62,955 bases of DNA from a virus (taxonomy: Duplodnaviria > Caudoviricetes). Position numbers and translations under genes: made by a program. The DNA lies in IMG/VR virus record IMGVR_UViG_3300037511_000526, positions 1 to 62,955 of that record; one strand, written 5' to 3'. Positions 1 to 62,955 of the stretch are shown in pieces. Under the pieces are notes generated by a model. That model ran no database searches. It was not told where the DNA came from and saw only the letters and a list, made by a program, of their open reading frames with translations. The stretch's first letter is position 1; each line of letters begins with the position of its first letter.

Positions 1-183
1 TCCGCCGCAACTCCGGCAGGATAAAATATTAGGCATTTGCATTGTTGAAAGATTTTGGTTTCGGTCCGGGCTTCTTCTTTTCCACCGTATAATTCGTTAC
101 CACCGGTTGTACTTCATCATTGTGCACTTCCTCAATGATCTTTCGAAGGTGAACCGGCAGACTCCGGTTCTGCTCCATTAAAT
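1..183 (+). repeat. Terminal direct repeat / circular overlap, copy 1
   Basis: Identical to 62773-62955 except T128 vs G62900. Confidence 0.95.
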
Positions 184-307
184 GCTTTTTAGCAGACAAT
201 GGCAGCGCTGTTTCTTTAAAAACCTGTTGACCATTTACAATCCGCGGCCTGTTGCCATCTTCTGTAACTGGAGTAACTACCCGGAGATATGAGGATTTAA
301 AATACAT
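29..307 (-). CDS. Hypothetical protein, first gene of the head operon (likely start MYFKSSY)
   Basis: ORF continuing across the circular junction toward the scaffold gene; promoter-like TATTTTTG just upstream of ATG at 307. Confidence 0.65.
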   Translation of the reverse strand: MYFKSSYLRVVTPVTEDGNRPRIVNGQQVFKETALPLSAKKHLMEQNRSLPVHLRKIIEEVHNDEVQPVVTNYTVEKKKPGPKPKSFNNANA

Positions 308-311
308 ACAA

Positions 312-319
312 CAAAAATA
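312..319 (-). promoter_or_regulatory. Bacteroidota -7 promoter element (TAnnTTTG) for the head operon
   Basis: Minus strand TATTTTTG in the divergent intergenic region. Confidence 0.4.
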
Positions 320-361
320 GTTTTCATTTTTGATTGAATTTTCAATACTTTCAGTAATTTG

Positions 362-374
362 CACCAAATTGGTG
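362..374. promoter_or_regulatory. Palindromic operator candidate CACCAA-A-TTGGTG
   Basis: Perfect 6-bp inverted repeat between a GTAATTTG promoter-like element and the ATG at 382. Confidence 0.4.
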
Positions 375-381
375 TGATTAA

Positions 382-561
382 ATGGCAAAATCAATTACTC
401 TACGGAGCATCCCGGCTGATATTTTCCAGATATTATTGAGGGAACAACACAAAGTAAAATCCCATCGTGGCATTGGTCGCTTTGGAATTGAACAAACGGT
501 TTATAAGATTATTCGTGATAATGAAAGATGCAAGGAATCGGAAAGAGGGAAAACGGTTTAG
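382..561 (+). CDS. Small ribbon-helix-helix-like regulator (59 aa, not in ORF track)
   Basis: Own translation MAKSITLRSIPADIFQILLREQHKVKSHRGIGRFGIEQTVYKIIRDNERCKESERGKTV: beta-strand then two amphipathic helices; first gene of the GT operon. Confidence 0.6.
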   Translation: MAKSITLRSIPADIFQILLREQHKVKSHRGIGRFGIEQTVYKIIRDNERCKESERGKTV

Positions 562-595
562 AAACTTTTAAAGGAATAGAAAAGCAATTTGGTTT

Positions 596-1291
596 ATGAA
601 TCTATCACTTTGCCTCACTACATTCAATCGCTTCGCCTTAACTATCGAATCATTCGCCCAGGTGATCGACGATTCCCGAATCGATGACATCCTAATTTTA
701 GACGACGCGAGCACTGACGGATCTTTCGAAAAATTAGTTGATCACTACAAAGACATTCAAAAGGTGCGGGTAATCAGGCAGGCGCAGAATAGGGGCATGT
801 CTGTTTCGAAGCGGGATGCAATCGCGCTATCCTATTGTTCAACAGTAATAATTTTCGATAGCGATAATAAATTAGGAAAAGACTATTTAGATGCCCTGCA
901 GGCGGTAGGCGTCTTTAAGGAAAATACATTGTATTTGCCGGTTGCCGCAAACCCAAATTTTGATTATAGAAAATTCAGCGGTCTTACAATAACCGCCAAT
1001 AATATAGGCAAATATATGAGGGATGAAATGTTCCGGTGTGCCCTCAATACCTGCAATTGTCTTGTAAATAGGGATTATTATACGAAGGCGTTTGTCGAAG
1101 ATCCGAAGATCGGGTGCGCGGACACCATTAACCATATTTATAATCATTTAAAAATCGGCGGAGAATTATACTTTGTCCCGGACATGGAGTATTTCCACTT
1201 AGTCGGGCCACAAAGCGGGTTTCTTGAAAATGTGGATTATAATATTAGGAAGGCAAAAGAGATTGAACGAAAAATAATTCAACTTATATAA
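596..1291 (+). CDS. Glycosyltransferase family 2
   Basis: SLCLTTFNR, ILDDASTDGS, NRGMS, IFDSD (DxD) motifs. Confidence 0.9.
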   Translation: MNLSLCLTTFNRFALTIESFAQVIDDSRIDDILILDDASTDGSFEKLVDHYKDIQKVRVIRQAQNRGMSVSKRDAIALSYCSTVIIFDSDNKLGKDYLDALQAVGVFKENTLYLPVAANPNFDYRKFSGLTITANNIGKYMRDEMFRCALNTCNCLVNRDYYTKAFVEDPKIGCADTINHIYNHLKIGGELYFVPDMEYFHLVGPQSGFLENVDYNIRKAKEIERKIIQLI

Positions 1292-1293
1292 GC

Positions 1294-2052
1294 ATGTATT
1301 ATAAGAATTTGTCTTTGGAATATTTAGTTGAAGAAATAGACGGAATTGTCCATGTTGAACAATGGAAAGAAATTCCTGGTTATGAAGGGCTTTGTGAAGC
1401 AAGTTCCTTTGGGCGAATAAAATCCGTCAGCACAAAAGGGCAATTTCGTATCAAAAGGAAATCTACAAGAAGGGAAAAAATACTAAGCCAGCGGCTTTGT
1501 AAGAAGACAGGATATTTATCAATTAGTCTAACAGATCTGCAAGTTAATAGAAAAACATTCCTAGTACATAGAATAATCGGTAGCTTATTCGTGCCCAACC
1601 CTGAAAATAAAGAAGAAATTAATCATAAGAAAGGCATAAAAACAGATAATAGGGCAACGGAAATCGAATGGTCTACTCCTTCAGAAAATCAAATTCACGC
1701 ACTTAAAACTGGGCTATCGTCTATCAAATATGGCGAAGAAAGTGGCTGCACATTCTTGAAAAACGAAATTGTCCTTAAAATATTCAATAGTCCCTACTCG
1801 GCAAAAAATCTATCCGCGATTTTCAATATTCCGATTTATGTAATTTATCAAATAAAAAACGGCAAAAATTGGTCAAGGATAACTGGCAAAACCTATAAAA
1901 GCAAATCATCAAGAAGGCCAGAATCGCTGGTAAAGGAAATATTTGAATCGGATTTGCCGGAAGGTGAAATACTTGCTAAATATAATATCTCATCAAAATA
2001 TTTATGGGCAATCAAAAAAGGCAAGTTGTGGAAAAAATTATTGCATTTATGA
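1294..2052 (+). CDS. NUMOD4-HNH homing endonuclease
   Basis: EQWKEIPGYEG..SSFGRIKS (NUMOD4); VHR..NHKKGIKTDN..EWST.SEN (HNH); two C-terminal HTH-like repeats. Confidence 0.9.
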   Translation: MYYKNLSLEYLVEEIDGIVHVEQWKEIPGYEGLCEASSFGRIKSVSTKGQFRIKRKSTRREKILSQRLCKKTGYLSISLTDLQVNRKTFLVHRIIGSLFVPNPENKEEINHKKGIKTDNRATEIEWSTPSENQIHALKTGLSSIKYGEESGCTFLKNEIVLKIFNSPYSAKNLSAIFNIPIYVIYQIKNGKNWSRITGKTYKSKSSRRPESLVKEIFESDLPEGEILAKYNISSKYLWAIKKGKLWKKLLHL

Positions 2053-2285
2053 AAATCTGGATAACTCAATTCCGCGCCCCTGACGCCCGAACCGGTGAAG
2101 TAAAAACATGGTGCGGTGAAAATGTAGAAGCGCCTACATGGGAACTCGCACAGCAATGGTGTTATGAGAATCGAGGGCACTTGAAAGTGATCGGTGAACT
2201 GGTGGCCGAGATACCATGCAAGGAAGGAACGTATCAACCAGATATTGATAAGATGATCGATTACGAGAACATCCAAAATAATTAA
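2049..2285 (+). CDS. Hypothetical protein (start MKIWITQ)
   Basis: ATGA overlap with the HNH stop codon. Confidence 0.65.
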   Translation: MKIWITQFRAPDARTGEVKTWCGENVEAPTWELAQQWCYENRGHLKVIGELVAEIPCKEGTYQPDIDKMIDYENIQNN

Positions 2286-2630
2286 ATGCTAATCATACAA
2301 CCACAACAACTAAAGCAGTACTTTAATCTTGACCAGGAAGTGACCATGCAGGAACGTGTAGTTGAATATTTCAGCCGACCTCAAAAACCTGGATTTCATT
2401 TATGTTGTATAGAACAAAGAGGATTGACGGCTGATTACTATGCAGCATTCTCGATTGAGTTACCAGACAGCGGGAAGCCCTTTATCATTGAAGTGCTGAT
2501 TGAAGACAAACGAAAAATATCCTACCAAAACTTTCTGCTGAAAGCCAACGCGAAGACGGAAGAACCTTGGAATAATCCAAACCGATTGATCGCACTGGCT
2601 ATGCATAACCAGAAAAACGGGATAGTATGA
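2286..2630 (+). CDS. Hypothetical protein
   Basis: Tightly packed in operon. Confidence 0.65.
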   Translation: MLIIQPQQLKQYFNLDQEVTMQERVVEYFSRPQKPGFHLCCIEQRGLTADYYAAFSIELPDSGKPFIIEVLIEDKRKISYQNFLLKANAKTEEPWNNPNRLIALAMHNQKNGIV

Positions 2631-3349
2631 TTCAACCAAAACTTTGGGCGCAAACTGGGAATCAATGTTTCATGATTAGCGCCGCAATAGCTCATGCTCT
2701 CAAAATGGGTACCACCTATTCCATCCCTAAAAAAACTATTAACCCGCGCATCTGGCGAACATACTTCAGCCACTTGCCCGAAACAAAGAGCGCGACGAAA
2801 CATTATTATAAGGAGAAACGACACTGTTACGATCCGCTGCCTGAAGTTCACGATCTGACTATTGAAGGGTACTGGCAAAGTGAAAAATATTGGCATGGAT
2901 ACAAGGAGCAGATAGCAAGGGCTTTGGGTTTTGAGTATAAGCCGGAATTATATGTAGCGGTACATATTCGTAGGGGTGATTACCTATTATATCCAGATCA
3001 GTTTCCGGTATTGCCGATGGAATATTATATAGAGGCGATTGCCGAGTTTGTGAAACTAGGATTTGATGATTTTAAAATCTATTCTGATGATATAGCGTGG
3101 TGCAAAAAAGAGTTTTCAGCAATTGGCACATATGTCTATTCCGAAAAGAAAGATCCGCTATCCGATATGAAAGATATGTACAATGCTGCTGGATTCATAA
3201 TCGCAAATTCGTCTTTCAGCTTATTTGCTGCTTCATTACGACCCGACAATCCGATGGTTGTGGCGCCGGCGGAACACAGATGGTATGGACCAAAAGCAGG
3301 TCACCTTGAAACTTGTGATTTGATGAATGAAAGATTTATTAAATTATGA
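2627..3349 (+). CDS. Alpha-1,2-fucosyltransferase-like, GT11
   Basis: GNQ, GYWQSEKY, VHIRRGDY, YSDD..WC, ANSSFS motifs. Confidence 0.9.
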   Translation: MIQPKLWAQTGNQCFMISAAIAHALKMGTTYSIPKKTINPRIWRTYFSHLPETKSATKHYYKEKRHCYDPLPEVHDLTIEGYWQSEKYWHGYKEQIARALGFEYKPELYVAVHIRRGDYLLYPDQFPVLPMEYYIEAIAEFVKLGFDDFKIYSDDIAWCKKEFSAIGTYVYSEKKDPLSDMKDMYNAAGFIIANSSFSLFAASLRPDNPMVVAPAEHRWYGPKAGHLETCDLMNERFIKL

Positions 3350-3352
3350 ACT

Positions 3353-3667
3353 ATGAAAAATGAAAACAATTCTCAATCAGTAATATTTAGCGGACAGCAG
3401 TTTTACAAAATATTACAATTTGATTGTAAAACTGTTAAACTTCAGAATCAATTTGGCGGCACATTATTTACATCATTGCCCATTTCAACTAATTCGAAGG
3501 TAGAAGTAAAAGCAGACAATTGGTATACGACTTTTAATATTATTGATGATTGGGGCAAACTACACACCCTTAGAATACCGAATTTTATGAAAACTGAAAT
3601 TGAAAATGCAATACTTGGCGCAAATAAAATAAATAATGACTATGACCCTCCACGACCTCGCACTTAA
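3353..3667 (+). CDS. Hypothetical protein
   Basis: Operon packing. Confidence 0.55.
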   Translation: MKNENNSQSVIFSGQQFYKILQFDCKTVKLQNQFGGTLFTSLPISTNSKVEVKADNWYTTFNIIDDWGKLHTLRIPNFMKTEIENAILGANKINNDYDPPRPRT

Positions 3668-4163
3668 ATATGGTTCTGATAAGGCCGAACATGGCTACTG
3701 TCCTTTCTATGAGCAATATCTGCCAAAGAATCCAAAAAAGCTACTTGAAATTGGTGTATTACAGGGCGCATCAATTAGAATGTGGAAGGAATACTTCCCG
3801 GAGTGCGAAATTCATGGGCTGGACCTATTTATTGATAATCCTATTCCTGATATACATAATGTAGTTTGGCATAAGGGCAATCAGATAGACTACCTGTTAT
3901 TGGAGCAATTGAGGAAAGAAAACTTTGACATAGTAGTAGATGATGGAAGTCATAATAGCAGGGATCAGATGATGACCTTTTTCGGATTATTTAATGGCAA
4001 TCAATATTACATAGAAGATCTACAATGTTGCTATGAGGAATTCTACCGGCAGAGATTGCCATATGCTGCTACTGCGCTAGATTTATTCAATTCTATACAT
4101 GACAGCGGATCAAATCTGGAAACTGTAACCGGTAAAAATATAACTCTAATTTATGCTCCTTAA
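3636..4163 (+). CDS. Class I SAM-dependent (sugar O-) methyltransferase
   Basis: YGSDK..HGY, LLEIGV, GLD, VVDDGSH, YIEDL motifs. Confidence 0.85.
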   Translation: MTMTLHDLALKYGSDKAEHGYCPFYEQYLPKNPKKLLEIGVLQGASIRMWKEYFPECEIHGLDLFIDNPIPDIHNVVWHKGNQIDYLLLEQLRKENFDIVVDDGSHNSRDQMMTFFGLFNGNQYYIEDLQCCYEEFYRQRLPYAATALDLFNSIHDSGSNLETVTGKNITLIYAP

Positions 4164-4779
4164 CTTTCCATTCCTTGTAACCAAGTACTCCATCAAAGCA
4201 AACGGCTGTATCCATGTCGGAAGCCACCATGCCCAAGAGCACCCTCAATACGTCGCTGCCGACATAAAGCGTTTTGTATATATTGAGCCATGTGCAGCAG
4301 CCTTCAATGTGCTTAAAAATAAATTCGCCGCACATCATCATATCTTATTGTATAATGTTGCCTGCGGTGATGTGGAATGCGAACAGGTGATGTATACCGG
4401 CAGTCAGAACCAGGGGCAAAGCAATAGCCTGCTCAAGATGCAGAAACACCTGCAGATTCATCCGGGGATTACGTTGCCCAATACTGAACTAGTGACGGTA
4501 AAGCGGTTGGATAGTCTCGGACTTGCCCATAAGGGCTATCAGTTGCTTGTTATGGACTGCCAGGGCTTCGAAGGGCGCGTATTGAAAGGCGCTACAGAGA
4601 CATTGAAGCAGATCAACTTTATTTATACGGAGCTTAATCGAGATGCTGTATATGAAAATTGTACAATGGTTGATGAGATGGATCAATTACTGGGGGACTT
4701 CGAAAGGGTTGAAACCGGAGAATGGATTTGCGGAATGTGGACTGATGGATTTTATATTAGAAAATCAATATTGAAATGA
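4153..4779 (+). CDS. FkbM-family methyltransferase
   Basis: IHVGSH, IEP, SNSLL, KRLD, MDCQGFEGRVLKGA motifs. Confidence 0.9.
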   Translation: MLLNFPFLVTKYSIKANGCIHVGSHHAQEHPQYVAADIKRFVYIEPCAAAFNVLKNKFAAHHHILLYNVACGDVECEQVMYTGSQNQGQSNSLLKMQKHLQIHPGITLPNTELVTVKRLDSLGLAHKGYQLLVMDCQGFEGRVLKGATETLKQINFIYTELNRDAVYENCTMVDEMDQLLGDFERVETGEWICGMWTDGFYIRKSILK

Positions 4780-5630
4780 TCAGACGAACATATCCAAGAA
4801 TTGCCGTAGCAAAGAACCGAATGTTTCCAGGTATGGTACCGGTGCCTGTTCATTTCAGAATCAATCATCCATTCCGATATCCCCCAGATAATACTCTTGA
4901 GTTTGAGCGCTGGTATTATGAATCCTATATTGAATCTAATACACATGACAGACTTTATCTTCCGGTATTCTGGACCGCATATCAATGCTATCACAAATAT
5001 GGGAAAGATCCACGCGCCATGAGTGCACTGCAACAGTTTATCAATTCGCTGGACAAGACGAAAAAATACTACACAATTTGCCAATACGACGATGGCCCAT
5101 TGGTAGATTTTGGCGATATTGATATTATCGTTTTCGGAATGGCCGGCGGTCGAAATGACTTTCCGATACCATTGCTTTGCCAGCCGCATAAGTACAACAA
5201 GATACATGAACGGGATATATTCTGCTCATTTGTTGGTCGCATTACCCACCCTATCCGTTCGGAAATGATCAAGCAGGTGCAAGGTAAACCAGGGTATTAC
5301 GTTTCTACTAAAGAACACAAGATAGATGATTACTGCAGCATACTTGCCCGTAGTAAATATGCATTATGTCCGCGGGGCTATTCGGCCACCTCGTTCCGCA
5401 TTGCTGAGGCTATACAATATGGGGCGGTGCCGGTCTACTTAAGTGACATTTTTATTACACCTTATAACAAGGGTGGTATAATCCCTATTATACACAATTC
5501 GGCAATACTGAAATTGGAGTATCATATAAACAACCACTGCAAAGTAACTGATACATATTTCAATGATGTGAAACACTTATTCACCTACGAAGGATGCAAA
5601 CAAATGATACTTCAGGAGGTGAACAAATGA
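4776..5630 (+). CDS. Exostosin-like glycosyltransferase, GT47
   Basis: SFVG, SKYALCPRGY..SFRIAEAIQYGAVPV motif. Confidence 0.85.
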   Translation: MIRRTYPRIAVAKNRMFPGMVPVPVHFRINHPFRYPPDNTLEFERWYYESYIESNTHDRLYLPVFWTAYQCYHKYGKDPRAMSALQQFINSLDKTKKYYTICQYDDGPLVDFGDIDIIVFGMAGGRNDFPIPLLCQPHKYNKIHERDIFCSFVGRITHPIRSEMIKQVQGKPGYYVSTKEHKIDDYCSILARSKYALCPRGYSATSFRIAEAIQYGAVPVYLSDIFITPYNKGGIIPIIHNSAILKLEYHINNHCKVTDTYFNDVKHLFTYEGCKQMILQEVNK

Positions 5631-5992
5631 CCGTCATCGAAAAAATAAATATCCCCGGTATTGACCTGGAGAATCAGAAGATCACTGATTTTACAGAACT
5701 ATCAATAGAGATTCGTGATAATAGCATTTTGTATACAGCGAAATTTTTTGCAGATGAACCAGTCAATAACGATGACAAAGAATTGGGTTGGAATAACGTT
5801 TTCAACTCCTTTCAACTTATTGCCGCAAAAAGTAAAATAGCCGGCATAGAAAAGAGTTGGCTACCCGCTGCGAAAAAATGGAGCATTTATATTTTTGTTG
5901 AAGGTTTTGCAAATGACATAAGAATGTATTTCAAGCGAGAAAGTGAAGCGGCGGCACTTTTTAGTAAACTACACAAATGGTTGTATGAGTAA
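5627..5992 (+). CDS. Hypothetical protein (start MTVIEK)
   Basis: ATGA overlap with the GT47 stop codon. Confidence 0.6.
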   Translation: MTVIEKINIPGIDLENQKITDFTELSIEIRDNSILYTAKFFADEPVNNDDKELGWNNVFNSFQLIAAKSKIAGIEKSWLPAAKKWSIYIFVEGFANDIRMYFKRESEAAALFSKLHKWLYE

Positions 5993-6605
5993 ATTATCGA
6001 TAATCACCCCCTACCGAAACAGAGCGCAACACCTCGCCCAATTCTTAAAACACTACCGGCCGCGACTGCCGAAAGCGGAGTTCCTGGTGATTGAACAATC
6101 AATCCATAAGCCATTTAACCGGGGTTTGATTAAAAACATTGGCGCCCTTAATTCTGACGCTCATTATTTCATCTTCCATGATGTTGACATGTTAGTTCAA
6201 GGACACATGGATTACTCGTATCCCGAACATCCAACCCACTTGGCCACACATGCAAGTCAATTCGGTTGGAAGATGCCGCATGATAAATACTTCGGCGGTG
6301 TAGTTGCCTTCAATCGAACGGACTTTGAAACAGTAAATGGTTACAGCAATCAGTTTTGGGGTTGGGGCGGCGAGGATGATAGCCTATATTATAGCGTTTT
6401 GGAAAATGGATTACAAATTGATAGGCGGGAGCACCGATACTTAAGCCTGCCCCACCCTAAAGATCACCCTACCGGCTACGACCCCGTCAAAATGGAACTA
6501 GCAAAACAGCCACGAAAGTCTGATGATGGATTGAATAATTGCCAATATACTATTGTAAATGAGCGAGATATACCACAAGGGAGAATTTTAACGGTTGATA
6601 TATAA
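5985..6605 (+). CDS. Beta-1,4-galactosyltransferase-like, GT7
   Basis: IITPYRNR, FNRG, FHDVD, YFGGV, NGYSNQFWGWGGEDD motifs. Confidence 0.92.
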   Translation: MSKLSIITPYRNRAQHLAQFLKHYRPRLPKAEFLVIEQSIHKPFNRGLIKNIGALNSDAHYFIFHDVDMLVQGHMDYSYPEHPTHLATHASQFGWKMPHDKYFGGVVAFNRTDFETVNGYSNQFWGWGGEDDSLYYSVLENGLQIDRREHRYLSLPHPKDHPTGYDPVKMELAKQPRKSDDGLNNCQYTIVNERDIPQGRILTVDI

Positions 6606-6648
6606 TTTTATTTGTACTTTTCTCGTTTTCTAAAATAACCCAAGGAAA

Positions 6649-7158
6649 ATGAGACTAATATTACCCCTGCTCCTGCTTGTATGCTCAAACGCTTTTTCAC
6701 AGAAATTGACTATCAACAAAAGGATCGATAAAATGGATGGCGCTGAATACTATTCGGCATCCAAGTCATTAAAACTCTCCAGTCCTTCAAAGAAATGGTT
6801 TGTAATTGAACCCATCATTAAAAAGAATGATGAAAATAATATTGAATGTACTGGACTATTTATAAAATTCTCAGGTATAGGGGCTTGCAATGAAAATGAC
6901 GAATTAGATTTCTTATTTGAAGATGGCAGCAAACTGAAAATAAAGGCTTGGAATCAATTTGCATGTAAGAATAATTCAGGATTTTTCATCGACTCTACAG
7001 ATGCATTGGGGGGTTGTCTTGCATCGATTAAATTATTGAATAAACCGATAAAAAGTATTAGATTTTCGAACGGTAAAACTTATGACAATCTAACAGTAGA
7101 CCTTCTATTAAAAGACAGAAACTATTTTGTTGAATTGAACGCAGCATTAAATAATTAA
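6649..7158 (+). CDS. Secreted hypothetical protein
   Basis: Signal peptide MRLILPLLLLVCSNAFS followed by Gln. Confidence 0.7.
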   Translation: MRLILPLLLLVCSNAFSQKLTINKRIDKMDGAEYYSASKSLKLSSPSKKWFVIEPIIKKNDENNIECTGLFIKFSGIGACNENDELDFLFEDGSKLKIKAWNQFACKNNSGFFIDSTDALGGCLASIKLLNKPIKSIRFSNGKTYDNLTVDLLLKDRNYFVELNAALNN

Positions 7159-7346
7159 TTTCCCTCATTAATAACCTCATAACAACTTGCGCATAAATTA
7201 GCGTTACCCTGTTCTTCACTCCCGCCGATCATGATAAACATCTGATACTGTTTGCCATATATTATTTCATCGCACACATGGCACGGTACGCATGTACATG
7301 GAACTTCTTTCCAAATAATTTCTATCTGCATTAAATCTGAGGCCAT
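7155..7346 (-). CDS. Small Zn-finger-like protein (start MASDL)
   Basis: CHVC...CASC pairs; last gene of the portal operon. Confidence 0.55.
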   Translation of the reverse strand: MASDLMQIEIIWKEVPCTCVPCHVCDEIIYGKQYQMFIMIGGSEEQGNANLCASCYEVINEGN

Positions 7347-7347
7347 A

Positions 7348-8298
7348 TTATGAATTAGCAGCTTTCCACGCAATATACGCCGCTGTCGCGAAAACACGAT
7401 CTTTATCTGCCTGTGGTACCTGGCGTTCATTTACCGGCCTTATAGAATGCCCACATCTATATCCACCTCGTCTCACGAAGAAATTGCTCGCATCAGTCCC
7501 GGGAATCATACCATTTGGTAAGCCCGTCTTATCATATATCGGCACAGCCTCACGTTTACCGGTTTTTTTGTTAAGATAGGTCAGCCCTTCGCCGCGCAAT
7601 AGTGCCGGCACTTCGCTGATATGAAAATACGGCCGGTCCGTCATCGCATCGCAAAAGGGCCTCGTAGTTAGGATATCGGTATTGTCATACTTGAACCAGT
7701 CGTAACCAAGATCCGATGAAATAATTTGTGTGTATTGATTGGAATATTGATTAACTGAATCGGTTGTTATTTGCCCTACATATTTTTCCAACGTTCCGGG
7801 CGTTTCGGTGTTTACCAGGTTTTCCCGAAGTTGCGCTGTAAGGACCTTATAGCTTCCTCCAGTTGTTATATTTGTTCGAAGAATATCAGCTATTGGATCA
7901 GCTATATTGGCGCCTATACCCGCCTCTGTGAGCTTGGAAACAGTATCAGATATAGCCTGTTCCCGGATGACCTTGAGTAATGGCTTTGGCTTAAAAGTCT
8001 TCTCGATGCCCTTCCAGTAGTCGTTCTGCAGCGTCGTTATTTCATTGAACGATTTTGCAAAGGCTTTTACATCGTCCAGGTAATCATCCGTCAATATTAT
8101 ACGGTTGAGTTTGTTCTTGATCGAATTGATCAGTGATAGGTTTTTTACAGTTGTTTTGATTTTACCATCCTGTAGATCCAACTTTGAAAGGTCTTCCAGT
8201 AGACTGTCGTATATATCCTTCTGAATAGATGGTATACCTTTATTCATCCCCTTTATGGATGAGTTTATTTTCTCGAGTATATTGCTGAAGTCTGCCAT
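7348..8298 (-). CDS. Head morphogenesis / minor capsid protein (SPP1 gp7/MuF-like)
   Basis: Downstream of portal; TRPFC and GGYRCGH motifs. Confidence 0.75.
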   Translation of the reverse strand: MADFSNILEKINSSIKGMNKGIPSIQKDIYDSLLEDLSKLDLQDGKIKTTVKNLSLINSIKNKLNRIILTDDYLDDVKAFAKSFNEITTLQNDYWKGIEKTFKPKPLLKVIREQAISDTVSKLTEAGIGANIADPIADILRTNITTGGSYKVLTAQLRENLVNTETPGTLEKYVGQITTDSVNQYSNQYTQIISSDLGYDWFKYDNTDILTTRPFCDAMTDRPYFHISEVPALLRGEGLTYLNKKTGKREAVPIYDKTGLPNGMIPGTDASNFFVRRGGYRCGHSIRPVNERQVPQADKDRVFATAAYIAWKAANS

Positions 8299-8303
8299 TA
8301 ATA

Positions 8304-10127
8304 TTAATTAAGCGGTTGATTTACTGGCAAACCATTTTGCAAGCTGTCATTCATAATATCGGCAATAATATTTTTTCCGCTATCCAGTTTAGCTGCAATC
8401 TCTTTCGCGTAATCCAGCAATATTGCTTTCTGGTCCTTCAGGGGCAGCCCGGCAAACTTAGGATCTTCATCCAATGCACGTTGAACAAACTCGGTTATAT
8501 TACTACTGACAATATATGTTTCAGGCAAAATCCCTTTATTCGACAAACGGGCCATCTTTTCATCTTCGCTAATGTTTGGCAGTGGGTCGAGTTTCAACGT
8601 AAGAGATACCAGGTCACGAACAGATTCATCAGTATTGAAACGTTTGCTGGCATAATCTACCTCCATCGCATTCACTATAACTGGATTCGTTTTTCCGGTT
8701 TTAGCAGAATTTAATTCAGTCTGCATATTTGTAATTGACAGTAGATCGTATTTTTCGGGAACTGGTATTTGTGGCAACATCCTGTTGATTTCCTCAAAAG
8801 AATATAAGCCTTTATACCGGTAAAAGGCTACCACTTTATAAACACTGTCCATGATCTTCACCAGGTCTTCGGCAATAGCGTGTATGGTATTGTTTTGTTC
8901 GTCCCGGTCAACTGTTTTAGCCACACCAGATTGAGCCAATGGCACTTCGGCAAGCTCTTGAAAATTAATAGCCGCCAGCCCGTCGTAGATATGCTGCCTT
9001 ACGCTTTCGTCCATTAGCTTTACAATTTCAACATCCTTTTCTACGTAGCCTGCAGGCGGATTAGGGATAGATCCACCGCCTTCTATAGTTGACGGTTGGC
9101 GAATAAGAAGTTTAGAATAAGGCCCGGATGCAATATAACCATTATGGCAACCTGCATCGCATGGAGTTTGAATGGGGATATTTGCATCACATCCGTCGAA
9201 CCATAAGGGGTTCCGTCGTTGTCCTGTTCCTTTGCACACTGAGCACTCATGTTGCGTAAACTCCCAACGCTCTGGGTAGACATGAAGCACCTTGGCCGCT
9301 TGAAGGTCGCTGTATTCACGTAAGGCTTCATCTAACTCGGGCAATATCCCTGCTATGCGGCTTTCGTAAAGGAAATTGTGGCCCTCAGTTTCACAAACAA
9401 TGCCTCCAAGCTTGAAACATGGCAAGATATTCAGTCCGTGCTCATATGTACTTACTGGATCGAGGTTGCCTTTAGAATCAATTTGATCATATCTTGTTAT
9501 AGTAACATTATCTACGTAATAGTATGATTTTCCTATTTCTGTTACCCCTTTTTTAGTCGTATAAGTACAACCCAATGGATTATTCAGTATCGCATGATCG
9601 TCATATTTGAATTCAATGACATCGCAACACTCAAATATTAAAGGATATGGTTTTAAAAAATCTGTCTCACGAACGACTGTTTCAAGAGGCATAACCAATA
9701 CGACGCTGTTTGAATCTATCAGATATTTTTTTAGTACGACAGAAAACATCCAGTTGGTTACTGATTCAAAATACGGAAAGTTATTTTCACAGTAATCTTC
9801 CAGGCTTTCACCTTCACGAATTTTAGTGAATTCTCCCAGTTCCGGGAACTTGATCGACCAATCGGCACTGCGCCTGATTTTGCCGAGACTTGATAAAATT
9901 CGATTGAACGACGGGAGTGTTTTAGGAACCCATATCTTTTTACGGTATTCCTGCACTTCCAGCGGTTCGTTGGGGCGCCTACACTCAATCAATTCAGTGG
10001 GATAATATCCTTCAGCATGCGGGTCAAAAGCCTTGCACTTCTTCATTGTTTTGTCATAATAATAATGCCGCTTTTTATCTACAAAATACGGTTTCAATAT
10101 ATCAAATGAAGGTAATTCGTAAGCCAT
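8304..10127 (-). CDS. Portal protein with Zn-ribbon insertion
   Basis: 607 aa, QSGVAK..D motif, position before the minor head gene; CSVCKGTG...CDAGC insertion. Confidence 0.75.
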   Translation of the reverse strand: MAYELPSFDILKPYFVDKKRHYYYDKTMKKCKAFDPHAEGYYPTELIECRRPNEPLEVQEYRKKIWVPKTLPSFNRILSSLGKIRRSADWSIKFPELGEFTKIREGESLEDYCENNFPYFESVTNWMFSVVLKKYLIDSNSVVLVMPLETVVRETDFLKPYPLIFECCDVIEFKYDDHAILNNPLGCTYTTKKGVTEIGKSYYYVDNVTITRYDQIDSKGNLDPVSTYEHGLNILPCFKLGGIVCETEGHNFLYESRIAGILPELDEALREYSDLQAAKVLHVYPERWEFTQHECSVCKGTGQRRNPLWFDGCDANIPIQTPCDAGCHNGYIASGPYSKLLIRQPSTIEGGGSIPNPPAGYVEKDVEIVKLMDESVRQHIYDGLAAINFQELAEVPLAQSGVAKTVDRDEQNNTIHAIAEDLVKIMDSVYKVVAFYRYKGLYSFEEINRMLPQIPVPEKYDLLSITNMQTELNSAKTGKTNPVIVNAMEVDYASKRFNTDESVRDLVSLTLKLDPLPNISEDEKMARLSNKGILPETYIVSSNITEFVQRALDEDPKFAGLPLKDQKAILLDYAKEIAAKLDSGKNIIADIMNDSLQNGLPVNQPLN

Positions 10128-10129
10128 GG

Positions 10130-11014
10130 TTACATTTTTGCCCGGTCGGGTATGAAAGATTTTTTATCTATTAATGGAAAAACATGTTGGGTATGAAATT
10201 TATTAGCCGCGCACTTTATGACACGGTCATATAATTTTTTTATGTCACCAGTTGCATAATTGCTTCCACAACTCAATAAGTAATACCGGTTGTATATTTC
10301 CTCGAAATTCGTTGTATTATTCCCATGTAATCGAGGCCATAATGCGGGTATCCATTTGTATTGATGCGGTTCAATATGGTGAATAGCAGCACTTATATTA
10401 ATACCCAATTCATCAGGGATTTGATTGCCAAACATGATAATTGATTTTAATCCATGATTGGCATATACTTCTCTTGCGGTTGCAAAAAATGATCTCACAT
10501 TATCCGTTTTTTTGAAGTAAATAACCTCACTTCGCCATTGGTATATTTTGCCCTTTGTCAATTCATGCATCTTTATAATTTCATCAATATCTGCCCAGAA
10601 GTAATATTTTTTGCTTACTTCGCTGCGATCCCTCGTTTCAATGTTGAAGTATCCTTCTGTTATACCGGTATATTCTGCTTCAGAAAGTTCATTCATTAAA
10701 TCATTTGGTGATCTTTTCGGCAACCATGCCATATCTGCGTCCAGGAACAGCGTTTCTTCAAACGGACTTAACTCATCTAAATGAAGTTTACAAGCAAAAC
10801 CTTTCACTTTTTCCTCGGGCAATAAAATCATTTGGTCAAAAAAACGCCGTTGACTTTCAGATAAGTGATTTAAGGATCTTTCACTGTGTATGATGCATAT
10901 TGGAAAATCAGGATCAATAGCCTTTATTGACATCGATAAATTATATGCCATCCGGCCGTAATAAGGGTGACCAGTCGCAATGAGAACGATTCCTTTATTT
11001 TTGTTTTTTAACAT
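10130..11014 (-). CDS. GT-A fold glycosyltransferase-like protein
   Basis: KGIVLIATG N-terminus; KLHLDELSPFEETLFLDADM with DxD. Confidence 0.7.
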   Translation of the reverse strand: MLKNKNKGIVLIATGHPYYGRMAYNLSMSIKAIDPDFPICIIHSERSLNHLSESQRRFFDQMILLPEEKVKGFACKLHLDELSPFEETLFLDADMAWLPKRSPNDLMNELSEAEYTGITEGYFNIETRDRSEVSKKYYFWADIDEIIKMHELTKGKIYQWRSEVIYFKKTDNVRSFFATAREVYANHGLKSIIMFGNQIPDELGINISAAIHHIEPHQYKWIPALWPRLHGNNTTNFEEIYNRYYLLSCGSNYATGDIKKLYDRVIKCAANKFHTQHVFPLIDKKSFIPDRAKM

Positions 11015-12177
11015 GGTCCTAAATATTGAATATCATCTGCGCCTATAATATCCACTGGTACGCCGGGCGATTCCTCCATTGTACAAATTGTTGATGAAGA
11101 TTGATTTTGAACAAATGCATTTACATACACACCATTGCAATTCAAGTGAGTTATTTGTGTGTATTCGAAAGGTGGTCCACCAAAAATAAATACCTCATAT
11201 AAACCGCATCCTCCTGACGTTTCGCCGACTGTAGTAAACTGAATGCTGATGAATTCCGATGTTCCGCCTCCTTCACACACACTTTGAACATAAAAGGTAT
11301 ATGATGTTCCAGGCATAAGTGAATCATAAAGGACTGATATACCAGGGGTATTTCCGGTATTAATCGGGTTAAATAAATCAGAGCTTAAATAAAGCTGATA
11401 ATTATAACTTACAGGCGATGGTATTGGTATATCAAACCAATTTGGTGATGCGCTCGTTTCTGTTACCGTTCCGGCATCAAGACTGCCAGGCGCCAAGCAG
11501 GCTATTTCCGACCCATCCACATTGCCGTATACATCAGCATCATCATAACTCCCATTGGGGCATGTCACCCGGTAGGTAAGTAGATTTGCAAGCGTTGCAG
11601 ACGGTACAGTATCTTTTATAGTGATTGTTAAAATCCCGCTGGTTGCATCAATTGAAGCTGAAGCAATATATAATGAGTTTATAGTGACGATCTCAGCGGT
11701 AATAGGGCTGCAACATATAGAATCATTCTCAAAAACGTTATACTGGTACTGCTGGCTTTCTTCCAATACTTCATATGGACCCGTTATCGTATCGTCATCC
11801 AGACTTAATTGAGTGGCCTCATCACAGGTTTGGCAATTGTCATTTGAATAATTAAACGGTGTTACCTGAACTTTAAACTCCGCCTTTGCAAGTGGATAAT
11901 CCAGAAACCCGCTCCATGAAATTTCGTAGTCCCCTTCCGGCGACACACCGCCTAAATACCTTTGACCTTCAATTGTAACATCATCATGGGAAAGTGCAAT
12001 TTTAAGACGCTCATGGATAGCTTCCGCCAAATAGTTTGTTTCACCTTCATAAACCTTTCTTACGACCGCTGATAATGTTTTACTGGTACCATCTGCACGG
12101 CGGAATATATTTTGTTCACTCGGGAATTGCGGCCGAGTGATGTAGAAAGGCAGTCTTATTCTATTTTTGAATGGCAT
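11008..12177 (-). CDS. Virion structural protein with Ig/FN3-like domains
   Basis: Beta-rich, acidic, LMPGTSYTFYVQSVC FN3 signature. Confidence 0.65.
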   Translation of the reverse strand: MPFKNRIRLPFYITRPQFPSEQNIFRRADGTSKTLSAVVRKVYEGETNYLAEAIHERLKIALSHDDVTIEGQRYLGGVSPEGDYEISWSGFLDYPLAKAEFKVQVTPFNYSNDNCQTCDEATQLSLDDDTITGPYEVLEESQQYQYNVFENDSICCSPITAEIVTINSLYIASASIDATSGILTITIKDTVPSATLANLLTYRVTCPNGSYDDADVYGNVDGSEIACLAPGSLDAGTVTETSASPNWFDIPIPSPVSYNYQLYLSSDLFNPINTGNTPGISVLYDSLMPGTSYTFYVQSVCEGGGTSEFISIQFTTVGETSGGCGLYEVFIFGGPPFEYTQITHLNCNGVYVNAFVQNQSSSTICTMEESPGVPVDIIGADDIQYLGPC

Positions 12178-12204
12178 TATTGTTTCTTTTTACCGCTTAT
12201 TACA

Positions 12205-12429
12205 TCACATACTTTTCATTTTAATACTCCCGATATTATCCTCATACCATTTCGTCGGTTTGACATCTTCGGTAGAGTTCATTGCCTTTAAGGAATACTG
12301 CATTTCTTCCATCATAAGCCTTTGACTTATGGCTCCCATTTCACCGTCCGTAGGCTCTGATTCCATCATGTGACGTTCATGCCTGTCAATTGCTTTTTGT
12401 AGCCACATTTTTGCATTTTTCATATTCAT
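12205..12429 (-). CDS. Hypothetical protein
   Basis: ORF in operon orientation. Confidence 0.55.
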   Translation of the reverse strand: MNMKNAKMWLQKAIDRHERHMMESEPTDGEMGAISQRLMMEEMQYSLKAMNSTEDVKPTKWYEDNIGSIKMKSM

Positions 12430-12438
12430 AAAAGAAAT

Positions 12439-13194
12439 TTATCTAATTACAACTATACCATTAGCCGGTCCACCAAAATCGAAGGATAACGTATTTGGTG
12501 GATATGTGTCGAGTGTTGCTGTAATACCCATATTCACAAGATCAGTTCCGTCTGATATCCATACTTGAATCGATGGTACATCTCCATATAAATCCCTCAG
12601 ACTTTGTGTATATGGGATTGTTAATGTCGATTGGTTAGTAAATTGAAATATCGTCGGCTCGCATGATGTATCATCGCCACCGCCGCCAGAAGTCCCTGAA
12701 CCACAGTAATTGAATCCGTAACAATTTTCATCGCATCCATATTCTATAACAGATGTAAAGCAATTATCTGCAGTTCTTTCAAAGCAGTTGCTACAAAAAT
12801 TTGTAAGGCCAATTTGGACCCTAATCTTAAAGCATTCTCCATATCCAATTACGCCAGTGAAACCAGGTATACCATTTGACCAATTAACCAACATTTGCGT
12901 AGGTGACAGCCTAAATAAATCTGGTACATCATTATATGGATTGGCAGTAAATTCCAAAAGGAAATCTTCATCATCGCATGCCCTAACAATTCCTATTTCT
13001 ATTGGACTTCCATATACTCCGCACAGGGCATCAACTTCACTTTCTGTACCGGAAATAATAAACTGAAATGCCACATCATTATCAGTAAATATTGGAAGAC
13101 AGAAATTTAACCGGTCAAAGATGCAATGATCAATTCTGCCAGTTTCGGAAAACTGTACGAATGATTGCTGCGGAGATGTAATGCTATATGCCAT
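12439..13194 (-). CDS. Cys-rich virion structural (tail) protein
   Basis: Follows tail genes; C-terminal domain paralogous to 20167-20406 and 20409-21005. Confidence 0.6.
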   Translation of the reverse strand: MAYSITSPQQSFVQFSETGRIDHCIFDRLNFCLPIFTDNDVAFQFIISGTESEVDALCGVYGSPIEIGIVRACDDEDFLLEFTANPYNDVPDLFRLSPTQMLVNWSNGIPGFTGVIGYGECFKIRVQIGLTNFCSNCFERTADNCFTSVIEYGCDENCYGFNYCGSGTSGGGGDDTSCEPTIFQFTNQSTLTIPYTQSLRDLYGDVPSIQVWISDGTDLVNMGITATLDTYPPNTLSFDFGGPANGIVVIR

Positions 13195-13327
13195 TAATCA
13201 GTTCTTTATATTTCTCGTATAAAATTTTAATTAACTCCTGCTGATGAGAAGATTGGATATCCGGAAATTGAATATCTAAAATCAACTCAATTTGTTCAAT
13301 AATTTCTTCGTCAAGCTCCTTTGCCAT
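13184..13327 (-). CDS. Small hypothetical protein (47 aa, not in ORF track)
   Basis: Own translation MAKELDEEIIEQIELILDIQFPDIQSSHQQELIKILYEKYKELINGI fills the gap exactly. Confidence 0.55.
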   Translation of the reverse strand: MAKELDEEIIEQIELILDIQFPDIQSSHQQELIKILYEKYKELINGI

Positions 13328-15526
13328 TTAATCCCATTTTATTTTCAGTGTAAAATCGGCGTCTCCCCTGTTCAGCCTATATCTCATTTCCTGTATATAC
13401 CCTTTCTTCCATTCACCATCGCCACACTGATATGCCACATATCCATATGGATTATTTTTAATCGTTCTGTAATCTGCTACACTTAAGGGATAACGAAATG
13501 TTACATACTCCGGCCTCCATAGCGGTGTAGCATCTGCGGCAGCTATGAAATCATACTTTGACAAATCTCGATTCTCTGCCTTTACTCCGTTTTCCAATTT
13601 GCATATGCCGTCAAGTTCGCCTTCTGCCAGATAATTTCCCGTACCTGATGAAAAGAATAACTTATAGTTTGTGTCTGTTATATTCGGATAACTATTCGCT
13701 ATTGATTTAAACCACCGCATGAGATTTAAAAAAGGTCTTATGCGCCAATTGTACAGTGTTTCGGGGCTGAAAACATTGGCAGGATTGTCTATATTTCCTT
13801 GCTCTACATGGAAACCATAAGCCTCCCTCTCAACGCAAATAATGAATGTCTCGTTATCGTAGGTAGTATCAGCGGCGCCAGTATCAGCAAAACTCTGTTG
13901 CCTGGTAACTTCTATGGGATAACTACCTGCTACAAATTTCGATGTAATGTCGAGAACGTTGTTTATTGTTGAGAGCCCGGTTCTATATTCCCGGTTACTG
14001 TTTGGTTCATCCAACCCATTCACGCTTTCCACCTCCCATTTCTGGTAACCTGATCTAATTACACCGGTTACCAACTGTTCCTGTATGGATAATTCGCCAT
14101 CGGGTACCGCAGGCAAAGCAAGAATTTCCGTATCCTGGTAAAAATATTCTACCGGTTCAATACGCAACCAATCAAAGTTCGGAATAAATTGATTGGGCTC
14201 TATACCCATTCCGATGTTATCAATGCCGCGCAAGCCATCGAATAAGTCTTTTAAGGACGCAAAAAAAGCGGCATTATCAGCTCTGCGGATTTTCAGCCCA
14301 CTTGTGAGCACCCTCAAACTACCGCACCCATCTTCGCTACTGGAATATGGCTGACTATCCGTACGACCATAATAGTCCGATTTTACTTTTAAACAATTGT
14401 CGGTAATAGCCTCACTCACATGACTAAGTGTTTCATTGATGGCATAGACACTTGCTTGAGTGGCTGGACACGTCTTAACGGTAGAAATCCTAAAATATGT
14501 CTCAGGTTCAAATGTATTTTGTATGGTCCAATCCCCCGGCAATACGGCTACTTCAAGAACTGCATAATATCCGTAGTCCCGCTTTAATTCAATAGTACCG
14601 GTAAATGTTTGGTCATAGGGGGAATAATTTGGCACTGGGTGACCACCTGGACCGGTTGGGGGAAATATATCAAACTCTTGTATAACCGTAGCATGTGGCC
14701 CAAGAGTATCGCCATTATCAACAGGAAACCATTCCAGCCACCGTAATTTTGCCCATAGGAAATCGTTATTTCCATTTACTATTGTAAAGCTCCCCTTAAG
14801 CCTTATTTCATAATCGGCTTCGCCATTAAAGCAGCTAATATTATCTTCAAATAGAATCTGAGGACTAGGTGGCGGCCCTCCAAATGCCTGGTTCGTTGCA
14901 ACATTAATAGCTACGGAGGCAATCTGCCCCGTTTCTATTGAATTAAAGATTTCCCTTTCATAAATGGGTCTAAAATGCACGTAGCCACTCAATAACGACT
15001 CATTCGTTGCCGTTGCCGAACTATCACTAGATAATGAAACGAGCCCCTCGACGCGAACATCAAGCGCCTTTGCCGGCAATTCCATTTCAAAGTTCAATCC
15101 ATTATATTGCTGTAGAGCTGTCAATTTATCAAAGGCGACATTGCTATCCAGATTTACTTTCTGATCGTATCTGTTGCGCAGTGTCATAAGGCAACCAGTT
15201 TTCTCAACTGGCAGCTTTACTAAACAGGATGTGCCACACGTTTCAGTATATTTCCCAAAATCGAGCTTGCCTTCAAGAATGATTTCCGGTTCATCATATA
15301 TTCCGCATGCCTGCAGTGCCTTGAATGTAACATCTGCCTTCAATCCTTGCGTTTGCTTTTTATTACGCAGATAATCAGCAGCAATGCCGTAAAATCCTAG
15401 ATCCGATGTACTAGCTTCGAAAAAGATACCGTGCCAGTTATCATCACGTTTAATATTCAATACGATATCCGCAAACCCTTGCGGTTCGTCAATCTCGAGA
15501 TCGTCCAGATAGAATATAAAGTACAT
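13328..15526 (-). CDS. Tail tip / hub structural protein
   Basis: 732 aa beta-rich protein immediately after the tape measure gene. Confidence 0.65.
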   Translation of the reverse strand: MYFIFYLDDLEIDEPQGFADIVLNIKRDDNWHGIFFEASTSDLGFYGIAADYLRNKKQTQGLKADVTFKALQACGIYDEPEIILEGKLDFGKYTETCGTSCLVKLPVEKTGCLMTLRNRYDQKVNLDSNVAFDKLTALQQYNGLNFEMELPAKALDVRVEGLVSLSSDSSATATNESLLSGYVHFRPIYEREIFNSIETGQIASVAINVATNQAFGGPPPSPQILFEDNISCFNGEADYEIRLKGSFTIVNGNNDFLWAKLRWLEWFPVDNGDTLGPHATVIQEFDIFPPTGPGGHPVPNYSPYDQTFTGTIELKRDYGYYAVLEVAVLPGDWTIQNTFEPETYFRISTVKTCPATQASVYAINETLSHVSEAITDNCLKVKSDYYGRTDSQPYSSSEDGCGSLRVLTSGLKIRRADNAAFFASLKDLFDGLRGIDNIGMGIEPNQFIPNFDWLRIEPVEYFYQDTEILALPAVPDGELSIQEQLVTGVIRSGYQKWEVESVNGLDEPNSNREYRTGLSTINNVLDITSKFVAGSYPIEVTRQQSFADTGAADTTYDNETFIICVEREAYGFHVEQGNIDNPANVFSPETLYNWRIRPFLNLMRWFKSIANSYPNITDTNYKLFFSSGTGNYLAEGELDGICKLENGVKAENRDLSKYDFIAAADATPLWRPEYVTFRYPLSVADYRTIKNNPYGYVAYQCGDGEWKKGYIQEMRYRLNRGDADFTLKIKWD

Positions 15527-18501
15527 TACTTGCTGCTATATCTTTTGTCCATGTAAATTTTTCGGCTCATACCCTGCTGCTGCCATATTTTAAACCCATG
15601 TTCATCAATGTTGAATCCAGGTATATTAATATGTCTACCGACGGCTTTACCAAGTTTATCATAGTCAATGCCTTCAAATTTAGCTGCCGGCTTCTGCCAC
15701 TGCATCAACTGTTTATCAACATTTGGCATCAGCATATCTTTCGTCTCTGTAGGATTATATACTTTGTCCTTAGCACCCAGCCAAACTATCTGCGGTTTCT
15801 TAGCAATGAACATTTGCCCGTTCTGTTCATACAACTCGGCGCCGGTTTCGCCAATTTCTGCAGGACCTTCATAACCACTTTTCTTACCGTGGCCGAAACG
15901 GGGCAGCGGCCGTGACGCAATAACAATAGCCTGCGCCGCTGCGATAGCTGCATATATTGCCCCCACAATGGGGCCGCCATCTATAAGTCCTTGCAGAAAT
16001 GCCTGCGGAATCGCCAGTAAGGCTCGGAATACCGCTAGATTCTTATCCCTTTGTGCCTGTTGCTGTTTAGCCTTCTTTTCTTCCGCCTCGATTCTCTTAT
16101 TTCTTTTATTGGCTTCAGCCTCAGTAATTGCTCCTGATTCTAAAAGGGATGCTATTTTTTCTTTTTCTGCAGCGATTCGATCATTCTCTTGTTGCGTCTG
16201 CGTTTCATTAATGTTAGCCACCAAATCGGCCAACTTTGTAGCAATTTGGATCGCTGCATCAATTCTTTTTCTTGTTTCCGCCTTTATTAAATCGGTCGTT
16301 GCCTTCTCATTATCTTCTGTGATTTTCTTTTTCTCATCTTGCAGTTGTTTATATTTTAAAATATAATCCTTTTCGCTTATGAGCTTCTTATTCTTTTCTT
16401 CTTCTAAAGCGGCTAATTGAATATCAATATTTTCAACCTGGAAATCCGCTAGTTGTTTGATCGCCGCTTTTCTCGCACTTAATGACTTCTTTTCATCGTT
16501 AATCGTTCTTTGCAATGCTCGATTAGAAGGGCCATTATCGGCAGTTCGAATATCAATTTCATACTGGGCCGCATCGTCAATAAATTTCTTTCGTACTATT
16601 AGGATATCCGCATCCCGCCTTGCATTGATCTCTTTTATTTTTGCCGAATTACCTTTTGCCGCATCGACTTCTATTGCAGCAGCAAGTTCAATATTTGCAA
16701 TTTGGAGGACTAACCGGTCATCATCATTGGTCTTAATTTGAGATATCTGCGCATTGTTTAAACTTATCTGTGCTTCTATCGATTCACGTCGCACTCGTTC
16801 ATTGTATTCTCGCTGAAGTTTTAACCGGTCCTGAAAGCCTTTTTCAATAATAGCCCGCTTTTCCGCTTCACTGAGTTTCGTACTGGTATTCTCAGATTGA
16901 GCCTGCAGCTTAATTTGTAGTTGCCGCAACTTTAATTCTTCTTCCGATCCTTCTTTCACGTTGACAAGTTGCGCCTCTATGCCTTGCAGTTGGAGATCGA
17001 TGCGACGTTTATTAAATGCCGCTTCAAGTTCAAGTCTTTCCTGATTTGACTTAGCAATTAACGTGGCTCGTTCATTCTCAAGCAGTCCATCGGCGTTTAA
17101 TTCTAGTGCGGTTCGTGCGGCAATTAATCTGCGTTGTATATTCAATTGCTTTTGACTTCCTTCTGCAGCAGCGGATAATTCTGCTTCGAGACCTGCGATA
17201 GTGTTCTTTAATCGTTCTTCGTTTAGAATTTTTTGCTGTTTAGCAGAAAGATTATTAATATTTATTTGATCAGCTATTGCCTGATCATCCAGTTTTCTGA
17301 GTTCAGCCTGCAATTCCTGGCGCTTCTCTAATTCTGCATCCGCAGTTTGCGCCTGCAAGTCCCTGAGCTCTGCTATTCGTTGTTTACGGGCTTCCGCTAA
17401 TAGTTGTTCATTTACAATCCTCTGCTTAGCAATATCACTTTCCCTGACACCTTCATTTTCAAGAGCATTTATAGCGGCATCACCCTGTTGTTTAATAGCC
17501 TCCGTCCTTTCCTCGAAAACCTTCGCGCCGCCCGACAGCGCCGCATTCAGGCTGCTTGTCTGTTGTCTAGCAGCCGCTGCACTCTTACCATACGTCGCCA
17601 GGATCGTTATAAGCCCCGCCACGGCCACGACCAAAATACCGATGGGGTTAGCTGCCATGGCAGCGTTGAGCGCCTTCTGCGCTATCGTAGCGGCGCCACG
17701 AACTATGATCGATTCGGATTCGAGACCGTTTTCGATCACTTTTTGTGCGTTCTTAACTTTTAATTGCACATTGGTTGCCAGCAATGACAATGCACCTTCT
17801 TTTTCCAGTGCGGCACTTACGCTTTGCAATCCTTGTGTTATAGCTATTGCTGCGTTTACTTTGAGTAGTGTTTTTTGAAGATCCTCGTTTTCATCACCGA
17901 ATAATGCAGCGGCGCCCTGAGCTACTGCAAACCCGCCTGCCACCGCCTGGGCTGATCCTAATAAATTGTCAAATGTTCTAGTATCACTTCCGGCGTTCTT
18001 AATTTCCGCTGCTGCATCACCAATTGCATCTTTAATGTTACCGGCTTCAATAACCATTTGCTTGTATTGATCGGTATTATCTTTACCCGCAAGTTTTAAT
18101 TCTGCTATTTGTTGAGTGAGATTCTTTAATCGCTGGCGAAGACTGTCGGTTGACTTTTCAACTTCTGTGCCACCAGAGGCCAATGCATCTGTAAATTGCT
18201 CGACACTTACACCGGCATCTTTCAATGTCTCGATCACACCCTCCTGAAATCCGATCATAAAATCCTGCGCAACCTTTTTGGTAGCCTTATCGACATCTTC
18301 CAGGTTCTTTTTCAGCGGAGCGGTCGATCCTGCAGCCGATTTAATGGCGGATGATTGCTTATTGATCTCAGCGGTAGTTTGCTTGAATGCACCAGCCAAT
18401 TTGCTATCAATGGCACCTGTCTTTTCAAGCTGATCAATAGCGGATTCAAGTTGACCCGTTTCAGTAAGAAATTCGATTATTACCTGTTGTGTTTCTGCCA
18501 C
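15526..18501 (-). CDS. Tail tape measure protein
   Basis: 991 aa Ala/Glu/Lys-rich helical protein, ANPIGILVVAVAGL segment, GTG start. Confidence 0.9.
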   Translation of the reverse strand: MAETQQVIIEFLTETGQLESAIDQLEKTGAIDSKLAGAFKQTTAEINKQSSAIKSAAGSTAPLKKNLEDVDKATKKVAQDFMIGFQEGVIETLKDAGVSVEQFTDALASGGTEVEKSTDSLRQRLKNLTQQIAELKLAGKDNTDQYKQMVIEAGNIKDAIGDAAAEIKNAGSDTRTFDNLLGSAQAVAGGFAVAQGAAALFGDENEDLQKTLLKVNAAIAITQGLQSVSAALEKEGALSLLATNVQLKVKNAQKVIENGLESESIIVRGAATIAQKALNAAMAANPIGILVVAVAGLITILATYGKSAAAARQQTSSLNAALSGGAKVFEERTEAIKQQGDAAINALENEGVRESDIAKQRIVNEQLLAEARKQRIAELRDLQAQTADAELEKRQELQAELRKLDDQAIADQININNLSAKQQKILNEERLKNTIAGLEAELSAAAEGSQKQLNIQRRLIAARTALELNADGLLENERATLIAKSNQERLELEAAFNKRRIDLQLQGIEAQLVNVKEGSEEELKLRQLQIKLQAQSENTSTKLSEAEKRAIIEKGFQDRLKLQREYNERVRRESIEAQISLNNAQISQIKTNDDDRLVLQIANIELAAAIEVDAAKGNSAKIKEINARRDADILIVRKKFIDDAAQYEIDIRTADNGPSNRALQRTINDEKKSLSARKAAIKQLADFQVENIDIQLAALEEEKNKKLISEKDYILKYKQLQDEKKKITEDNEKATTDLIKAETRKRIDAAIQIATKLADLVANINETQTQQENDRIAAEKEKIASLLESGAITEAEANKRNKRIEAEEKKAKQQQAQRDKNLAVFRALLAIPQAFLQGLIDGGPIVGAIYAAIAAAQAIVIASRPLPRFGHGKKSGYEGPAEIGETGAELYEQNGQMFIAKKPQIVWLGAKDKVYNPTETKDMLMPNVDKQLMQWQKPAAKFEGIDYDKLGKAVGRHINIPGFNIDEHGFKIWQQQGMSRKIYMDKRYSSK

Positions 18502-18785
18502 TGTCTTTTATTTGCTTTTTGAGAGAAGCTAATTTTGTATCGAGTATTGACCAATACTCCGGTAGTGGCATGCGGTTGTACGCATCAATTAGGGAGGGAT
18601 TAAAATCAGCTAACCAGTGAATTTGCTCAATATGCTCGTCTACTGATTTGCCGACAATATTTTTGTAACTGCGGTTCGGTGTATTACGTCTATTTGTTCC
18701 GATACCTGAAAAAACGTTCTTGTACTTCCGACGGCAGGTTTCAAGGACGGTATCAATTCGCTGGCAAGCCTGCTCAAAAAAAAAT
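18461..18785 (-). other. -1 frame extension of the tail assembly chaperone (gpGT-like)
   Basis: T9 run (GAT TTT TTT TTG) at 18776-18784; -1 frame open for ~107 codons to TGA at 18461, including HWLADFNPSLIDAYNRMPLPEYWSILD. Confidence 0.6.
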
Positions 18786-19221
18786 CCAGCGTTTCCGATG
18801 ACTTCTTCCAGTTCTCGATCTTTGTTTTGTTATACACAAAATCGTAGGAATAAGGACTTTCGGTTTCGTCAAAGAAAATAACACTAGCCAGTTTATACAC
18901 GAAATCGGGTAACAGCATCAGTTCCAATCGTTCCTTCAGATTCAGGTTCAACTGAGCGATGTACATCACATTTATCTTTTTGGGATCACTTAGCAACTTT
19001 TCCATCGCTTTGGTATGCAGGTCCAGGTATTCCCGATCACATCGCATCTCCATCTCAGTGTAAATTGCGAGGGTCGCCAACATTCGACCGGTTGGCACCT
19101 CTGCCGCTTGGTCGAACATATAATATGTAGTTCCACCGAGTTTGAATGCTTCCACTAATCGATACTTTTCATCCAGTAACCTGGTGCGGAAACGTTTCCT
19201 GAAGAGCTTTTTCCAATTCAT
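18640..19221 (-). CDS. Tail assembly chaperone (gpG-like)
   Basis: Directly upstream of the TMP gene, with a slippery run. Confidence 0.65.
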   Translation of the reverse strand: MNWKKLFRKRFRTRLLDEKYRLVEAFKLGGTTYYMFDQAAEVPTGRMLATLAIYTEMEMRCDREYLDLHTKAMEKLLSDPKKINVMYIAQLNLNLKERLELMLLPDFVYKLASVIFFDETESPYSYDFVYNKTKIENWKKSSETLDFFLSRLASELIPSLKPAVGSTRTFFQVSEQIDVIHRTAVTKILSANQ

Positions 19222-19399
19222 TGATACTTTTTAAAGGAATGATTACTTCATTCGCTCGTTTTATTTTAAACTGGTTTTTCGTTTTTCGTATATAAATTAC
19301 ATATGCCCCCTTCCGGTATTTGTCATTACGAACGCCACCGCAATCGCAAGATCCCGAAGGGTAGAAACCATAGGATAATATCAGTGCGTTATACTCCAA
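19169..19399 (-). CDS. Hypothetical protein with CxC
   Basis: GSCDCGG; operon packing. Confidence 0.6.
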   Translation of the reverse strand: MEYNALILSYGFYPSGSCDCGGVRNDKYRKGAYVIYIRKTKNQFKIKRANEVIIPLKSINELEKALQETFPHQVTG

Positions 19400-19595
19400 T
19401 TTGTTTTATTTTGGTTGTTACAAATAATAACACTTTGGAATAACAGGGCATACAACTCATACCTAAATGATTCGCATTATTCTCATTGTAATACCTAAAT
19501 AACATTTGCCAATCCTCGTAATTTGACACCCTGCTTTGCAATATGCTGATATTTTTCACCTTTTGATAGGCGTTTAAGACATTTTCAGGTATCAT
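19389..19595 (-). CDS. Small CxxC protein
   Basis: LGMSCMPCYSKV. Confidence 0.6.
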   Translation of the reverse strand: MIPENVLNAYQKVKNISILQSRVSNYEDWQMLFRYYNENNANHLGMSCMPCYSKVLLFVTTKIKQIGV

Positions 19596-19884
19596 TATCT
19601 TCTGTTTTATTCGGTGCCCATTTGTTGATTACTACATTCACACCCATTGCCCCGATAACCACCACCGGCCATTGCCATAATTCATGCTGCCAAGGGATCA
19701 GCCAGTATAAAACAGATCCATACCAAAAACTCATACACACATTGCACGAAAACAATGCCGGATGAACGGCGTCTGGCAGATGATCTTCGAGCCAATCGCC
19801 GAGCTTGCCGAAGATTTCATCCGGCTGCATCGTGTAATGGATAGAGAGAACGAGAAGAGCTATTATGATGATTTGGCTAATCAT
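19585..19884 (-). CDS. Membrane protein with CxxC (DUF1360/VKOR-like motif)
   Basis: Three hydrophobic segments; LFSCNVCMSFWYG. Confidence 0.65.
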   Translation of the reverse strand: MISQIIIIALLVLSIHYTMQPDEIFGKLGDWLEDHLPDAVHPALFSCNVCMSFWYGSVLYWLIPWQHELWQWPVVVIGAMGVNVVINKWAPNKTEDNDT

Positions 19885-20165
19885 TTCAATTCAAAATTCA
19901 GCACCAGATCAATTCCCCCAGTATTATTAAAATGACTTTTCGAATCCTTAAACTGGTACCCAGGATGATTCCGTATGCTATTATCGATTTCTAATTGGAT
20001 AGCATCCTTGATCTGCTGTTCGGTCTTTTGCTTATAATTGTAAATGATCTTTGAAACTTTCAGGGTGTCGCCTATGCGCTTTCCGAATTGAATGGTTTTA
20101 ATCTGGCTTGTTTCAACAGAACAGCCTATTTTATATTTACCTGGCATTTTAACATCGCAACTCAT
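19881..20165 (-). CDS. Hypothetical protein
   Basis: Operon packing. Confidence 0.55.
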   Translation of the reverse strand: MSCDVKMPGKYKIGCSVETSQIKTIQFGKRIGDTLKVSKIIYNYKQKTEQQIKDAIQLEIDNSIRNHPGYQFKDSKSHFNNTGGIDLVLNFELK

Positions 20166-20166
20166 G

Positions 20167-20406
20167 CTATGAAATTTTTATTAGTCCGGTTGAATTTCCT
20201 CCGTGATCAACTGTGATCTGTGATACCGGGTAGGTGTCAAACTTTATCTGCGTCGTTATGCCAGCGCTGACGTACTTTGTACCATCCCAATATATCACAT
20301 CAACTTTTGGCGCCTGACCATACTGCAGAACCATTGATGGCCCATATCCGAACGTTGTCGATGGAGTGTTGAAAAACGGTATTATGGTTGGGTTGCAACA
20401 GGGCAT
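20167..20406 (-). CDS. Small beta-rich virion decoration-like protein
   Basis: Stand-alone copy of a domain shared with two other structural ORFs. Confidence 0.6.
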   Translation of the reverse strand: MPCCNPTIIPFFNTPSTTFGYGPSMVLQYGQAPKVDVIYWDGTKYVSAGITTQIKFDTYPVSQITVDHGGNSTGLIKIS

Positions 20407-20408
20407 CG

Positions 20409-21005
20409 TTAACTTATTAACACGTAACCGGTTGCCGGCCCCGAGTTTGTGATCACTATAGACGTAAGAATGCCATCAGTGAATACAGTTTGCACAGCCA
20501 CATCAACCAATTGATATGTTGAGCCAGTGACTAAATGGTATACCTGAATGGAAGGGCTCGAACCAAATGAAGCCAGCAGTCCGGAAGTCCATTCGATTGT
20601 GACCATATCTTCACCCGTGAATGGCAACAGGATATTTTGATCACCAGCAACAGGCGTACAACTGAAATCGCAACCGAGTGTATCCTTCTCGTAAGTACCA
20701 CCTTTGATAGTGAAATTGATGCAGTTGTATTCCTGAGCCACCTTGAACTTGACCGGCTTACATCCGCTGTCCTGAACCTGCAGGGTGAAGTCACCGGAAT
20801 ATTGCGTAAGCATGCCGGGTGGTAGGTCCGATACCTGAATTTGCCAGAAACCATCGGCGTCCGTGGTAAATTCTCCCTGGTATTTATTGCCGAATTTGTC
20901 TTCTATAATCCACGTGTAGCTAGTTAGTGGAGCTAATTGGGCAAAGACCTGGATTACAAGGTTGCACTTAGCTATATAGTCATGAAAGCAATAATCGCAG
21001 TTCAT
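20409..21005 (-). CDS. Cys-rich beta-sandwich structural protein
   Basis: Beta-rich; shared C-terminal domain. Confidence 0.6.
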   Translation of the reverse strand: MNCDYCFHDYIAKCNLVIQVFAQLAPLTSYTWIIEDKFGNKYQGEFTTDADGFWQIQVSDLPPGMLTQYSGDFTLQVQDSGCKPVKFKVAQEYNCINFTIKGGTYEKDTLGCDFSCTPVAGDQNILLPFTGEDMVTIEWTSGLLASFGSSPSIQVYHLVTGSTYQLVDVAVQTVFTDGILTSIVITNSGPATGYVLIS

Positions 21006-21051
21006 GGACTAAAGTTACAGGAATTTCAGAATAGATTGAAAGAAATGAAGA

Positions 21052-21498
21052 TTATTTGGTTATTGCCGGTGTTTTTATTTCAAGCTCGTACCCGGTCAGG
21101 GTGAAGTAAAGGTTTTGGAGTTGGTGGACATATAGAACATCCCGAAGCTGACAGTCGAAATAGGTATATGTATAGACTGAAGCATCGTAATGTATTTCAT
21201 GCCCATGTACCGCCAATTCAAATACGCCCGGAGCGAATATATTAGTGCTCTCTCTGAACTCAAATCTTTCCAACCATTCGGGCGTAAGGGGGATAGGGCA
21301 AAGATTGGGATACAAAGCCCGATTCCATTCGGCATGTTCATTTGAAACTTGCCCATATTTGCAAAATCCGATTGTATCCTCGTATTCATCATCAATATCA
21401 AGGGATAGACTGGTAACATGAACCAAATCCTCTTTGTATGTTAAAAGATTACCAATCCGGAGACTTTTTATTTCAACGACTTCATTATTCATAATCAA
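21052..21498 (-). CDS. Phage hypothetical protein (YopX-like character)
   Basis: LRIGNL..PIPLTPEWLERF..YVHQLQNLYF.LTG motifs typical of Bacteroidota phages. Confidence 0.65.
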   Translation of the reverse strand: MIMNNEVVEIKSLRIGNLLTYKEDLVHVTSLSLDIDDEYEDTIGFCKYGQVSNEHAEWNRALYPNLCPIPLTPEWLERFEFRESTNIFAPGVFELAVHGHEIHYDASVYTYTYFDCQLRDVLYVHQLQNLYFTLTGYELEIKTPAITK

Positions 21499-21507
21499 AA
21501 GTATAGT

Positions 21508-22842
21508 TTATTGCTTCAAAACCCATTTAAAAAATGTGTTGCAAAGGTACCTGTAAGTATCGAGCAAATCCGCTTGCTGCGCCGGATCTTCCCGGTCCCG
21601 TTTCTCAATACTTCCATCCGGCAGAACACGAACATTTTCGAAATCAAATACCAGGCCCTTGCATTTAACCGGGTCTATTGTAACATTGACCATAGCTAGT
21701 ACGGCGTTTGCTAATACCTGGTTCTCTTTTACCTTAGGATTTACACTGGGTACCTTCAATTGACTGATCCCTAAATTGAGTTTCGACTTAATTACAGTGT
21801 AATAGTTGGCGTTGTCGGTAACAAGAGCCGTGGTATTTTGCCCGGTCGCATCTCCGGTCACCACCCAAAGGGCACCCGGATAATGCAAGGATAAATAGTC
21901 ACAAAGTTTATATATATCGCTGTTGTCCATCTCTATGGCTTCGATGCCATACAGTCTATTGCCGTACCATTGCCACACAGATGCTGTGATTGGCGATTTA
22001 TTGAAATCGAAAGAAACCATTGTTTCGTATGCCCTATTCCATGTGGTCGGTCCTAAATGTTTTGCCCTATCAAAGGCGAATATAAACGGTGAATTATTCT
22101 TCCGACGGCCCGGCAGACCCTTGGTAAACACCTGGTAATAATACGAATCGATATTTGCCAGCATTTCAAGAAATGCAATTCGCTCAGGTGACACCTTCGG
22201 ATTATCCTTATAGGTTGTATGAGTCGATGTGTATGTGTAATTGAACGCCTTGCCATTGGGTAGCTGGAACTCCCAACTATAGGTTCCATTGGGATTCTTA
22301 CCGGCAAAGAAGTTTTTCCACAACCAATGTTCCTCATAATCACCGTCGAATTCCGGGTTAAAGGATACTCGCTGTTTGATCTTCACATTATTCGCACGTA
22401 ACGTTGTGGTTACTGTAATAAAATCGTCCAGTGTAAGCTGGTTGCCTTCTTCGATCCAACTATGCGAAGGATTACGGGTGGATTTTATGGACTGTGGATT
22501 GTCGCATCCACGGCCTAAGAACCGGTTACCATTGACGCACTCAATAGCCAAGGGTGCCACTTTGAACGTGAACAGATGATCAATACCCCAGCTCTCGCAG
22601 ATATTCTTTATTGTCTCCCACTGGCTTTCCTTGATAGAATTGAAGGTCTTTTTGATCAGCATGCACTTGAAATACGGCAGGCTCAGGCAGTCCTTAATAA
22701 GCTGCTGTGCAATATCTTGTGACTTGCCACTGTCACGACCTCCCCAATAGAAATCAATATGCGCCTCTGATTTTAAAAGATGATGATAGCAGGGCAGGAA
22801 TGCTTTTTTGGGGATATTAATCGTTATCTGGTTCGTCATCAT
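21508..22842 (-). CDS. terL: Terminase large subunit
   Basis: Walker A GGRDSGKS, Walker B WIEE, coupling motif SFNP, nuclease SFDFN and DLLD. Confidence 0.92.
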   Translation of the reverse strand: MMTNQITINIPKKAFLPCYHHLLKSEAHIDFYWGGRDSGKSQDIAQQLIKDCLSLPYFKCMLIKKTFNSIKESQWETIKNICESWGIDHLFTFKVAPLAIECVNGNRFLGRGCDNPQSIKSTRNPSHSWIEEGNQLTLDDFITVTTTLRANNVKIKQRVSFNPEFDGDYEEHWLWKNFFAGKNPNGTYSWEFQLPNGKAFNYTYTSTHTTYKDNPKVSPERIAFLEMLANIDSYYYQVFTKGLPGRRKNNSPFIFAFDRAKHLGPTTWNRAYETMVSFDFNKSPITASVWQWYGNRLYGIEAIEMDNSDIYKLCDYLSLHYPGALWVVTGDATGQNTTALVTDNANYYTVIKSKLNLGISQLKVPSVNPKVKENQVLANAVLAMVNVTIDPVKCKGLVFDFENVRVLPDGSIEKRDREDPAQQADLLDTYRYLCNTFFKWVLKQ

Positions 22843-23341
22843 CCGTAATGTTTACATTGATTACAGCAGCCTTCTGTTGATTGTCCAATTCGAAGATGCC
22901 CAAATGCCGGCCGATTTTTTCCAGGGCAGATATTTTATCGTAGAGCTTGAATTGAATGCTAGTCTTTTTGCTGACTGATTCGCCGGTACCACCCATTTCT
23001 ATTACCGTCTTTTTTATTGACTCAACTGAGGCGGCTTTATCGCGGCTTATTTTTGACAAGTCTTTTATTTCATTCTCGGACTGAATATAGTCCTGAATAT
23101 TAGCGAAGCCAATTTTCTTCAGTTCGTCAATAACTTGTTGGGCAAGCCCTTCGTTCTTATTAGATAAGGTTTTTTTTAGTTCTGAAATGAAATTTTGAAC
23201 CTTAACATTACTGAACAGCCTAGAAGCCTGCTGTTCAGCAGTTTTTTCACTATAACCAGCTCTTATTGCCGCTTGCTTTCCATTGAGGTCTTTAATATAT
23301 TCCTCACAAAACCTTTTTATTTTTGGGGTTAATTCATCCAT
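22817..23341 (-). CDS. terS: Terminase small subunit
   Basis: RFCEEYIKDLNGKQAAIRAGYS..TA..QASRL; KLYDKISALEKIGRHLG. Confidence 0.95.
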   Translation of the reverse strand: MDELTPKIKRFCEEYIKDLNGKQAAIRAGYSEKTAEQQASRLFSNVKVQNFISELKKTLSNKNEGLAQQVIDELKKIGFANIQDYIQSENEIKDLSKISRDKAASVESIKKTVIEMGGTGESVSKKTSIQFKLYDKISALEKIGRHLGIFELDNQQKAAVINVNITDDDEPDND

Positions 23342-23349
23342 TTGTTAAA

Positions 23350-23357
23350 CAAAGTTA
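23350..23357 (-). promoter_or_regulatory. Bacteroidota -7 promoter element upstream of terS
   Basis: Minus strand TAACTTTG just before the terS ATG. Confidence 0.55.
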
Positions 23358-23383
23358 CTTAATTTTCACATTTTCCTGAAACT

Positions 23384-23602
23384 TCAATTATTTCGTTCCA
23401 CGTGGAAAACCCTCACCCGACACAAAAAGTACTCCGCCTTAAGCGTTGTCATGTTCAAACACCACCTGGTACCATAGGTCGGGCAGGTATTTGATGGTGG
23501 ATAAGTGATCGTCCGGTAAGTGCCCTTACGTTTTTTGGTGGTGAAATATTCCATGACACCTAGAGATCCAAGATACACTGGTCTTTCTGCAGGATGTTTC
23601 AT
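23384..23602 (-). CDS. Hypothetical protein
   Basis: ORF in operon orientation. Confidence 0.5.
   Translation of the reverse strand: MKHPAERPVYLGSLGVMEYFTTKKRKGTYRTITYPPSNTCPTYGTRWCLNMTTLKAEYFLCRVRVFHVERNN
23394..23409. promoter_or_regulatory. parS-like palindrome
   Basis: CGTTCCACGTGGAAAA, 14/16 match to TGTTCCACGTGGAACA. Confidence 0.4.
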
Positions 23603-23641
23603 GTTGTTTTAAGTTTTTGCTTCCTGGTAATATTCCATATC

Positions 23642-23851
23642 CTACAATTTCTCCACCATAAACTTGACCACCGACCCGGCCAACTCCGTCGATGCTGCTT
23701 TCATGGCCTTCATGTCTTGTTTGTCTATGGCGGTCATTAACTGTTCGAATTGACGGTAGAGATCATCGGGAGATGGTGTTGCTGTTTTCTCGGCTTCCTT
23801 GCCTATGGCAATTAAAGCGGATTGGAGCTTACGGGTGTATTGGGGTGTCAT
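23642..23851 (-). CDS. Hypothetical protein
   Basis: Operon packing. Confidence 0.6.
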   Translation of the reverse strand: MTPQYTRKLQSALIAIGKEAEKTATPSPDDLYRQFEQLMTAIDKQDMKAMKAASTELAGSVVKFMVEKL

Positions 23852-23854
23852 GGT

Positions 23855-24634
23855 TTAGATTTGAATATTTGGTATAGTTGCGCGGTGGTGATATTCTGTA
23901 TCATATGGTTGATAACACGTACAACGATTCTTTACCGTTCCCACCACCACTTCATCATACTTCTTTGCCCGCTCAATGACGAAGTCCACCTTGCTACTCC
24001 CGAGTTTCTTTTCCGGGTGATGGTCCACATACTCATCGATCTGCTTAAACAGGGCCATAGCTGATTCCTTCCAGTCACGGAGATGTTGGAGTTTGCTGGT
24101 GGTGGCGGCCTGATCTTTTCCGTACAGTTTGTTCCTCAGTTTGTTGTTTTCCTCTTTCAATATCGCAGCCTTTCCGATCCAGAACGTGATCAGTTTTTTT
24201 AGCCGATCTCTCATTCGCTGGTAATTGCATCCCGACATTGCGTTAACCGCTATCCATTTTTGTTCAGTGTTTATTATTTCTTGTTGGGCATACGCAAGTG
24301 TCATTCGTGAACAAAAACGGTTACCGTGACCTCCATTTAAACCGCCGCATTCTGGGCATTTGCCAGTATCTTCCTCTACAGCCGGAGCGGATGGGGGTTG
24401 TGTAAACCGGTGCCAAAAATCGCTGGGATGATACGTTTCAAATCCACCATTCATATATTTAACAATCCACATTCCTATACCAGCAGCAGTAAAGACCGAC
24501 CTGTTTTCAACTAAGAAATAGGGCCCACGTCCGTCCTCTTTATATATAGCAGATTCACCAAGCCATTCCTTTACCTGTTCGAAATTTTCGTCAGTAAGCT
24601 GTACGGCTTCTACTGTTTGTATGTATTGTTGCAT
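23855..24634 (-). CDS. Hypothetical multidomain protein (Zn ribbon, coiled coil)
   Basis: VEAVQLT N-terminus, CPECGG..H..C. Confidence 0.65.
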   Translation of the reverse strand: MQQYIQTVEAVQLTDENFEQVKEWLGESAIYKEDGRGPYFLVENRSVFTAAGIGMWIVKYMNGGFETYHPSDFWHRFTQPPSAPAVEEDTGKCPECGGLNGGHGNRFCSRMTLAYAQQEIINTEQKWIAVNAMSGCNYQRMRDRLKKLITFWIGKAAILKEENNKLRNKLYGKDQAATTSKLQHLRDWKESAMALFKQIDEYVDHHPEKKLGSSKVDFVIERAKKYDEVVVGTVKNRCTCYQPYDTEYHHRATIPNIQI

Positions 24635-24636
24635 TG

Positions 24637-24915
24637 TTATTGTTTATCGAGTTTGGTAATATCTACTCCCAATTCTTTCAAACGCCGTTTGCAGTCGTTA
24701 ACCGTCCATTCGGCATCTGATAGGTTATTTTTCAGTTCCTCGATTTCTTCATCGCGCTCAATTTCCTTTTCTTCCTCACGGTAACAATCTTCACAGATGA
24801 CAGTATTCGGAAACCACTTTTCGCTACCGTAGCCATCATTGAGATCGAACCAGCCTTTGCACTTCTCACATTGGCATGGCATTTCCATATTGTGATCAGG
24901 TGTTTCGTATGCCAT
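24637..24915 (-). CDS. Zn-finger hypothetical protein
   Basis: CEKC..CEDC. Confidence 0.65.
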   Translation of the reverse strand: MAYETPDHNMEMPCQCEKCKGWFDLNDGYGSEKWFPNTVICEDCYREEEKEIERDEEIEELKNNLSDAEWTVNDCKRRLKELGVDITKLDKQ

Positions 24916-24930
24916 ATTGTTATTGTTTGT

Positions 24931-25236
24931 TTATGTGTTAGCCGTTAACTCAATATTTAATAATTGCAATATTTTGAAATAGTCTTCGTGTGTTAATCCT
25001 GGATTAATGGTTGTAAATTGCCGGTCAGGCGTTTTATTACACCAGTGAAGTTGCGCTATACTGAAGTCACCATAAAGCCCAATTGCGCAAACGAAATCAC
25101 TATTGCTTTTATGCACATAAGATTCATATAATGGATATTCGTCTTTTAATACCCATCCTTGTGACAAAAGAAACTCCCGATTAATTTGAATCTGCTGCTG
25201 AACCCATATTGAATAGGGCGTAGTTGGTTCTTTCAT
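24931..25236 (-). CDS. Hypothetical protein
   Basis: Operon packing. Confidence 0.6.
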   Translation of the reverse strand: MKEPTTPYSIWVQQQIQINREFLLSQGWVLKDEYPLYESYVHKSNSDFVCAIGLYGDFSIAQLHWCNKTPDRQFTTINPGLTHEDYFKILQLLNIELTANT

Positions 25237-25253
25237 GTTATTATTTTATATTG

Positions 25254-25433
25254 TTATCCCCAGTCATCCAGACCGGGTTCTATATTTTTCTTTACCATTT
25301 TGCTTAAACCAAGTTCATACGCACATCCAAAATCTTCACAAGCAGGGTGCCCATCACATTTCGAACAGGGCACAAATTCTAATTCGTCATCCTGATCATC
25401 GGCTGGATCAATGAGATTGTCTTCAGGTGTCAT
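25254..25433 (-). CDS. Small Cys-containing protein (59 aa, not in ORF track)
   Basis: Own translation MTPEDNLIDPADDQDDELEFVPCSKCDGHPACEDFGCAYELG... Confidence 0.55.
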   Translation of the reverse strand: MTPEDNLIDPADDQDDELEFVPCSKCDGHPACEDFGCAYELGLSKMVKKNIEPGLDDWG

Positions 25434-25562
25434 GCTATTTTCTATTAAAGTATTTACAAATCAGATATATGCCGTAACCAACGAACGCTATTGTACCACC
25501 TATGGCCCATCCCAATTGGAATATGAATACCATTTGTTCTATGTTAGTTGTCATGTTATTGT

Positions 25563-25811
25563 TTATTTATTGATGTGGGGGTTAGCGGTTTTATTACATG
25601 CGGGGCATGTATGTTTCCCATTTCTGTGAAATTTCCAGCCTGCTTTTTTCGCGGCTTTTCTTGCTAAAGAATATGATTTCGGGCCATCTGCTACATACTC
25701 CATTGGGAATTGTCTGAAATCTGTTTTGCTGTTCGGGTATATGTACCCATGCTCGTGAGCAACATCGTTATCACAATAGAGATGCAATACATATCCGCTG
25801 GCGATGCTCAT
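25563..25811 (-). CDS. Zn-binding hypothetical protein
   Basis: LYCD...AKKAGW...CPAC. Confidence 0.65.
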   Translation of the reverse strand: MSIASGYVLHLYCDNDVAHEHGYIYPNSKTDFRQFPMEYVADGPKSYSLARKAAKKAGWKFHRNGKHTCPACNKTANPHINK

Positions 25812-25813
25812 TA

Positions 25814-26080
25814 TTACCCTTCTTTAGATTGGTTAGTGGTTACGTCAATAATATCTGTAATCTGTATAGCCCCTCTTACACGCCATTGATGACCGCAATT
25901 ACTACACTTTGCCTCAACTTTATATGGGTCACCTGATTCTAAATTCCCATAGTTTCTATCAAACTTGCCATCGGCAACCTCCCAGGTAATAGTAGCTCCG
26001 CTCCAAACTTCAATTAGGTTGATATTGGCGCTTTTGCATTTAGGGCACTTAACTTTTGTAAGTACTATCTCCTTGCTCAT
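25814..26080 (-). CDS. Zn-ribbon hypothetical protein
   Basis: CPKC..CSNCGHQW. Confidence 0.65.
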   Translation of the reverse strand: MSKEIVLTKVKCPKCKSANINLIEVWSGATITWEVADGKFDRNYGNLESGDPYKVEAKCSNCGHQWRVRGAIQITDIIDVTTNQSKEG

Positions 26081-26457
26081 TCCCCCACCTCCCCTTCCCC
26101 TGCATAGTTGGTGAGGGCTTCCCTTGCTGTAATGCCGGCGAAATATTCATCGGGGTATTTATCGCTTATCTTTCTCAACGCATCTACCAATACCTGGGTA
26201 CTAGAATTGACGGCTGCGAGTTCGGCATCCTTACGCCGCAATTCATTTGAAAGGTTGGTAATCTCTGACAGAAGTATTTCTTCATTCTCTACCAATATCT
26301 TTTCCCTTTCCATCGCGCGGGTGGCTTCGGCGGTGGCACCAGCTTGATAGGCCATGCGTTCAGTAATTGATTTCGCGGCCATACTATCGCCAGCATAATG
26401 GTGAGAGTCTTTTTTTATTCGATCAATCGTTTGCTGTGGTAGTGTCATTGTTGGCAT
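26077..26457 (-). CDS. Hypothetical coiled-coil protein
   Basis: Operon packing. Confidence 0.6.
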   Translation of the reverse strand: MPTMTLPQQTIDRIKKDSHHYAGDSMAAKSITERMAYQAGATAEATRAMEREKILVENEEILLSEITNLSNELRRKDAELAAVNSSTQVLVDALRKISDKYPDEYFAGITAREALTNYAGEGEVGE

Positions 26458-26680
26458 CGTTTGCTTTTTTAATTTTCCGTAAACAATTATTGCAGGTCAC
26501 CTCACTTTCATCGTTCGTCACGTTCTCATATTCATAACCGCATAAGGTTTCTGTCCAGTATCCGGAATTATCGCTTTCGGTTGGTGGATCGTAACCGGCG
26601 TAGTGGAGGATATTACTTTTGCTCATTGTTGGTGGTGTTTGGTGAAAGCCTAAGTGTTTTAAAAAGTCGCGGCGGCTCAT
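26423..26680 (-). CDS. Hypothetical protein (start uncertain)
   Basis: TLCG..VTCNNCL. Confidence 0.55.
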   Translation of the reverse strand: MSRRDFLKHLGFHQTPPTMSKSNILHYAGYDPPTESDNSGYWTETLCGYEYENVTNDESEVTCNNCLRKIKKANDANNDTTTAND

Positions 26681-27000
26681 ACTCTTGATTCTTTATAGGT
26701 TGATAAAGGAATTATTTCAGTACCGGTATCATAGGAATAATGAAAGTCATCCATGCAACGGATATGAAACTTGCTGGAATACACTTCATCGTTTTCAACG
26801 CAATGGCGAATATCTTCCAGGCTGGCCTTCCCGAAATCTTCACTGCTCCCGTACAGGATCAAATGCCTTCCTTCCGGCCCATACCTAAACCAGCCACCAC
26901 CTTTTACATCTTCTTTTTTATTTACAAGTTGGTAGTGATAGGTTACCTTTCCGATGATCAGCGCATCGCCTTCGATAATGAATTTGCAAAAGACATCCAT
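26677..27000 (-). CDS. Hypothetical protein
   Basis: GGGWF..LYGSSEDFG. Confidence 0.65.
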   Translation of the reverse strand: MDVFCKFIIEGDALIIGKVTYHYQLVNKKEDVKGGGWFRYGPEGRHLILYGSSEDFGKASLEDIRHCVENDEVYSSKFHIRCMDDFHYSYDTGTEIIPLSTYKESRV

Positions 27001-27131
27001 ACTTTTTATAGGTTTAGTGGGGGTTATTTATATTGTCAAAATCCCCTTCTACATCATCATGCCCGTGCATAATCACATTGAATGCGGGCGTGGTGACATA
27101 TTCATCAATGGAGCAAATCTCATCGAGGGAA

Positions 27132-27347
27132 TTACCCCAATAGCTCCATTACTTCTTTTAGCTTTTCCACCGCCACTGCCATATCTTTATCTCGCTTTTC
27201 TATTCCTTCTTTATGAAAGCTACCCTCAGACATGAATCCGGGCGTAAACTTCATTTGCTCATTTACCCCGTTTATCATTGAAGCGAGATAATTGATTGTG
27301 CCAGTGGCAAGAATGATTTTGCTGAACGAATCGAGTTTCTGTGACAT
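27132..27347 (-). CDS. Hypothetical protein, possibly truncated by a frameshift
   Basis: Adjacent frame continues protein-like to TAA at 27014. Confidence 0.55.
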   Translation of the reverse strand: MSQKLDSFSKIILATGTINYLASMINGVNEQMKFTPGFMSEGSFHKEGIEKRDKDMAVAVEKLKEVMELLG

Positions 27348-27371
27348 ACTATCTTATTTTACTTGGTTTGG

Positions 27372-27740
27372 TTAATACTTCTTACCATGCATATGCGGCC
27401 TACTTTCATTATATCGCATCTTCGCTTGTATGTGGGCTTCCAGGTTGATTCCTTTCGAATAGGCGAGATCAAATATTCGAATACAAACGTCTGCTAATTC
27501 GTCCTCAAAAGTGCCTTTTAGATAATTTGTGAAAACAACTTCAAAATGGGATTTGCTTTCCGATTTATTTACCATTTCAATATCACCTTCAAAAAAGTGA
27601 TTCTTTCTGTCGGCTTCCATTGCCTCGGATACTTCGCTTACTATTAGCATTAACATTTCACCTAAATTTCTTTCCTTATCCCAAAAACCTTTATTGCGGG
27701 CATTTTCATGTATCTGTTTTGATAGTTCTGAAATAGTCAT
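27372..27740 (-). CDS. MazG-like NTP pyrophosphohydrolase
   Basis: LIVSEVSEAMEA..EDELADVCIRIFD..KMRYN.SR. Confidence 0.85.
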   Translation of the reverse strand: MTISELSKQIHENARNKGFWDKERNLGEMLMLIVSEVSEAMEADRKNHFFEGDIEMVNKSESKSHFEVVFTNYLKGTFEDELADVCIRIFDLAYSKGINLEAHIQAKMRYNESRPHMHGKKY

Positions 27741-28174
27741 CTTACTTGTTTTAGAATTAAAGTATTTTTTTCGTTCAGTCCTTTTGAGCGCAATAAACTA
27801 TTAAATGACTCTGTGAAATCGGTAGTAGCATTCACATCTGAGTCTTCATCATATATTTTATAATAAACTGGCTCATTCGGATATATAACTTTTTCCACTA
27901 TCTCCTTTGCCACTTCCTCCGTACACTCCCCACTAAGGCAAATGATCTGCCAGGTGCCGGATAATGGTATTCCACCGGTCTTATAGTCATCATCACCTTT
28001 ATGTTTTTCGAGATGCTTTTGCAGCCTATTATAATCCGATAAAATATCATCATTTACCCAAGCCTTGTAATTCGGCTCTTTCCAGATGAGGTAACCCATA
28101 TCAAACTTGAAATTGATTGCCCCTTCCGGTACCTCAACGCCCCACCATTCTCCCCGTAGATTATGTAGTGTCAT
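27737..28174 (-). CDS. Hypothetical protein
   Basis: Operon packing. Confidence 0.6.
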   Translation of the reverse strand: MTLHNLRGEWWGVEVPEGAINFKFDMGYLIWKEPNYKAWVNDDILSDYNRLQKHLEKHKGDDDYKTGGIPLSGTWQIICLSGECTEEVAKEIVEKVIYPNEPVYYKIYDEDSDVNATTDFTESFNSLLRSKGLNEKNTLILKQVR

Positions 28175-28380
28175 GGTTGCTTAATTATTTTTTCAAACAT
28201 TGGGCAAGCCGGATCGTTTGCCTTGATCTTTTTAAGCCCATACGAGGTATTGCGCCCCTTCTGCTTGCCGCAATATTTCATCGATGAATTATACTGGTGC
28301 TCATACATATGAACACAATGCTTGCACCGGTTGGCGGGCTTGTCTTTTGAAACAGGATCAATACTGAATAATGTGTTCAT
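28171..28380 (-). CDS. Cys-rich hypothetical protein
   Basis: CKHC..YC..AC. Confidence 0.6.
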   Translation of the reverse strand: MNTLFSIDPVSKDKPANRCKHCVHMYEHQYNSSMKYCGKQKGRNTSYGLKKIKANDPACPMFEKIIKQP

Positions 28381-28958
28381 CCTTGCTGTGTTTGTGGTGG
28401 TTGAATTGTTTTTGCGTCTATTGCCTGTCCTGAATCAATCAACGAAAACAGATCGAACCTCTGTTTGAGCAGGTAGTGTGTAAGCTTGTGGCAACCTCCG
28501 ACTTTCCATAGTTCTCTTGTCTTCCGCTTGTCAATCTTGTCGCTGTACCATCCTATCTCGATATGACCGACAGTATCAACTTTATTCTTTTCATTGTATA
28601 TTGAAAAGTATTGTCCGCTGGTATATCGATCAGAACTATAACTGGCCCCTATGGTATTGTGATGATGCTGTATTTCAAATGTGAAGTCAGCGCTATTATT
28701 CGGTATTGCGCACAGCAGCTTGCCGCAATGAAGGATTTCATCATCTGTCATGCTGGACAGCCTTCTTAATATGGGCTTTATTGAATCAGTCCAGGAATAT
28801 TCGTCTTCCGGATTTTCGATCCTATATGGCTTAGGGCTGCTGTAATCAATTGATGTGAATATCCATGCTCGATCGTATTGTTCATGTCCTTCAGGGAACC
28901 AGGAATACATGCATCGGCACCCAATAAAATACTGAATAACATCTTTCAGTTGTATCAT
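28377..28958 (-). CDS. Phage hypothetical protein
   Basis: IKPILRRLSSMT..YLLKQRFDLFSLIDSG.AID motifs. Confidence 0.65.
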   Translation of the reverse strand: MIQLKDVIQYFIGCRCMYSWFPEGHEQYDRAWIFTSIDYSSPKPYRIENPEDEYSWTDSIKPILRRLSSMTDDEILHCGKLLCAIPNNSADFTFEIQHHHNTIGASYSSDRYTSGQYFSIYNEKNKVDTVGHIEIGWYSDKIDKRKTRELWKVGGCHKLTHYLLKQRFDLFSLIDSGQAIDAKTIQPPQTQQG

Positions 28959-28960
28959 GG

Positions 28961-29254
28961 TTATTGTGTTTTTATTTTAGTACTCCAAACCGTCACCGGC
29001 GCCTTCAGCACCCTTTTGCGATCATCCAAATACACGGTATCACGGCCCTTTATTATCGCATATCCTTCGTAGCTGTGGGCGATCTGCATGCGGCCGCGGG
29101 TGATCAGGAAAGTAGCCCGAACGGTATCTGCTTTGAATACCAGCTGGGCTGGCCGGTTGAAGTCGATCTCTGCGACGATATTGTTTTTCCGGTCCTGTGC
29201 ATAGGTACCACCGGTGCAGAAGAAGATGTAAAGGGAGAAAAGTATCTTTTTCAT
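28961..29254 (-). CDS. Secreted hypothetical protein
   Basis: Signal peptide ending TYA-Q; two DTV sequons. Confidence 0.6.
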   Translation of the reverse strand: MKKILFSLYIFFCTGGTYAQDRKNNIVAEIDFNRPAQLVFKADTVRATFLITRGRMQIAHSYEGYAIIKGRDTVYLDDRKRVLKAPVTVWSTKIKTQ

Positions 29255-29544
29255 TGTGTTATTCCTTTAAATTTTATGGCTCCCTTTTCTGGATGGCGAT
29301 AATTCATAAGGGGATCATGAACATACCGTCCGTTGCCATCCTTCAATTTCACCCAATAACGGCCTTCTTTGGGTCGCCAATCGATCGTATTATCGAGTTG
29401 CTGCAGGCATTCCGCCATTCGCACTTGCCATTCATGTGGCATTGCCTGCATTACAGAGCGTGGTATGGTGAGATACTGAGCATAGCTGAGCTCGAACCAG
29501 AGATGTATTGGCTCGGCTGATTCCTTGTAGACGTCTAAATTCAT
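29251..29544 (-). CDS. Hypothetical protein (start MNLDVY)
   Basis: IHLWFELSYAQYLTIPRSVMQAMP.EWQ. Confidence 0.7.
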   Translation of the reverse strand: MNLDVYKESAEPIHLWFELSYAQYLTIPRSVMQAMPHEWQVRMAECLQQLDNTIDWRPKEGRYWVKLKDGNGRYVHDPLMNYRHPEKGAIKFKGITQ

Positions 29545-29651
29545 GGCCTGTTGTATTTTGATTGTGAACAATTAGCCGGGCAACCGTACTTAACCGGTGC
29601 GCAGGATGTCTCGATCAGCGCGATCGCTAGGGCGATAATGAGTAGTTTCAT
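29541..29651 (-). CDS. Small putative lipoprotein (36 aa, not in ORF track)
   Basis: MKLLIIALAIALIETSCAPVKYGCPANCSQSKYNRP; lipobox-like TSC; ATGA coupling to the next gene. Confidence 0.55.
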   Translation of the reverse strand: MKLLIIALAIALIETSCAPVKYGCPANCSQSKYNRP

Positions 29652-29652
29652 A

Positions 29653-30174
29653 TTAATAGTTTATTTTGTCCGACCAGCAAATTATCTGGCCGCTGAATAC
29701 CTGGTCTTTTTTCTTCGGATGAATAGTGAACCAGTTGATAAAATCCTCAACGGTAAGCGCGTCATTGGCAGCAATTATTTTTAGACCATGAACCTCAGGG
29801 TCAAAGGTGCCGCTTCCAACGCCGGGCAATTGCCATAAGGGTTCACCGGCAATGACACGAAGATTAAATTCCCACACCTTCTTAACCTCCACCTGTGCAA
29901 ATTCAATTTGCTTACTTCGGTACGCTTTCTCCGACCACACACGCAGGCTTGCCATGTCACCCGGTTTCCAACGGTTGCCGGCGCGGATGGTGTGGTGTTT
30001 GGGCCAGGTACAATTGTAGTACTCATGCCAGTTGTATATAGTGAAATGATCATTCATCTTCCATCCTGGTTGGCAGTCTGCCAGACCGGCCATGATCTTT
30101 TCGACGAAGAAAGTAGGCTGTCCTGCTTTCGGATGGCCTTTGGGGAAGAAGCGGGAAAATATGATTACTTTCAT
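29653..30174 (-). CDS. ASCH/PUA-like domain protein
   Basis: KHHTIR..WKPGD..WS..Y.S; IAANDAL..F..WF. Confidence 0.65.
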   Translation of the reverse strand: MKVIIFSRFFPKGHPKAGQPTFFVEKIMAGLADCQPGWKMNDHFTIYNWHEYYNCTWPKHHTIRAGNRWKPGDMASLRVWSEKAYRSKQIEFAQVEVKKVWEFNLRVIAGEPLWQLPGVGSGTFDPEVHGLKIIAANDALTVEDFINWFTIHPKKKDQVFSGQIICWSDKINY

Positions 30175-30866
30175 GTAGTTGTATTTAAAAGTCGTATTTT
30201 ACAGTTCGCTTCAAATACAGCCCTTGCAAATGCTTCAGGGGTTTCACTTCTTTCATCCTGCCGCCCTTCTCCTGGTGAAGCCAGCCAGATCTTTTCGATT
30301 ACGCCCGGAGGCTCAGTTTCATAAATAAACTTCGGCATAACAAATCCGTTGCCAGTCCACAGGCAGGTCTTCTTTGTCCATAAATCGCCGTAATTCCACG
30401 GTTGGAAGTAATGATCAGGTCGTCTGTGATGCGTCGGAATTACTCCCACTGGATTTTCGCACAAGTAAGGGGCTCCACTCCAGGAAGCTATTTGTTCGCA
30501 TGAATTAAATAGGCTGAGCGCCTCCATCAGCATAGGGATATCTTTCATTGGTCTGCCATTTTTACCTGAATAGTCCTGGGCGCCACTGCCGGCAACATGG
30601 GTACATACCGGGAAGCAGGCCACGAATGCTATATAATACTTCAGAAAAAAGTCAGCATCAAAGTGCAACGGGGTCCAGCTTCTGGCATCACCAAAAACAA
30701 AATGAATTTCTCCGCAGCCCTCAAACCTTTCAACCTTATGCTGCCCTTTCTTTGTTGCACGAATAGAGTGCTGGATGTCTACGCAGATGCAGGTAAATCC
30801 ATTCTCTGCCCATGGTCTGGCCATAATTCCGGATTTGTCGCACATAGATATCATTACTGGTTTCAT
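30171..30866 (-). CDS. Cytosine-C5 DNA methyltransferase-like protein
   Basis: SMCDKSG, CVDI, FPVCT (motif IV), ENPVG (motif VI), KKTCLW, RSETP. Confidence 0.7.
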   Translation of the reverse strand: MKPVMISMCDKSGIMARPWAENGFTCICVDIQHSIRATKKGQHKVERFEGCGEIHFVFGDARSWTPLHFDADFFLKYYIAFVACFPVCTHVAGSGAQDYSGKNGRPMKDIPMLMEALSLFNSCEQIASWSGAPYLCENPVGVIPTHHRRPDHYFQPWNYGDLWTKKTCLWTGNGFVMPKFIYETEPPGVIEKIWLASPGEGRQDERSETPEAFARAVFEANCKIRLLNTTT

Positions 30867-31246
30867 AACTTCTTCAATTCATTTTTGTAATACCTAATCA
30901 ACACCTCCACCTCTCCTCGCGACCACTTTTTCACGCCTCTGGATCTGCTTTCCAGGATCAGTACTCTTTGTTCGCCGTAGCGGGAGACGAGGCCCTGGCG
31001 GTAGCGAATGAGGTTGCCGGAAAGGAAGGTGTTACAACGCGCACAGCAACCGTTCACATTTAACTCGTCGAACCGTAGCGCACTGTGGTGGCCTTGCGAA
31101 AAATAGTGGCCGGCGTGTTCTACCTGACCCTTGCAGCGGTCTGAGATGCATCCTTTGTCCTTGTCGCGTGCCCGGATATACGCATTGAAAACCTTTTGGC
31201 AATCGGCGAGCAGGCGCGGGAGAGGTTTGGGAGATTGCGTTTTCAT
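30863..31246 (-). CDS. ninG: NinG/Rap-like recombination endonuclease
   Basis: FNAYIRARD..CIS..AGHY..LRFDELNVNG.C.RCN..SGN..YR.GL. Confidence 0.85.
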   Translation of the reverse strand: MKTQSPKPLPRLLADCQKVFNAYIRARDKDKGCISDRCKGQVEHAGHYFSQGHHSALRFDELNVNGCCARCNTFLSGNLIRYRQGLVSRYGEQRVLILESRSRGVKKWSRGEVEVLIRYYKNELKKL

Positions 31247-31247
31247 G

Positions 31248-32750
31248 TTAAAATGTTATTTCCTCCTTGTTGTCATCGGCATACGGTAAACTGACAGGGC
31301 GCCATGTGCTTGTCGGTGCGATTTGTGGAAAGCCGTTTCCATCCCAATCAAAAAATTTTTGTATGCCCAGGTTAGCGCGCAACTTTATCGTGTCCAATGA
31401 TCCGTTTCGGTGTTTCGCAATCTTCACATGCGTTTCACCTTTTGTTGATTCGCCCATCTCACTTGACTGTTCACCGTAGTATTCGGGCCGGTAAAGAAAC
31501 ATGACCATATCCGCATCCTGCTCTATGGCACCAGATTCACGCAAATCTGAAAGTTGTGGCATCTTTTTTTCACCTGCCCTTTGCTCGGTTGCCCGTGAAA
31601 GCTGCGAAAGCGCGATAACTGGCAAGTGCAGTTCTTTTGCTATCTGCTTTAACCCTCGGCTGATCTCTGAAATTTCCTGTTCACGGTTTCCCTTTTTACC
31701 GGTGCCGCTCATTAGCTGCAGGTAGTCTACTACAATCAATCCATCGTCAGTTCCGAACTGCCGAAGCCAAAGTCTTTTTAACCGGCGGCACCTGGCGCGC
31801 AGTTCGAAAATCGACAAGGCTGCTGTATCATCAATGAAAAATTTAGCGTTCACTAATTTCTGAATAGCCTTTGCGTACAGCGTCGCCATTTGCCCATCAT
31901 CCAGATTACCATTTTGAATGTTATCCAGATACATTCCGCTTTCCGCTGAAATATTTCTGTTTGTTAATTGCAGTGTTGACATCTCAAGAGAAAAGAAAGC
32001 GACCGGTACCGGTTTTAAAGCGTTTAGAGCCCCATTCCTTGCAATCTGTAGTGCGAGTGCAGTTTTCCCTACCGCAGGTCTGGCAGCAAGAATTATAAGG
32101 TCCGTAGGCTGCCAGCCATGCGTTATACGATCAAGATCAGCAAATCCACTTGGCACACCCGTAATATGTTCATTTTTCAGCCGGAGCGCTTCAATCCGGT
32201 TTATCGATTCCATCAACGCTACATCCATCGTAACATATGATTTCGCAATCCCGCCGGTTGCAAGTTCTGTAAATTGCTTTTCGTGCTGTTCCATTAACTC
32301 GAATACATCTGTCGTGCTTTCGTATGCAGATGTAAGCACCTCCCCGCTAATCCTGATCATTTCGCGTGCTAAAAACTTTTGCTTTATGATCCGGGAGTGC
32401 GATTCAACATTGGCGCCCGAAACTACAGAGCTAGTAAGCTGAGTTACATAGTAGGGGCCGCCGATGTTTTCAAGTTCGCCCATGGAGCTTAATTGTTCTA
32501 CCACGGTCCTGATATCGATAGGGATGTTCTTTTGATTCATTTCAACCATGGCCCGATATATCCGCTGATGCGCGTCTACATAAAACGATTCTGGTTTCAG
32601 AATTTCCAATGCAATGTCAAACGCATCGCGTTCAAGCATGATCGCTCCGAGTACAGCTATTTCGATTTCCCTAGCCTGGGGTGGCACTTTGCCGAAAACC
32701 ATGGTACTCAAATCAATCGGAGGTTTTCTATTTTCCCTTTTAGTTTGCAT
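31248..32750 (-). CDS. dnaB: Replicative DNA helicase (start MQTKRE)
   Basis: AARPAVGKT, FFSLEMS, VDYLQL, LSQLSR, SDLRESGAIEQDAD, AKHRNG. Confidence 0.97.
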   Translation of the reverse strand: MQTKRENRKPPIDLSTMVFGKVPPQAREIEIAVLGAIMLERDAFDIALEILKPESFYVDAHQRIYRAMVEMNQKNIPIDIRTVVEQLSSMGELENIGGPYYVTQLTSSVVSGANVESHSRIIKQKFLAREMIRISGEVLTSAYESTTDVFELMEQHEKQFTELATGGIAKSYVTMDVALMESINRIEALRLKNEHITGVPSGFADLDRITHGWQPTDLIILAARPAVGKTALALQIARNGALNALKPVPVAFFSLEMSTLQLTNRNISAESGMYLDNIQNGNLDDGQMATLYAKAIQKLVNAKFFIDDTAALSIFELRARCRRLKRLWLRQFGTDDGLIVVDYLQLMSGTGKKGNREQEISEISRGLKQIAKELHLPVIALSQLSRATEQRAGEKKMPQLSDLRESGAIEQDADMVMFLYRPEYYGEQSSEMGESTKGETHVKIAKHRNGSLDTIKLRANLGIQKFFDWDGNGFPQIAPTSTWRPVSLPYADDNKEEITF

Positions 32751-33640
32751 TAGTTCGTATTGTTTCGATATTTGCCCTCTATGATTTTCAGGTAATTCGT
32801 ATCGTTTTCCATGATCCAATCCCAATCTACCTTCCAGTCGGTACTTTTCCCTTGCAGGTAATGGCTGTTTTTAATCTCAGAAAGAATTTTGATGAAGTCG
32901 AAAGCGGGTTCCCGGATACGTGATTTGAATTTCTTCAGTCTGCTGTCAGAAATCACTTCCACCTGTGATATTCCGTAGGCTTTAACCGTCACATTCCAGA
33001 TATCGCAGTAAGGCTCAATGAATTTGGGTGAGTTATCGAGTATAAATCCAGCCAATTTTGTTTTCTGCTCTGCGACTTGGGGCAGTTGTTGCACCACCAT
33101 CAGCAGTTCTGCATATTGGTTTTTTAGCTCGGTTTCCTTTTCCTTCTCGACGTGCAGTTTGGGCCGGCGTGGTTCTTTTCCGGGCAAAAGGTTTTCAGAC
33201 TTTCCAAAAGTCTTTTCTTCTTCCTTATCCTTATCCTCTTCTTGTCTTTTCTTTTCCTGTAGGGTATCAGATACCCTACAACCTACCCTACCGGGTACCC
33301 TATCCATCAATCCATACTTTTTTAAAAGAATTATTATTTTCCGATGCGGAACACATGATTCAGATAATTGACCGTATTGAAATTCGCAGAAACCAGTAAT
33401 CCATATCTTATCATCATTGTAAATTTCCAGCCTTAGCTTGTCCCGATTTACCGCATCCATGAATTCAGTAAGGATAATTTCTTCACCAATGAAGAATGCC
33501 AATGCATCCATATCAATCGACCACATACCGGCCTCATCGCACTCATCACATAAAAAATCCCATGTACATTTAAAAGCTGGTTTTAACTTACGGTACCAGG
33601 CTTCACGGCTTAGTTTTGTATCCCGGAATCGTTTTGCCAT
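32750..33640 (-). CDS. Phage replication initiator protein
   Basis: Upstream of dnaB; N-terminal MAKRF.DT, internal iterons, C-terminal DW....NY.KI.EG.Y. Confidence 0.8.
   Translation of the reverse strand: MAKRFRDTKLSREAWYRKLKPAFKCTWDFLCDECDEAGMWSIDMDALAFFIGEEIILTEFMDAVNRDKLRLEIYNDDKIWITGFCEFQYGQLSESCVPHRKIIILLKKYGLMDRVPGRVGCRVSDTLQEKKRQEEDKDKEEEKTFGKSENLLPGKEPRRPKLHVEKEKETELKNQYAELLMVVQQLPQVAEQKTKLAGFILDNSPKFIEPYCDIWNVTVKAYGISQVEVISDSRLKKFKSRIREPAFDFIKILSEIKNSHYLQGKSTDWKVDWDWIMENDTNYLKIIEGKYRNNTN
33258..33303. repeat. Putative origin of replication iterons
   Basis: TACCCTA at 33272, 33284, 33296 (12-bp period) plus palindrome TGTAGGGTATC-A-GATACCCTACA, within the initiator gene. Confidence 0.7.
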
Positions 33641-34096
33641 TTATAGGTTAATTAGATTTTGAGTACTATTAAACATTGCATAAGCCTCTTCAATTGTTTT
33701 TCTCCGAAGATTAATGATAAAACTTACTCCATCGCCTCCGTACGAAAAAATTGATAGTGTGGGACCAAACTCGACGTGATCGTATAAGATCATTAGGACG
33801 TAAATATTCTTATCATAAAGGAATCTTTTTGTGCACTTTAAGGGAGGACCGAGTTCGCTAAAACTTTTCAGAGATTCTACGGCGGAGTGGCAATGCTTGC
33901 AGTATGTAATAAGGCTTGTTAACTCATAGTCCCATGGCTCACTACCAGCAGTATATACTTTATGGTGAACGTGTAGTTCCGTTTCTGTATCTCCACAAAG
34001 AATGCAGGCAAAACCGTCTCGCTGTAACACTTCTAATCTCTTGCGCTGCCATCTTGGATCTTTCAATTTTTCCGAATATGATTTTCGTTTTGCCAT
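33641..34096 (-). CDS. HNH endonuclease-like protein
   Basis: DPRWQRKRLEVLQRDGFAC..C..LHVHH..Y..C..CH. Confidence 0.85.
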   Translation of the reverse strand: MAKRKSYSEKLKDPRWQRKRLEVLQRDGFACILCGDTETELHVHHKVYTAGSEPWDYELTSLITYCKHCHSAVESLKSFSELGPPLKCTKRFLYDKNIYVLMILYDHVEFGPTLSIFSYGGDGVSFIINLRRKTIEEAYAMFNSTQNLINL

Positions 34097-34130
34097 CTAT
34101 TCAGTTTTTTAAGGCGTGGAGTTTTTAACA

Positions 34131-34736
34131 TCATATTATTCTGAGCTTCGGCATGATCATTGGAACTTCTAGCCAGTCAAAAAATTCCTGTTCCGATCCC
34201 CATACCGGCGGTCTTTCGGCCTGGTCGTTCATGCACACCCATTTACTTTTACCGTCTACTTGTTTATGTTCAATGCAATCCTTCATTAATCTCAGCCCCT
34301 TGTCAGATCCGCACCAGCCTTTACGTCGCCAGGCGGTTGCGATTGTTCGGGCCGCATAGTCAGCCGAGCCGGTCCTAATCGCGTATTGTCGGTAATAGTC
34401 ATCCGAATCGGGCATGAATAGGTCCAGATTGATTCGCTGATGCAGTTGTATCTGCATATATCTGCCATCAGGTTTGCCTTTAATAATCTTACCGAGTGAC
34501 TTAATAACTTCGACAAAATTTTGGCTGATCACTTTTTCAACGATCACATCGGCGAACAGACTTTCCTGACTAGCATCTATGTACCTGGGCAGGCATACTA
34601 ATTCTATGTCCTTAACATCGGGCTTCTGTCTTCTTATCGATCCGGCGATATTCAATCGATTACAGAATGGCTGTAGTCTAGTGCCTATTTTTATTGCAAT
34701 TTCTTTTGCTTCGCTAAGTCTCATGTTACAAACCAT
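34131..34736 (-). CDS. Family X DNA polymerase-like nucleotidyltransferase (palm/thumb only)
   Basis: IAGSIRR.K..VKDIELV, LDLF, RTGSA, SEQEFF..L. Confidence 0.8.
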   Translation of the reverse strand: MVCNMRLSEAKEIAIKIGTRLQPFCNRLNIAGSIRRQKPDVKDIELVCLPRYIDASQESLFADVIVEKVISQNFVEVIKSLGKIIKGKPDGRYMQIQLHQRINLDLFMPDSDDYYRQYAIRTGSADYAARTIATAWRRKGWCGSDKGLRLMKDCIEHKQVDGKSKWVCMNDQAERPPVWGSEQEFFDWLEVPMIMPKLRII

Positions 34737-34771
34737 TTAAACGTTTGTAGGGCCGGATTAAAAACCAGTAA

Positions 34772-35188
34772 TCACGCTTCAGCCAATTTCTCAATCTCAT
34801 AATGTATTGCCAGCATATCGTCATGAATAAGGATATCATTTGTATCTGCCAGTTCATTCACTTTTTCGATTGAGTGAATCACCGTGGTGTGATCCTTTCC
34901 TCCCATCCTGGTTCCGATCTGTTTTAAGGTCATGCCGGTGCAGATCTTTGCATAATAAGCAATCAAATGTCGAGTTATTACTATCTCCCGCTTACGGGTC
35001 TTCCTGTAAACCTTATTCGGATCCTGTTTTCGAATGCTGCAGATAATTGCTTCAATCTGATCGAATGTCATTTTGTTGTTCGGCTGCTTCATCACCAGGA
35101 GCAGTACAGATTCGTTTCCGGTTAACTTCTTGATACGCCTTTCTGACTGCGCAATAATCTTTTTCACTTTGGGGTGGGATATTTGCAT
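34772..35188 (-). CDS. DnaA C-terminal (domain IV) DNA-binding protein
   Basis: RKREIV..R....Y....T..TLKQIG..MGGKDHTTVIHS. Confidence 0.9.
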   Translation of the reverse strand: MQISHPKVKKIIAQSERRIKKLTGNESVLLLVMKQPNNKMTFDQIEAIICSIRKQDPNKVYRKTRKREIVITRHLIAYYAKICTGMTLKQIGTRMGGKDHTTVIHSIEKVNELADTNDILIHDDMLAIHYEIEKLAEA

Positions 35189-35209
35189 ATAATATCGGTT
35201 GGGTTCTAC

Positions 35210-35581
35210 TTACACTTTATAATCATCTTCATAATCGTAGTCATACTCGAACTGTGCCCGCCAGTTTTCATCTTCGTACTGCTTCAGCTTTGCTATTTCG
35301 CCTATAGTCCGATCGTTGGGGTCTTTTGCTTTTATCCGTTTGCATTCTTCCTCAAAGTTCCTCATAAGATACCCGCCGTCCTGGCGCTTACTTGCGCATG
35401 ATTTCGCTATCTTATATTGCTCGACAGCCTTATCGACGAGACGCATGCAGTCTTTACGGGTGTTGTCAATTTCTGTATTTGTGATTCCGTTGTCACTTTC
35501 GATCGACATTGCAACTTCAAAATGGCAATAGTCAAAGCTGCGCATAACTTTTACAGATGCTGATTTTGTGATGGTTGACAT
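35210..35581 (-). CDS. Hypothetical protein
   Basis: SVKVMRSFDYCHFEV. Confidence 0.7.
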   Translation of the reverse strand: MSTITKSASVKVMRSFDYCHFEVAMSIESDNGITNTEIDNTRKDCMRLVDKAVEQYKIAKSCASKRQDGGYLMRNFEEECKRIKAKDPNDRTIGEIAKLKQYEDENWRAQFEYDYDYEDDYKV

Positions 35582-35589
35582 AGTGTTAT

Positions 35590-36150
35590 TTATGTAAGTG
35601 AAAAATCAATCGTCGCCTCTTCCTCGCTGATCTTCATTGGCATAATACCCATGAAACCTTTGGCCTCACCAGAGGGAAAGAATACCATCATGTCGTTATT
35701 TTCGTAGAACCGGCAGATCAGGTTTTCGGATGGGAATAACTTTGCCGCCAGGCTGATGAACTTTGGGTTAAAGCAGACAAACGACTTTTTATCGAAGATG
35801 CTTTTCGCTACCGCATCAATGATGCTTTTGTGATCCGGAAACTTGAATTCGCAGGCAATGTTGTAATCGGCTTTAATGCCACCTTTTTCAACATGCAGAG
35901 TATCTTCTTTCACGGAAATAGTATCGGCGTCTTCGATAGCCTCCCATACGTCACAGTGGATCAGTTTACCGTTTAGTTGTCGTATGGTTTCGTCGTCCAA
36001 CTTTGAGTACTGTTTAAGGTTCAACTGAGCGATCACATGGGCGTTAGTGGCCGTTGCAATCCCGTCAATGATCTCGATGTGTTGCAGGGCCGGACGTAGT
36101 TCGTCATCGCTGCAGGCTAAGTGTAGGGGCGGTAAAGTCTTTTTTGACAT
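35590..36150 (-). CDS. Sliding (beta) clamp-like domain protein
   Basis: DDELRPAL..I..ATATNAH, FPD...II, FNPKFI, IMPM resemble DnaN domain motifs. Confidence 0.65.
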   Translation of the reverse strand: MSKKTLPPLHLACSDDELRPALQHIEIIDGIATATNAHVIAQLNLKQYSKLDDETIRQLNGKLIHCDVWEAIEDADTISVKEDTLHVEKGGIKADYNIACEFKFPDHKSIIDAVAKSIFDKKSFVCFNPKFISLAAKLFPSENLICRFYENNDMMVFFPSGEAKGFMGIMPMKISEEEATIDFSLT

Positions 36151-36155
36151 GAGAA

Positions 36156-36440
36156 TTATTTGAAGTGGTTAAAAATATACTGTTCAATATCCGGTATCCT
36201 GAATGTCTTGCCCGGCCTGTTATTCTTATACCAACATGCCTTTTGCGTTGACGGCCAATAGTCCATTCTACCTTTCTTTACATGAAACAAACTGAAATGA
36301 TATTCACTATGTTGGGTGATTTTAAAATCAAGATCCTCTGCCAGAAACAGAACCACATCGGTATTCCACTTTAATCGTTTAGCCTTCACCTTCTTTGATT
36401 CCTCCCTCATTTGCTCGTACATGTCACCTATCTCACTCAT
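36156..36440 (-). CDS. Hypothetical protein
   Basis: MSEIGD..DYWPST.K. Confidence 0.65.
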   Translation of the reverse strand: MSEIGDMYEQMREESKKVKAKRLKWNTDVVLFLAEDLDFKITQHSEYHFSLFHVKKGRMDYWPSTQKACWYKNNRPGKTFRIPDIEQYIFNHFK

Positions 36441-36494
36441 TTTAATTTTTCGTTTTATTAATATTCACAACTTTCGATGTGTTGGGTCAACGGA

Positions 36495-36932
36495 TTAAAA
36501 TTGCATTGTCAAATCCTGATTCGGGTCTGGAATCTCTAACCCGAGAAAATCACTGGCCCACATCCTGATCCGATCTACATATTCTGCGAACTGTGTTTTA
36601 GTCAGCATGGCCGTGCTCTTCGGTAATTCCATCACTTCTCCGTGTTCACTTACAATCTGCTCATAATTGAACTTCAACTTCATCAGTTCGTGTACATCTT
36701 CATCTTGAATCCATGTGTGACCAAGTTCGCGCAGGCGCAGGGTTATCTCTTTAACTACTACGCCGAAATAGTACCGGTTTTGCGGGCTGCTACGCTTACT
36801 ACTCTTGCGCTCGAACCTGATTACAACGTTCTTTCCAGGATAATGCCTCGCCCATTCAACAAGCCGGTCGCGGTTCTGGACGTGGAGAACGCCAGCGTCA
36901 TCGATATGGCCGTTTAGTTCGAGGCGTTCCAT
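36495..36932 (-). CDS. NinB-like recombination protein
   Basis: RS.PQNRYYFGVV..HE.MK..ST..L...F.EY...I. Confidence 0.7.
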   Translation of the reverse strand: MERLELNGHIDDAGVLHVQNRDRLVEWARHYPGKNVVIRFERKSSKRSSPQNRYYFGVVVKEITLRLRELGHTWIQDEDVHELMKLKFNYEQIVSEHGEVMELPKSTAMLTKTQFAEYVDRIRMWASDFLGLEIPDPNQDLTMQF

Positions 36933-37771
36933 TAGTATAAATACCCCGGTTTTTCACACATAAAGATTCCATCCCAACGATCCGACCAAAAATCGTGAGA
37001 CTGGTCAAAGGAATCTGTAAGTATGCAGTGATTAAATTTGTCGAGGATCTCGTTAAATTCAGTGGCGCCGTGTTCAACCAACTTTGTTTCGATTTTGTGC
37101 ACCGAAACGCCATTCTTTCTATCGGCAGCGATTATGTAAGAATCTTTTACCTGACCCAGGCCACACAGGTACATTGCAGCCTGCATATAATAACCCCGCT
37201 GCATTATTTCACCCTGGAACTTTTGAGGGGATGCATCGGTACAGGTTTTAAGATCAAAGATGATTTTTTCACCATGCCCATCAATAAATCCTTTAAACCT
37301 AAAATTTTTGAATTCCCATTCTATCGGCTTTTCGTATTCAGATGCCATCTGCAATATCTTCGCCGAAGCGCGATTACTGTGTATATTTTCGGCAGCTATT
37401 TTGGCCGACACATAATCAGCGGTTTCTACTATTTGCTTTTCACCTGCCTCTTGTAATGCGGCCTGATACCACTCTTTATATGCCTTTGTTGACCTCGGCT
37501 TTGCACCACCTATTTGATTGCATATTTCGAGGTCTTCAATAATATGGTACCTATTAAAAAAGTCCTCGGGCTCCAAAACGAGGCAGTGCAGCATACTTCC
37601 GTATTGCATAGCTTCAGTATCTTCTTTTACTCCGAGCTTGTAGTCAATGAATGTGCGCGGCGAATTCTTAAAAGCAGATATTGATGAATATGACAAATGA
37701 TCATCGTGCCCCATAAGCTTATGGACAATTCGATCAATGTGCTGCTGCCGGTTGCTGACTTGTACTTCCAT
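36932..37771 (-). CDS. RecE/exonuclease VIII-like PD-(D/E)XK nuclease
   Basis: LSYSS, GSMLHCLVLEP, E..I..KGFID..DLKT, Y.MQAAMY. Confidence 0.85.
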   Translation of the reverse strand: MEVQVSNRQQHIDRIVHKLMGHDDHLSYSSISAFKNSPRTFIDYKLGVKEDTEAMQYGSMLHCLVLEPEDFFNRYHIIEDLEICNQIGGAKPRSTKAYKEWYQAALQEAGEKQIVETADYVSAKIAAENIHSNRASAKILQMASEYEKPIEWEFKNFRFKGFIDGHGEKIIFDLKTCTDASPQKFQGEIMQRGYYMQAAMYLCGLGQVKDSYIIAADRKNGVSVHKIETKLVEHGATEFNEILDKFNHCILTDSFDQSHDFWSDRWDGIFMCEKPGYLY

Positions 37772-38447
37772 TTAACTGGGTTTTTCTTGCATTTAATAAT
37801 TTCATGAATTCCGGGTTGCTATGCAGGTCGGGACTGTTTGTGTAGATAGCAGCTAAATTCTCTTTATCAGCTTCGGCAATAACGGCTTTCAATTCATCCG
37901 GGATTTCCACCTTGTCGGCTCTTTGCAGCTTGCTATTTAGCATATCTCCATAATTGACCATTTCGTTTCTGTTCAAATCCTTTCCGAATATTCGCCCGAA
38001 TTTTTCAGCAGCATCTTTAAAGGCATATGTTTCAGCGGCAGGCGCAGCCATTTGAACAGCGGCAGTATTTACCTGTGAAAAATCGGTTGCAGATGCGCCC
38101 TTTGCGGTTTGAATAGGTGAAGCTCCTACTCCATCCTGCCAATCCCATTCCCCGGTAATAGGATCAAGCACATGAAGCCGTACTGTTGCCACAACGCTAT
38201 TCGCGATTACCGCTACTTCTTTTACCTCCAAACGCCATTTTATAAAAATAGAAGTAAGCAAGTATTCAATAATTGCAACCGGCAGGTAATTGCTGTTATT
38301 TGCAAATTTATTTTGCTTGATCCATTCCTGCTTTGGCTGGCAATTGAGCAGTTTATTTAGGTCATTGAACCTGCTGGCTAACTCTATATCGCTATAGAGT
38401 TCTTCCAGCTTCGGCAATTGTCTCGTATGTTTTTGAATGTCTGACAT
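37734..38447 (-). CDS. Single-strand annealing protein (Rad52/Sak-like)
   Basis: Adjacent to exonuclease; DGVGA..A.P.AETYAFKDAAEKFGRIFGKDLN. Confidence 0.75.
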   Translation of the reverse strand: MSDIQKHTRQLPKLEELYSDIELASRFNDLNKLLNCQPKQEWIKQNKFANNSNYLPVAIIEYLLTSIFIKWRLEVKEVAVIANSVVATVRLHVLDPITGEWDWQDGVGASPIQTAKGASATDFSQVNTAAVQMAAPAAETYAFKDAAEKFGRIFGKDLNRNEMVNYGDMLNSKLQRADKVEIPDELKAVIAEADKENLAAIYTNSPDLHSNPEFMKLLNARKTQLNGSTSQQPAAAH

Positions 38448-38470
38448 AGTTTTCTTTTAAAGGGTTAAAA

Positions 38471-39175
38471 TCAAAACAGAAGATCGGGTGTAGCATCATC
38501 GAACCCGAATTTCACATCGGCGTCATGCTCCAGGTCTTCCAGCTTGCGTTTTTCCTCCCTGATGGCCTTGTCAATAGTGCTTTTCTGAGTGGCTACAAAA
38601 AGAGCTTTGGCCTTAGCCGTCAATTGCTCGAATGATTGCTTCACATCTGCCCACCGCCCGATCAGATACTTCGCCGTTTCTTCGAAGTAATGACTATAGT
38701 AATCAGGCTTATCTTTCCATGTCAATGCTTCCGATTCTGTAGGAACTTCGGCCAAACGGGCATATTTACTGTTATAAATAACCCATTTGCCTATAATACC
38801 GATACAGGCCGGATCGGGTGTTTTATCGTCGTACCAGATTTCGATTTTGTTGAAATACTGCTCTTTTACGGATAGAGCGGCCAAATCCAATATCTCTACA
38901 GGGATAGGCGTCTTGTCGTACTCCTTAATGTCAACGCGTCGTGGGCATAGCTGTAGGAAGACATTCACCAGCGATGTTTTCATGTGCAGGAACGGAATAG
39001 GTGATTTGTCTTTTGCCTGTATCTTAGTTTGTCCTTGCAAACCGAGTTCATTCACCAGGTTATTCCACTGATCTAACTTTTCGTTATCATAGATCAGTTC
39101 TTGTGTTTCCTCGATGATGTAAGTTTCAACCACTGTTTTCATACTGGCTGAATTGTTTTTTGTAATTGATTTCAT
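38471..39175 (-). CDS. Hypothetical protein
   Basis: Long ORF in operon orientation. Confidence 0.7.
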   Translation of the reverse strand: MKSITKNNSASMKTVVETYIIEETQELIYDNEKLDQWNNLVNELGLQGQTKIQAKDKSPIPFLHMKTSLVNVFLQLCPRRVDIKEYDKTPIPVEILDLAALSVKEQYFNKIEIWYDDKTPDPACIGIIGKWVIYNSKYARLAEVPTESEALTWKDKPDYYSHYFEETAKYLIGRWADVKQSFEQLTAKAKALFVATQKSTIDKAIREEKRKLEDLEHDADVKFGFDDATPDLLF

Positions 39176-39244
39176 AACTTTACTTTCGATTTATAGTTTA
39201 TAAAATGTTGTCCATTCAACCCCGGCTCTAACCGGGGGTTTGTT

Positions 39245-39643
39245 TTACTCTTCCGTTGTTTTCTGGGCTGGCTGCTGTTTGATTATAGCTTGCGTGGCAA
39301 GCACTTGTCTTACCATGTACACTGTGCCTCTTATTTGGCGTGATAACCAATCTTTCCTTCCACTTTCTGTTTCGTCTTTTGGAATTATTTTGGGGCCGTA
39401 GTGCACATAATGCTGTTCAGTAACCATATGCTTAGCGATCTCAAATATTTCTTTTGATGTTCCCCAGTCAAATACTTCGCATTCTGGGCAATGTGACCAG
39501 AAAGTAGGGTCACCGGAATTATCCACCGTTTCAATCGGTGATAATTTGCCACCGCAACCACTACATACGCCGCCAATATTATCTATTGTAGCCTGACACG
39601 TCTCTTTGCTTGTCTTGTATTGCTTTTCTATTGTATTGTTCAT
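39245..39643 (-). CDS. Zn-ribbon hypothetical protein
   Basis: CSGCGG..CPEC. Confidence 0.65.
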   Translation of the reverse strand: MNNTIEKQYKTSKETCQATIDNIGGVCSGCGGKLSPIETVDNSGDPTFWSHCPECEVFDWGTSKEIFEIAKHMVTEQHYVHYGPKIIPKDETESGRKDWLSRQIRGTVYMVRQVLATQAIIKQQPAQKTTEE

Positions 39644-39663
39644 AGTTGTGTTTGTTTGCCTTC

Positions 39664-40165
39664 AAAAAACTCCGCTCCCGACCACTCGGCCAGCGGAGAA
39701 ACCTTGACCTGTCCTGAAAAATCTTTCAAAAAGTGCCAGAGCCTTTCCCAACTCCGGCGGTGATCTGTTCTACCATGAAATAAGATATTGGTCGCCCGGG
39801 TCTTAACCGATTTGTGAAGCAGTCATAAGATCCATTCGTCGATCTTCACGACCAATAAGAATTTTAAATTGACGGATGGCAGGATTTAACTACCGGGGGT
39901 GTTCTCTATAGTATTTTTCCGGCGACCATGAAATCATGATCCTCACCTACACGGGGCTACAGTTACGACTTTCTGCTTGCCTCCACCGCCAAAAGTCGAT
40001 AGTGCGCGGCTGCGGGTAATTCCGCTGCATCCGTCAATGAGGTTATGGCCAGCCTTCCCCGCGTGTGTGCGGGCACTTAACCATAACGTATTTAAAGAAC
40101 TTCTTTTCAAAATTTGCAGCCCCAAGAATAAGGCTGCCTTAAGACCTAAACCCTGTGCTTGAAAA
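39664..40165 (-). ncRNA. Non-coding cluster of about six tandem structured elements
   Basis: Stems at 39670-39698, 39735-39758, 39787-39857, 39868-40038, 40042-40087, 40116-40137, separated by AT-rich linkers. Confidence 0.55.
40091..40102 (-). promoter_or_regulatory. boxA-like antitermination motif
   Basis: Minus strand AAGTTCTTTAAA after a hairpin and upstream of terminator-like stems. Confidence 0.35.
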
Positions 40166-40331
40166 TTATTTTAGCTTTTCCATCGCTTTATCTGCCTTGC
40201 TCACCCGCCAATTGATCACCCTGGCTATAACTATAAGAGTTCCTATTATGATTGCCATATGCGTTTATATGTCAGGTACAGAAGATCAATTATGAATATG
40301 ATTGCGAGTATGGTAAGCACGGATCAAGTCT

Positions 40332-40550
40332 TTAATTGCTGCTTTTATAAGGGTCGAGAAACGGGAACTCGCTATAGAATACCGCCATATCTTCCTCCGA
40401 TAAACGGTCAAGCTCCAAAAGTGCATCCTTGTCAATTTGATTTTCATAGAGACGTTTCCTTTTGTATTTTTTATGTATATCCACGGCCATTGCGACTAAT
40501 ACAACAACGAAAAAAAGAAATACAGTAAGGAGGGTATAGATTAGGAGCAT
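40332..40550 (-). CDS. Small membrane protein
   Basis: N-terminal TM helix. Confidence 0.6.
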   Translation of the reverse strand: MLLIYTLLTVFLFFVVVLVAMAVDIHKKYKRKRLYENQIDKDALLELDRLSEEDMAVFYSEFPFLDPYKSSN

Positions 40551-40553
40551 AGG

Positions 40554-40982
40554 TTAAGAATTTTTAACGCTTAAAAATATTGCGCCTGAACGTTTATCAT
40601 AGGCGATATTCTGAATATTTTTCATGTCGGGGAAGTAACCTTCTAATTTCACATCATCATCATCATCACCATCATCTTCACTGATGATAAGTGGGTCAAA
40701 CAATTTATAACCGAAATTGCTGGCCATTACTTTCCCATCTTCAAATATGTAGGAAAAGTCTGTCGTCCTACTATCATTCCAGGGCCACGGCCAACCATCT
40801 TTTGGGAATGTAGCATCATTGCGATTTCGCAAGTACTCGTTTACACTCAGCTCAAATTCTGCTTCTGTGGTGGCCTGTAAAACCTTGTCATCAATTCCTT
40901 CGGGATACCCATCTAACCCCTGCGATCCAAGCCATTTCATTTTACCTTCTTTCCTGATATAAAAGTCTGCTCGCGTGCCCAT
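40554..40982 (-). CDS. Phage hypothetical protein
   Basis: MGTRADFY..DGYPEG..GWPWPW.DS.TTD. Confidence 0.75.
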   Translation of the reverse strand: MGTRADFYIRKEGKMKWLGSQGLDGYPEGIDDKVLQATTEAEFELSVNEYLRNRNDATFPKDGWPWPWNDSRTTDFSYIFEDGKVMASNFGYKLFDPLIISEDDGDDDDDVKLEGYFPDMKNIQNIAYDKRSGAIFLSVKNS

Positions 40983-41049
40983 ATGATTAGTTATATTGTT
41001 GTTGTTTTAAATTAGCCGGCCAGCCCTTGCCGCCACTGGCTATACCGTC

Positions 41050-41361
41050 CTACGAAATATGTTGTGTGAATGGTTGCAATGCCTGGGCGATCGCCGGTGG
41101 AAGATTGTTGGTACCCAAATACTTTTCCGCATTATGCTTCGCTGCTCCTTCAATGCCATTCATCAGTTCCAGCCAGTTGCCGTGCACCACGATCATTCCG
41201 AACAGATATGGAGGCGCTGATAGGTTCGTGACGCTGGCTATGATCTTGCCATCATTTTTCATGGCATAGTATTCAACGTCGATGTATTGCGCATCTTTCC
41301 ACTGGTAACCGAACAGGGCGGCATCGACGTGGTAGGAAAATTTCTTGGTGATGGGAGTCAT
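41050..41361 (-). CDS. Hypothetical protein
   Basis: Operon packing. Confidence 0.6.
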   Translation of the reverse strand: MTPITKKFSYHVDAALFGYQWKDAQYIDVEYYAMKNDGKIIASVTNLSAPPYLFGMIVVHGNWLELMNGIEGAAKHNAEKYLGTNNLPPAIAQALQPFTQHIS

Positions 41362-41564
41362 AAAGTACCTTTTAAAAATTTTAAATAAGTTTCCGAATGC
41401 ACCCTCTCACACTCCTCCTTACTCATCCCCTCTTCACACGCTGCGATATACGCTGCGATCGCTGCATCTTCAGCGGCTTGTTTACCGCCGCGACGGATCA
41501 TGTATGCCTGTTTTTTGTTCAGCAATTCATCGGGATGGGGCTCGATATGGAGAGGGATTAGCAT
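41358..41564 (-). CDS. Hypothetical protein
   Basis: Operon packing. Confidence 0.6.
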   Translation of the reverse strand: MLIPLHIEPHPDELLNKKQAYMIRRGGKQAAEDAAIAAYIAACEEGMSKEECERVHSETYLKFLKGTL

Positions 41565-42328
41565 GTGGCGGTAGGTTGATCAACCCATTTAGAGATTGCT
41601 TTCATGGCTTTTGGATATTTATCCGCAAAAAGATTTTTATATCTAGCCCAAATAGCCTGGTCGATAACCCAATGCTGTCCGAGATCTATTTTAATCCTGC
41701 ACAACTTGCCATTTTTATCGGAACTCCATTTGGGAACCTCGAAAGAAAAATTCAGCTTGTAGGGTCGAATACCGTAAGGGAAAAATTCTCCTTCATGGCC
41801 CTCGTAGTCATTCTTTTCGGCAAGATGTAATAACTGTTCCATGGCATCGTCAGAAAGAGGAACAATTGTATGGCCGTTCGTTTCATATAATTCCAGGGAG
41901 AATCTTAGCTGGTTGTATAAATTTATCTGCTCATTGTAGATTCGCGTGTACTTATCCTCCATAGTTTCCGCTCTGCTCCATACCTCATTACATTTTTTAA
42001 TAATGCTGGCCGGTATTCCATTCATTTCAGGATTAGTTAGTTTAACGGTATCGTCTTTTAATTCAGGCGGAAAGTTGAAATAATAAGTAGCGTAAGTGGA
42101 ATCGAAGTCATCGTCTTCATCGCATATGTAACACGGATTAGAAGTCAGCTTTTCATTCGGATAGTCTTTCCTATTACCTCCGCCGGTGCGCGTATAGATT
42201 GTAATACCACTTTCATTAATAGAACAATTCCTGAATCTTTCAACGTCCTGTTCTTTGAGACCTAAAATCGCTAGAATGACCGGCGTCGCTGTATTCTTTC
42301 CAAATAACATATTGTATAAGCTGCTCAT
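41558..42328 (-). CDS. Phage hypothetical protein (start MSSLYN)
   Basis: LYNMLFG.N..YTRTGGGNR..DDDFDSTYA. Confidence 0.7.
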   Translation of the reverse strand: MSSLYNMLFGKNTATPVILAILGLKEQDVERFRNCSINESGITIYTRTGGGNRKDYPNEKLTSNPCYICDEDDDFDSTYATYYFNFPPELKDDTVKLTNPEMNGIPASIIKKCNEVWSRAETMEDKYTRIYNEQINLYNQLRFSLELYETNGHTIVPLSDDAMEQLLHLAEKNDYEGHEGEFFPYGIRPYKLNFSFEVPKWSSDKNGKLCRIKIDLGQHWVIDQAIWARYKNLFADKYPKAMKAISKWVDQPTATC

Positions 42329-42441
42329 AATGGAGTTGTTTACTTGTTTTGCATTATCCTCAAACACGCCGCGACACATTCAGCGGCTGTCATTGACAGG
42401 GTTACGGATTGGTCTTTCATCTGTAATAGTTTAGGGTGTGG

Positions 42442-42531
42442 TTAAAATGGGTAAGTGAGAAATTGAATGATTGCGATCAATTCGAGGTACGCGAGTGCAA
42501 CGATCACATTTTGTAAAAGTTCCTTTTTCAT
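42442..42531 (-). CDS. 29-aa hydrophobic peptide downstream of the ribozyme
   Basis: MKKELLQNVIVALAYLELIAIIQFLTYPF. Confidence 0.5.
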   Translation of the reverse strand: MKKELLQNVIVALAYLELIAIIQFLTYPF

Positions 42532-42543
42532 GGTTTCATATTT

Positions 42544-42594
42544 GGTTAAGACCCGTCATGCGGGTTTCGCCGATTTACGGCTCGTCAGTTAACC
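42544..42594 (-). ncRNA. Type I hammerhead ribozyme
   Basis: GGUUAA-CUGACGA-GCCG uaaau CGGC-GAA-ACCCG cauga CGGGU-C-UUAACC: full catalytic core, three perfect stems, GUC cleavage triplet. Confidence 0.92.
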
Positions 42595-42765
42595 TTTAGG
42601 ATCGATATGATAGGTCGTGTATTCCGGATATTCGTATAGTGAACCATCTTCACAATGAAGACATCCATCTTCAGAATCAGCAGGAATGAAAATATTTTTG
42701 TCACGTTCGAAACCTTGTGCATCAAGCTCAGCAGCTAATTCAAAAACAGAATTGTATTTTTTCAT
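42589..42765 (-). CDS. Small acidic protein (58 aa, not in ORF track)
   Basis: MKKYNSVFELAAELDAQGFERDKN...; stop codon lies in ribozyme stem I. Confidence 0.55.
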   Translation of the reverse strand: MKKYNSVFELAAELDAQGFERDKNIFIPADSEDGCLHCEDGSLYEYPEYTTYHIDPKG

Positions 42766-42787
42766 GGTTTTTATTTTAGAGGGTTAT

Positions 42788-42979
42788 TTAAGCGCTCTTC
42801 TTCGCTGGCTTCACTGTTCGTATACTCAACCAGCTATCAATCTTCTCTGGATCAAACCGGATATCGCCGCCTGGTAGCTTAATAAAGTGTATGGTCCGCT
42901 TTTCCACCCAACTACGTATAGTCCTAGGCTTCACATTGATCTTCTCGGCAAGTTGTGGTATCGTTAAAAGGTTGGTCAT
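42788..42979 (-). CDS. Excisionase-like HTH protein
   Basis: LLTIPQLAEKINVKPRTIRSWV..I..IKL.GG.IRF..I..WL. Confidence 0.85.
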   Translation of the reverse strand: MTNLLTIPQLAEKINVKPRTIRSWVEKRTIHFIKLPGGDIRFDPEKIDSWLSIRTVKPAKKSA

Positions 42980-43191
42980 TAAACTGACGATTTATAATGC
43001 TCTGCCATCTGTTGGCAGAATGAACTGAATATTCCCAAACCTATATTGTCTTGCGGATCGATCACAAAGTCGGGCGCAATAAAGTCAGGATCGGTATCAA
43101 CATATATCTTTACCCCATACCGCTCTACCGGCTTTGTCTTCGCTTGTTCTGCGCCGTTGATCATATCTTGTATGGGGTAGTACTTGTACAT
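42979..43191 (-). CDS. Hypothetical protein
   Basis: TAATG coupling to the xis-like gene. Confidence 0.55.
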   Translation of the reverse strand: MYKYYPIQDMINGAEQAKTKPVERYGVKIYVDTDPDFIAPDFVIDPQDNIGLGIFSSFCQQMAEHYKSSV

Positions 43192-43273
43192 TTCTGAATG
43201 GTTTGTTAATAACTGCTGCGGGTGGTTGTATAGGTGAAATCTTTTTGCATTCTTTGCGACAGATTAGCTTGCC

Positions 43274-43477
43274 TTACAGATACTGCTTAATGAGCTCAGC
43301 CTTTTTGTCGTAATAATCTCCCATAACCTTGAAAACCTCATCACGACACTTGCCTTCTCGAAAAGCCCGGTTAAATGTCTCAGCAGCAGAACCTGGAAGT
43401 TTTTCGGCCATTTTTTCAGAATCACCTGGCGAACGCAAAGCCTGCCATTTCTTTATCAGCTTTTCTGGTATTTCCAT
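43274..43477 (-). CDS. Cro-like regulator
   Basis: Small helical protein divergent from the repressor. Confidence 0.6.
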   Translation of the reverse strand: MEIPEKLIKKWQALRSPGDSEKMAEKLPGSAAETFNRAFREGKCRDEVFKVMGDYYDKKAELIKQYL

Positions 43478-43506
43478 TGCTTTGTGTTATTTTGTGTTTG
43501 CTTGAA

Positions 43507-43548
43507 CAAATATAGGACGATATTTCGTCAGATTCCAAATTTTCGTCA
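43507..43548 (-). promoter_or_regulatory. Early lytic promoter with repressor operator
   Basis: TTTG (43536-39), 21-bp spacer, TATATTTG (43507-14); palindrome GACGA-tatt-TCGTC (43516-29) between them and a second TTTCGTCA half-site at 43541-48. Confidence 0.75.
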
Positions 43549-43578
43549 ACAAATCTTTAATTATTTATTGCAACACAG

Positions 43579-44217
43579 ATGCAAATCAATGAAAAGATAA
43601 AACAGGCGCGGCTTTTAAGAGGATGGAGCCAGCATGAGATTGCCGGAAAACTGGAAGAAAGCCGGTCTTCCTATGCAGAATGGGAGCGTGAAACCGTACC
43701 ACGGGTAGATATTCTTGTCAAAATTGCAAATATTACCGGCGTACCCATAGCGGAGTTTATAAAAGCCATTGACCCGAATGCGATAATAGCATCTGGCTTT
43801 GACGAAAAACCATCAATGGTTAAAATGTCGTTGGATTTTTTGTCAGGCAAATTAGAAGCAAAAAAAGAAACCATCGAACAAATAGAGGCCAGGCGCCAGG
43901 AAGCCAGAGAATGGGCGGAACGGGCAGAAAGGGATAAGGAAAAGTTAAGCGACATGCTGGATAAAGCGCTAACTACAATCAACGGAGTTCTAACTAAATT
44001 GCTTACTAATTCAGAAGACACGAAGGAGAATATGACAATTGCGACAATTGAAATGCAGTCTGAACATCGGGCAATAATGGACACATTGGATATAATTGCA
44101 AAACAACCAGTTGGCACAACCGTCGGTAAGGCCGACATTTTAGAAGACGCTGCTCGTGCACCAATGAAGAAAAGTCGCACTGCTGATAGCAAGCAGGGCA
44201 TATCAAAGGAGAAATAA
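43579..44217 (+). CDS. XRE-family HTH repressor (CI-like) with coiled-coil C-terminus
   Basis: KIKQARLLRGWSQHEIA..L..SRSSYA.WE...P....L.KIA. Confidence 0.85.
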   Translation: MQINEKIKQARLLRGWSQHEIAGKLEESRSSYAEWERETVPRVDILVKIANITGVPIAEFIKAIDPNAIIASGFDEKPSMVKMSLDFLSGKLEAKKETIEQIEARRQEAREWAERAERDKEKLSDMLDKALTTINGVLTKLLTNSEDTKENMTIATIEMQSEHRAIMDTLDIIAKQPVGTTVGKADILEDAARAPMKKSRTADSKQGISKEK

Positions 44218-44767
44218 CAGATCCCATAATGTATTGTCGCTTTGAAAGCGTTAAAAAAAATAGGCGCAGCTTTCGCTGCAGCGATCCGGGACTGGCATCC
44301 CTTGCAACCACAACTACATGCCGCGCCTTATCGGCGCACCGTAGTTACCAGGTTGCGTAAAATTGCCAGTTTTGATCGCTTGGTAAACTAAAGTCCAATA
44401 TTTTTACCGGTTATCCGGTCGTGAAGTCCCGCAAAAATACTTGATTGAGATTAATCCTAAGGAGAATAATTATGGCACAGCATGGAATTTCGGTTTTACA
44501 AAGTTAAGGTTGTTGGCTAGTGCTAATCATTGCCTATATCAGCTTTTAAAGGGCGGGATAAGCAATATAAGTAATGAACAAATTAATAACAATTAGAATT
44601 TTTGTGTTATACATGGAACTGCGTAGCAAAACCGGTATAGCTAAAATAAATACCCAATCTATTTATTCGGTATTAATTATATGTGTTGACTATAGTCAAT
44701 ATACCAATGAGCCCTGTATTGCGCTTGGATAAAATTTCGTTTATTCAGAATGTTAATATCAACCAAA

Positions 44768-45208
44768 ATGAAATATCTTTTTTTAAGTTTAGTTATTGTT
44801 ACAAATCTCTCTTACGCGCAAGAACCCCCTAAAAAGGCCAATAAAATAATAGTATTAACTAAGGACAGCGCTAATACTCTAATAAGTAAAATTGCCATTG
44901 AATTGTTCAATCGGGGGTTTACAATAGATACAAAAGATGAGGCATTGAAACAGATTACAACAAAAGAGCGGCCGAACAAAAATAGTATGACATTAATAAA
45001 GATTAGGGCGATGGTGAATGATACAGCTATTATTTTCACTAGTCAAATGGCACTGGCAAACGAATATACATTAATGGGTGTTACCATGAAGCCCACTTTC
45101 GATCCGGTGACTTATTCGGGAATGAAAAAAGGTTATATGATGGAAGCGTGGCGCGAACTTGATGCTATTGCTCACGAATTTGGCGATAAGATAACTTACA
45201 GCAAGTAA
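44768..45208 (+). CDS. Secreted protein, lysogenic conversion candidate
   Basis: Signal peptide MKYLFLSLVIVTNLSYA-Q; between repressor and integrase. Confidence 0.7.
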   Translation: MKYLFLSLVIVTNLSYAQEPPKKANKIIVLTKDSANTLISKIAIELFNRGFTIDTKDEALKQITTKERPNKNSMTLIKIRAMVNDTAIIFTSQMALANEYTLMGVTMKPTFDPVTYSGMKKGYMMEAWRELDAIAHEFGDKITYSK

Positions 45209-45302
45209 ATAATGCCTGTTAAAGAAACAAGGCGGTTATTTTAGTAATAACAGCAGGATTTAAGCTGTAAGCTCTTTTTACAACTTTTCAATTTAGTACC
45301 GC

Positions 45303-46532
45303 TCATTCTCCATATAACTTATCCAATTCATTATCCAGGTATTCATCGTCGAGTGCCTGCAGGTATATTTCGGTCGTATTGGAACGGCTATGACCGAGGC
45401 TATCTTTAATCACATGAATATTGTCCGTCTTCTTTTTTAGATGAAATGCAAATGTATGCCGGGCAATATGAAAGGTGAGCGCTTTTGATATACCCGCCAG
45501 TGCCGCCACAGTCTTCAAATTCCGATTCACTATCACATTCAAACTGTCGATCATTTTGATATACCCTTCTTTACTCATCGGTATCTCTTTGACATAAGGG
45601 AACAGGAATGGCCCATCGCCTGCGTATTGGTCTATAATCGCCTGCAGCCGAGAGTGAATCTTCACACTAACGTATTTGTTACCCTTATTTGTGCGGAATA
45701 ATATGCGGCCGCTCGTGATCATGTCGCGCCGGCAGGTTATGCAAGTCTCAAACCGGTTGCCTTTGCAGTAATAAGAGAATAACCACAGGTTGCGGGCATC
45801 GTTTACTGGGCCCTGTTTTAGGCTCAAATCCTCGATTGCTTTAACTTCAGCATCGGTCAACTTCTCTTTCTTTACCGGCTTCGTTGGGACTTTGTATAAC
45901 TTAAATGGGTTTGGTCCTTCTGCTTTCCCATCATTTATTGCATCAGTATAGAATTTGCCCAGGAATTCGAATTTCTTATGTCTAGTGTTGTTGCCATTAC
46001 CCTGACTGATAAGGAAGGCATCGAAGTCGCGAAGAAGATCCTGTGTAATGTCATCAAAGTAAATCTGGTTACCACGCAGCGGCCGCTTCAATCGTTCGTC
46101 TTCAAGCAGGTCGGCGTAGGTAAGGCCATGTGTTTTGAATACGCGGAATTCCCGGTCGAAGCGCCTGACCTTTCGCTCCATGATAATCATTTCCTTTTTG
46201 CCATACTGTTCAGCTCGATGCAGAAGATATTCGTTCCAGGAGTAACTATCATGAGCCTTTCCAATAAGGTCGAGCTTTATAGTCCGGCCGCGCCGCTGGC
46301 ATTCGTAAATATATTGTTTGGCATGGTTGACCAGCTCATCGATCCGGCTGTTTATAATCGCGGCATCGGGATGCTTTCCGCTTACTTCAGTTTCTTTCCA
46401 ATATCGCTGGTCTATCTTCCAGCCGGTAAGCAGGTCGCGGACTTGGGCGCAATTGCGGACGCGAACAATAACGGGGAAGGTATTATCTTTAGAACGGTAC
46501 CTGGTGTCCAGGAGGGGCTTTACGGTGGCCAT
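45303..46532 (-). CDS. int: Tyrosine integrase (start MATVKP)
   Basis: Bacteroidota-type arm-binding N-terminus; GNRF, K, HIARHTFA, LGHS, TEIY catalytic residues. Confidence 0.93.
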   Translation of the reverse strand: MATVKPLLDTRYRSKDNTFPVIVRVRNCAQVRDLLTGWKIDQRYWKETEVSGKHPDAAIINSRIDELVNHAKQYIYECQRRGRTIKLDLIGKAHDSYSWNEYLLHRAEQYGKKEMIIMERKVRRFDREFRVFKTHGLTYADLLEDERLKRPLRGNQIYFDDITQDLLRDFDAFLISQGNGNNTRHKKFEFLGKFYTDAINDGKAEGPNPFKLYKVPTKPVKKEKLTDAEVKAIEDLSLKQGPVNDARNLWLFSYYCKGNRFETCITCRRDMITSGRILFRTNKGNKYVSVKIHSRLQAIIDQYAGDGPFLFPYVKEIPMSKEGYIKMIDSLNVIVNRNLKTVAALAGISKALTFHIARHTFAFHLKKKTDNIHVIKDSLGHSRSNTTEIYLQALDDEYLDNELDKLYGE

Positions 46533-46651
46533 AGCAATCAGTTTTTTGCACGTTTTCTTCCACGTTCCTTGCACGGAAACGATGGTAACAAATGTAAACA
46601 AATGTAAAGTGGTGCACAAACAAAATCCGCTGGAAGCCGCTACCACAAAAG

Positions 46652-46687
46652 AAAAAGCCTGTTTTGCAACAACTTAGCAAAACAGGC
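46652..46687 (-). terminator. Rho-independent terminator after the attP core
   Basis: GCCTGTTTTGC-9nt-GCAAAACAGGC followed by TTTTT. Confidence 0.75.
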
Positions 46688-46690
46688 CCT

Positions 46691-46712
46691 GTGGAGGTGA
46701 CCGGATTCGAAC
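46691..46712 (-). other. attP core: 3' end of tmRNA (ssrA) or tRNA-Ala
   Basis: GTTCGAATCCGGTCACCTCCAC = T-loop, 3' T-stem and acceptor strand with U70 and discriminator A. Confidence 0.8.
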
Positions 46713-46814
46713 GGATTATATAACAGATTGGTTTTAAAATTAATATAGCCGGCAGCAGAATGTTTGCACGTTTTCCATATTGATTCACCGTATAATTTTC
46801 TGCTTTATAACGCC

Positions 46815-47156
46815 AACAGCCGCCTCATCCCGGGGCGGCTGTTCCTTTTCAGACGGCTATTATTCCGAATGATAATTTAAAATGAGCCCCAGGATGTTGC
46901 GGTCCGGGGCTCGGGGATCGGAAACTGCCGGTTTTCAGGAAAGAAAAACCCAAAAGAAGGCAGGAAAATCTTTAAAAGGCCCCAGCCTTTACGAAGCTGG
47001 GGCTAAAGGCTCTGGTCATATACCTCGGCTGGAAAACCAGGTAGTCACCAGTTTATGAAAAAACAAATTAAGTCATAGAAAAAGCCTCACCCGGAGGGGA
47101 GGCTGCACTAATCAAATACCATTAACCATTAAACCTTATCCTATGAAACCAAGTTA
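46815..47156 (-). ncRNA. Array of four hairpin/U-tract units, putative small RNAs
   Basis: Stems at 46815-43, 46884-46912, 46979-47003, 47083-47104; TAACTTGG promoter-like element at 47149-56. Confidence 0.45.
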
Positions 47157-47232
47157 CCAAAACATATTCAGTATTACAATACGGGGACGAATAGCAGTGG
47201 TACGGAAGTAATCGATTTGTTTACTTTATGTC

Positions 47233-47496
47233 ATGAAAGGCAGGAAAAAATCAAAAGAATGGGTTTATAATTTAGAAGATCAGCAAGAATTTATTGAAAA
47301 AATTAGTTCCAAAATACGCCGCCTTCGCCAGGAGGCTGGCTACAGTAGCCATGAAACTTTCGCTTTCGAGCACGGTATTGACCGCACACAATGGAGTAAA
47401 ATGGAACGAGGGATTGATATGAAGATCAGTACTCTGCATAAGGCGCTGGCTGCCCTCGACATCACCCCTGCAGAATTCTTCAAGGACTTTAAGTAA
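47233..47496 (+). CDS. XRE-family HTH protein
   Basis: IRRLRQEAGYSSHETFA..GIDRTQWSKMERG. Confidence 0.85.
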   Translation: MKGRKKSKEWVYNLEDQQEFIEKISSKIRRLRQEAGYSSHETFAFEHGIDRTQWSKMERGIDMKISTLHKALAALDITPAEFFKDFK

Positions 47497-47505
47497 ATTA
47501 CCAAC

Positions 47506-47760
47506 ATGGCAACTTACTCCGACCTACGCACAGCTATTGACGCCGGTGCCGTCCATTCCTTTGACGACTTCTTTTTATTCGTCGAACAGAAACAATTCAT
47601 GGCTGATACCGGGATCTCCATTCGGCGGCTGAAGGCTTTACGGGCCTTACCAATGCAGATGAGCCTGTTAGAGATGATAACTATTGCGGACCTGCTGAGC
47701 ATGCAGTGGGATGAATTTGGGGCTTTGCTGAAGAAATGGGACCAGGTGAAGCAGCAATAA
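47506..47760 (+). CDS. Hypothetical, HTH-like protein
   Basis: FMADTGISIRRLK..P..MSL.E...IA.LL. Confidence 0.6.
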   Translation: MATYSDLRTAIDAGAVHSFDDFFLFVEQKQFMADTGISIRRLKALRALPMQMSLLEMITIADLLSMQWDEFGALLKKWDQVKQQ

Positions 47761-47994
47761 AAACCCCAGCGGGGGAGCGCCAGGGCTGCCAATATACCGG
47801 AGGGTACAAGGGCATAGCTAAGATAGGAATCCTGTCGTTATCCCGCGCAAAAGGGATGGATTGTATTTTCGTTGATTTGGGTCAAGAACTGCAAACTATT
47901 TTACCCAATATACTGCGTAATTAAATAGTTTTGCCTATCTTCACTTTATCAAATAAAACGAGCGGTGCAGCTCGATAAACTCCGCAAAGAAAAC

Positions 47995-48270
47995 ATGAAA
48001 ACATCCATCCTCATCAGCGGTCAAATCAGTGGCAACTTCACTCTTGCAAATAAAATTAGTGTTGTAGGTAACGACATTATGGAACTGAAAAACGGCATGT
48101 TCAATTCGAAGATAATAGTATTCGAAACCAAGAGGGCAGCCGAAAAGGCATTGTGGGAGGCATACAAATCGCTTCGTCAGGACAAGGAAGATGCCCAGGC
48201 AAGCCGTCTGCGTTATAGCAAGGGGTACATCAGTTATGATGCATCTACTGCCAAAATCACCGAAGAATAA
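47995..48270 (+). CDS. Hypothetical protein (start MKTSIL)
   Basis: ATG after a structured leader; followed by a terminator. Confidence 0.65.
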   Translation: MKTSILISGQISGNFTLANKISVVGNDIMELKNGMFNSKIIVFETKRAAEKALWEAYKSLRQDKEDAQASRLRYSKGYISYDASTAKITEE

Positions 48271-48274
48271 TACC

Positions 48275-48294
48275 AGGGGCTTCGGCCCCTTTTT
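48275..48294 (+). terminator. Rho-independent terminator
   Basis: AGGGGC-TTCG-GCCCCT-TTTT. Confidence 0.8.
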
Positions 48295-48305
48295 AAATAT
48301 AACTT

Positions 48306-48575
48306 ATGAAAGGAAACATCGACCCTCTATACCTGCAAGAACTACGCATAGATATCGGCACTTGGCTGCGAGATCTTCGCAAGGCCAAAGGCTATTCGCA
48401 GGCGGAACTGGCCGAACGCATGCAGGTGCGCCAACAGACCGTGAGCAAAGTAGAAGGCGGCGAATGGGCTATTACCATTGACATGCTGGCGCTGTTTTGC
48501 CTGCACCTGGATTATCCCATCAAAAAACTATTTCAGCATGACAAAGTTCCTGTTCGCCCCGGATCACGAAAGTAA
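48306..48575 (+). CDS. XRE-family HTH protein
   Basis: LRDLRKAKGYSQAELAERMQVRQQTVSKVEGG. Confidence 0.85.
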   Translation: MKGNIDPLYLQELRIDIGTWLRDLRKAKGYSQAELAERMQVRQQTVSKVEGGEWAITIDMLALFCLHLDYPIKKLFQHDKVPVRPGSRK

Positions 48576-48753
48576 AGAGTTGTATATCCTACACCGGGAA
48601 TTCCCGGCATGCCTCATTCATGTGGTACAGACAACGCCGGTTACTTTCCGTATAGTTGATCTGTATGATGATATCGATCGGGATTTGCTCATGATGCATC
48701 CATTTCTCGAAGAAGCGAAAAAGTTTGGCGGGAGCAGGGAGCAAATTTTTTAG
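48538..48753 (+). CDS. Hypothetical protein (start MTKFLF)
   Basis: FLFA..LYILHREFPACLI. Confidence 0.6.
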   Translation: MTKFLFAPDHESKELYILHREFPACLIHVVQTTPVTFRIVDLYDDIDRDLLMMHPFLEEAKKFGGSREQIF

Positions 48754-48794
48754 ATCACAATTAAAACGCCACCCGGAAGCGTGCCCGGGTTTTT

Positions 48795-48962
48795 ATGACA
48801 GAAGTGAAATGTGAATACTGTGAAAATCCTGTAGCAATAAAAAGAACTGATCTCAAAGGCGATCCGGTACTTTGTGATACCTGTTACGATGCATACGATA
48901 ATAAAACAGGATATTGTTCGCTAGACTGTTGCATTACGGGTTACTGTGACGAAAGTTGTTAA
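48795..48962 (+). CDS. Cys-rich 55-aa protein (not in ORF track)
   Basis: MTEVKCEYCENPV..LCDTCY..YCSLDCCITGYCDESC. Confidence 0.6.
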   Translation: MTEVKCEYCENPVAIKRTDLKGDPVLCDTCYDAYDNKTGYCSLDCCITGYCDESC

Positions 48963-48995
48963 ATAAAACCGCACCGGCTACGGTAACCGGAAGTT

Positions 48996-49247
48996 ATGAA
49001 AATGCCTGACAACATAACTAATCCTAAGACTCTAAAGAAGTGGCAAAAAGCCCTTAACGAAAGGGAATCAGCAGAGTTATTCGCTAAGGAGAAAGGATAC
49101 GCCATTGAAAAGAGATCAACGTCCACATGGTCTTTTTCAAGATATGGCAGAGAGTCTGTGTTAGGATTTGACAGCTATGGTGAAGTTTTGAGCTTTATAG
49201 TGAAATATGAACCCTCGCCAGATGCAATATTTCCTTCTTATAAATAA
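48996..49247 (+). CDS. Hypothetical protein
   Basis: ORF ending at the convergent terminator. Confidence 0.6.
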   Translation: MKMPDNITNPKTLKKWQKALNERESAELFAKEKGYAIEKRSTSTWSFSRYGRESVLGFDSYGEVLSFIVKYEPSPDAIFPSYK

Positions 49248-49270
49248 AAAACCCCGGCTTTCGCCAGGGG
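49246..49270 (-). terminator. Terminator at the end of the late/lysis operon
   Basis: Minus CCCCTGGC-GAAA-GCCGGGG-TTTTTT. Confidence 0.7.
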
Positions 49271-49297
49271 CCTGTTATGAAAAAGAAGCGGAAGCAA

Positions 49298-49855
49298 CTA
49301 TGATTCATTAACCGATAGCTGACCTGTAGCAGCAAGCTCTATACTTCTGACATTCTCGGGTTGCGCAATCTTCCACATGGGGCGTCTTGCTGCGTACAAT
49401 CTAGTTTTTGCTATCCTAGTAATGGAAACGCTGTCAGATTGATTTCCACCCAGGATATGATACGAAGCCTTGTCTTCGCCAATATAAAGTGCGACATGGC
49501 CCGCTTTCCCCCCGGTAGATGTTTTGCGCACGAAGACGAGTACATCTCCAAGCATCGGTTGATCTGCCGCTTGACCGAAAGTGCCCCAGTTCAGGGCCCA
49601 CAATGGATCTTTCACGACCTCTTTGCCTGCCCGTTTCGCGACAATAGCCATAAACAAACCGCACCATGGTATCTCATCTGCAACGTACACTTTAGCGACA
49701 TCTTCGCCGATCTCTTCTGCCCATGCGGTGATATCCGGATTGTTATCTTTACCGCGACGCTCTAATGTGCCGTAATGTTTTAACGCTTCAAGGAGCATTT
49801 TCGGACCTGGTTCATTTAATAACCAAGCGTATTGTTTTGGTAATTCTTTATTCAT
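49298..49855 (-). CDS. Endolysin, NlpC/P60-CHAP-type (TIGR02594-like)
   Basis: DEIPWCG, GHV, LGGNQSD motifs. Confidence 0.85.
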   Translation of the reverse strand: MNKELPKQYAWLLNEPGPKMLLEALKHYGTLERRGKDNNPDITAWAEEIGEDVAKVYVADEIPWCGLFMAIVAKRAGKEVVKDPLWALNWGTFGQAADQPMLGDVLVFVRKTSTGGKAGHVALYIGEDKASYHILGGNQSDSVSITRIAKTRLYAARRPMWKIAQPENVRSIELAATGQLSVNES

Positions 49856-50349
49856 CCTTTCTCAAGTTTTATATGCATATCCCTCGGCGAAACCTGATTA
49901 CCCCCAAAATAAGTTCCCAACCGGTACTGCAGCCTGCCCTTATTACCATGCAGTACATCGGCCTCCCCGATGGCATTCCCATCATTATCGTCAAGGGTGA
50001 AGAAATAATGTCCATGAGCGGCAATAAGACCAATACGGTACGTCTCACCGATGCGGCAATAGCCGATATGCTCGGTCACACGGCGACCGTTAACGTAACA
50101 ATAGGCCAGTAGCTCTATGTTATCGCTGCCGATCCAATACCGCCAACCAAATCGGGCAGAATGCTTGTGGTGACCCGGCAGGTAACCAATGCCGACCAGC
50201 TTATTGATATCGAGTTGATCGGGCACGCCGAGGTCGTACCGGCAGTCGTCAGTGAAAGTTACTTTCCACTCGAAGACAGTGCGGCGCCACCATAAGCCTA
50301 TACGCACCGGCCGGGCGCGGTGCTTGCCGTGAGGGATGCGGAAGATCAT
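49852..50349 (-). CDS. Beta-sandwich hypothetical protein
   Basis: DINKL.G..HH.HSARFGWR..YFGGNQ. Confidence 0.65.
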   Translation of the reverse strand: MIFRIPHGKHRARPVRIGLWWRRTVFEWKVTFTDDCRYDLGVPDQLDINKLVGIGYLPGHHKHSARFGWRYWIGSDNIELLAYCYVNGRRVTEHIGYCRIGETYRIGLIAAHGHYFFTLDDNDGNAIGEADVLHGNKGRLQYRLGTYFGGNQVSPRDMHIKLEKG

Positions 50350-50645
50350 AGATGTATCCCTTCATTCAATCCGGCAGACCAGGCGGCGGCCCATATGGAA
50401 GACAGCAGGGCTAACCCTATAATCACGTACCGCTTCCAATCTTTGTTTGGATCGTCGGCATATTTGTAGGCGCTGTTCGCCTGATACGCAAAGAGAATGA
50501 GCAGCGCAATATCAACGATGGCGAATAACCAGTTGCCCAGGTTGATGAAATAATTATGCGCCCATGCAAGATGAAATAGTAGAACTGTTCCTATGCAGAA
50601 CAGAATCATATTACGCACTAATGATTTGTCGCTTTTGTTTGGCAT
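50346..50645 (-). CDS. Three-TM membrane protein in the lysis region
   Basis: Three hydrophobic helices. Confidence 0.65.
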   Translation of the reverse strand: MPNKSDKSLVRNMILFCIGTVLLFHLAWAHNYFINLGNWLFAIVDIALLILFAYQANSAYKYADDPNKDWKRYVIIGLALLSSIWAAAWSAGLNEGIHL

Positions 50646-50659
50646 ATGAAAATTGTTTA

Positions 50660-50866
50660 TTAATAATCCTTTACTTTAATATTTATATCAGCAATTGAAC
50701 CCGTAACAGTATGCCTGACATCGTAAACTGTTCCGACCACTTTCCCACGTGACGTCTCATAAAAGACGGTTTCTCCTACACGGGGAAGCGGCATGTTTTT
50801 CGGATAGTCTAATTTTTTGGCAACGTTGTCTTGCTCAATTGTGATGAATACTTTCGATGCTTTCAT
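50660..50866 (-). CDS. Hypothetical protein
   Basis: LPRVGETV. Confidence 0.55.
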   Translation of the reverse strand: MKASKVFITIEQDNVAKKLDYPKNMPLPRVGETVFYETSRGKVVGTVYDVRHTVTGSIADINIKVKDY

Positions 50867-50868
50867 AG

Positions 50869-51612
50869 TTATCTTTTAAAAGATATAAGAAGTTTCGTCC
50901 CCAACCCCGCATACCACACATTCCCAACCGTGGCGCCTGTGATCTCGTATATCTTATTACCTCGTGTCTTCAGTGATATATTCACCTGGCCACCAGCCAG
51001 CGGATTAATTTGATTTCCAAAAACTCCAATACCGGCATATACCTGGTTGCGCGGCTTCTGGTTGACCTTAGCTTGTAGTTGCGTCATACAATCATCTAAC
51101 TGGTTCGAGAATTTCCGGTTAAATTCTTTCTGCGCATTGATAGTGCTGTCGCGTATGGCTATCTCATATAGCATCAGTTCGTTTACTTTTGCGCCATCTT
51201 CCTCATACTGATCGATCTTTTCCTGCTGCAAGCGCGCCTGGTCCTTCAGGCTATCGCAACCGGAAATATACTGCGGGCTGACAGGGATAAATGTGCTGTC
51301 GCGTGGTTCGAGCTTGGCACCTTCAACCTTTGCGATCAGTCGGTTAATAGTGATCTGTGAGGCGGTTAATCTTTGCTGCGATTGATCGAATTTTTCTTTC
51401 AGTACGGCCCGCGCTGCAGCAGCACTATCTTGCTGCACTTGTCGGTTCCAAAGTAGCTGCTGATAATATTTTGCCGTGTCCTTGATCCGTTGCTGTAGCG
51501 CTTCCTCCTCGGCTTTCGTGCTATCAGTCTTCACGGCCTTGCCGCATAATTGTATCAATACGATAAAGCATAGTGCGATCACGAACAATATCCATCCTGC
51601 GTTTACTTTCAT
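50869..51612 (-). CDS. Putative spanin-like protein
   Basis: N-terminal TM with Cys, long coiled coil, amphipathic beta C-terminus; lysis region. Confidence 0.55.
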   Translation of the reverse strand: MKVNAGWILFVIALCFIVLIQLCGKAVKTDSTKAEEEALQQRIKDTAKYYQQLLWNRQVQQDSAAAARAVLKEKFDQSQQRLTASQITINRLIAKVEGAKLEPRDSTFIPVSPQYISGCDSLKDQARLQQEKIDQYEEDGAKVNELMLYEIAIRDSTINAQKEFNRKFSNQLDDCMTQLQAKVNQKPRNQVYAGIGVFGNQINPLAGGQVNISLKTRGNKIYEITGATVGNVWYAGLGTKLLISFKR

Positions 51613-51663
51613 AACGTGTGAATAAATCAACCCCGACCTACGGAGCCAGGGTTGACATGTGAT

Positions 51664-51990
51664 TTAAAGACCAGATGTTGGCTCGGTCGGTGGCGGTGTA
51701 GGTTCGCCTGTTTCCGGATTCTTAGCCGCGATAGCCTTTAGTTGATCCGAAGTCGTTCTCAACTCAGCAACTACTGAATCGGCCTCCTCAGCCGTAAGAC
51801 CGCCAGAAATCTGGCCGGCCAGCCTGTCCAGGTCAGCGGCAATGTTGTTAGTTGATTCATTAATCACTGACAGTTCTGCCTTGATGGCATCTAATTTTTC
51901 TCCCATTTTTTCAATTTTTGAATTAATAGATTTGATTTCGGTAAACAGTTTATCATCATGGTGATGATGTAGGTGGATATGTATTTCCAT
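51664..51990 (-). CDS. Coiled-coil protein with His-rich N-terminus
   Basis: MEIHIHLHHHHDD; Pro-rich tail. Confidence 0.65.
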   Translation of the reverse strand: MEIHIHLHHHHDDKLFTEIKSINSKIEKMGEKLDAIKAELSVINESTNNIAADLDRLAGQISGGLTAEEADSVVAELRTTSDQLKAIAAKNPETGEPTPPPTEPTSGL

Positions 51991-51994
51991 CACT

Positions 51995-52381
51995 CTAAAT
52001 TTGAGTTTTTGGTGCCTCATTCACATTATCAGCAATATTGGTTTTGGTATCAATGACATTGTTAATCTTTTTATTAACTACACCAAATAGTCTAGATGCG
52101 ATATCACTGCCAGTATAGCCGATAAAAGCAAACCCAATCTTAACATAGTCGATTATTGTGGGCTTCCAATTCAGTATATTGTCAAGAAAAAGCAGAAACA
52201 TAATAATTGTTAGAAGCGATGCGGTGATCGACAGCCAATCATTGCTGAAGTATTGCCGCACCTTGAACTCTACATTAGCCGCGCGAGCTTTATCCTGCAG
52301 AGACTTCATTTTCAGGATGGTCTGCAACGCCATACCTACTACGGCGATCGCGAAACATTCGGTATACAACTGTATTGTCAT
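51995..52381 (-). CDS. Putative holin
   Basis: Three TM helices, charged C-tail, lysis context. Confidence 0.6.
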   Translation of the reverse strand: MTIQLYTECFAIAVVGMALQTILKMKSLQDKARAANVEFKVRQYFSNDWLSITASLLTIIMFLLFLDNILNWKPTIIDYVKIGFAFIGYTGSDIASRLFGVVNKKINNVIDTKTNIADNVNEAPKTQI

Positions 52382-52385
52382 ATGT

Positions 52386-52670
52386 CTACTGTTTAAATGG
52401 AAAATTATTTAACATCTTTTCAATCAGTTTTTCATATTTGGATTGCACACTCAGAATTTCTTCAGATAGTTCACTATGATCTTTGCGAAGTTCTTCGATC
52501 TCCTTCTTTACAATAGCATGCTCTTCTTTCAATTTATGCAGTGCTGTCTTTCCGATTGATCGCTCTTTGAAAAACACCTGCACCCCTTGCACTAATGCAA
52601 ATGCACTGATACCCCACATGCCGAGTTGTACAACTCCATTTATTATTTTGTCGATTTGTTCAGGTTTCAA
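52386..52670 (-). CDS. TM plus coiled-coil protein (holin/antiholin-like)
   Basis: One TM followed by heptad repeats. Confidence 0.55.
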   Translation of the reverse strand: MKPEQIDKIINGVVQLGMWGISAFALVQGVQVFFKERSIGKTALHKLKEEHAIVKKEIEELRKDHSELSEEILSVQSKYEKLIEKMLNNFPFKQ

Positions 52671-53157
52671 ATCTTTTCTTTTTAGTTTTCAATTCTTCGT
52701 ATACAGATTTAAACTCTTCGTGGATGTCGATTTGCTTCTTTATAAGACCTATCGCCTGCTGCATGAAGTCGATCAGTTGATTAGTATAATCTCCCATGCC
52801 CTTGTACACATATCTGAATCCGTCATTATTAACAAAATCGGATATTACTTTAGGATCATCCTGACCGGATATCATTATGATCTTACACCACGGGTTACGA
52901 CTTAACACTACCTTCATAACATCTATACCATTAAGTGGGCCGGGAAGATAATAATCGATTATACATATGTGTACCCGGTCATTTAACGACTTAACAAATT
53001 CCGCACTATTCTTAAAGAACATATAATCAACAAACCCATTCAACTTAAAAAGCTGATCCAGTAGATGTATTATGTCTTCATCATCTTCAAGAACATAAGT
53101 CAGGATGTTCAGTTGCTGCTGGTATATTTTTTCTTCGATCATAATTAGTGCCCTCAT
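52660..53157 (-). CDS. Stand-alone response-regulator receiver (CheY-like)
   Basis: YVLEDD, IIDYYLPG.LNG (phosphoacceptor Asp), IIMISG, YVYK. Confidence 0.88.
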   Translation of the reverse strand: MRALIMIEEKIYQQQLNILTYVLEDDEDIIHLLDQLFKLNGFVDYMFFKNSAEFVKSLNDRVHICIIDYYLPGPLNGIDVMKVVLSRNPWCKIIMISGQDDPKVISDFVNNDGFRYVYKGMGDYTNQLIDFMQQAIGLIKKQIDIHEEFKSVYEELKTKKKRFET

Positions 53158-53208
53158 TTAATTACTACAAACCGGGCATGAAAATTATATAGGATATAGG
53201 CTTATTCT

Positions 53209-54996
53209 TTACTTACGAATAATAACAAAAACATCCCCTACTTCATAAACAAAGAATGTTACAGTTGCTTGTCCAGTCGCGCCTTTATCATCCGTTGCCG
53301 ATAGCCGGTACGTGAACTCACCAGGTGCAGCGAATGTAACTTCCGTGATGCCATCGGTGACATTCACCACACTGTCGCCAGCCGGGCCGGAAACCTTTTC
53401 CCATCCTGCACTTACTATTTTTCCATCGGGATCAGTCGCCTTCCATTTCAACAAGATCGATTTATCGATCGCTACCTTGTTGCACCATGCCTCCACGACC
53501 GGCGGTTTGTTAATGATCTCAACAGCGACAACTACTGTATCGGCCATTGTGCCGTTGTTAATGTCGGTTGCCAGTAATTGGAATGAATACGTTCCATTGT
53601 TCAAAGCTGTGATCTCTGTAATCGCTGAATCCGGCGACAAAATGCCCGAGGCGGTGCCGGACAATTGCCGCCATTTATAAGTAGTAATACCAAATGAAAA
53701 GTTCTTGCCGCGCGTTGGCGTGGCAACCCCTGTTAAAATGGTTGATGTGGAGCCTACCTTCTGATCAGGGCCTGCCGAAACGATGCCTGGTATAAATAAT
53801 CCTGGTGATGGTACTGTAACACTAAAGGGGTCCACCTGCGTAGGGACGGTCACATCAAGGGCGTTCGGGTAATTTGATTCGTTTGATACAGCCAGTCCTT
53901 CCTTTGTATTTGCTGGATTGGTGGAGTATAGAACGGCCGATTTGTTTCTGCCCCAACTGTACAGGTTGCCGCTAATGTCCTGGGCATATTTGTAGAAGGC
54001 ATAATACCCGCCGCCAAACACCCTTCTGAACTTCACATCGGACCGAATTTGAACAGGCTTTGCAACAAAAGCGGTTTGTTGATAACCTGGTTGGTTTGCC
54101 ATAATCCAGTTCCAGATATACCTGGTGCCCTTGTATTCCACTTTATCTACGAGCTGCCAGCCGTTGCCGACCTCACCTTGTGCATTGTCCCCATATCCGA
54201 ACAAACGGCCTTCAGCGGTAATGAAATGAATGGTATTGTCATTGACAGCGATGTCCAGCGGTGGCGCTGTAATTCCCCAGTAAGGCGCCAAAGCAACGTA
54301 ATTGGTGATCGTGCCAACAGTATTGTTTAGGTATTTCGCGTTGCCCCATCCGAACGGCATCCCGCCAATGGTGGCAATGTAGAAGTTATTTACAGAGGCG
54401 TAGACTTTCTCGACAGGTCCTGGCAGCGCCTTCTTTATCCATGTCGTTGAATTGTCATTCACCGTGTATACTGTTCCGTCTTCAGCCACAGCTACCAACA
54501 CACCATTGCCATTTGAGCCGCCTTTAACGACTGATTTGAATTTTACAGCAGGCTGGCCTGGGATCTTTGTCCACTTATCGAGCACCTTTTGCGGGTCGGT
54601 CCCAAACCATTTTTGAGTGTTGTAGTTCATGGCACAAACAGTACCATCATCGCGCACGGCGATATAGGTTTGCAGGTGACATTCTATTGATTTGGCTTTA
54701 AAAGGCTTGCCGTCGGCATCGTATTGAAGGAACTTTAGGCTTGTAGATTTCGGACCATGAGCGAACACATTACCAGCGGTGTCCCGTAATAATATATCAT
54801 ACAGACCACCATTTCCTTCAGCGAATTTTCCCGTTATCGGCGAAACCTTCAGTCCCACCGGAGTGATCCATACTGCGGTATGCGCCGAACCATCTTTTTT
54901 GATAAAGTCAACGCTGTACTCCGCGGGAATAACCTCGCTGACCTGCGCAAAGGACGATATTGATAGGAACAATAATATCGTGGTGATTATTCTCAT
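53209..54996 (-). CDS. Exported RCC1-repeat beta-propeller protein with two PKD-like domains
   Basis: Signal peptide SFA-Q; GRLFGYGDNAQGEVGNG, GNLYSWGRN; AGPDQ..YKWRQ.SG, DPDG.I...W..VSGP..ATDDKGA. Confidence 0.8.
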   Translation of the reverse strand: MRIITTILLFLSISSFAQVSEVIPAEYSVDFIKKDGSAHTAVWITPVGLKVSPITGKFAEGNGGLYDILLRDTAGNVFAHGPKSTSLKFLQYDADGKPFKAKSIECHLQTYIAVRDDGTVCAMNYNTQKWFGTDPQKVLDKWTKIPGQPAVKFKSVVKGGSNGNGVLVAVAEDGTVYTVNDNSTTWIKKALPGPVEKVYASVNNFYIATIGGMPFGWGNAKYLNNTVGTITNYVALAPYWGITAPPLDIAVNDNTIHFITAEGRLFGYGDNAQGEVGNGWQLVDKVEYKGTRYIWNWIMANQPGYQQTAFVAKPVQIRSDVKFRRVFGGGYYAFYKYAQDISGNLYSWGRNKSAVLYSTNPANTKEGLAVSNESNYPNALDVTVPTQVDPFSVTVPSPGLFIPGIVSAGPDQKVGSTSTILTGVATPTRGKNFSFGITTYKWRQLSGTASGILSPDSAITEITALNNGTYSFQLLATDINNGTMADTVVVAVEIINKPPVVEAWCNKVAIDKSILLKWKATDPDGKIVSAGWEKVSGPAGDSVVNVTDGITEVTFAAPGEFTYRLSATDDKGATGQATVTFFVYEVGDVFVIIRK

Positions 54997-57900
54997 GGAG
55001 GTGTTATTTTGTATTGACCACTGATGGTCAGTGTATGATTATTGACAGATTGCGAAATGAATTGAATAAATCCGACGTTATTTGTTGCATCTGCCAGCGC
55101 AGTGCCGGAAACGGCCGCAGTACCCGTAGTCCTACCCGAGACCGATCCTATCAATTCATGAGTAGCGGAAAAATCGCTTGCTACGGGTAATGAGAATCTA
55201 AGTTCTGTTAATGTGGTGGTTGCCGTAGGATCTACTACAATTTCGATAGCATATGTTACAATATCGCCGATCCTGGTATATGTTGCACTATCGATGGTAT
55301 TGCCATCAACATTCGTAACGTTTGTGATTGTTGGCAGCCAGCGGCCCGATGTAATTGTTAAGCCCACACTTGCATTTGACCATGATGGCGCGCTACTTGT
55401 TCCATTGGTAGTTAATACCTGGCCGGCGGTTCCGGCTGCTAACCTCGTTAACAAACCGCTTGCATTTCTGTAATAGATATCATAGGCCGCATCGCTTCCG
55501 AGACTTAAGCTTACGCTTCCGTTTTGATAAAGGCCACCAGTATTTTGAAGGGTAAATGCGCCCTGATCAGTAGTAGACCCTATCTGCAATTCGCCACCGG
55601 GGTTCCAACGGGCCGTTTCAGTGAACCCCGAACCACGTAATATCTTGATTGGCCCGGATGCATTATCTGCTACCAGGGCAAGACCCGCACTTCCTGATCC
55701 TCGGATATATGCAATACCAGCAACAAGGCCACCTGTAGCATTGGTAGCACTCGAATATATTCCTTGCTGCAGCAGGTCACCAACATCATTGTTCAGGTTA
55801 ACAGTCGTCTGTGCCGACGTGCCTGCGGTTCCGTTTTTCAATGATAAATACGTATTGCTGTTTTGGTCCTTTTGAATCCACACAGGGCCAGCTACTTCCA
55901 AGGTCCCCAGTCCGAGATAAGATGACTGTCCGACCAGCAGTTTGCCTGTAGGTATTTTCACGAATCCATCTGATCGAGCGATTAATGTAGCGCCAGTCAG
56001 GTTATCGTCAAACGTCATATTACCTCCGATACCAACATGTGAGCTCACGGATATAGTAAGAGGGCTGGTTAAATTAGGAACCGCGTCCGCGCCAGCAGAA
56101 CCGGTACCAAATGCACGAAACGCCAGTTGCCCATTATAATAATGCATTGCTGACGCATATCCTGTACTCCTATATCTGAATGTAGACCCGTCGTTATATA
56201 CATTTAGCCCTATAAATCCATTATCGACTGCAGATGGCTGTAATTCAAAACTTCCCGCTCTCAATTTCGGTGCAGAACTACTATTTCCAGTAATAGTGAT
56301 TGCATTTGCCGTCGTTGCTCCCCTGGTTGTTACATCATCTAAATTATCGGTGCTGGCACCGGCAGTAGATGCTGTTGCTGCGATTTTCTGAGGGCTGATC
56401 TCATCGAGATAGGCCAAAAACATATTGTATTGCCCCTTCGAGGTTGGATGTATACCGTCGCTCTGCTGCTGGGTTGGGTCGGTTGGATCAAAGTATCGGT
56501 TGATTGCTGGAAAATAGATTGGGTAACCAGGAAACTTCGACTGCAGTTCGGCCTTGCAAATTGCAGTAGCCGTATCAAGAGAACCTGCCGTTGCGCCGTC
56601 GGGAGGCGCCACAAATGCATATCCTGTTGCGTTCATATGCGGGAATGCAGGAAGAAAAGCCGGTTGTCGCACTGCAACATTAGTACTCATCAATACTCCA
56701 ACACCATCAATGCCGCCCATTACACCGCCATCCAGGAAAGTAAGCACAATTCGGTGCAGTGTATCTCGAAGGCCTGTAATCACGATTGCATCGTTGGTAA
56801 TGCCCTGCCTAATGAATCCAGCCTCTACCGTGCTCCAGCACTTCCCTCGCGGATCATATGTACCAAGAGTAACACCATCTACGGCATACTGTATGCGGCT
56901 TAGTACAGTGTAGCTATTGTCGCAGGCCCAGGTCTGAATGTATAATGCAGAGCCTTCCAGGCTGTCAATGGTAATTGTCTCATTGGCCGTGATACTGGTT
57001 TTCTTCCACCAGTTCGCGCCACCCCAGCCGGTGACATTATGCCGTACCCAATATGTATGCGATGACCAATCCAGCAGACTGTCTTCTGAAGCAGCGGTTG
57101 CACCGCTCGTTGACGCGCTGAAAGTATATTTCGGATTTGCCACACCACCGATACCGAAGGGTGGTTCGAATGTCTTTGCAAATTGGTTCGCCATGATACT
57201 GCGATAGCCCGCCTTTGCCGTTTCAATGCGCCGGGTGCTATCGGTTCGAGCTCTGAAGTTATTGAATCCTACGCCACAGATAAGCGCCGTGGTCGGTGTC
57301 GTCGTAGTATTGGAATACAGTTGCTTCAGTTGATCCCGAATTCTATTTCCACTCACTGCATAGTTAGTGAATGTCACTCCGAAGTATGACCCAAAAAACT
57401 TTGGAACTGTCCTGATCGTAGTAGGCGGAGCATCGGCATTATAGCCAGCGTAATAGCTGTCACCGAGGGCAATGAGCCCATTTGTAGGAGGGAAAGCCAT
57501 TTTATCCTGCAATCCGCTGGCGCGAAATGCGGCAGCCGTATCCCTTAGTCTCTGTATGGAAGACACCCAATTAAGTGTATCAGCGCCCATCAAGATCTTA
57601 TTGGTATTGATCGAGAATGTTATTGTAGCATCGTGATCAAGTCGCTTTATTGCCGAGCCATTCCACAACGTATCACCAGAACCAGAAGCGTTTACCACAG
57701 TAGCCGAACCGCCCGAGGATGGCGCCTTCATCATCGGATTGGTTTGTGTTACGGGATCGTACGGACCTACTACCCATGCGCTATCTGCTGCTGCGACTTT
57801 TGGGGATCTGACCCTAAGCGAGTCTGCCTTAATATCAATTTTGTATGGTGTTATTTCAACAACCGATGTCTTTCCCGCCGTCGTATTTCCGGCGGACAAA

Positions 57901-58514
57901 CGCGTGAATGGCGTATCTACATAAGCATTAGTATAAGCTAAAGCGGACAATGTTGTACTGCTTTTAGAATGCAAAGATTGCATTTGTAAACCACCAGCAT
58001 TGAATAATAAAATATTAAGAACAGAATCTACCGTATTTGCACTATTTCTTAAACCATAAGAGAAAAACGGCCCTGAAGCAGGGAATTGATTTAAAGTTTG
58101 TAGTCTTGTTCGCGTCTTTCTTCCTGTAATAATTTCGTCATCTTCAACTTGTAATAACCGAAAAGAACCAACGGAGTCAAATATCAGTTGTTTATGGTCA
58201 GCATTTTGAATGTAGTTACCGGTAAACTTATTTGAGGAGTTAGTGATGTTCTTTCCGGCACCGATAATTTTTAGTGTATCATTGCCGACTATGAAGGTGC
58301 TGTCATTCAATATCCTGGACTTTTTAAAAGTCGTCAACCCACCGCCAATATTAGTAAGCAGTCCTAAACTGTCTTTTGTTTTATTGATAATATACAATTC
58401 ACAGGTACCATTCTGCTTCATAATTCTTACTGTATCAAAACGCAAGTAGCCGGTTGTTTGGCCGGCTACTTTCAAAGCTGCAAAAAGCAGCACGAACATC
58501 ATTATCCTTTTCAT
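54993..58514 (-). CDS. Tail fibre/spike-like protein with signal peptide and SGNH esterase domain
   Basis: Signal peptide VAG-Q; LGDS, GFNN, DGIHP; fibre motifs LDDVTTRG.TT and GTAGQVLTTNG..APSW; follows the tail tube gene. Confidence 0.75.
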   Translation of the reverse strand: MKRIMMFVLLFAALKVAGQTTGYLRFDTVRIMKQNGTCELYIINKTKDSLGLLTNIGGGLTTFKKSRILNDSTFIVGNDTLKIIGAGKNITNSSNKFTGNYIQNADHKQLIFDSVGSFRLLQVEDDEIITGRKTRTRLQTLNQFPASGPFFSYGLRNSANTVDSVLNILLFNAGGLQMQSLHSKSSTTLSALAYTNAYVDTPFTRLSAGNTTAGKTSVVEITPYKIDIKADSLRVRSPKVAAADSAWVVGPYDPVTQTNPMMKAPSSGGSATVVNASGSGDTLWNGSAIKRLDHDATITFSINTNKILMGADTLNWVSSIQRLRDTAAAFRASGLQDKMAFPPTNGLIALGDSYYAGYNADAPPTTIRTVPKFFGSYFGVTFTNYAVSGNRIRDQLKQLYSNTTTTPTTALICGVGFNNFRARTDSTRRIETAKAGYRSIMANQFAKTFEPPFGIGGVANPKYTFSASTSGATAASEDSLLDWSSHTYWVRHNVTGWGGANWWKKTSITANETITIDSLEGSALYIQTWACDNSYTVLSRIQYAVDGVTLGTYDPRGKCWSTVEAGFIRQGITNDAIVITGLRDTLHRIVLTFLDGGVMGGIDGVGVLMSTNVAVRQPAFLPAFPHMNATGYAFVAPPDGATAGSLDTATAICKAELQSKFPGYPIYFPAINRYFDPTDPTQQQSDGIHPTSKGQYNMFLAYLDEISPQKIAATASTAGASTDNLDDVTTRGATTANAITITGNSSSAPKLRAGSFELQPSAVDNGFIGLNVYNDGSTFRYRSTGYASAMHYYNGQLAFRAFGTGSAGADAVPNLTSPLTISVSSHVGIGGNMTFDDNLTGATLIARSDGFVKIPTGKLLVGQSSYLGLGTLEVAGPVWIQKDQNSNTYLSLKNGTAGTSAQTTVNLNNDVGDLLQQGIYSSATNATGGLVAGIAYIRGSGSAGLALVADNASGPIKILRGSGFTETARWNPGGELQIGSTTDQGAFTLQNTGGLYQNGSVSLSLGSDAAYDIYYRNASGLLTRLAAGTAGQVLTTNGTSSAPSWSNASVGLTITSGRWLPTITNVTNVDGNTIDSATYTRIGDIVTYAIEIVVDPTATTTLTELRFSLPVASDFSATHELIGSVSGRTTGTAAVSGTALADATNNVGFIQFISQSVNNHTLTISGQYKITPP

Positions 58515-58543
58515 ATAAATATCAGGATGTCATTTAAAATTAA

Positions 58544-59089
58544 TTATGGAGCCACAGTAAAGCATTCAAATATCCCGGCAGGCTCATCATAAGGACATGG
58601 TACATCCTTGTCTGCCCATTTGACCAGAACATCCCATACCACATCGCTATTCAAGTCTTCTGTTACCGGATTTTTGGGTATCACGACCGCAGGGTTGTTC
58701 GTGATATGAATTTGTGTTTCCGTTTTGAAGGCATACCGGTATTCCTTGCTGTTTTTTAACAGGTTGTAGAAATCGCAATTGCTTTTGTAGTTCGGGTCTT
58801 TGAAATTGCTGGTAAAATTGTATCCGATAAAACTTTCGGATTGGCGGCCGTAACCGGCGCCGAGTACTTCCGAACCACCATCGAATGAGCCAAGTACACC
58901 AGGAATGATGATGATATCCCTGGAATTTATTCCAGACTGCCATTCTGTTGGACTTGATGGATCGGTGAATTCGAATGAATTCTTTATGAATGCCACATCA
59001 CCTACCCGGCCTTTTTCTCGGGCTTCGCAGGGGTCGCAAATATGATCAGGTATTTCTACTGCGCAATCAGAGGGATAATAAACTGCCAT
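58544..59089 (-). CDS. Major tail tube protein (putative)
   Basis: 181 aa acidic beta-rich protein following the neck genes. Confidence 0.6.
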   Translation of the reverse strand: MAVYYPSDCAVEIPDHICDPCEAREKGRVGDVAFIKNSFEFTDPSSPTEWQSGINSRDIIIIPGVLGSFDGGSEVLGAGYGRQSESFIGYNFTSNFKDPNYKSNCDFYNLLKNSKEYRYAFKTETQIHITNNPAVVIPKNPVTEDLNSDVVWDVLVKWADKDVPCPYDEPAGIFECFTVAP

Positions 59090-59099
59090 AACTTAAAAT

Positions 59100-59633
59100 T
59101 TATGGGCACTTTTTAAAGCACCCCTTTGAAAAAGTTGTTTCGATTGAATAATTTACTTTGAAAAAAAACTGATCCTCTTTCAATTTATACGTGTCACTAG
59201 CAACATATTCTTGCCGGTAAATAGACAGGCTATCGAATACTCCGCCAATGAATGTAATTACCACAGATTTGTAAGGATATATGTTTATCCTTTCGGGTGT
59301 ATTGGCTTGGACAAATAACAAAAACTCATCCGGGTACATGCATGCTTTGGGACGGTCAAGGAAAACAACCATGGAAAGCTGATAAGTATTTACATTGTCA
59401 CCCAGACTGCGTCCTGTTCCTGTACCGGGTCTTATATTACTACCGAGTGAATTCAACCGATGATAAATTCGAACTGGATACATATCATCTATGCCGACAT
59501 ACTTTTCATTTATGACTGGTATGGTAACATTTTCCCGCAAAAGCAATTCAGCTATTCCATTAGCTTCACTTCCGGCAGGTAACCAGGTTAAAGAACTATT
59601 TATTTCCAGTACTATGTCTCTAACTGAGTGCAT
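59100..59633 (-). CDS. Tail terminator / completion protein (putative)
   Basis: Synteny between neck and tube genes. Confidence 0.5.
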   Translation of the reverse strand: MHSVRDIVLEINSSLTWLPAGSEANGIAELLLRENVTIPVINEKYVGIDDMYPVRIYHRLNSLGSNIRPGTGTGRSLGDNVNTYQLSMVVFLDRPKACMYPDEFLLFVQANTPERINIYPYKSVVITFIGGVFDSLSIYRQEYVASDTYKLKEDQFFFKVNYSIETTFSKGCFKKCP

Positions 59634-60066
59634 CTGAAATAAGTTCATTTATTCGATCAACCGCATATTGCTGTTCGGATTTTGACATCGTGAATATCTT
59701 CTTCCCTTTGTTTTCTTCTACCCACCGGGCTTTCTGAAGATTGAATGGATTCAGAAATCCAATTCCATAACCGTTCTGTGTTGCTATAACAGCCCAGTTA
59801 TTTTCCAGTTGCCTCGTAAGACTTACAATTATTTTCGAACTGGCATCGCGCTTATATTTTTTTTGGCGCAATTTCAAGTACGAATTATTGTAAGTTCCGA
59901 TCTGGGCGTTGTCAGATGCTTCGCCTTTCTGATGAATGCGTTCGGTCATTAATGGAATTACTTCAGTTGCCACTGGGCGAAGGAGATATTCTTTATTCTT
60001 CAACACTTCCAACTGTTTCTTGATCCTGCCGGCAACTACCTTGATATTTGATTGAATTCGAATCAT
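59620..60066 (-). CDS. Neck / virion morphogenesis protein (putative)
   Basis: Basic protein, RIHQKG..IGTY..Y...R..VSLT.QL. Confidence 0.55.
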   Translation of the reverse strand: MIRIQSNIKVVAGRIKKQLEVLKNKEYLLRPVATEVIPLMTERIHQKGEASDNAQIGTYNNSYLKLRQKKYKRDASSKIIVSLTRQLENNWAVIATQNGYGIGFLNPFNLQKARWVEENKGKKIFTMSKSEQQYAVDRINELISDALS

Positions 60067-60575
60067 GGTAGCCAAGTTACTGTTTCAGGGTTACCACTAC
60101 ATTGCATGCAACATTCGGAGGTATCCATTAAAAGAACTGCCTGTTTAAGTGCCTTCTCATATTCCAACTGATAGAAATCTTTAAGCTCTGCAGCCTGCTT
60201 CGCGTCAATGGTCGTAAACCGGTTGAGCCTGGTTGATGTTATTCTGAAGATCATCAGCCATACGCCTAATGAATATTCCCATGCCTGAACAAGTGTTTCT
60301 GCATTATCACAGATTAGTGCATCATAGTCACATCCACGGTCCAATTTGAAACACTTATTGAGTTCGGCCATTACATCGATTCGAAATTGAGCTACAGCGC
60401 TTTTTTGAACGTCATCCCATACACCTAGATATGTAACCTGCTCACTGTCGGCAATCTTATCAATGCTTTCAATGCTGATTCCGGGCAGTGAATTCAGATA
60501 TAATCCACTTCCGGGTTGTTCGTAAATGCCTTCGCAATAGCTGAGGCCAACAAAATCGATGAAACATGAAAGCAT
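60063..60575 (-). CDS. Head-tail adaptor (putative)
   Basis: Helical protein directly after the capsid gene. Confidence 0.55.
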   Translation of the reverse strand: MLSCFIDFVGLSYCEGIYEQPGSGLYLNSLPGISIESIDKIADSEQVTYLGVWDDVQKSAVAQFRIDVMAELNKCFKLDRGCDYDALICDNAETLVQAWEYSLGVWLMIFRITSTRLNRFTTIDAKQAAELKDFYQLEYEKALKQAVLLMDTSECCMQCSGNPETVTWLP

Positions 60576-60581
60576 ATAGTG

Positions 60582-60602
60582 AAAGAGCGGATCGCTCCGC
60601 TC
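60582..60602 (-). terminator. Hairpin after the major capsid gene
   Basis: GAGCGGA-GCGA-TCCGCTC-TTT. Confidence 0.6.
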
Positions 60603-60623
60603 CTATTTTACTAACCCAGGAAA

Positions 60624-61757
60624 TTAAACGGGATACGCATATGCCGGCCCGCTGTACGCGTCGTTGCCAATGAAGTACTTCAGCGTGCCATTGGTGCCTT
60701 CCAGTTCATCACCGGTACTGTATGCGTTATCTGGTTGAACCCACAAAGCATAATCTTTGCTGATGATACCTTGCCATCCGCGATCAACAAATACACCCTC
60801 CGAAACCTCGGTACGGCAATCGTAATACTTCAACTGCAGGTCCATTACCAGATCGCTCAGACAATCGTCGGCGCAACCAAATTCTCTAACTGGCAGGGGC
60901 AGGGTAGTGAAAATGCTTCCACCTGGTTTCTCGCCGGCAAAAGATCCGACAAACTTATTACGGCCGATGAACTTCACGCTACCAGGCGCGAACACTCCGA
61001 TGGCGTTATTACCCCATATGCTTTGCGTGTCTTTGTCGAAGAAGAAATTCGGGAGGCCAGTTTTGCTCATATCGATACCGGCATTCGAGCAGCATGCTAG
61101 AGCCTGAGCCTTTTCGTAGGCAGCAAACAGGCCACCACCAACGATGCAAGGATCGCCGCAAAATTCATTTTCCTGCAGGTCTTGCATCATATCGATGATA
61201 CCATTATCAAGGATTACTTTGTTGCCGTCCTGGTTGATATTGATCACCTTGCCGGAAGCAGATCCGTTCGCCACATTTACGCCGAATTCAGTCGCCATGG
61301 AAGTCACCAGCGTTTGGTTGATCTTCCTTAACACAACATTGGCCCCTTCAACAACCAGGTCGTACACTTCCTGCATGGCCTGTGTGGCCGGATTGCCGAG
61401 GCTTACCATGCGGCTCGCATCCTGACAGTAACGGCTGATCTGATCGTCGGAAATGTGAAATGAATACTGGGCATGCGATAATGCAGGTACGTTCCATTCC
61501 AGGTAACCGGGGGTTGCGTTTATCGCGCAATCGTCGGTCGTTTGCACGTCAGCTAGTGTTGGCCTGCGACGATATTTAACTACCATAGAGGTTTGGTGTC
61601 CACCCTGATAGGCGTCATTCAATGGAGATACAGTGCTGTTCGCGCAACAAAATGTCATTGCCAAAAAACCCGCAACATGCATTTTACTACCGGGCGCATT
61701 GTTTCCGGCAATCTCTTTGATATGCTTGAGCAGGTACGGGCAGAAGCCAGTAGCCAT
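60624..61757 (-). CDS. Major capsid protein (start MATGFC)
   Basis: 377 aa, after scaffold and before hairpin and adaptor genes. Confidence 0.8.
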   Translation of the reverse strand: MATGFCPYLLKHIKEIAGNNAPGSKMHVAGFLAMTFCCANSTVSPLNDAYQGGHQTSMVVKYRRRPTLADVQTTDDCAINATPGYLEWNVPALSHAQYSFHISDDQISRYCQDASRMVSLGNPATQAMQEVYDLVVEGANVVLRKINQTLVTSMATEFGVNVANGSASGKVININQDGNKVILDNGIIDMMQDLQENEFCGDPCIVGGGLFAAYEKAQALACCSNAGIDMSKTGLPNFFFDKDTQSIWGNNAIGVFAPGSVKFIGRNKFVGSFAGEKPGGSIFTTLPLPVREFGCADDCLSDLVMDLQLKYYDCRTEVSEGVFVDRGWQGIISKDYALWVQPDNAYSTGDELEGTNGTLKYFIGNDAYSGPAYAYPV

Positions 61758-61788
61758 ATAACAATAAATTAAATGATGAGTAAATGAA

Positions 61789-62730
61789 TTACATCCCGTT
61801 CGTCTTTTCCAGAGCGGCCAGCGCCTCATCTGCTAAAGATGAAAGAGCATGATTAACGGTTTTTCCATCGCCATTTCCGTTTTGGTTATAGCGCTGTTGA
61901 TTGCCGTTGTTGTTTACGTGTGTTCTGGCACCATTGCCATTACCATTTTGATTCTGGTTTTGGTTCTGGTCTGTAACTTTGAGAATTTTGTCGCGGGACA
62001 TTATTTTATCGAGATAGCTCTTAGGAGTGAGCAAACGGTTGTCCTCGCCGAAGAAATTTGAACCGTCTTTTTTTCGTAAAGCTAATTGGCCGGAATCATC
62101 CACGGTAAATTCCGCAGCATCCGCATTGAGTGATTTATTGATAATGGCTTTCAAGGTGATGTCTTTCACCTCTCCGTCCAGTTCATCATAGATTGTTTTG
62201 TAACCGCCCAGGATATTACGCAGGGCATAGGACATGTCTTTGTCTTTAAGTTTGCCCTCGTATTCTGCCCGTATGCCCGCCTCTTTATCTTTCTCGGCAC
62301 GTAATTGCGCATTCAGGTCATTGATCTGCTGCTGCAGTGTGTCTTTTTCACCTTTGCCGCTGTTTGCCTTTTGTTCTTCAAGCGCCTTGATTTTAGCAGC
62401 CAACAATACAGCCTTTTTGGTGGAACTTTTCTCTGCCAGGATCTCAGCCTTTATATCGTCAGGTAATTTGTGATCCTCAATAAACCTAGCAATTTCTTTG
62501 TCCAGTCCATCGTATGCCTGACTGAAGTAACGTCCCTTGATTACAGGGTGATTATTCATAGCAGCATCAATAGAAAGCAACCCATTGTCAATGCCGGTAA
62601 TAAGTTCGTCGGGTATATTTATATTGGCCAGCTCAGGAGCGGCCAGCAATGGTTTAATGGTTTCGTCATCGATCTTAACTCCGGCTTTAATGGCTAATTC
62701 TTTCAAAAAATCTGCTGCTGTTTTTGGCAT
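61789..62730 (-). CDS. Capsid scaffolding protein
   Basis: Coiled coil, N/Q/G low-complexity linker, short C-terminal helix; upstream of MCP. Confidence 0.75.
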   Translation of the reverse strand: MPKTAADFLKELAIKAGVKIDDETIKPLLAAPELANINIPDELITGIDNGLLSIDAAMNNHPVIKGRYFSQAYDGLDKEIARFIEDHKLPDDIKAEILAEKSSTKKAVLLAAKIKALEEQKANSGKGEKDTLQQQINDLNAQLRAEKDKEAGIRAEYEGKLKDKDMSYALRNILGGYKTIYDELDGEVKDITLKAIINKSLNADAAEFTVDDSGQLALRKKDGSNFFGEDNRLLTPKSYLDKIMSRDKILKVTDQNQNQNQNGNGNGARTHVNNNGNQQRYNQNGNGDGKTVNHALSSLADEALAALEKTNGM

Positions 62731-62736
62731 AAAAAA

Positions 62737-62808
62737 TTATCTCCTTGGTTTTGTTGGCTTGGGTCTTCCGCTTCCGCCGCAACTCCGGCAGGATAAAATA
62801 TTAGGCAT
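62737..62808 (-). CDS. 23-aa basic CxxC micropeptide
   Basis: MPNILSCRSCGGSGRPKPTKPRR; start overlaps the upstream gene's end and stop lies 6 nt before the scaffold ATG. Confidence 0.5.
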   Translation of the reverse strand: MPNILSCRSCGGSGRPKPTKPRR

Positions 62809-62955
62809 TTGCATTGTTGAAAGATTTTGGTTTCGGTCCGGGCTTCTTCTTTTCCACCGTATAATTCGTTACCACCGGTTGTACTTCATCATTGTGCACG
62901 TCCTCAATGATCTTTCGAAGGTGAACCGGCAGACTCCGGTTCTGCTCCATTAAAT
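62773..62955 (+). repeat. Terminal direct repeat / circular overlap, copy 2
   Basis: Matches 1-183 with one mismatch. Confidence 0.95.

Follow-up and report, generated by a model that had tools for sequence, protein, structure and literature searches.

Can a tailed phage complete part of its adsorption apparatus outside the cytoplasm of its host? The question is raised by two neighbouring genes of a complete temperate phage of Bacteroidota type, whose 62,955 bp constitute the window, that is, the whole stretch of DNA analysed here. Its temperate markers are an integrase with Bacteroidota-type arm-binding and SAM-like domains and a cI-like HTH protein. No match to the phage was found among 50,697 phage records, nor any cultured relative; the names attached to homologues were only those of Chitinophagaceae and Puia MAGs. 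The genes discussed first are the following:

58544..59089, minus strand: tail-tube-like protein of 181 aa, encoded immediately before the fibre gene (model and Foldseek)
54993..58514, minus strand: 1173-aa fibre-like esterase, predicted to be exported, P0001 (ORF and translation, PF00657, sequon excess)
53209..54996, minus strand: RCC1-like propeller with two PKD domains, 595 aa, predicted to be exported, P0002 (ORF and profile matches)
50869..51630, minus strand: spanin-like protein of 253 aa with N-terminal membrane anchor and coiled coil, in the lysis cassette (sequence and position)
49298..49855, minus strand: endolysin-like protein, last in the lysis cassette (TIGR02594; weak NlpC/P60 and CHAP matches)

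The 1173-aa and 595-aa reading frames overlap by 4 bp, and a gap of 29 bp in the late operon separates the fibre gene from the tube-like gene. The sequence-only reading had placed both genes right after the tail tube, a position that is supported at the level of the fold only, and with weak E-values, for the 181-aa protein encoded upstream. The model of this protein (pLDDT 84.9) retrieved tail-tube-like structures in nearly all of the top 50 Foldseek rows, including the tubes of phage T1, Sf11 and lambda (gpV) as well as Hcp-like proteins, with E-values of 2e-3 to 5e-2 (best 2.4e-3) and TM-scores of 0.3-0.5, and profile searches gave no match. The tube/Hcp-like fold is also used by distal-tail and terminator proteins. 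In two relatives the tube-like protein shows 91-94% identity. In 5/5 related phages the structural block includes the fibre gene as a constant member, and the slot next to it is filled by varying, non-homologous signal-peptide proteins (595 aa here; 665, 117, 535 and 1037 aa in relatives). Other candidate receptor binders of the phage have no signal peptide, namely a 732-aa protein and a 389-aa fn3 protein, the latter being the most divergent structural protein (46-57% identity).

The 1173-aa product consists, in this order, of a signal peptide, an N-terminal module of about 70 aa (N-module), a shaft, an SGNH esterase into which a lectin-like sandwich is inserted, and a head that resembles reovirus sigmaC:

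58245..58460, minus strand: conserved N-module, residues 19 to about 90 (homologue comparison)
57495..58244, minus strand: sequon-rich shaft, residues about 91-340 (trimer model with the N-module)
56379..57485, minus strand: SGNH carbohydrate-esterase domain, residues 344-712, with a CBM35-like beta-sandwich inserted at about 445-610 (motifs and model)
55005..55364, minus strand: C-terminal head, residues 1051-1170, similar to the head with which the avian reovirus fibre sigmaC binds its receptor (model)

The esterase domain displays the SGNH blocks I, II, III and V as GDS (351-353), SGNR (388-391), GFNN (416-419) and DGIH (686-689), and matched the Pfam GDSL lipase family PF00657 with 33.2 bits against a cut-off of 23.6, PF13472 remaining just below its cut-off (31.3 versus 32.9). 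Its pLDDT is mostly above 90, and it superimposed on 4rsh_A with a VIA Z of 14.2 (rmsd 2.6 A, 171 residues aligned) and on the phage proteins 9d84_A (Z 12.3) and 9lna_A (Z 11.1), while the inserted sandwich gave CBM35 matches at a VIA Z of about 9. For the esterase unit the top Foldseek rows were viral haemagglutinin-esterases (E 4e-6 to 3e-4; VIA Z 9.0-9.4). The head, with pLDDT of about 90 or more, matched 2bt8 (VIA Z 11.8, rmsd 2.2 A, 114 residues aligned, Foldseek probability 1.00). In the monomer model the shaft has pLDDT below 50; when three copies of residues 19-340 were modelled, the median ipSAE was 0.69 against 0.00 for the best control, with partner pLDDT no lower than 62 and with 62% or more of the contacts shared by the runs. 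The ipSAE mark is reached by 20/30 solved pairs and 1/23 single chains, in a calibration that was made with two copies and other alignments. The modelling supports the trimer that had been put forward for structure prediction, and N-module and shaft are predicted to form an intertwined homotrimer. Several N-module sequons sit in the predicted trimer interface.

Comparison with homologues shows a modular exchange of this architecture. The N-module is the only part common to most of 70 homologues, in which it covers 6-14% of the query at 65-90% identity, and between this phage and two syntenic ones, which share 46-94% identity in their structural genes, only the first 87 aa of the fibre are retained (83-86% identical) while the rest is replaced. 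Among relatives the distal domains vary between SGNH, BNR sialidase, pectate lyase, SASA and metallophosphatase. Four sequons of the N-module, at D27, D48, D71 and D79, are kept in 17, 15, 12 and 15 of 17 distant modules, respectively. We propose that the N-module is a docking domain. The fold matches, the trimer model and the conserved N-module with exchanged distal parts all agree with the tail-fibre or receptor-binding nature that had been assigned to this protein.

The property that sets this protein apart is its N-terminus. As had been noticed from the letters of the sequence, both proteins begin with a signal peptide followed by Gln; the signal peptides are of Bacteroidota type:

58461..58514, minus strand: signal peptide of the 1173-aa protein, residues 1-18 (MKRIMMFVLLFAALKVAG); SPI is predicted to cut ahead of Gln19 (read from sequence)
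54946..54996, minus strand: signal peptide of the 595-aa protein, residues 1-17 (read from sequence)

Both N-termini, MKRIMMFVLLFAALKVAG and MRIITTILLFLSISSFA, each followed by Q, open with a basic n-region, continue with a hydrophobic core free of charges and end with small residues at -3/-1 ahead of the Gln at +1; they divide into n, h and c regions as MKR / IMMFVLLFAAL / KVAG and MR / IITTILLFLSISS / FA. These assignments were made by inspection and by a rule that asks for these features, with a core about 10 residues long or longer, and the detector is a crude one that wrongly flagged the capsid-like protein and the integrase. Gln at +1 of SPI signal peptides is described in Bacteroidota as the Q-rule (PMC5837995). 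It was present in 92/92 proteins with the N-module, 91 of which also have a small residue at -1, and in the 17/17 distant N-modules the hydrophobic core differs while the n/h/c layout and the Gln are kept. Among homologues of any module 147/168 were classed as signal peptide plus Gln, and the same residue occupies +1 in 14/14 signal-peptide forms of the 595-aa family and in seven non-homologous signal-peptide proteins of these phages. From its signal peptide the 1173-aa protein is very probably exported, and SPI cleavage before Gln19 is predicted.

A second line of evidence is the distribution of the sequon D-[ST]-[AILVMT], which was counted by script in the 69 ORFs of at least 100 aa with composition-preserving shuffles as controls; the narrower A/I/L/V/M/T set at the third position comes from earlier work. 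The hand counts of 17, 4 and 6 for the 1173-aa, 595-aa and spanin-like proteins proved exact, and only the length given for the last one (about 247 aa) had to be corrected to 253 aa. The 17 sequons of the 1173-aa protein compare with 5.49 expected and were reached in 0/5000 shuffles; 11 of them lie at residues 27-325, and residues 1-340 hold 11 against 1.67 expected (0/50,000 shuffles). In the spanin-like protein the 6 sequons compare with 0.44 expected (0/5000 shuffles). The expectation of counts above the shuffled level is therefore borne out for these two proteins but not for the 595-aa protein alone, whose 4 sequons against 1.92 expected (p=0.12) are not a significant excess by themselves; the next best ORF in the window had p=0.064. 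Cytoplasmic controls contain 0-2 sequons, as stated earlier (525-aa replication protein 2, portal 2, 991-aa TMP-like protein 1, 401-aa capsid-like protein 0), and window ORFs without an N-terminal hydrophobic segment by the crude detector (78 ORFs, minimum length 70 aa) contain 31 against 34.3 expected. The spanin-like protein serves as an internal positive control for a periplasmic sequon excess: its sequence and position in the lysis cassette fit a spanin, although no family match was obtained in Pfam, PHROGs or NCBIfam and an outer-membrane partner was not found, and its non-homologous analogues in three relatives carry 4, 3 and 3 sequons against 0.84, 0.69 and 0.90 expected.

In the homologues the excess follows the signal peptide. 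The 147 proteins with signal peptide and Gln hold 1644 sequons against 616 expected (2.7x), and the 15 without signal peptide hold 56 against 44 (1.27x), these being pooled counts of related sequences within each class and hence not independent events. The excess is not confined to the conserved module, since 58 of the 147 lack it and still show 640 sequons against 258 expected (53/58 above expectation), and outside the N-module 69 family members have 557 against 283 (64/69 above). In the 595-aa family the 14 signal-peptide forms hold 61 sequons against 28.0 expected (2.2x) and the 11 signal-less orthologues 19 against 21.7 (0.88x), with four alignment columns in which the sequon occurs mainly in signal-peptide forms; the two groups may be two clades. 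The large signal-peptide proteins in the same slot of relatives (665, 535 and 1037 aa) are not enriched. The first position of X-[ST]-[AILVMT] favours Asp alone (2.2-2.6x, against 0.69-1.20 for the remaining 19 residues), and the third position of D-[ST]-X favours no residues besides L, C, V, T, I, A and M and, weakly, S. These preferences match essentially the motif D-(S/T)-(A/I/L/V/M/T...) reported for Bacteroidota O-glycosylation (PMC8698959). By this comparison of sequences, an apparent selection for sequons is linked to the signal peptide in both protein families.

It could be argued that the protein is not exported, the hydrophobic N-terminus being a structural or transient part of a cytoplasmic fibre and the D-S/T-hydrophobic motif a habit of beta-rich folds. 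All known tailed-phage fibres assemble in the cytoplasm, the signal peptide was judged by rule and eye only, and the near-invariance of the N-module sequons, several at the predicted interface, would fit a structural role. Such a reading leaves unexplained why the +1 Gln is constant while the hydrophobic core drifts, why only Asp is favoured at position 1 and essentially the published residues at position 3, and why signal-less homologues (1.27x) and signal-less 595-aa orthologues (0.88x) differ from the signal-peptide forms (2.2-2.7x). Moreover, in two cultured Bacteroidota phages none of the 13 structural or tail-fibre proteins has a signal peptide or is enriched, and the reversed motif occurs at 1.04x expectation. 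We consider absence of export improbable. Because the sequon excess is linked to the signal peptides, the comparison supports well the export and periplasmic O-glycosylation that the sequence-only reading had inferred; putatively, and on balance likely, the fibre is O-glycosylated by the Bacteroidota general system, with glycans predicted on its Ser/Thr residues. The secretion signal and the sequon excess suggest that a fibre-like part of this phage matures outside the cytoplasm.

What becomes of the exported protein can be pictured as follows. Late expression of the structural operon would yield the fibre with its Sec signal peptide, signal peptidase I would cut before Gln19, and the Gln would then be cyclised as in host Q-rule proteins. 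The host general periplasmic O-glycosylation system would modify the chain at many D-(S/T)-hydrophobic sites and the fibre would trimerise in the periplasm; once the envelope is breached by holin, endolysin and spanin, it would meet finished particles and dock through the N-module. The 595-aa RCC1/PKD protein would be an optional accessory taking the same export route in this phage. Docking of the 1173-aa fibre onto virions at lysis seems to us close to evenly balanced, and the whole, an exported, glycosylated, exchangeable and trimeric receptor-binding fibre docked on virions at lysis, is the best explanation that we can offer, held tentatively. Against docking, a periplasmic fibre would have only a short window at lysis to find particles, and the signal-less 389-aa and 732-aa proteins are candidates for receptor binding as well.

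The same signal-peptide and sequon evidence is accommodated if the protein never joins the virion and is a periplasmic, O-glycosylated trimeric esterase that lysis or vesicles set free; in soluble form it would destroy receptors or strip matrix, and so keep progeny off debris or clear polysaccharide for them. The N-module would then bind a conserved envelope or phage partner instead of the tail. We know of no route for periplasmic proteins onto cytoplasmic particles, the protein's closest analogues in fold are the haemagglutinin-esterases, which destroy receptors, and the slot with changing signal-peptide proteins resembles a secreted-cargo cassette. The existence of 595-aa forms with and without signal peptide is as expected if lysis releases the proteins anyway, and the Q-rule genes of P. 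gingivalis prophages were read as modifiers of the host envelope in the account given in PMC10367356. Against a free enzyme, the N-module is conserved like virion proteins while the distal parts are swapped wholesale, a hallmark of virion-docked fibres; the predicted intertwined shaft and the sigmaC-like head are fibre parts, atypical of free enzymes; the gene follows the tube-like gene by only 29 bp; and signal-less homologues of the fibre modules resemble ordinary phage tail proteins. We regard the soluble enzyme as a real possibility short of probable.

Of the two tail-fibre-like genes originally claimed, the 1173-aa one is supported as a fibre and the 595-aa one is an accessory. The latter has 24 close homologues, most on phage-sized contigs, and its family comprises 14 forms with signal peptide and 11 without. 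Since it is absent from two otherwise syntenic relatives and 11/24 homologues are signal-less, it is not a fixed second tail fibre, and since both forms exist, export is not obligatory for its function. Distant homologues are bacterial T9SS cargo with PF18962.

These features invite the idea that the genes are morons, lysogenic-conversion genes expressed by the prophage whose products act on or under the host surface, alter polysaccharides and block superinfection. The phage is temperate, signal-peptide morons beside tail genes are known (lambda lom, for instance), the 595-aa protein and a response-regulator gene are accessory, and the T9SS cargo among distant relatives would agree. Neither protein, however, has a T9SS C-terminal domain (PF18962 or TIGR04183; Pfam and NCBIfam, E<=0.01) or a lipobox, and thus neither is predicted to reach the surface. 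Immediately upstream, the coding strand lacks a TAnnTTTG motif, the fibre gene keeps its late-operon position 29 bp behind the tube-like gene and is fixed in the structural block of 5/5 relatives, and a scan of 185,579 species genomes gave, among the matches listed, one, a 6-kb contig. Display on the lysogen surface, the other fate envisaged in the sequence-only reading, is therefore disfavoured, and lysogenic conversion appears unlikely.

Returning to a fibre docked at lysis, known systems share parts of it. The SGNH fibres and tailspikes of phages (Gp48/49 of Shigella phage B2, 9d84; Gp09 of SFP21A, 9lna) are described as trimeric and modular, the distal enzyme being exchangeable and the N-terminal anchor conserved, and have a similar SGNH core; as described there they assemble in the cytoplasm without signal peptide, whereas 92/92 members of the family studied here start with a Q-rule signal peptide and sequons exceed expectation 2- to 2.7-fold. 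In the haemagglutinin-esterases of influenza C/D viruses, toroviruses and coronaviruses, too, a viral attachment protein carries an SGNH esterase interrupted by a lectin-like domain. These proteins pass through the host secretory pathway and receive host glycans. They belong, however, to enveloped eukaryotic viruses, without detectable sequence relation (9-12% identity) and with a whole-unit rmsd of 7-11 A, and the likeness is taken as convergent architecture and not family membership. The coat proteins pIII and pVIII of filamentous phages are familiar as virion components that bear signal peptides and are put together outside the cytoplasm; these phages differ in virus realm and in being extruded through the membrane without lysis. 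To our knowledge no tailed phage does this, nor do we know of one whose fibre matures in the periplasm and then joins particles, and a literature search found neither a tailed phage with periplasmic fibre docking nor a phage-encoded substrate of Bacteroidota O-glycosylation. The substrates described in PMC8698959 are extracytoplasmic host proteins modified at D-(S/T)-(A/I/L/V/M/T...) sites with the residue preferences of the fibre family, whereas the candidate here is phage-encoded. Like the fibre, five genes of P. gingivalis prophages encode signal peptides with a predicted SPI cut before Gln (Matrishin et al., 2023; PMC10367356); in the main text of that paper they have no assigned function and are not modular or fibre-like, and the string 'glycosylat' occurs 0 times.

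The phage also carries genes that might act on such a glycan:

596..6605, plus strand: glycosyltransferase/methyltransferase island (GT2, GT11, FkbM, GT47-like, GT7-like; Pfam)

The island occupies the same place in 5/5 related phages, is transcribed away from the head genes, and is possibly a glycan-tailoring module, whose fucosyl-, galactosyl- and methyl-transferases may act on the lipid-linked glycan precursor. Mycobacteriophages, in the accounts of their virion glycosylation, also combine glycan-bearing structural proteins with glycosyltransferase genes beside structural genes; unlike there, the sites here are a host periplasmic sequon on signal-peptide proteins. Mycobacteriophage glycosyltransferases act in the cytoplasm on capsid and tail proteins. 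That a lineage of uncultured Bacteroidota phages builds pyroglutamate-capped, O-glycan-coated fibres outside the cytoplasm, perhaps re-tailors the glycan with its own island and snaps the fibres onto tails at lysis is a picture that we find less likely than not. If true, it would mean that a tailed phage has a periplasmic step in its morphogenesis and that a virus directs the use of a bacterial general glycosylation system, and the glycan coat could protect the fibre or bait glycan-binding surface proteins of the host.

A last observation concerns the nucleotides around the predicted cleavage site:

58444..58471, minus strand: perfect 10-bp RNA/DNA hairpin in the coding sequence, codons 15-24, at the predicted signal-peptidase site (terminator scan)

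The hairpin has a folding z-score of -3.4, and in six relatives 9/14 of codons 15-28 are fixed to a single codon versus 4/40 outside (Fisher p=1.7e-4). Part of the invariance near the predicted cleavage site comes from constraint that the hairpin exerts on the nucleotides.

The two genes that the sequence-only reading had placed in the tail-fibre position were recovered, on the minus strand, with a 4-bp overlap and a start 29 bp after the preceding gene:

54993..58514, minus strand, 1173-aa fibre-like esterase (P0001)
53209..54996, minus strand, 595-aa RCC1/PKD protein (P0002)

As that reading had proposed, both N-termini look, by their layout, like signal peptides for signal peptidase I, each with Gln at +1, an arrangement (the Q-rule) reported to be Bacteroidetes-specific (PMC5837995 and PMC10653852). 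A word-indexed search for homologues gave 70 proteins, the window's own among them, and a full HMMER scan of 1.84 billion representative proteins gave 3922 matches at E<=1e-3 (524 of them reaching 1e-10 and 106 reaching 1e-30), of which the 168 listed matches form the set examined. The same N-module, the conserved region at residues 19 to ~90 of the 1173-aa protein, was found in 92 of these 168, always at the extreme N-terminus, directly preceded by Gln in 92/92 and with a small residue at -1 in 91/92. In 17/17 more distant N-modules (e.g. Q-S-T-L-P-L-R-A-D-T-V) the hydrophobic core is much altered, with layout and Gln kept. The DNA alignment has synonymous and conservative changes in the signal-peptide codons, which are therefore translated, and Gln at +1 occurs also in seven unrelated signal-peptide proteins of this phage and its relatives. 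An alternative start at Met32, which would skip the signal peptide, was rejected, since several homologues have Tyr, Phe or Thr at this position and since the signal-peptide codons evolve as coding sequence. Lipoprotein and T9SS routes were rejected as well: no Cys lies near the predicted cleavage site of either protein, and a C-terminal sorting domain was found in neither. Lacking both a lipobox and a T9SS sorting domain, the two proteins should end their export in the periplasm.

All motif counts previously made by hand for D-[ST]-[AILVMT], the sequon, were exact on recount. Against composition-preserving shuffles of 69 window ORFs, the excess claimed for the 1173-aa protein held (17 sequons vs 5.49 expected, 0/5000 shuffles reaching 17), and the 253-aa spanin-like protein had 6 vs 0.44 (0/5000 reaching 6); these two were the only outliers among the 69 ORFs, the next best having p=0.064. 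The 595-aa protein, counted earlier among the sequon-loaded proteins, is not significant by itself (4 vs 1.92, p=0.12). Along the 1173-aa protein, residues 1-340 hold 11 sequons vs 1.67 expected (0/50,000 shuffles reaching 11), residues 340-720 hold 5 vs 1.49 (p=0.012) and residues 720-1173 hold 1 vs 2.27. Poisson tails for the window excesses were 6e-5, 1.5e-6 and 7e-6, and the control set of 78 window ORFs of at least 70 aa, free of an N-terminal hydrophobic segment by a crude detector, had 31 sequons vs 34.3.

The excess extends to the family. Past the N-module, 69 members hold 557 sequons vs 283 expected, with 64/69 above expectation, these and the following pooled counts not being independent since class members are related. 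Observed/expected ratios for control motifs were 0.76 for E-[ST]-h (h, hydrophobic), 1.12 for N-[ST]-h, 1.04 for the reversed motif, 1.24 for D-[AG]-h, 1.34 for D-h-[ST] and 0.57 for D-[ST]-non-h. By a crude rule, 147/168 homologues have a signal peptide plus Gln, a class that takes in all N-module proteins by rule, including gene calls begun at an internal Met, and in total 1644 sequons were counted in this class where 616 were expected (2.67x); for its 58 members that lack the N-module the count is 640 vs 258, 53/58 being above expectation. Six homologues with a signal peptide and no Gln have 37 vs 20, and fifteen signal-less homologues, two of which look like N-truncated signal-peptide forms, have 56 vs 44 (1.27x). 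The residues involved are specific: in X-[ST]-[AILVMT] the sole enriched X is Asp (2.64x, or 2.17x after removal of signal peptide and N-module), the other 19 residues ranging from 0.69 to 1.20, and at the X of D-[ST]-X enrichment is seen for L, C, V, T, I, A and M and, weakly, for S, the remaining 12 being depleted. This set equals the Bacteroidota O-glycosylation motif D-(S/T)-(A/I/L/V/M/T/S/C/G/F), as given in PMC8698959, save for G and F, which are not enriched here. From Bacteroides phage B40-8 and Flavobacterium phage lotta8-1, 13 structural or tail-fibre proteins served as controls, and 13/13 are unenriched and have no signal peptide. The spanin-like proteins of the window phage and three relatives, non-homologous and periplasm-facing by topology, are all enriched (pooled 16 vs 2.9), and three other large signal-peptide proteins that occupy the slot of the 595-aa gene in relatives are not.

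The 595-aa protein has an RCC1-like propeller and, C-terminal to it, two PKD domains. It is missing in both complete relatives (63,153 and 60,958 bp), but homologues 43-58% identical to it turn up on about 24 contigs of phage size, one of which also encodes an N-module fibre. Its family numbers 25 proteins including the window's, 14 with a signal peptide plus Gln and 11 that begin directly at the mature sequence:

P0176, P0182, P0185, P0187 and P0189-P0195, eleven signal-less close orthologues of the 595-aa protein, sequons at expectation

Over the same aligned part, the 14 signal-peptide forms hold 61 sequons vs 28.0 expected and the 11 signal-less forms 19 vs 21.7. At four alignment columns D-S/T-h is present in 9/14 vs 1/11, 11/14 vs 1/11, 5/14 vs 0/11 and 7/14 vs 1/11 of the two forms, the signal-less ones retaining Asp and the hydrophobic residue there, with a middle residue such as G, A, N or Q. 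The two forms may be two clades. Both have the conserved C-terminal tail (YIIIRK-like), and a search for loci encoding signal-less forms yielded two, weak and short. Judged by the sequences, the sequon excess follows predicted export across the fibre and 595-aa families, with the right fingerprint. It is improbable that there is no export and that the motifs are merely structural, a reading that fits badly both with the residue fingerprint and with the contrast between signal-peptide and signal-less proteins. The slot of the 595-aa gene holds unrelated signal-peptide proteins of 665, 117, 535 and 1037 aa in other relatives. We take the 595-aa protein to be an optional accessory binder rather than a fixed fibre.

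SGNH esterase domains are found on phage fibres and tailspikes. The AlphaFold2 monomer model of the 1173-aa protein, built from 64 aligned sequences (mean pLDDT 68.8), is confident at residues 340-710 and about 1060-1170 and unreliable at residues 1-340 (pLDDT 35-55). In this model residues 344-712 are an SGNH carbohydrate esterase, with a VIA Z of 14.2 and rmsd 2.6 A over 171 aligned residues, and all four SGNH sequence blocks are present; a CBM35-like sandwich is predicted to be inserted at about 445-610 (Z about 9). The esterase matches include the solved phage proteins 9d84_A (Z 12.3) and 9lna_A (Z 11.1), and the top Foldseek ranks are viral haemagglutinin-esterases, which have in common with the 1173-aa protein the plan of an esterase with an inserted lectin. 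Residues 1051-1170 match, with Z 11.8 and rmsd 2.2 A over 114 aligned residues, the head by which the avian reovirus fibre sigmaC binds its receptor, and among predicted viral structures the model matches minor tail proteins, tail fibres and hydrolases of phages. In a prediction with three copies, residues 19-340 intertwine from the mature N-terminus on, with median ipSAE 0.69 (runs 0.65-0.84; best control 0.00), partner pLDDT of 62 or more and no less than 62% of contacts common to runs; the ipSAE mark was reached by 20/30 solved pairs and 1/23 single chains in a calibration with two copies and other alignments. This prediction supports a homotrimer of residues 19-340. Profile and sequence searches left the N-module, the shaft and the 181-, 182-, 151-, 170- and 401-aa proteins without a match in PHROGs, Pfam, NCBIfam or PDB, and the ESM Atlas matches of residues 1-340, at best 0.84 (viral clusters) and 0.82 for a T4 gp9/10-N cluster, are both sub-threshold and serve as leads only.

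Between the window phage and the two complete relatives, structural genes are 46-94% identical, the tube-like protein 91-94% and the 401-aa capsid-like protein 89-92%; the fibre is shared over its first 87 residues only (83-86% identity), and the remainder is replaced. Distal domains across the fibre family include SGNH, BNR sialidase, pectate-lyase, SASA, metallophosphatase and others. The gene order tube-like, fibre, lysis cassette is kept in 4/4 related phages with DNA, and among ten homologues without the N-module that were looked up, eight lie on phage-sized contigs (45.6-72.2 kb) and two on short contigs. The 1173-aa protein thus behaves like an exchangeable receptor-binding protein of the virion. 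The 181-aa protein upstream (58544..59089, minus strand) has a tube-like fold in the predicted structure, with weak scores; among its 65 homologues Cys9, Cys18, Cys21 and Cys176 are invariant and His16 nearly so, a set that looks like a metal-binding cluster, unusual in a tail-tube protein.

In the textbook view, tail fibres set phage host range, and they fold and attach in the cytoplasm. Once exported as predicted, the 1173- and 595-aa proteins could reach the outside through lysis only. We tentatively favour a reading in which holin, endolysin and spanin would open the envelope and a glycosylated fibre trimer would then dock by its N-module on finished particles. The main rival, also a serious possibility, is that this exported glycoprotein works as a free enzyme, destroying receptors or stripping matrix. 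Display on the lysogen surface is unlikely, as there is neither a route to the surface nor a promoter motif. In the window the Bacteroidota -7 motif TAnnTTTG occurs 44 times vs 62 expected, with no enrichment, and sigma-70-type promoter and terminator scans were near shuffled expectation. Five Q-rule signal-peptide genes of unknown function are reported for P. gingivalis prophages (PMC10367356). The open-access full text searched gave no account of fibre-like phage proteins with signal peptides, nor of phage proteins shaped by the Bacteroidota O-glycosylation motif, and a periplasmic assembly step, if real, would be new in kind.

The fibre family appears to carry a host export signal and to have been selected for a host glycosylation motif. 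If export and glycosylation both occur, phage particles of a major bacterial phylum would bear host-type glycans, which bear on stability, host recognition and immune recognition; virion assembly would gain an extracytoplasmic step coupled to lysis, and phages engineered or produced in the wrong host would have unmodified, perhaps inactive, fibres. Even as secreted enzymes, these proteins would give the first comparative evidence found of Bacteroidota O-glycosylation shaping phage genes, and the contrast between signal-peptide and signal-less forms is a ready natural experiment.

The window, one complete virus record of 62,955 bp with an estimated completeness of 99%, is that of a temperate tailed phage, encoding small and large terminase subunits, a portal, an integrase with Arm-DNA-bind_5, SAM-like and catalytic domains and a cI-like HTH protein. 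Its lysis cassette terminates with a TIGR02594-type endolysin-like protein, and a stand-alone response-regulator receiver gene (52660..53157, minus strand; PF00072, E 3e-12), absent in both complete relatives, lies between the exported-protein genes and the holin-like genes. Megablast of 50000..62955 gave no cultured relative, the N-module, esterase region and capsid-like protein had no tblastn match among 50,697 phage records, and the terminase has only distant matches, at most 46% identical. Because Chitinophagaceae and Puia MAGs are the only organism names on homologues, the host is, on this indirect ground, taken to be a member of the Bacteroidota, possibly of the Chitinophagaceae. The relatives with DNA are two viral contigs and seven metagenome loci, two of the seven long. 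A scan of genome contigs for prophages gave at least one match, L002, a 6,245-bp contig in a 'Candidatus Saccharibacteria' MAG bin, probably a stray, mis-binned phage contig; its genes include one for a 1141-aa N-module fibre and one for a lipoprotein-like protein of 186 aa in which 6 sequons occur. The structural gene order at 7348..23341 (minus strand) is unusual: terminase, small ORFs, a 991-aa TMP-like protein with hydrophobic segments, 732-, 251-, 389- and 294-aa proteins, and the portal last, the head, neck and tube-like genes coming after the glycosyltransferase island. Among the structural proteins, the 389-aa one (fn3) diverges most, at 46-57% identity, and may be a further receptor binder. 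The relative G001 (locus L005, 16928..19156, plus strand) encodes after its endolysin a 742-aa protein with no signal peptide, 0 sequons vs 2.3 expected and no counterpart in the window, which may be a second, cytoplasmic fibre or spike. The window has no tRNA genes and, the hairpin described below included, no Rfam families.

Two further elements of the genome were noted:

596..6605, plus strand, island of GT2, GT11 (fucosyltransferase-like), two methyltransferases (one FkbM), GT47-like and GT7-like genes
58444..58471, minus strand, perfect 10-bp hairpin, 8-nt loop, then GCGTTTTGAT; in the fibre gene at codons 15-24, the predicted signal-peptidase site

The island occupies the same place in the related phages G001, G002, L008 and L013. 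It is conserved in 5/5 related phages (46-83% identity), its transcription runs away from the head genes, and its proteins all lack an export signal. Speculatively, it could tailor the glycan received by the exported proteins; possible roles are the re-tailoring of a lipid-linked glycan, cytoplasmic glycosylation of virion proteins and alteration of host polysaccharides. An HNH/NUMOD4 homing-endonuclease-like gene (1294..2052, plus strand) is inserted in the island and missing there in G001. Two more small signal-peptide plus Gln proteins, at 6649..7158 and 44750..45208 (both plus strand; AFS-Q and SYA-Q), are not sequon-enriched, one lying at the end of the island and the other beside the integrase and repressor region. 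At the hairpin, synonymous sites are almost frozen, the sole stem change being G-C to G-U, and the folding z-score is -3.4. Among six relatives a single codon is used at 9/14 codons of positions 15-28 vs 4/40 elsewhere (Fisher p=1.7e-4), and the hairpin may act as an attenuator, as a translational pause or as a recombination site.
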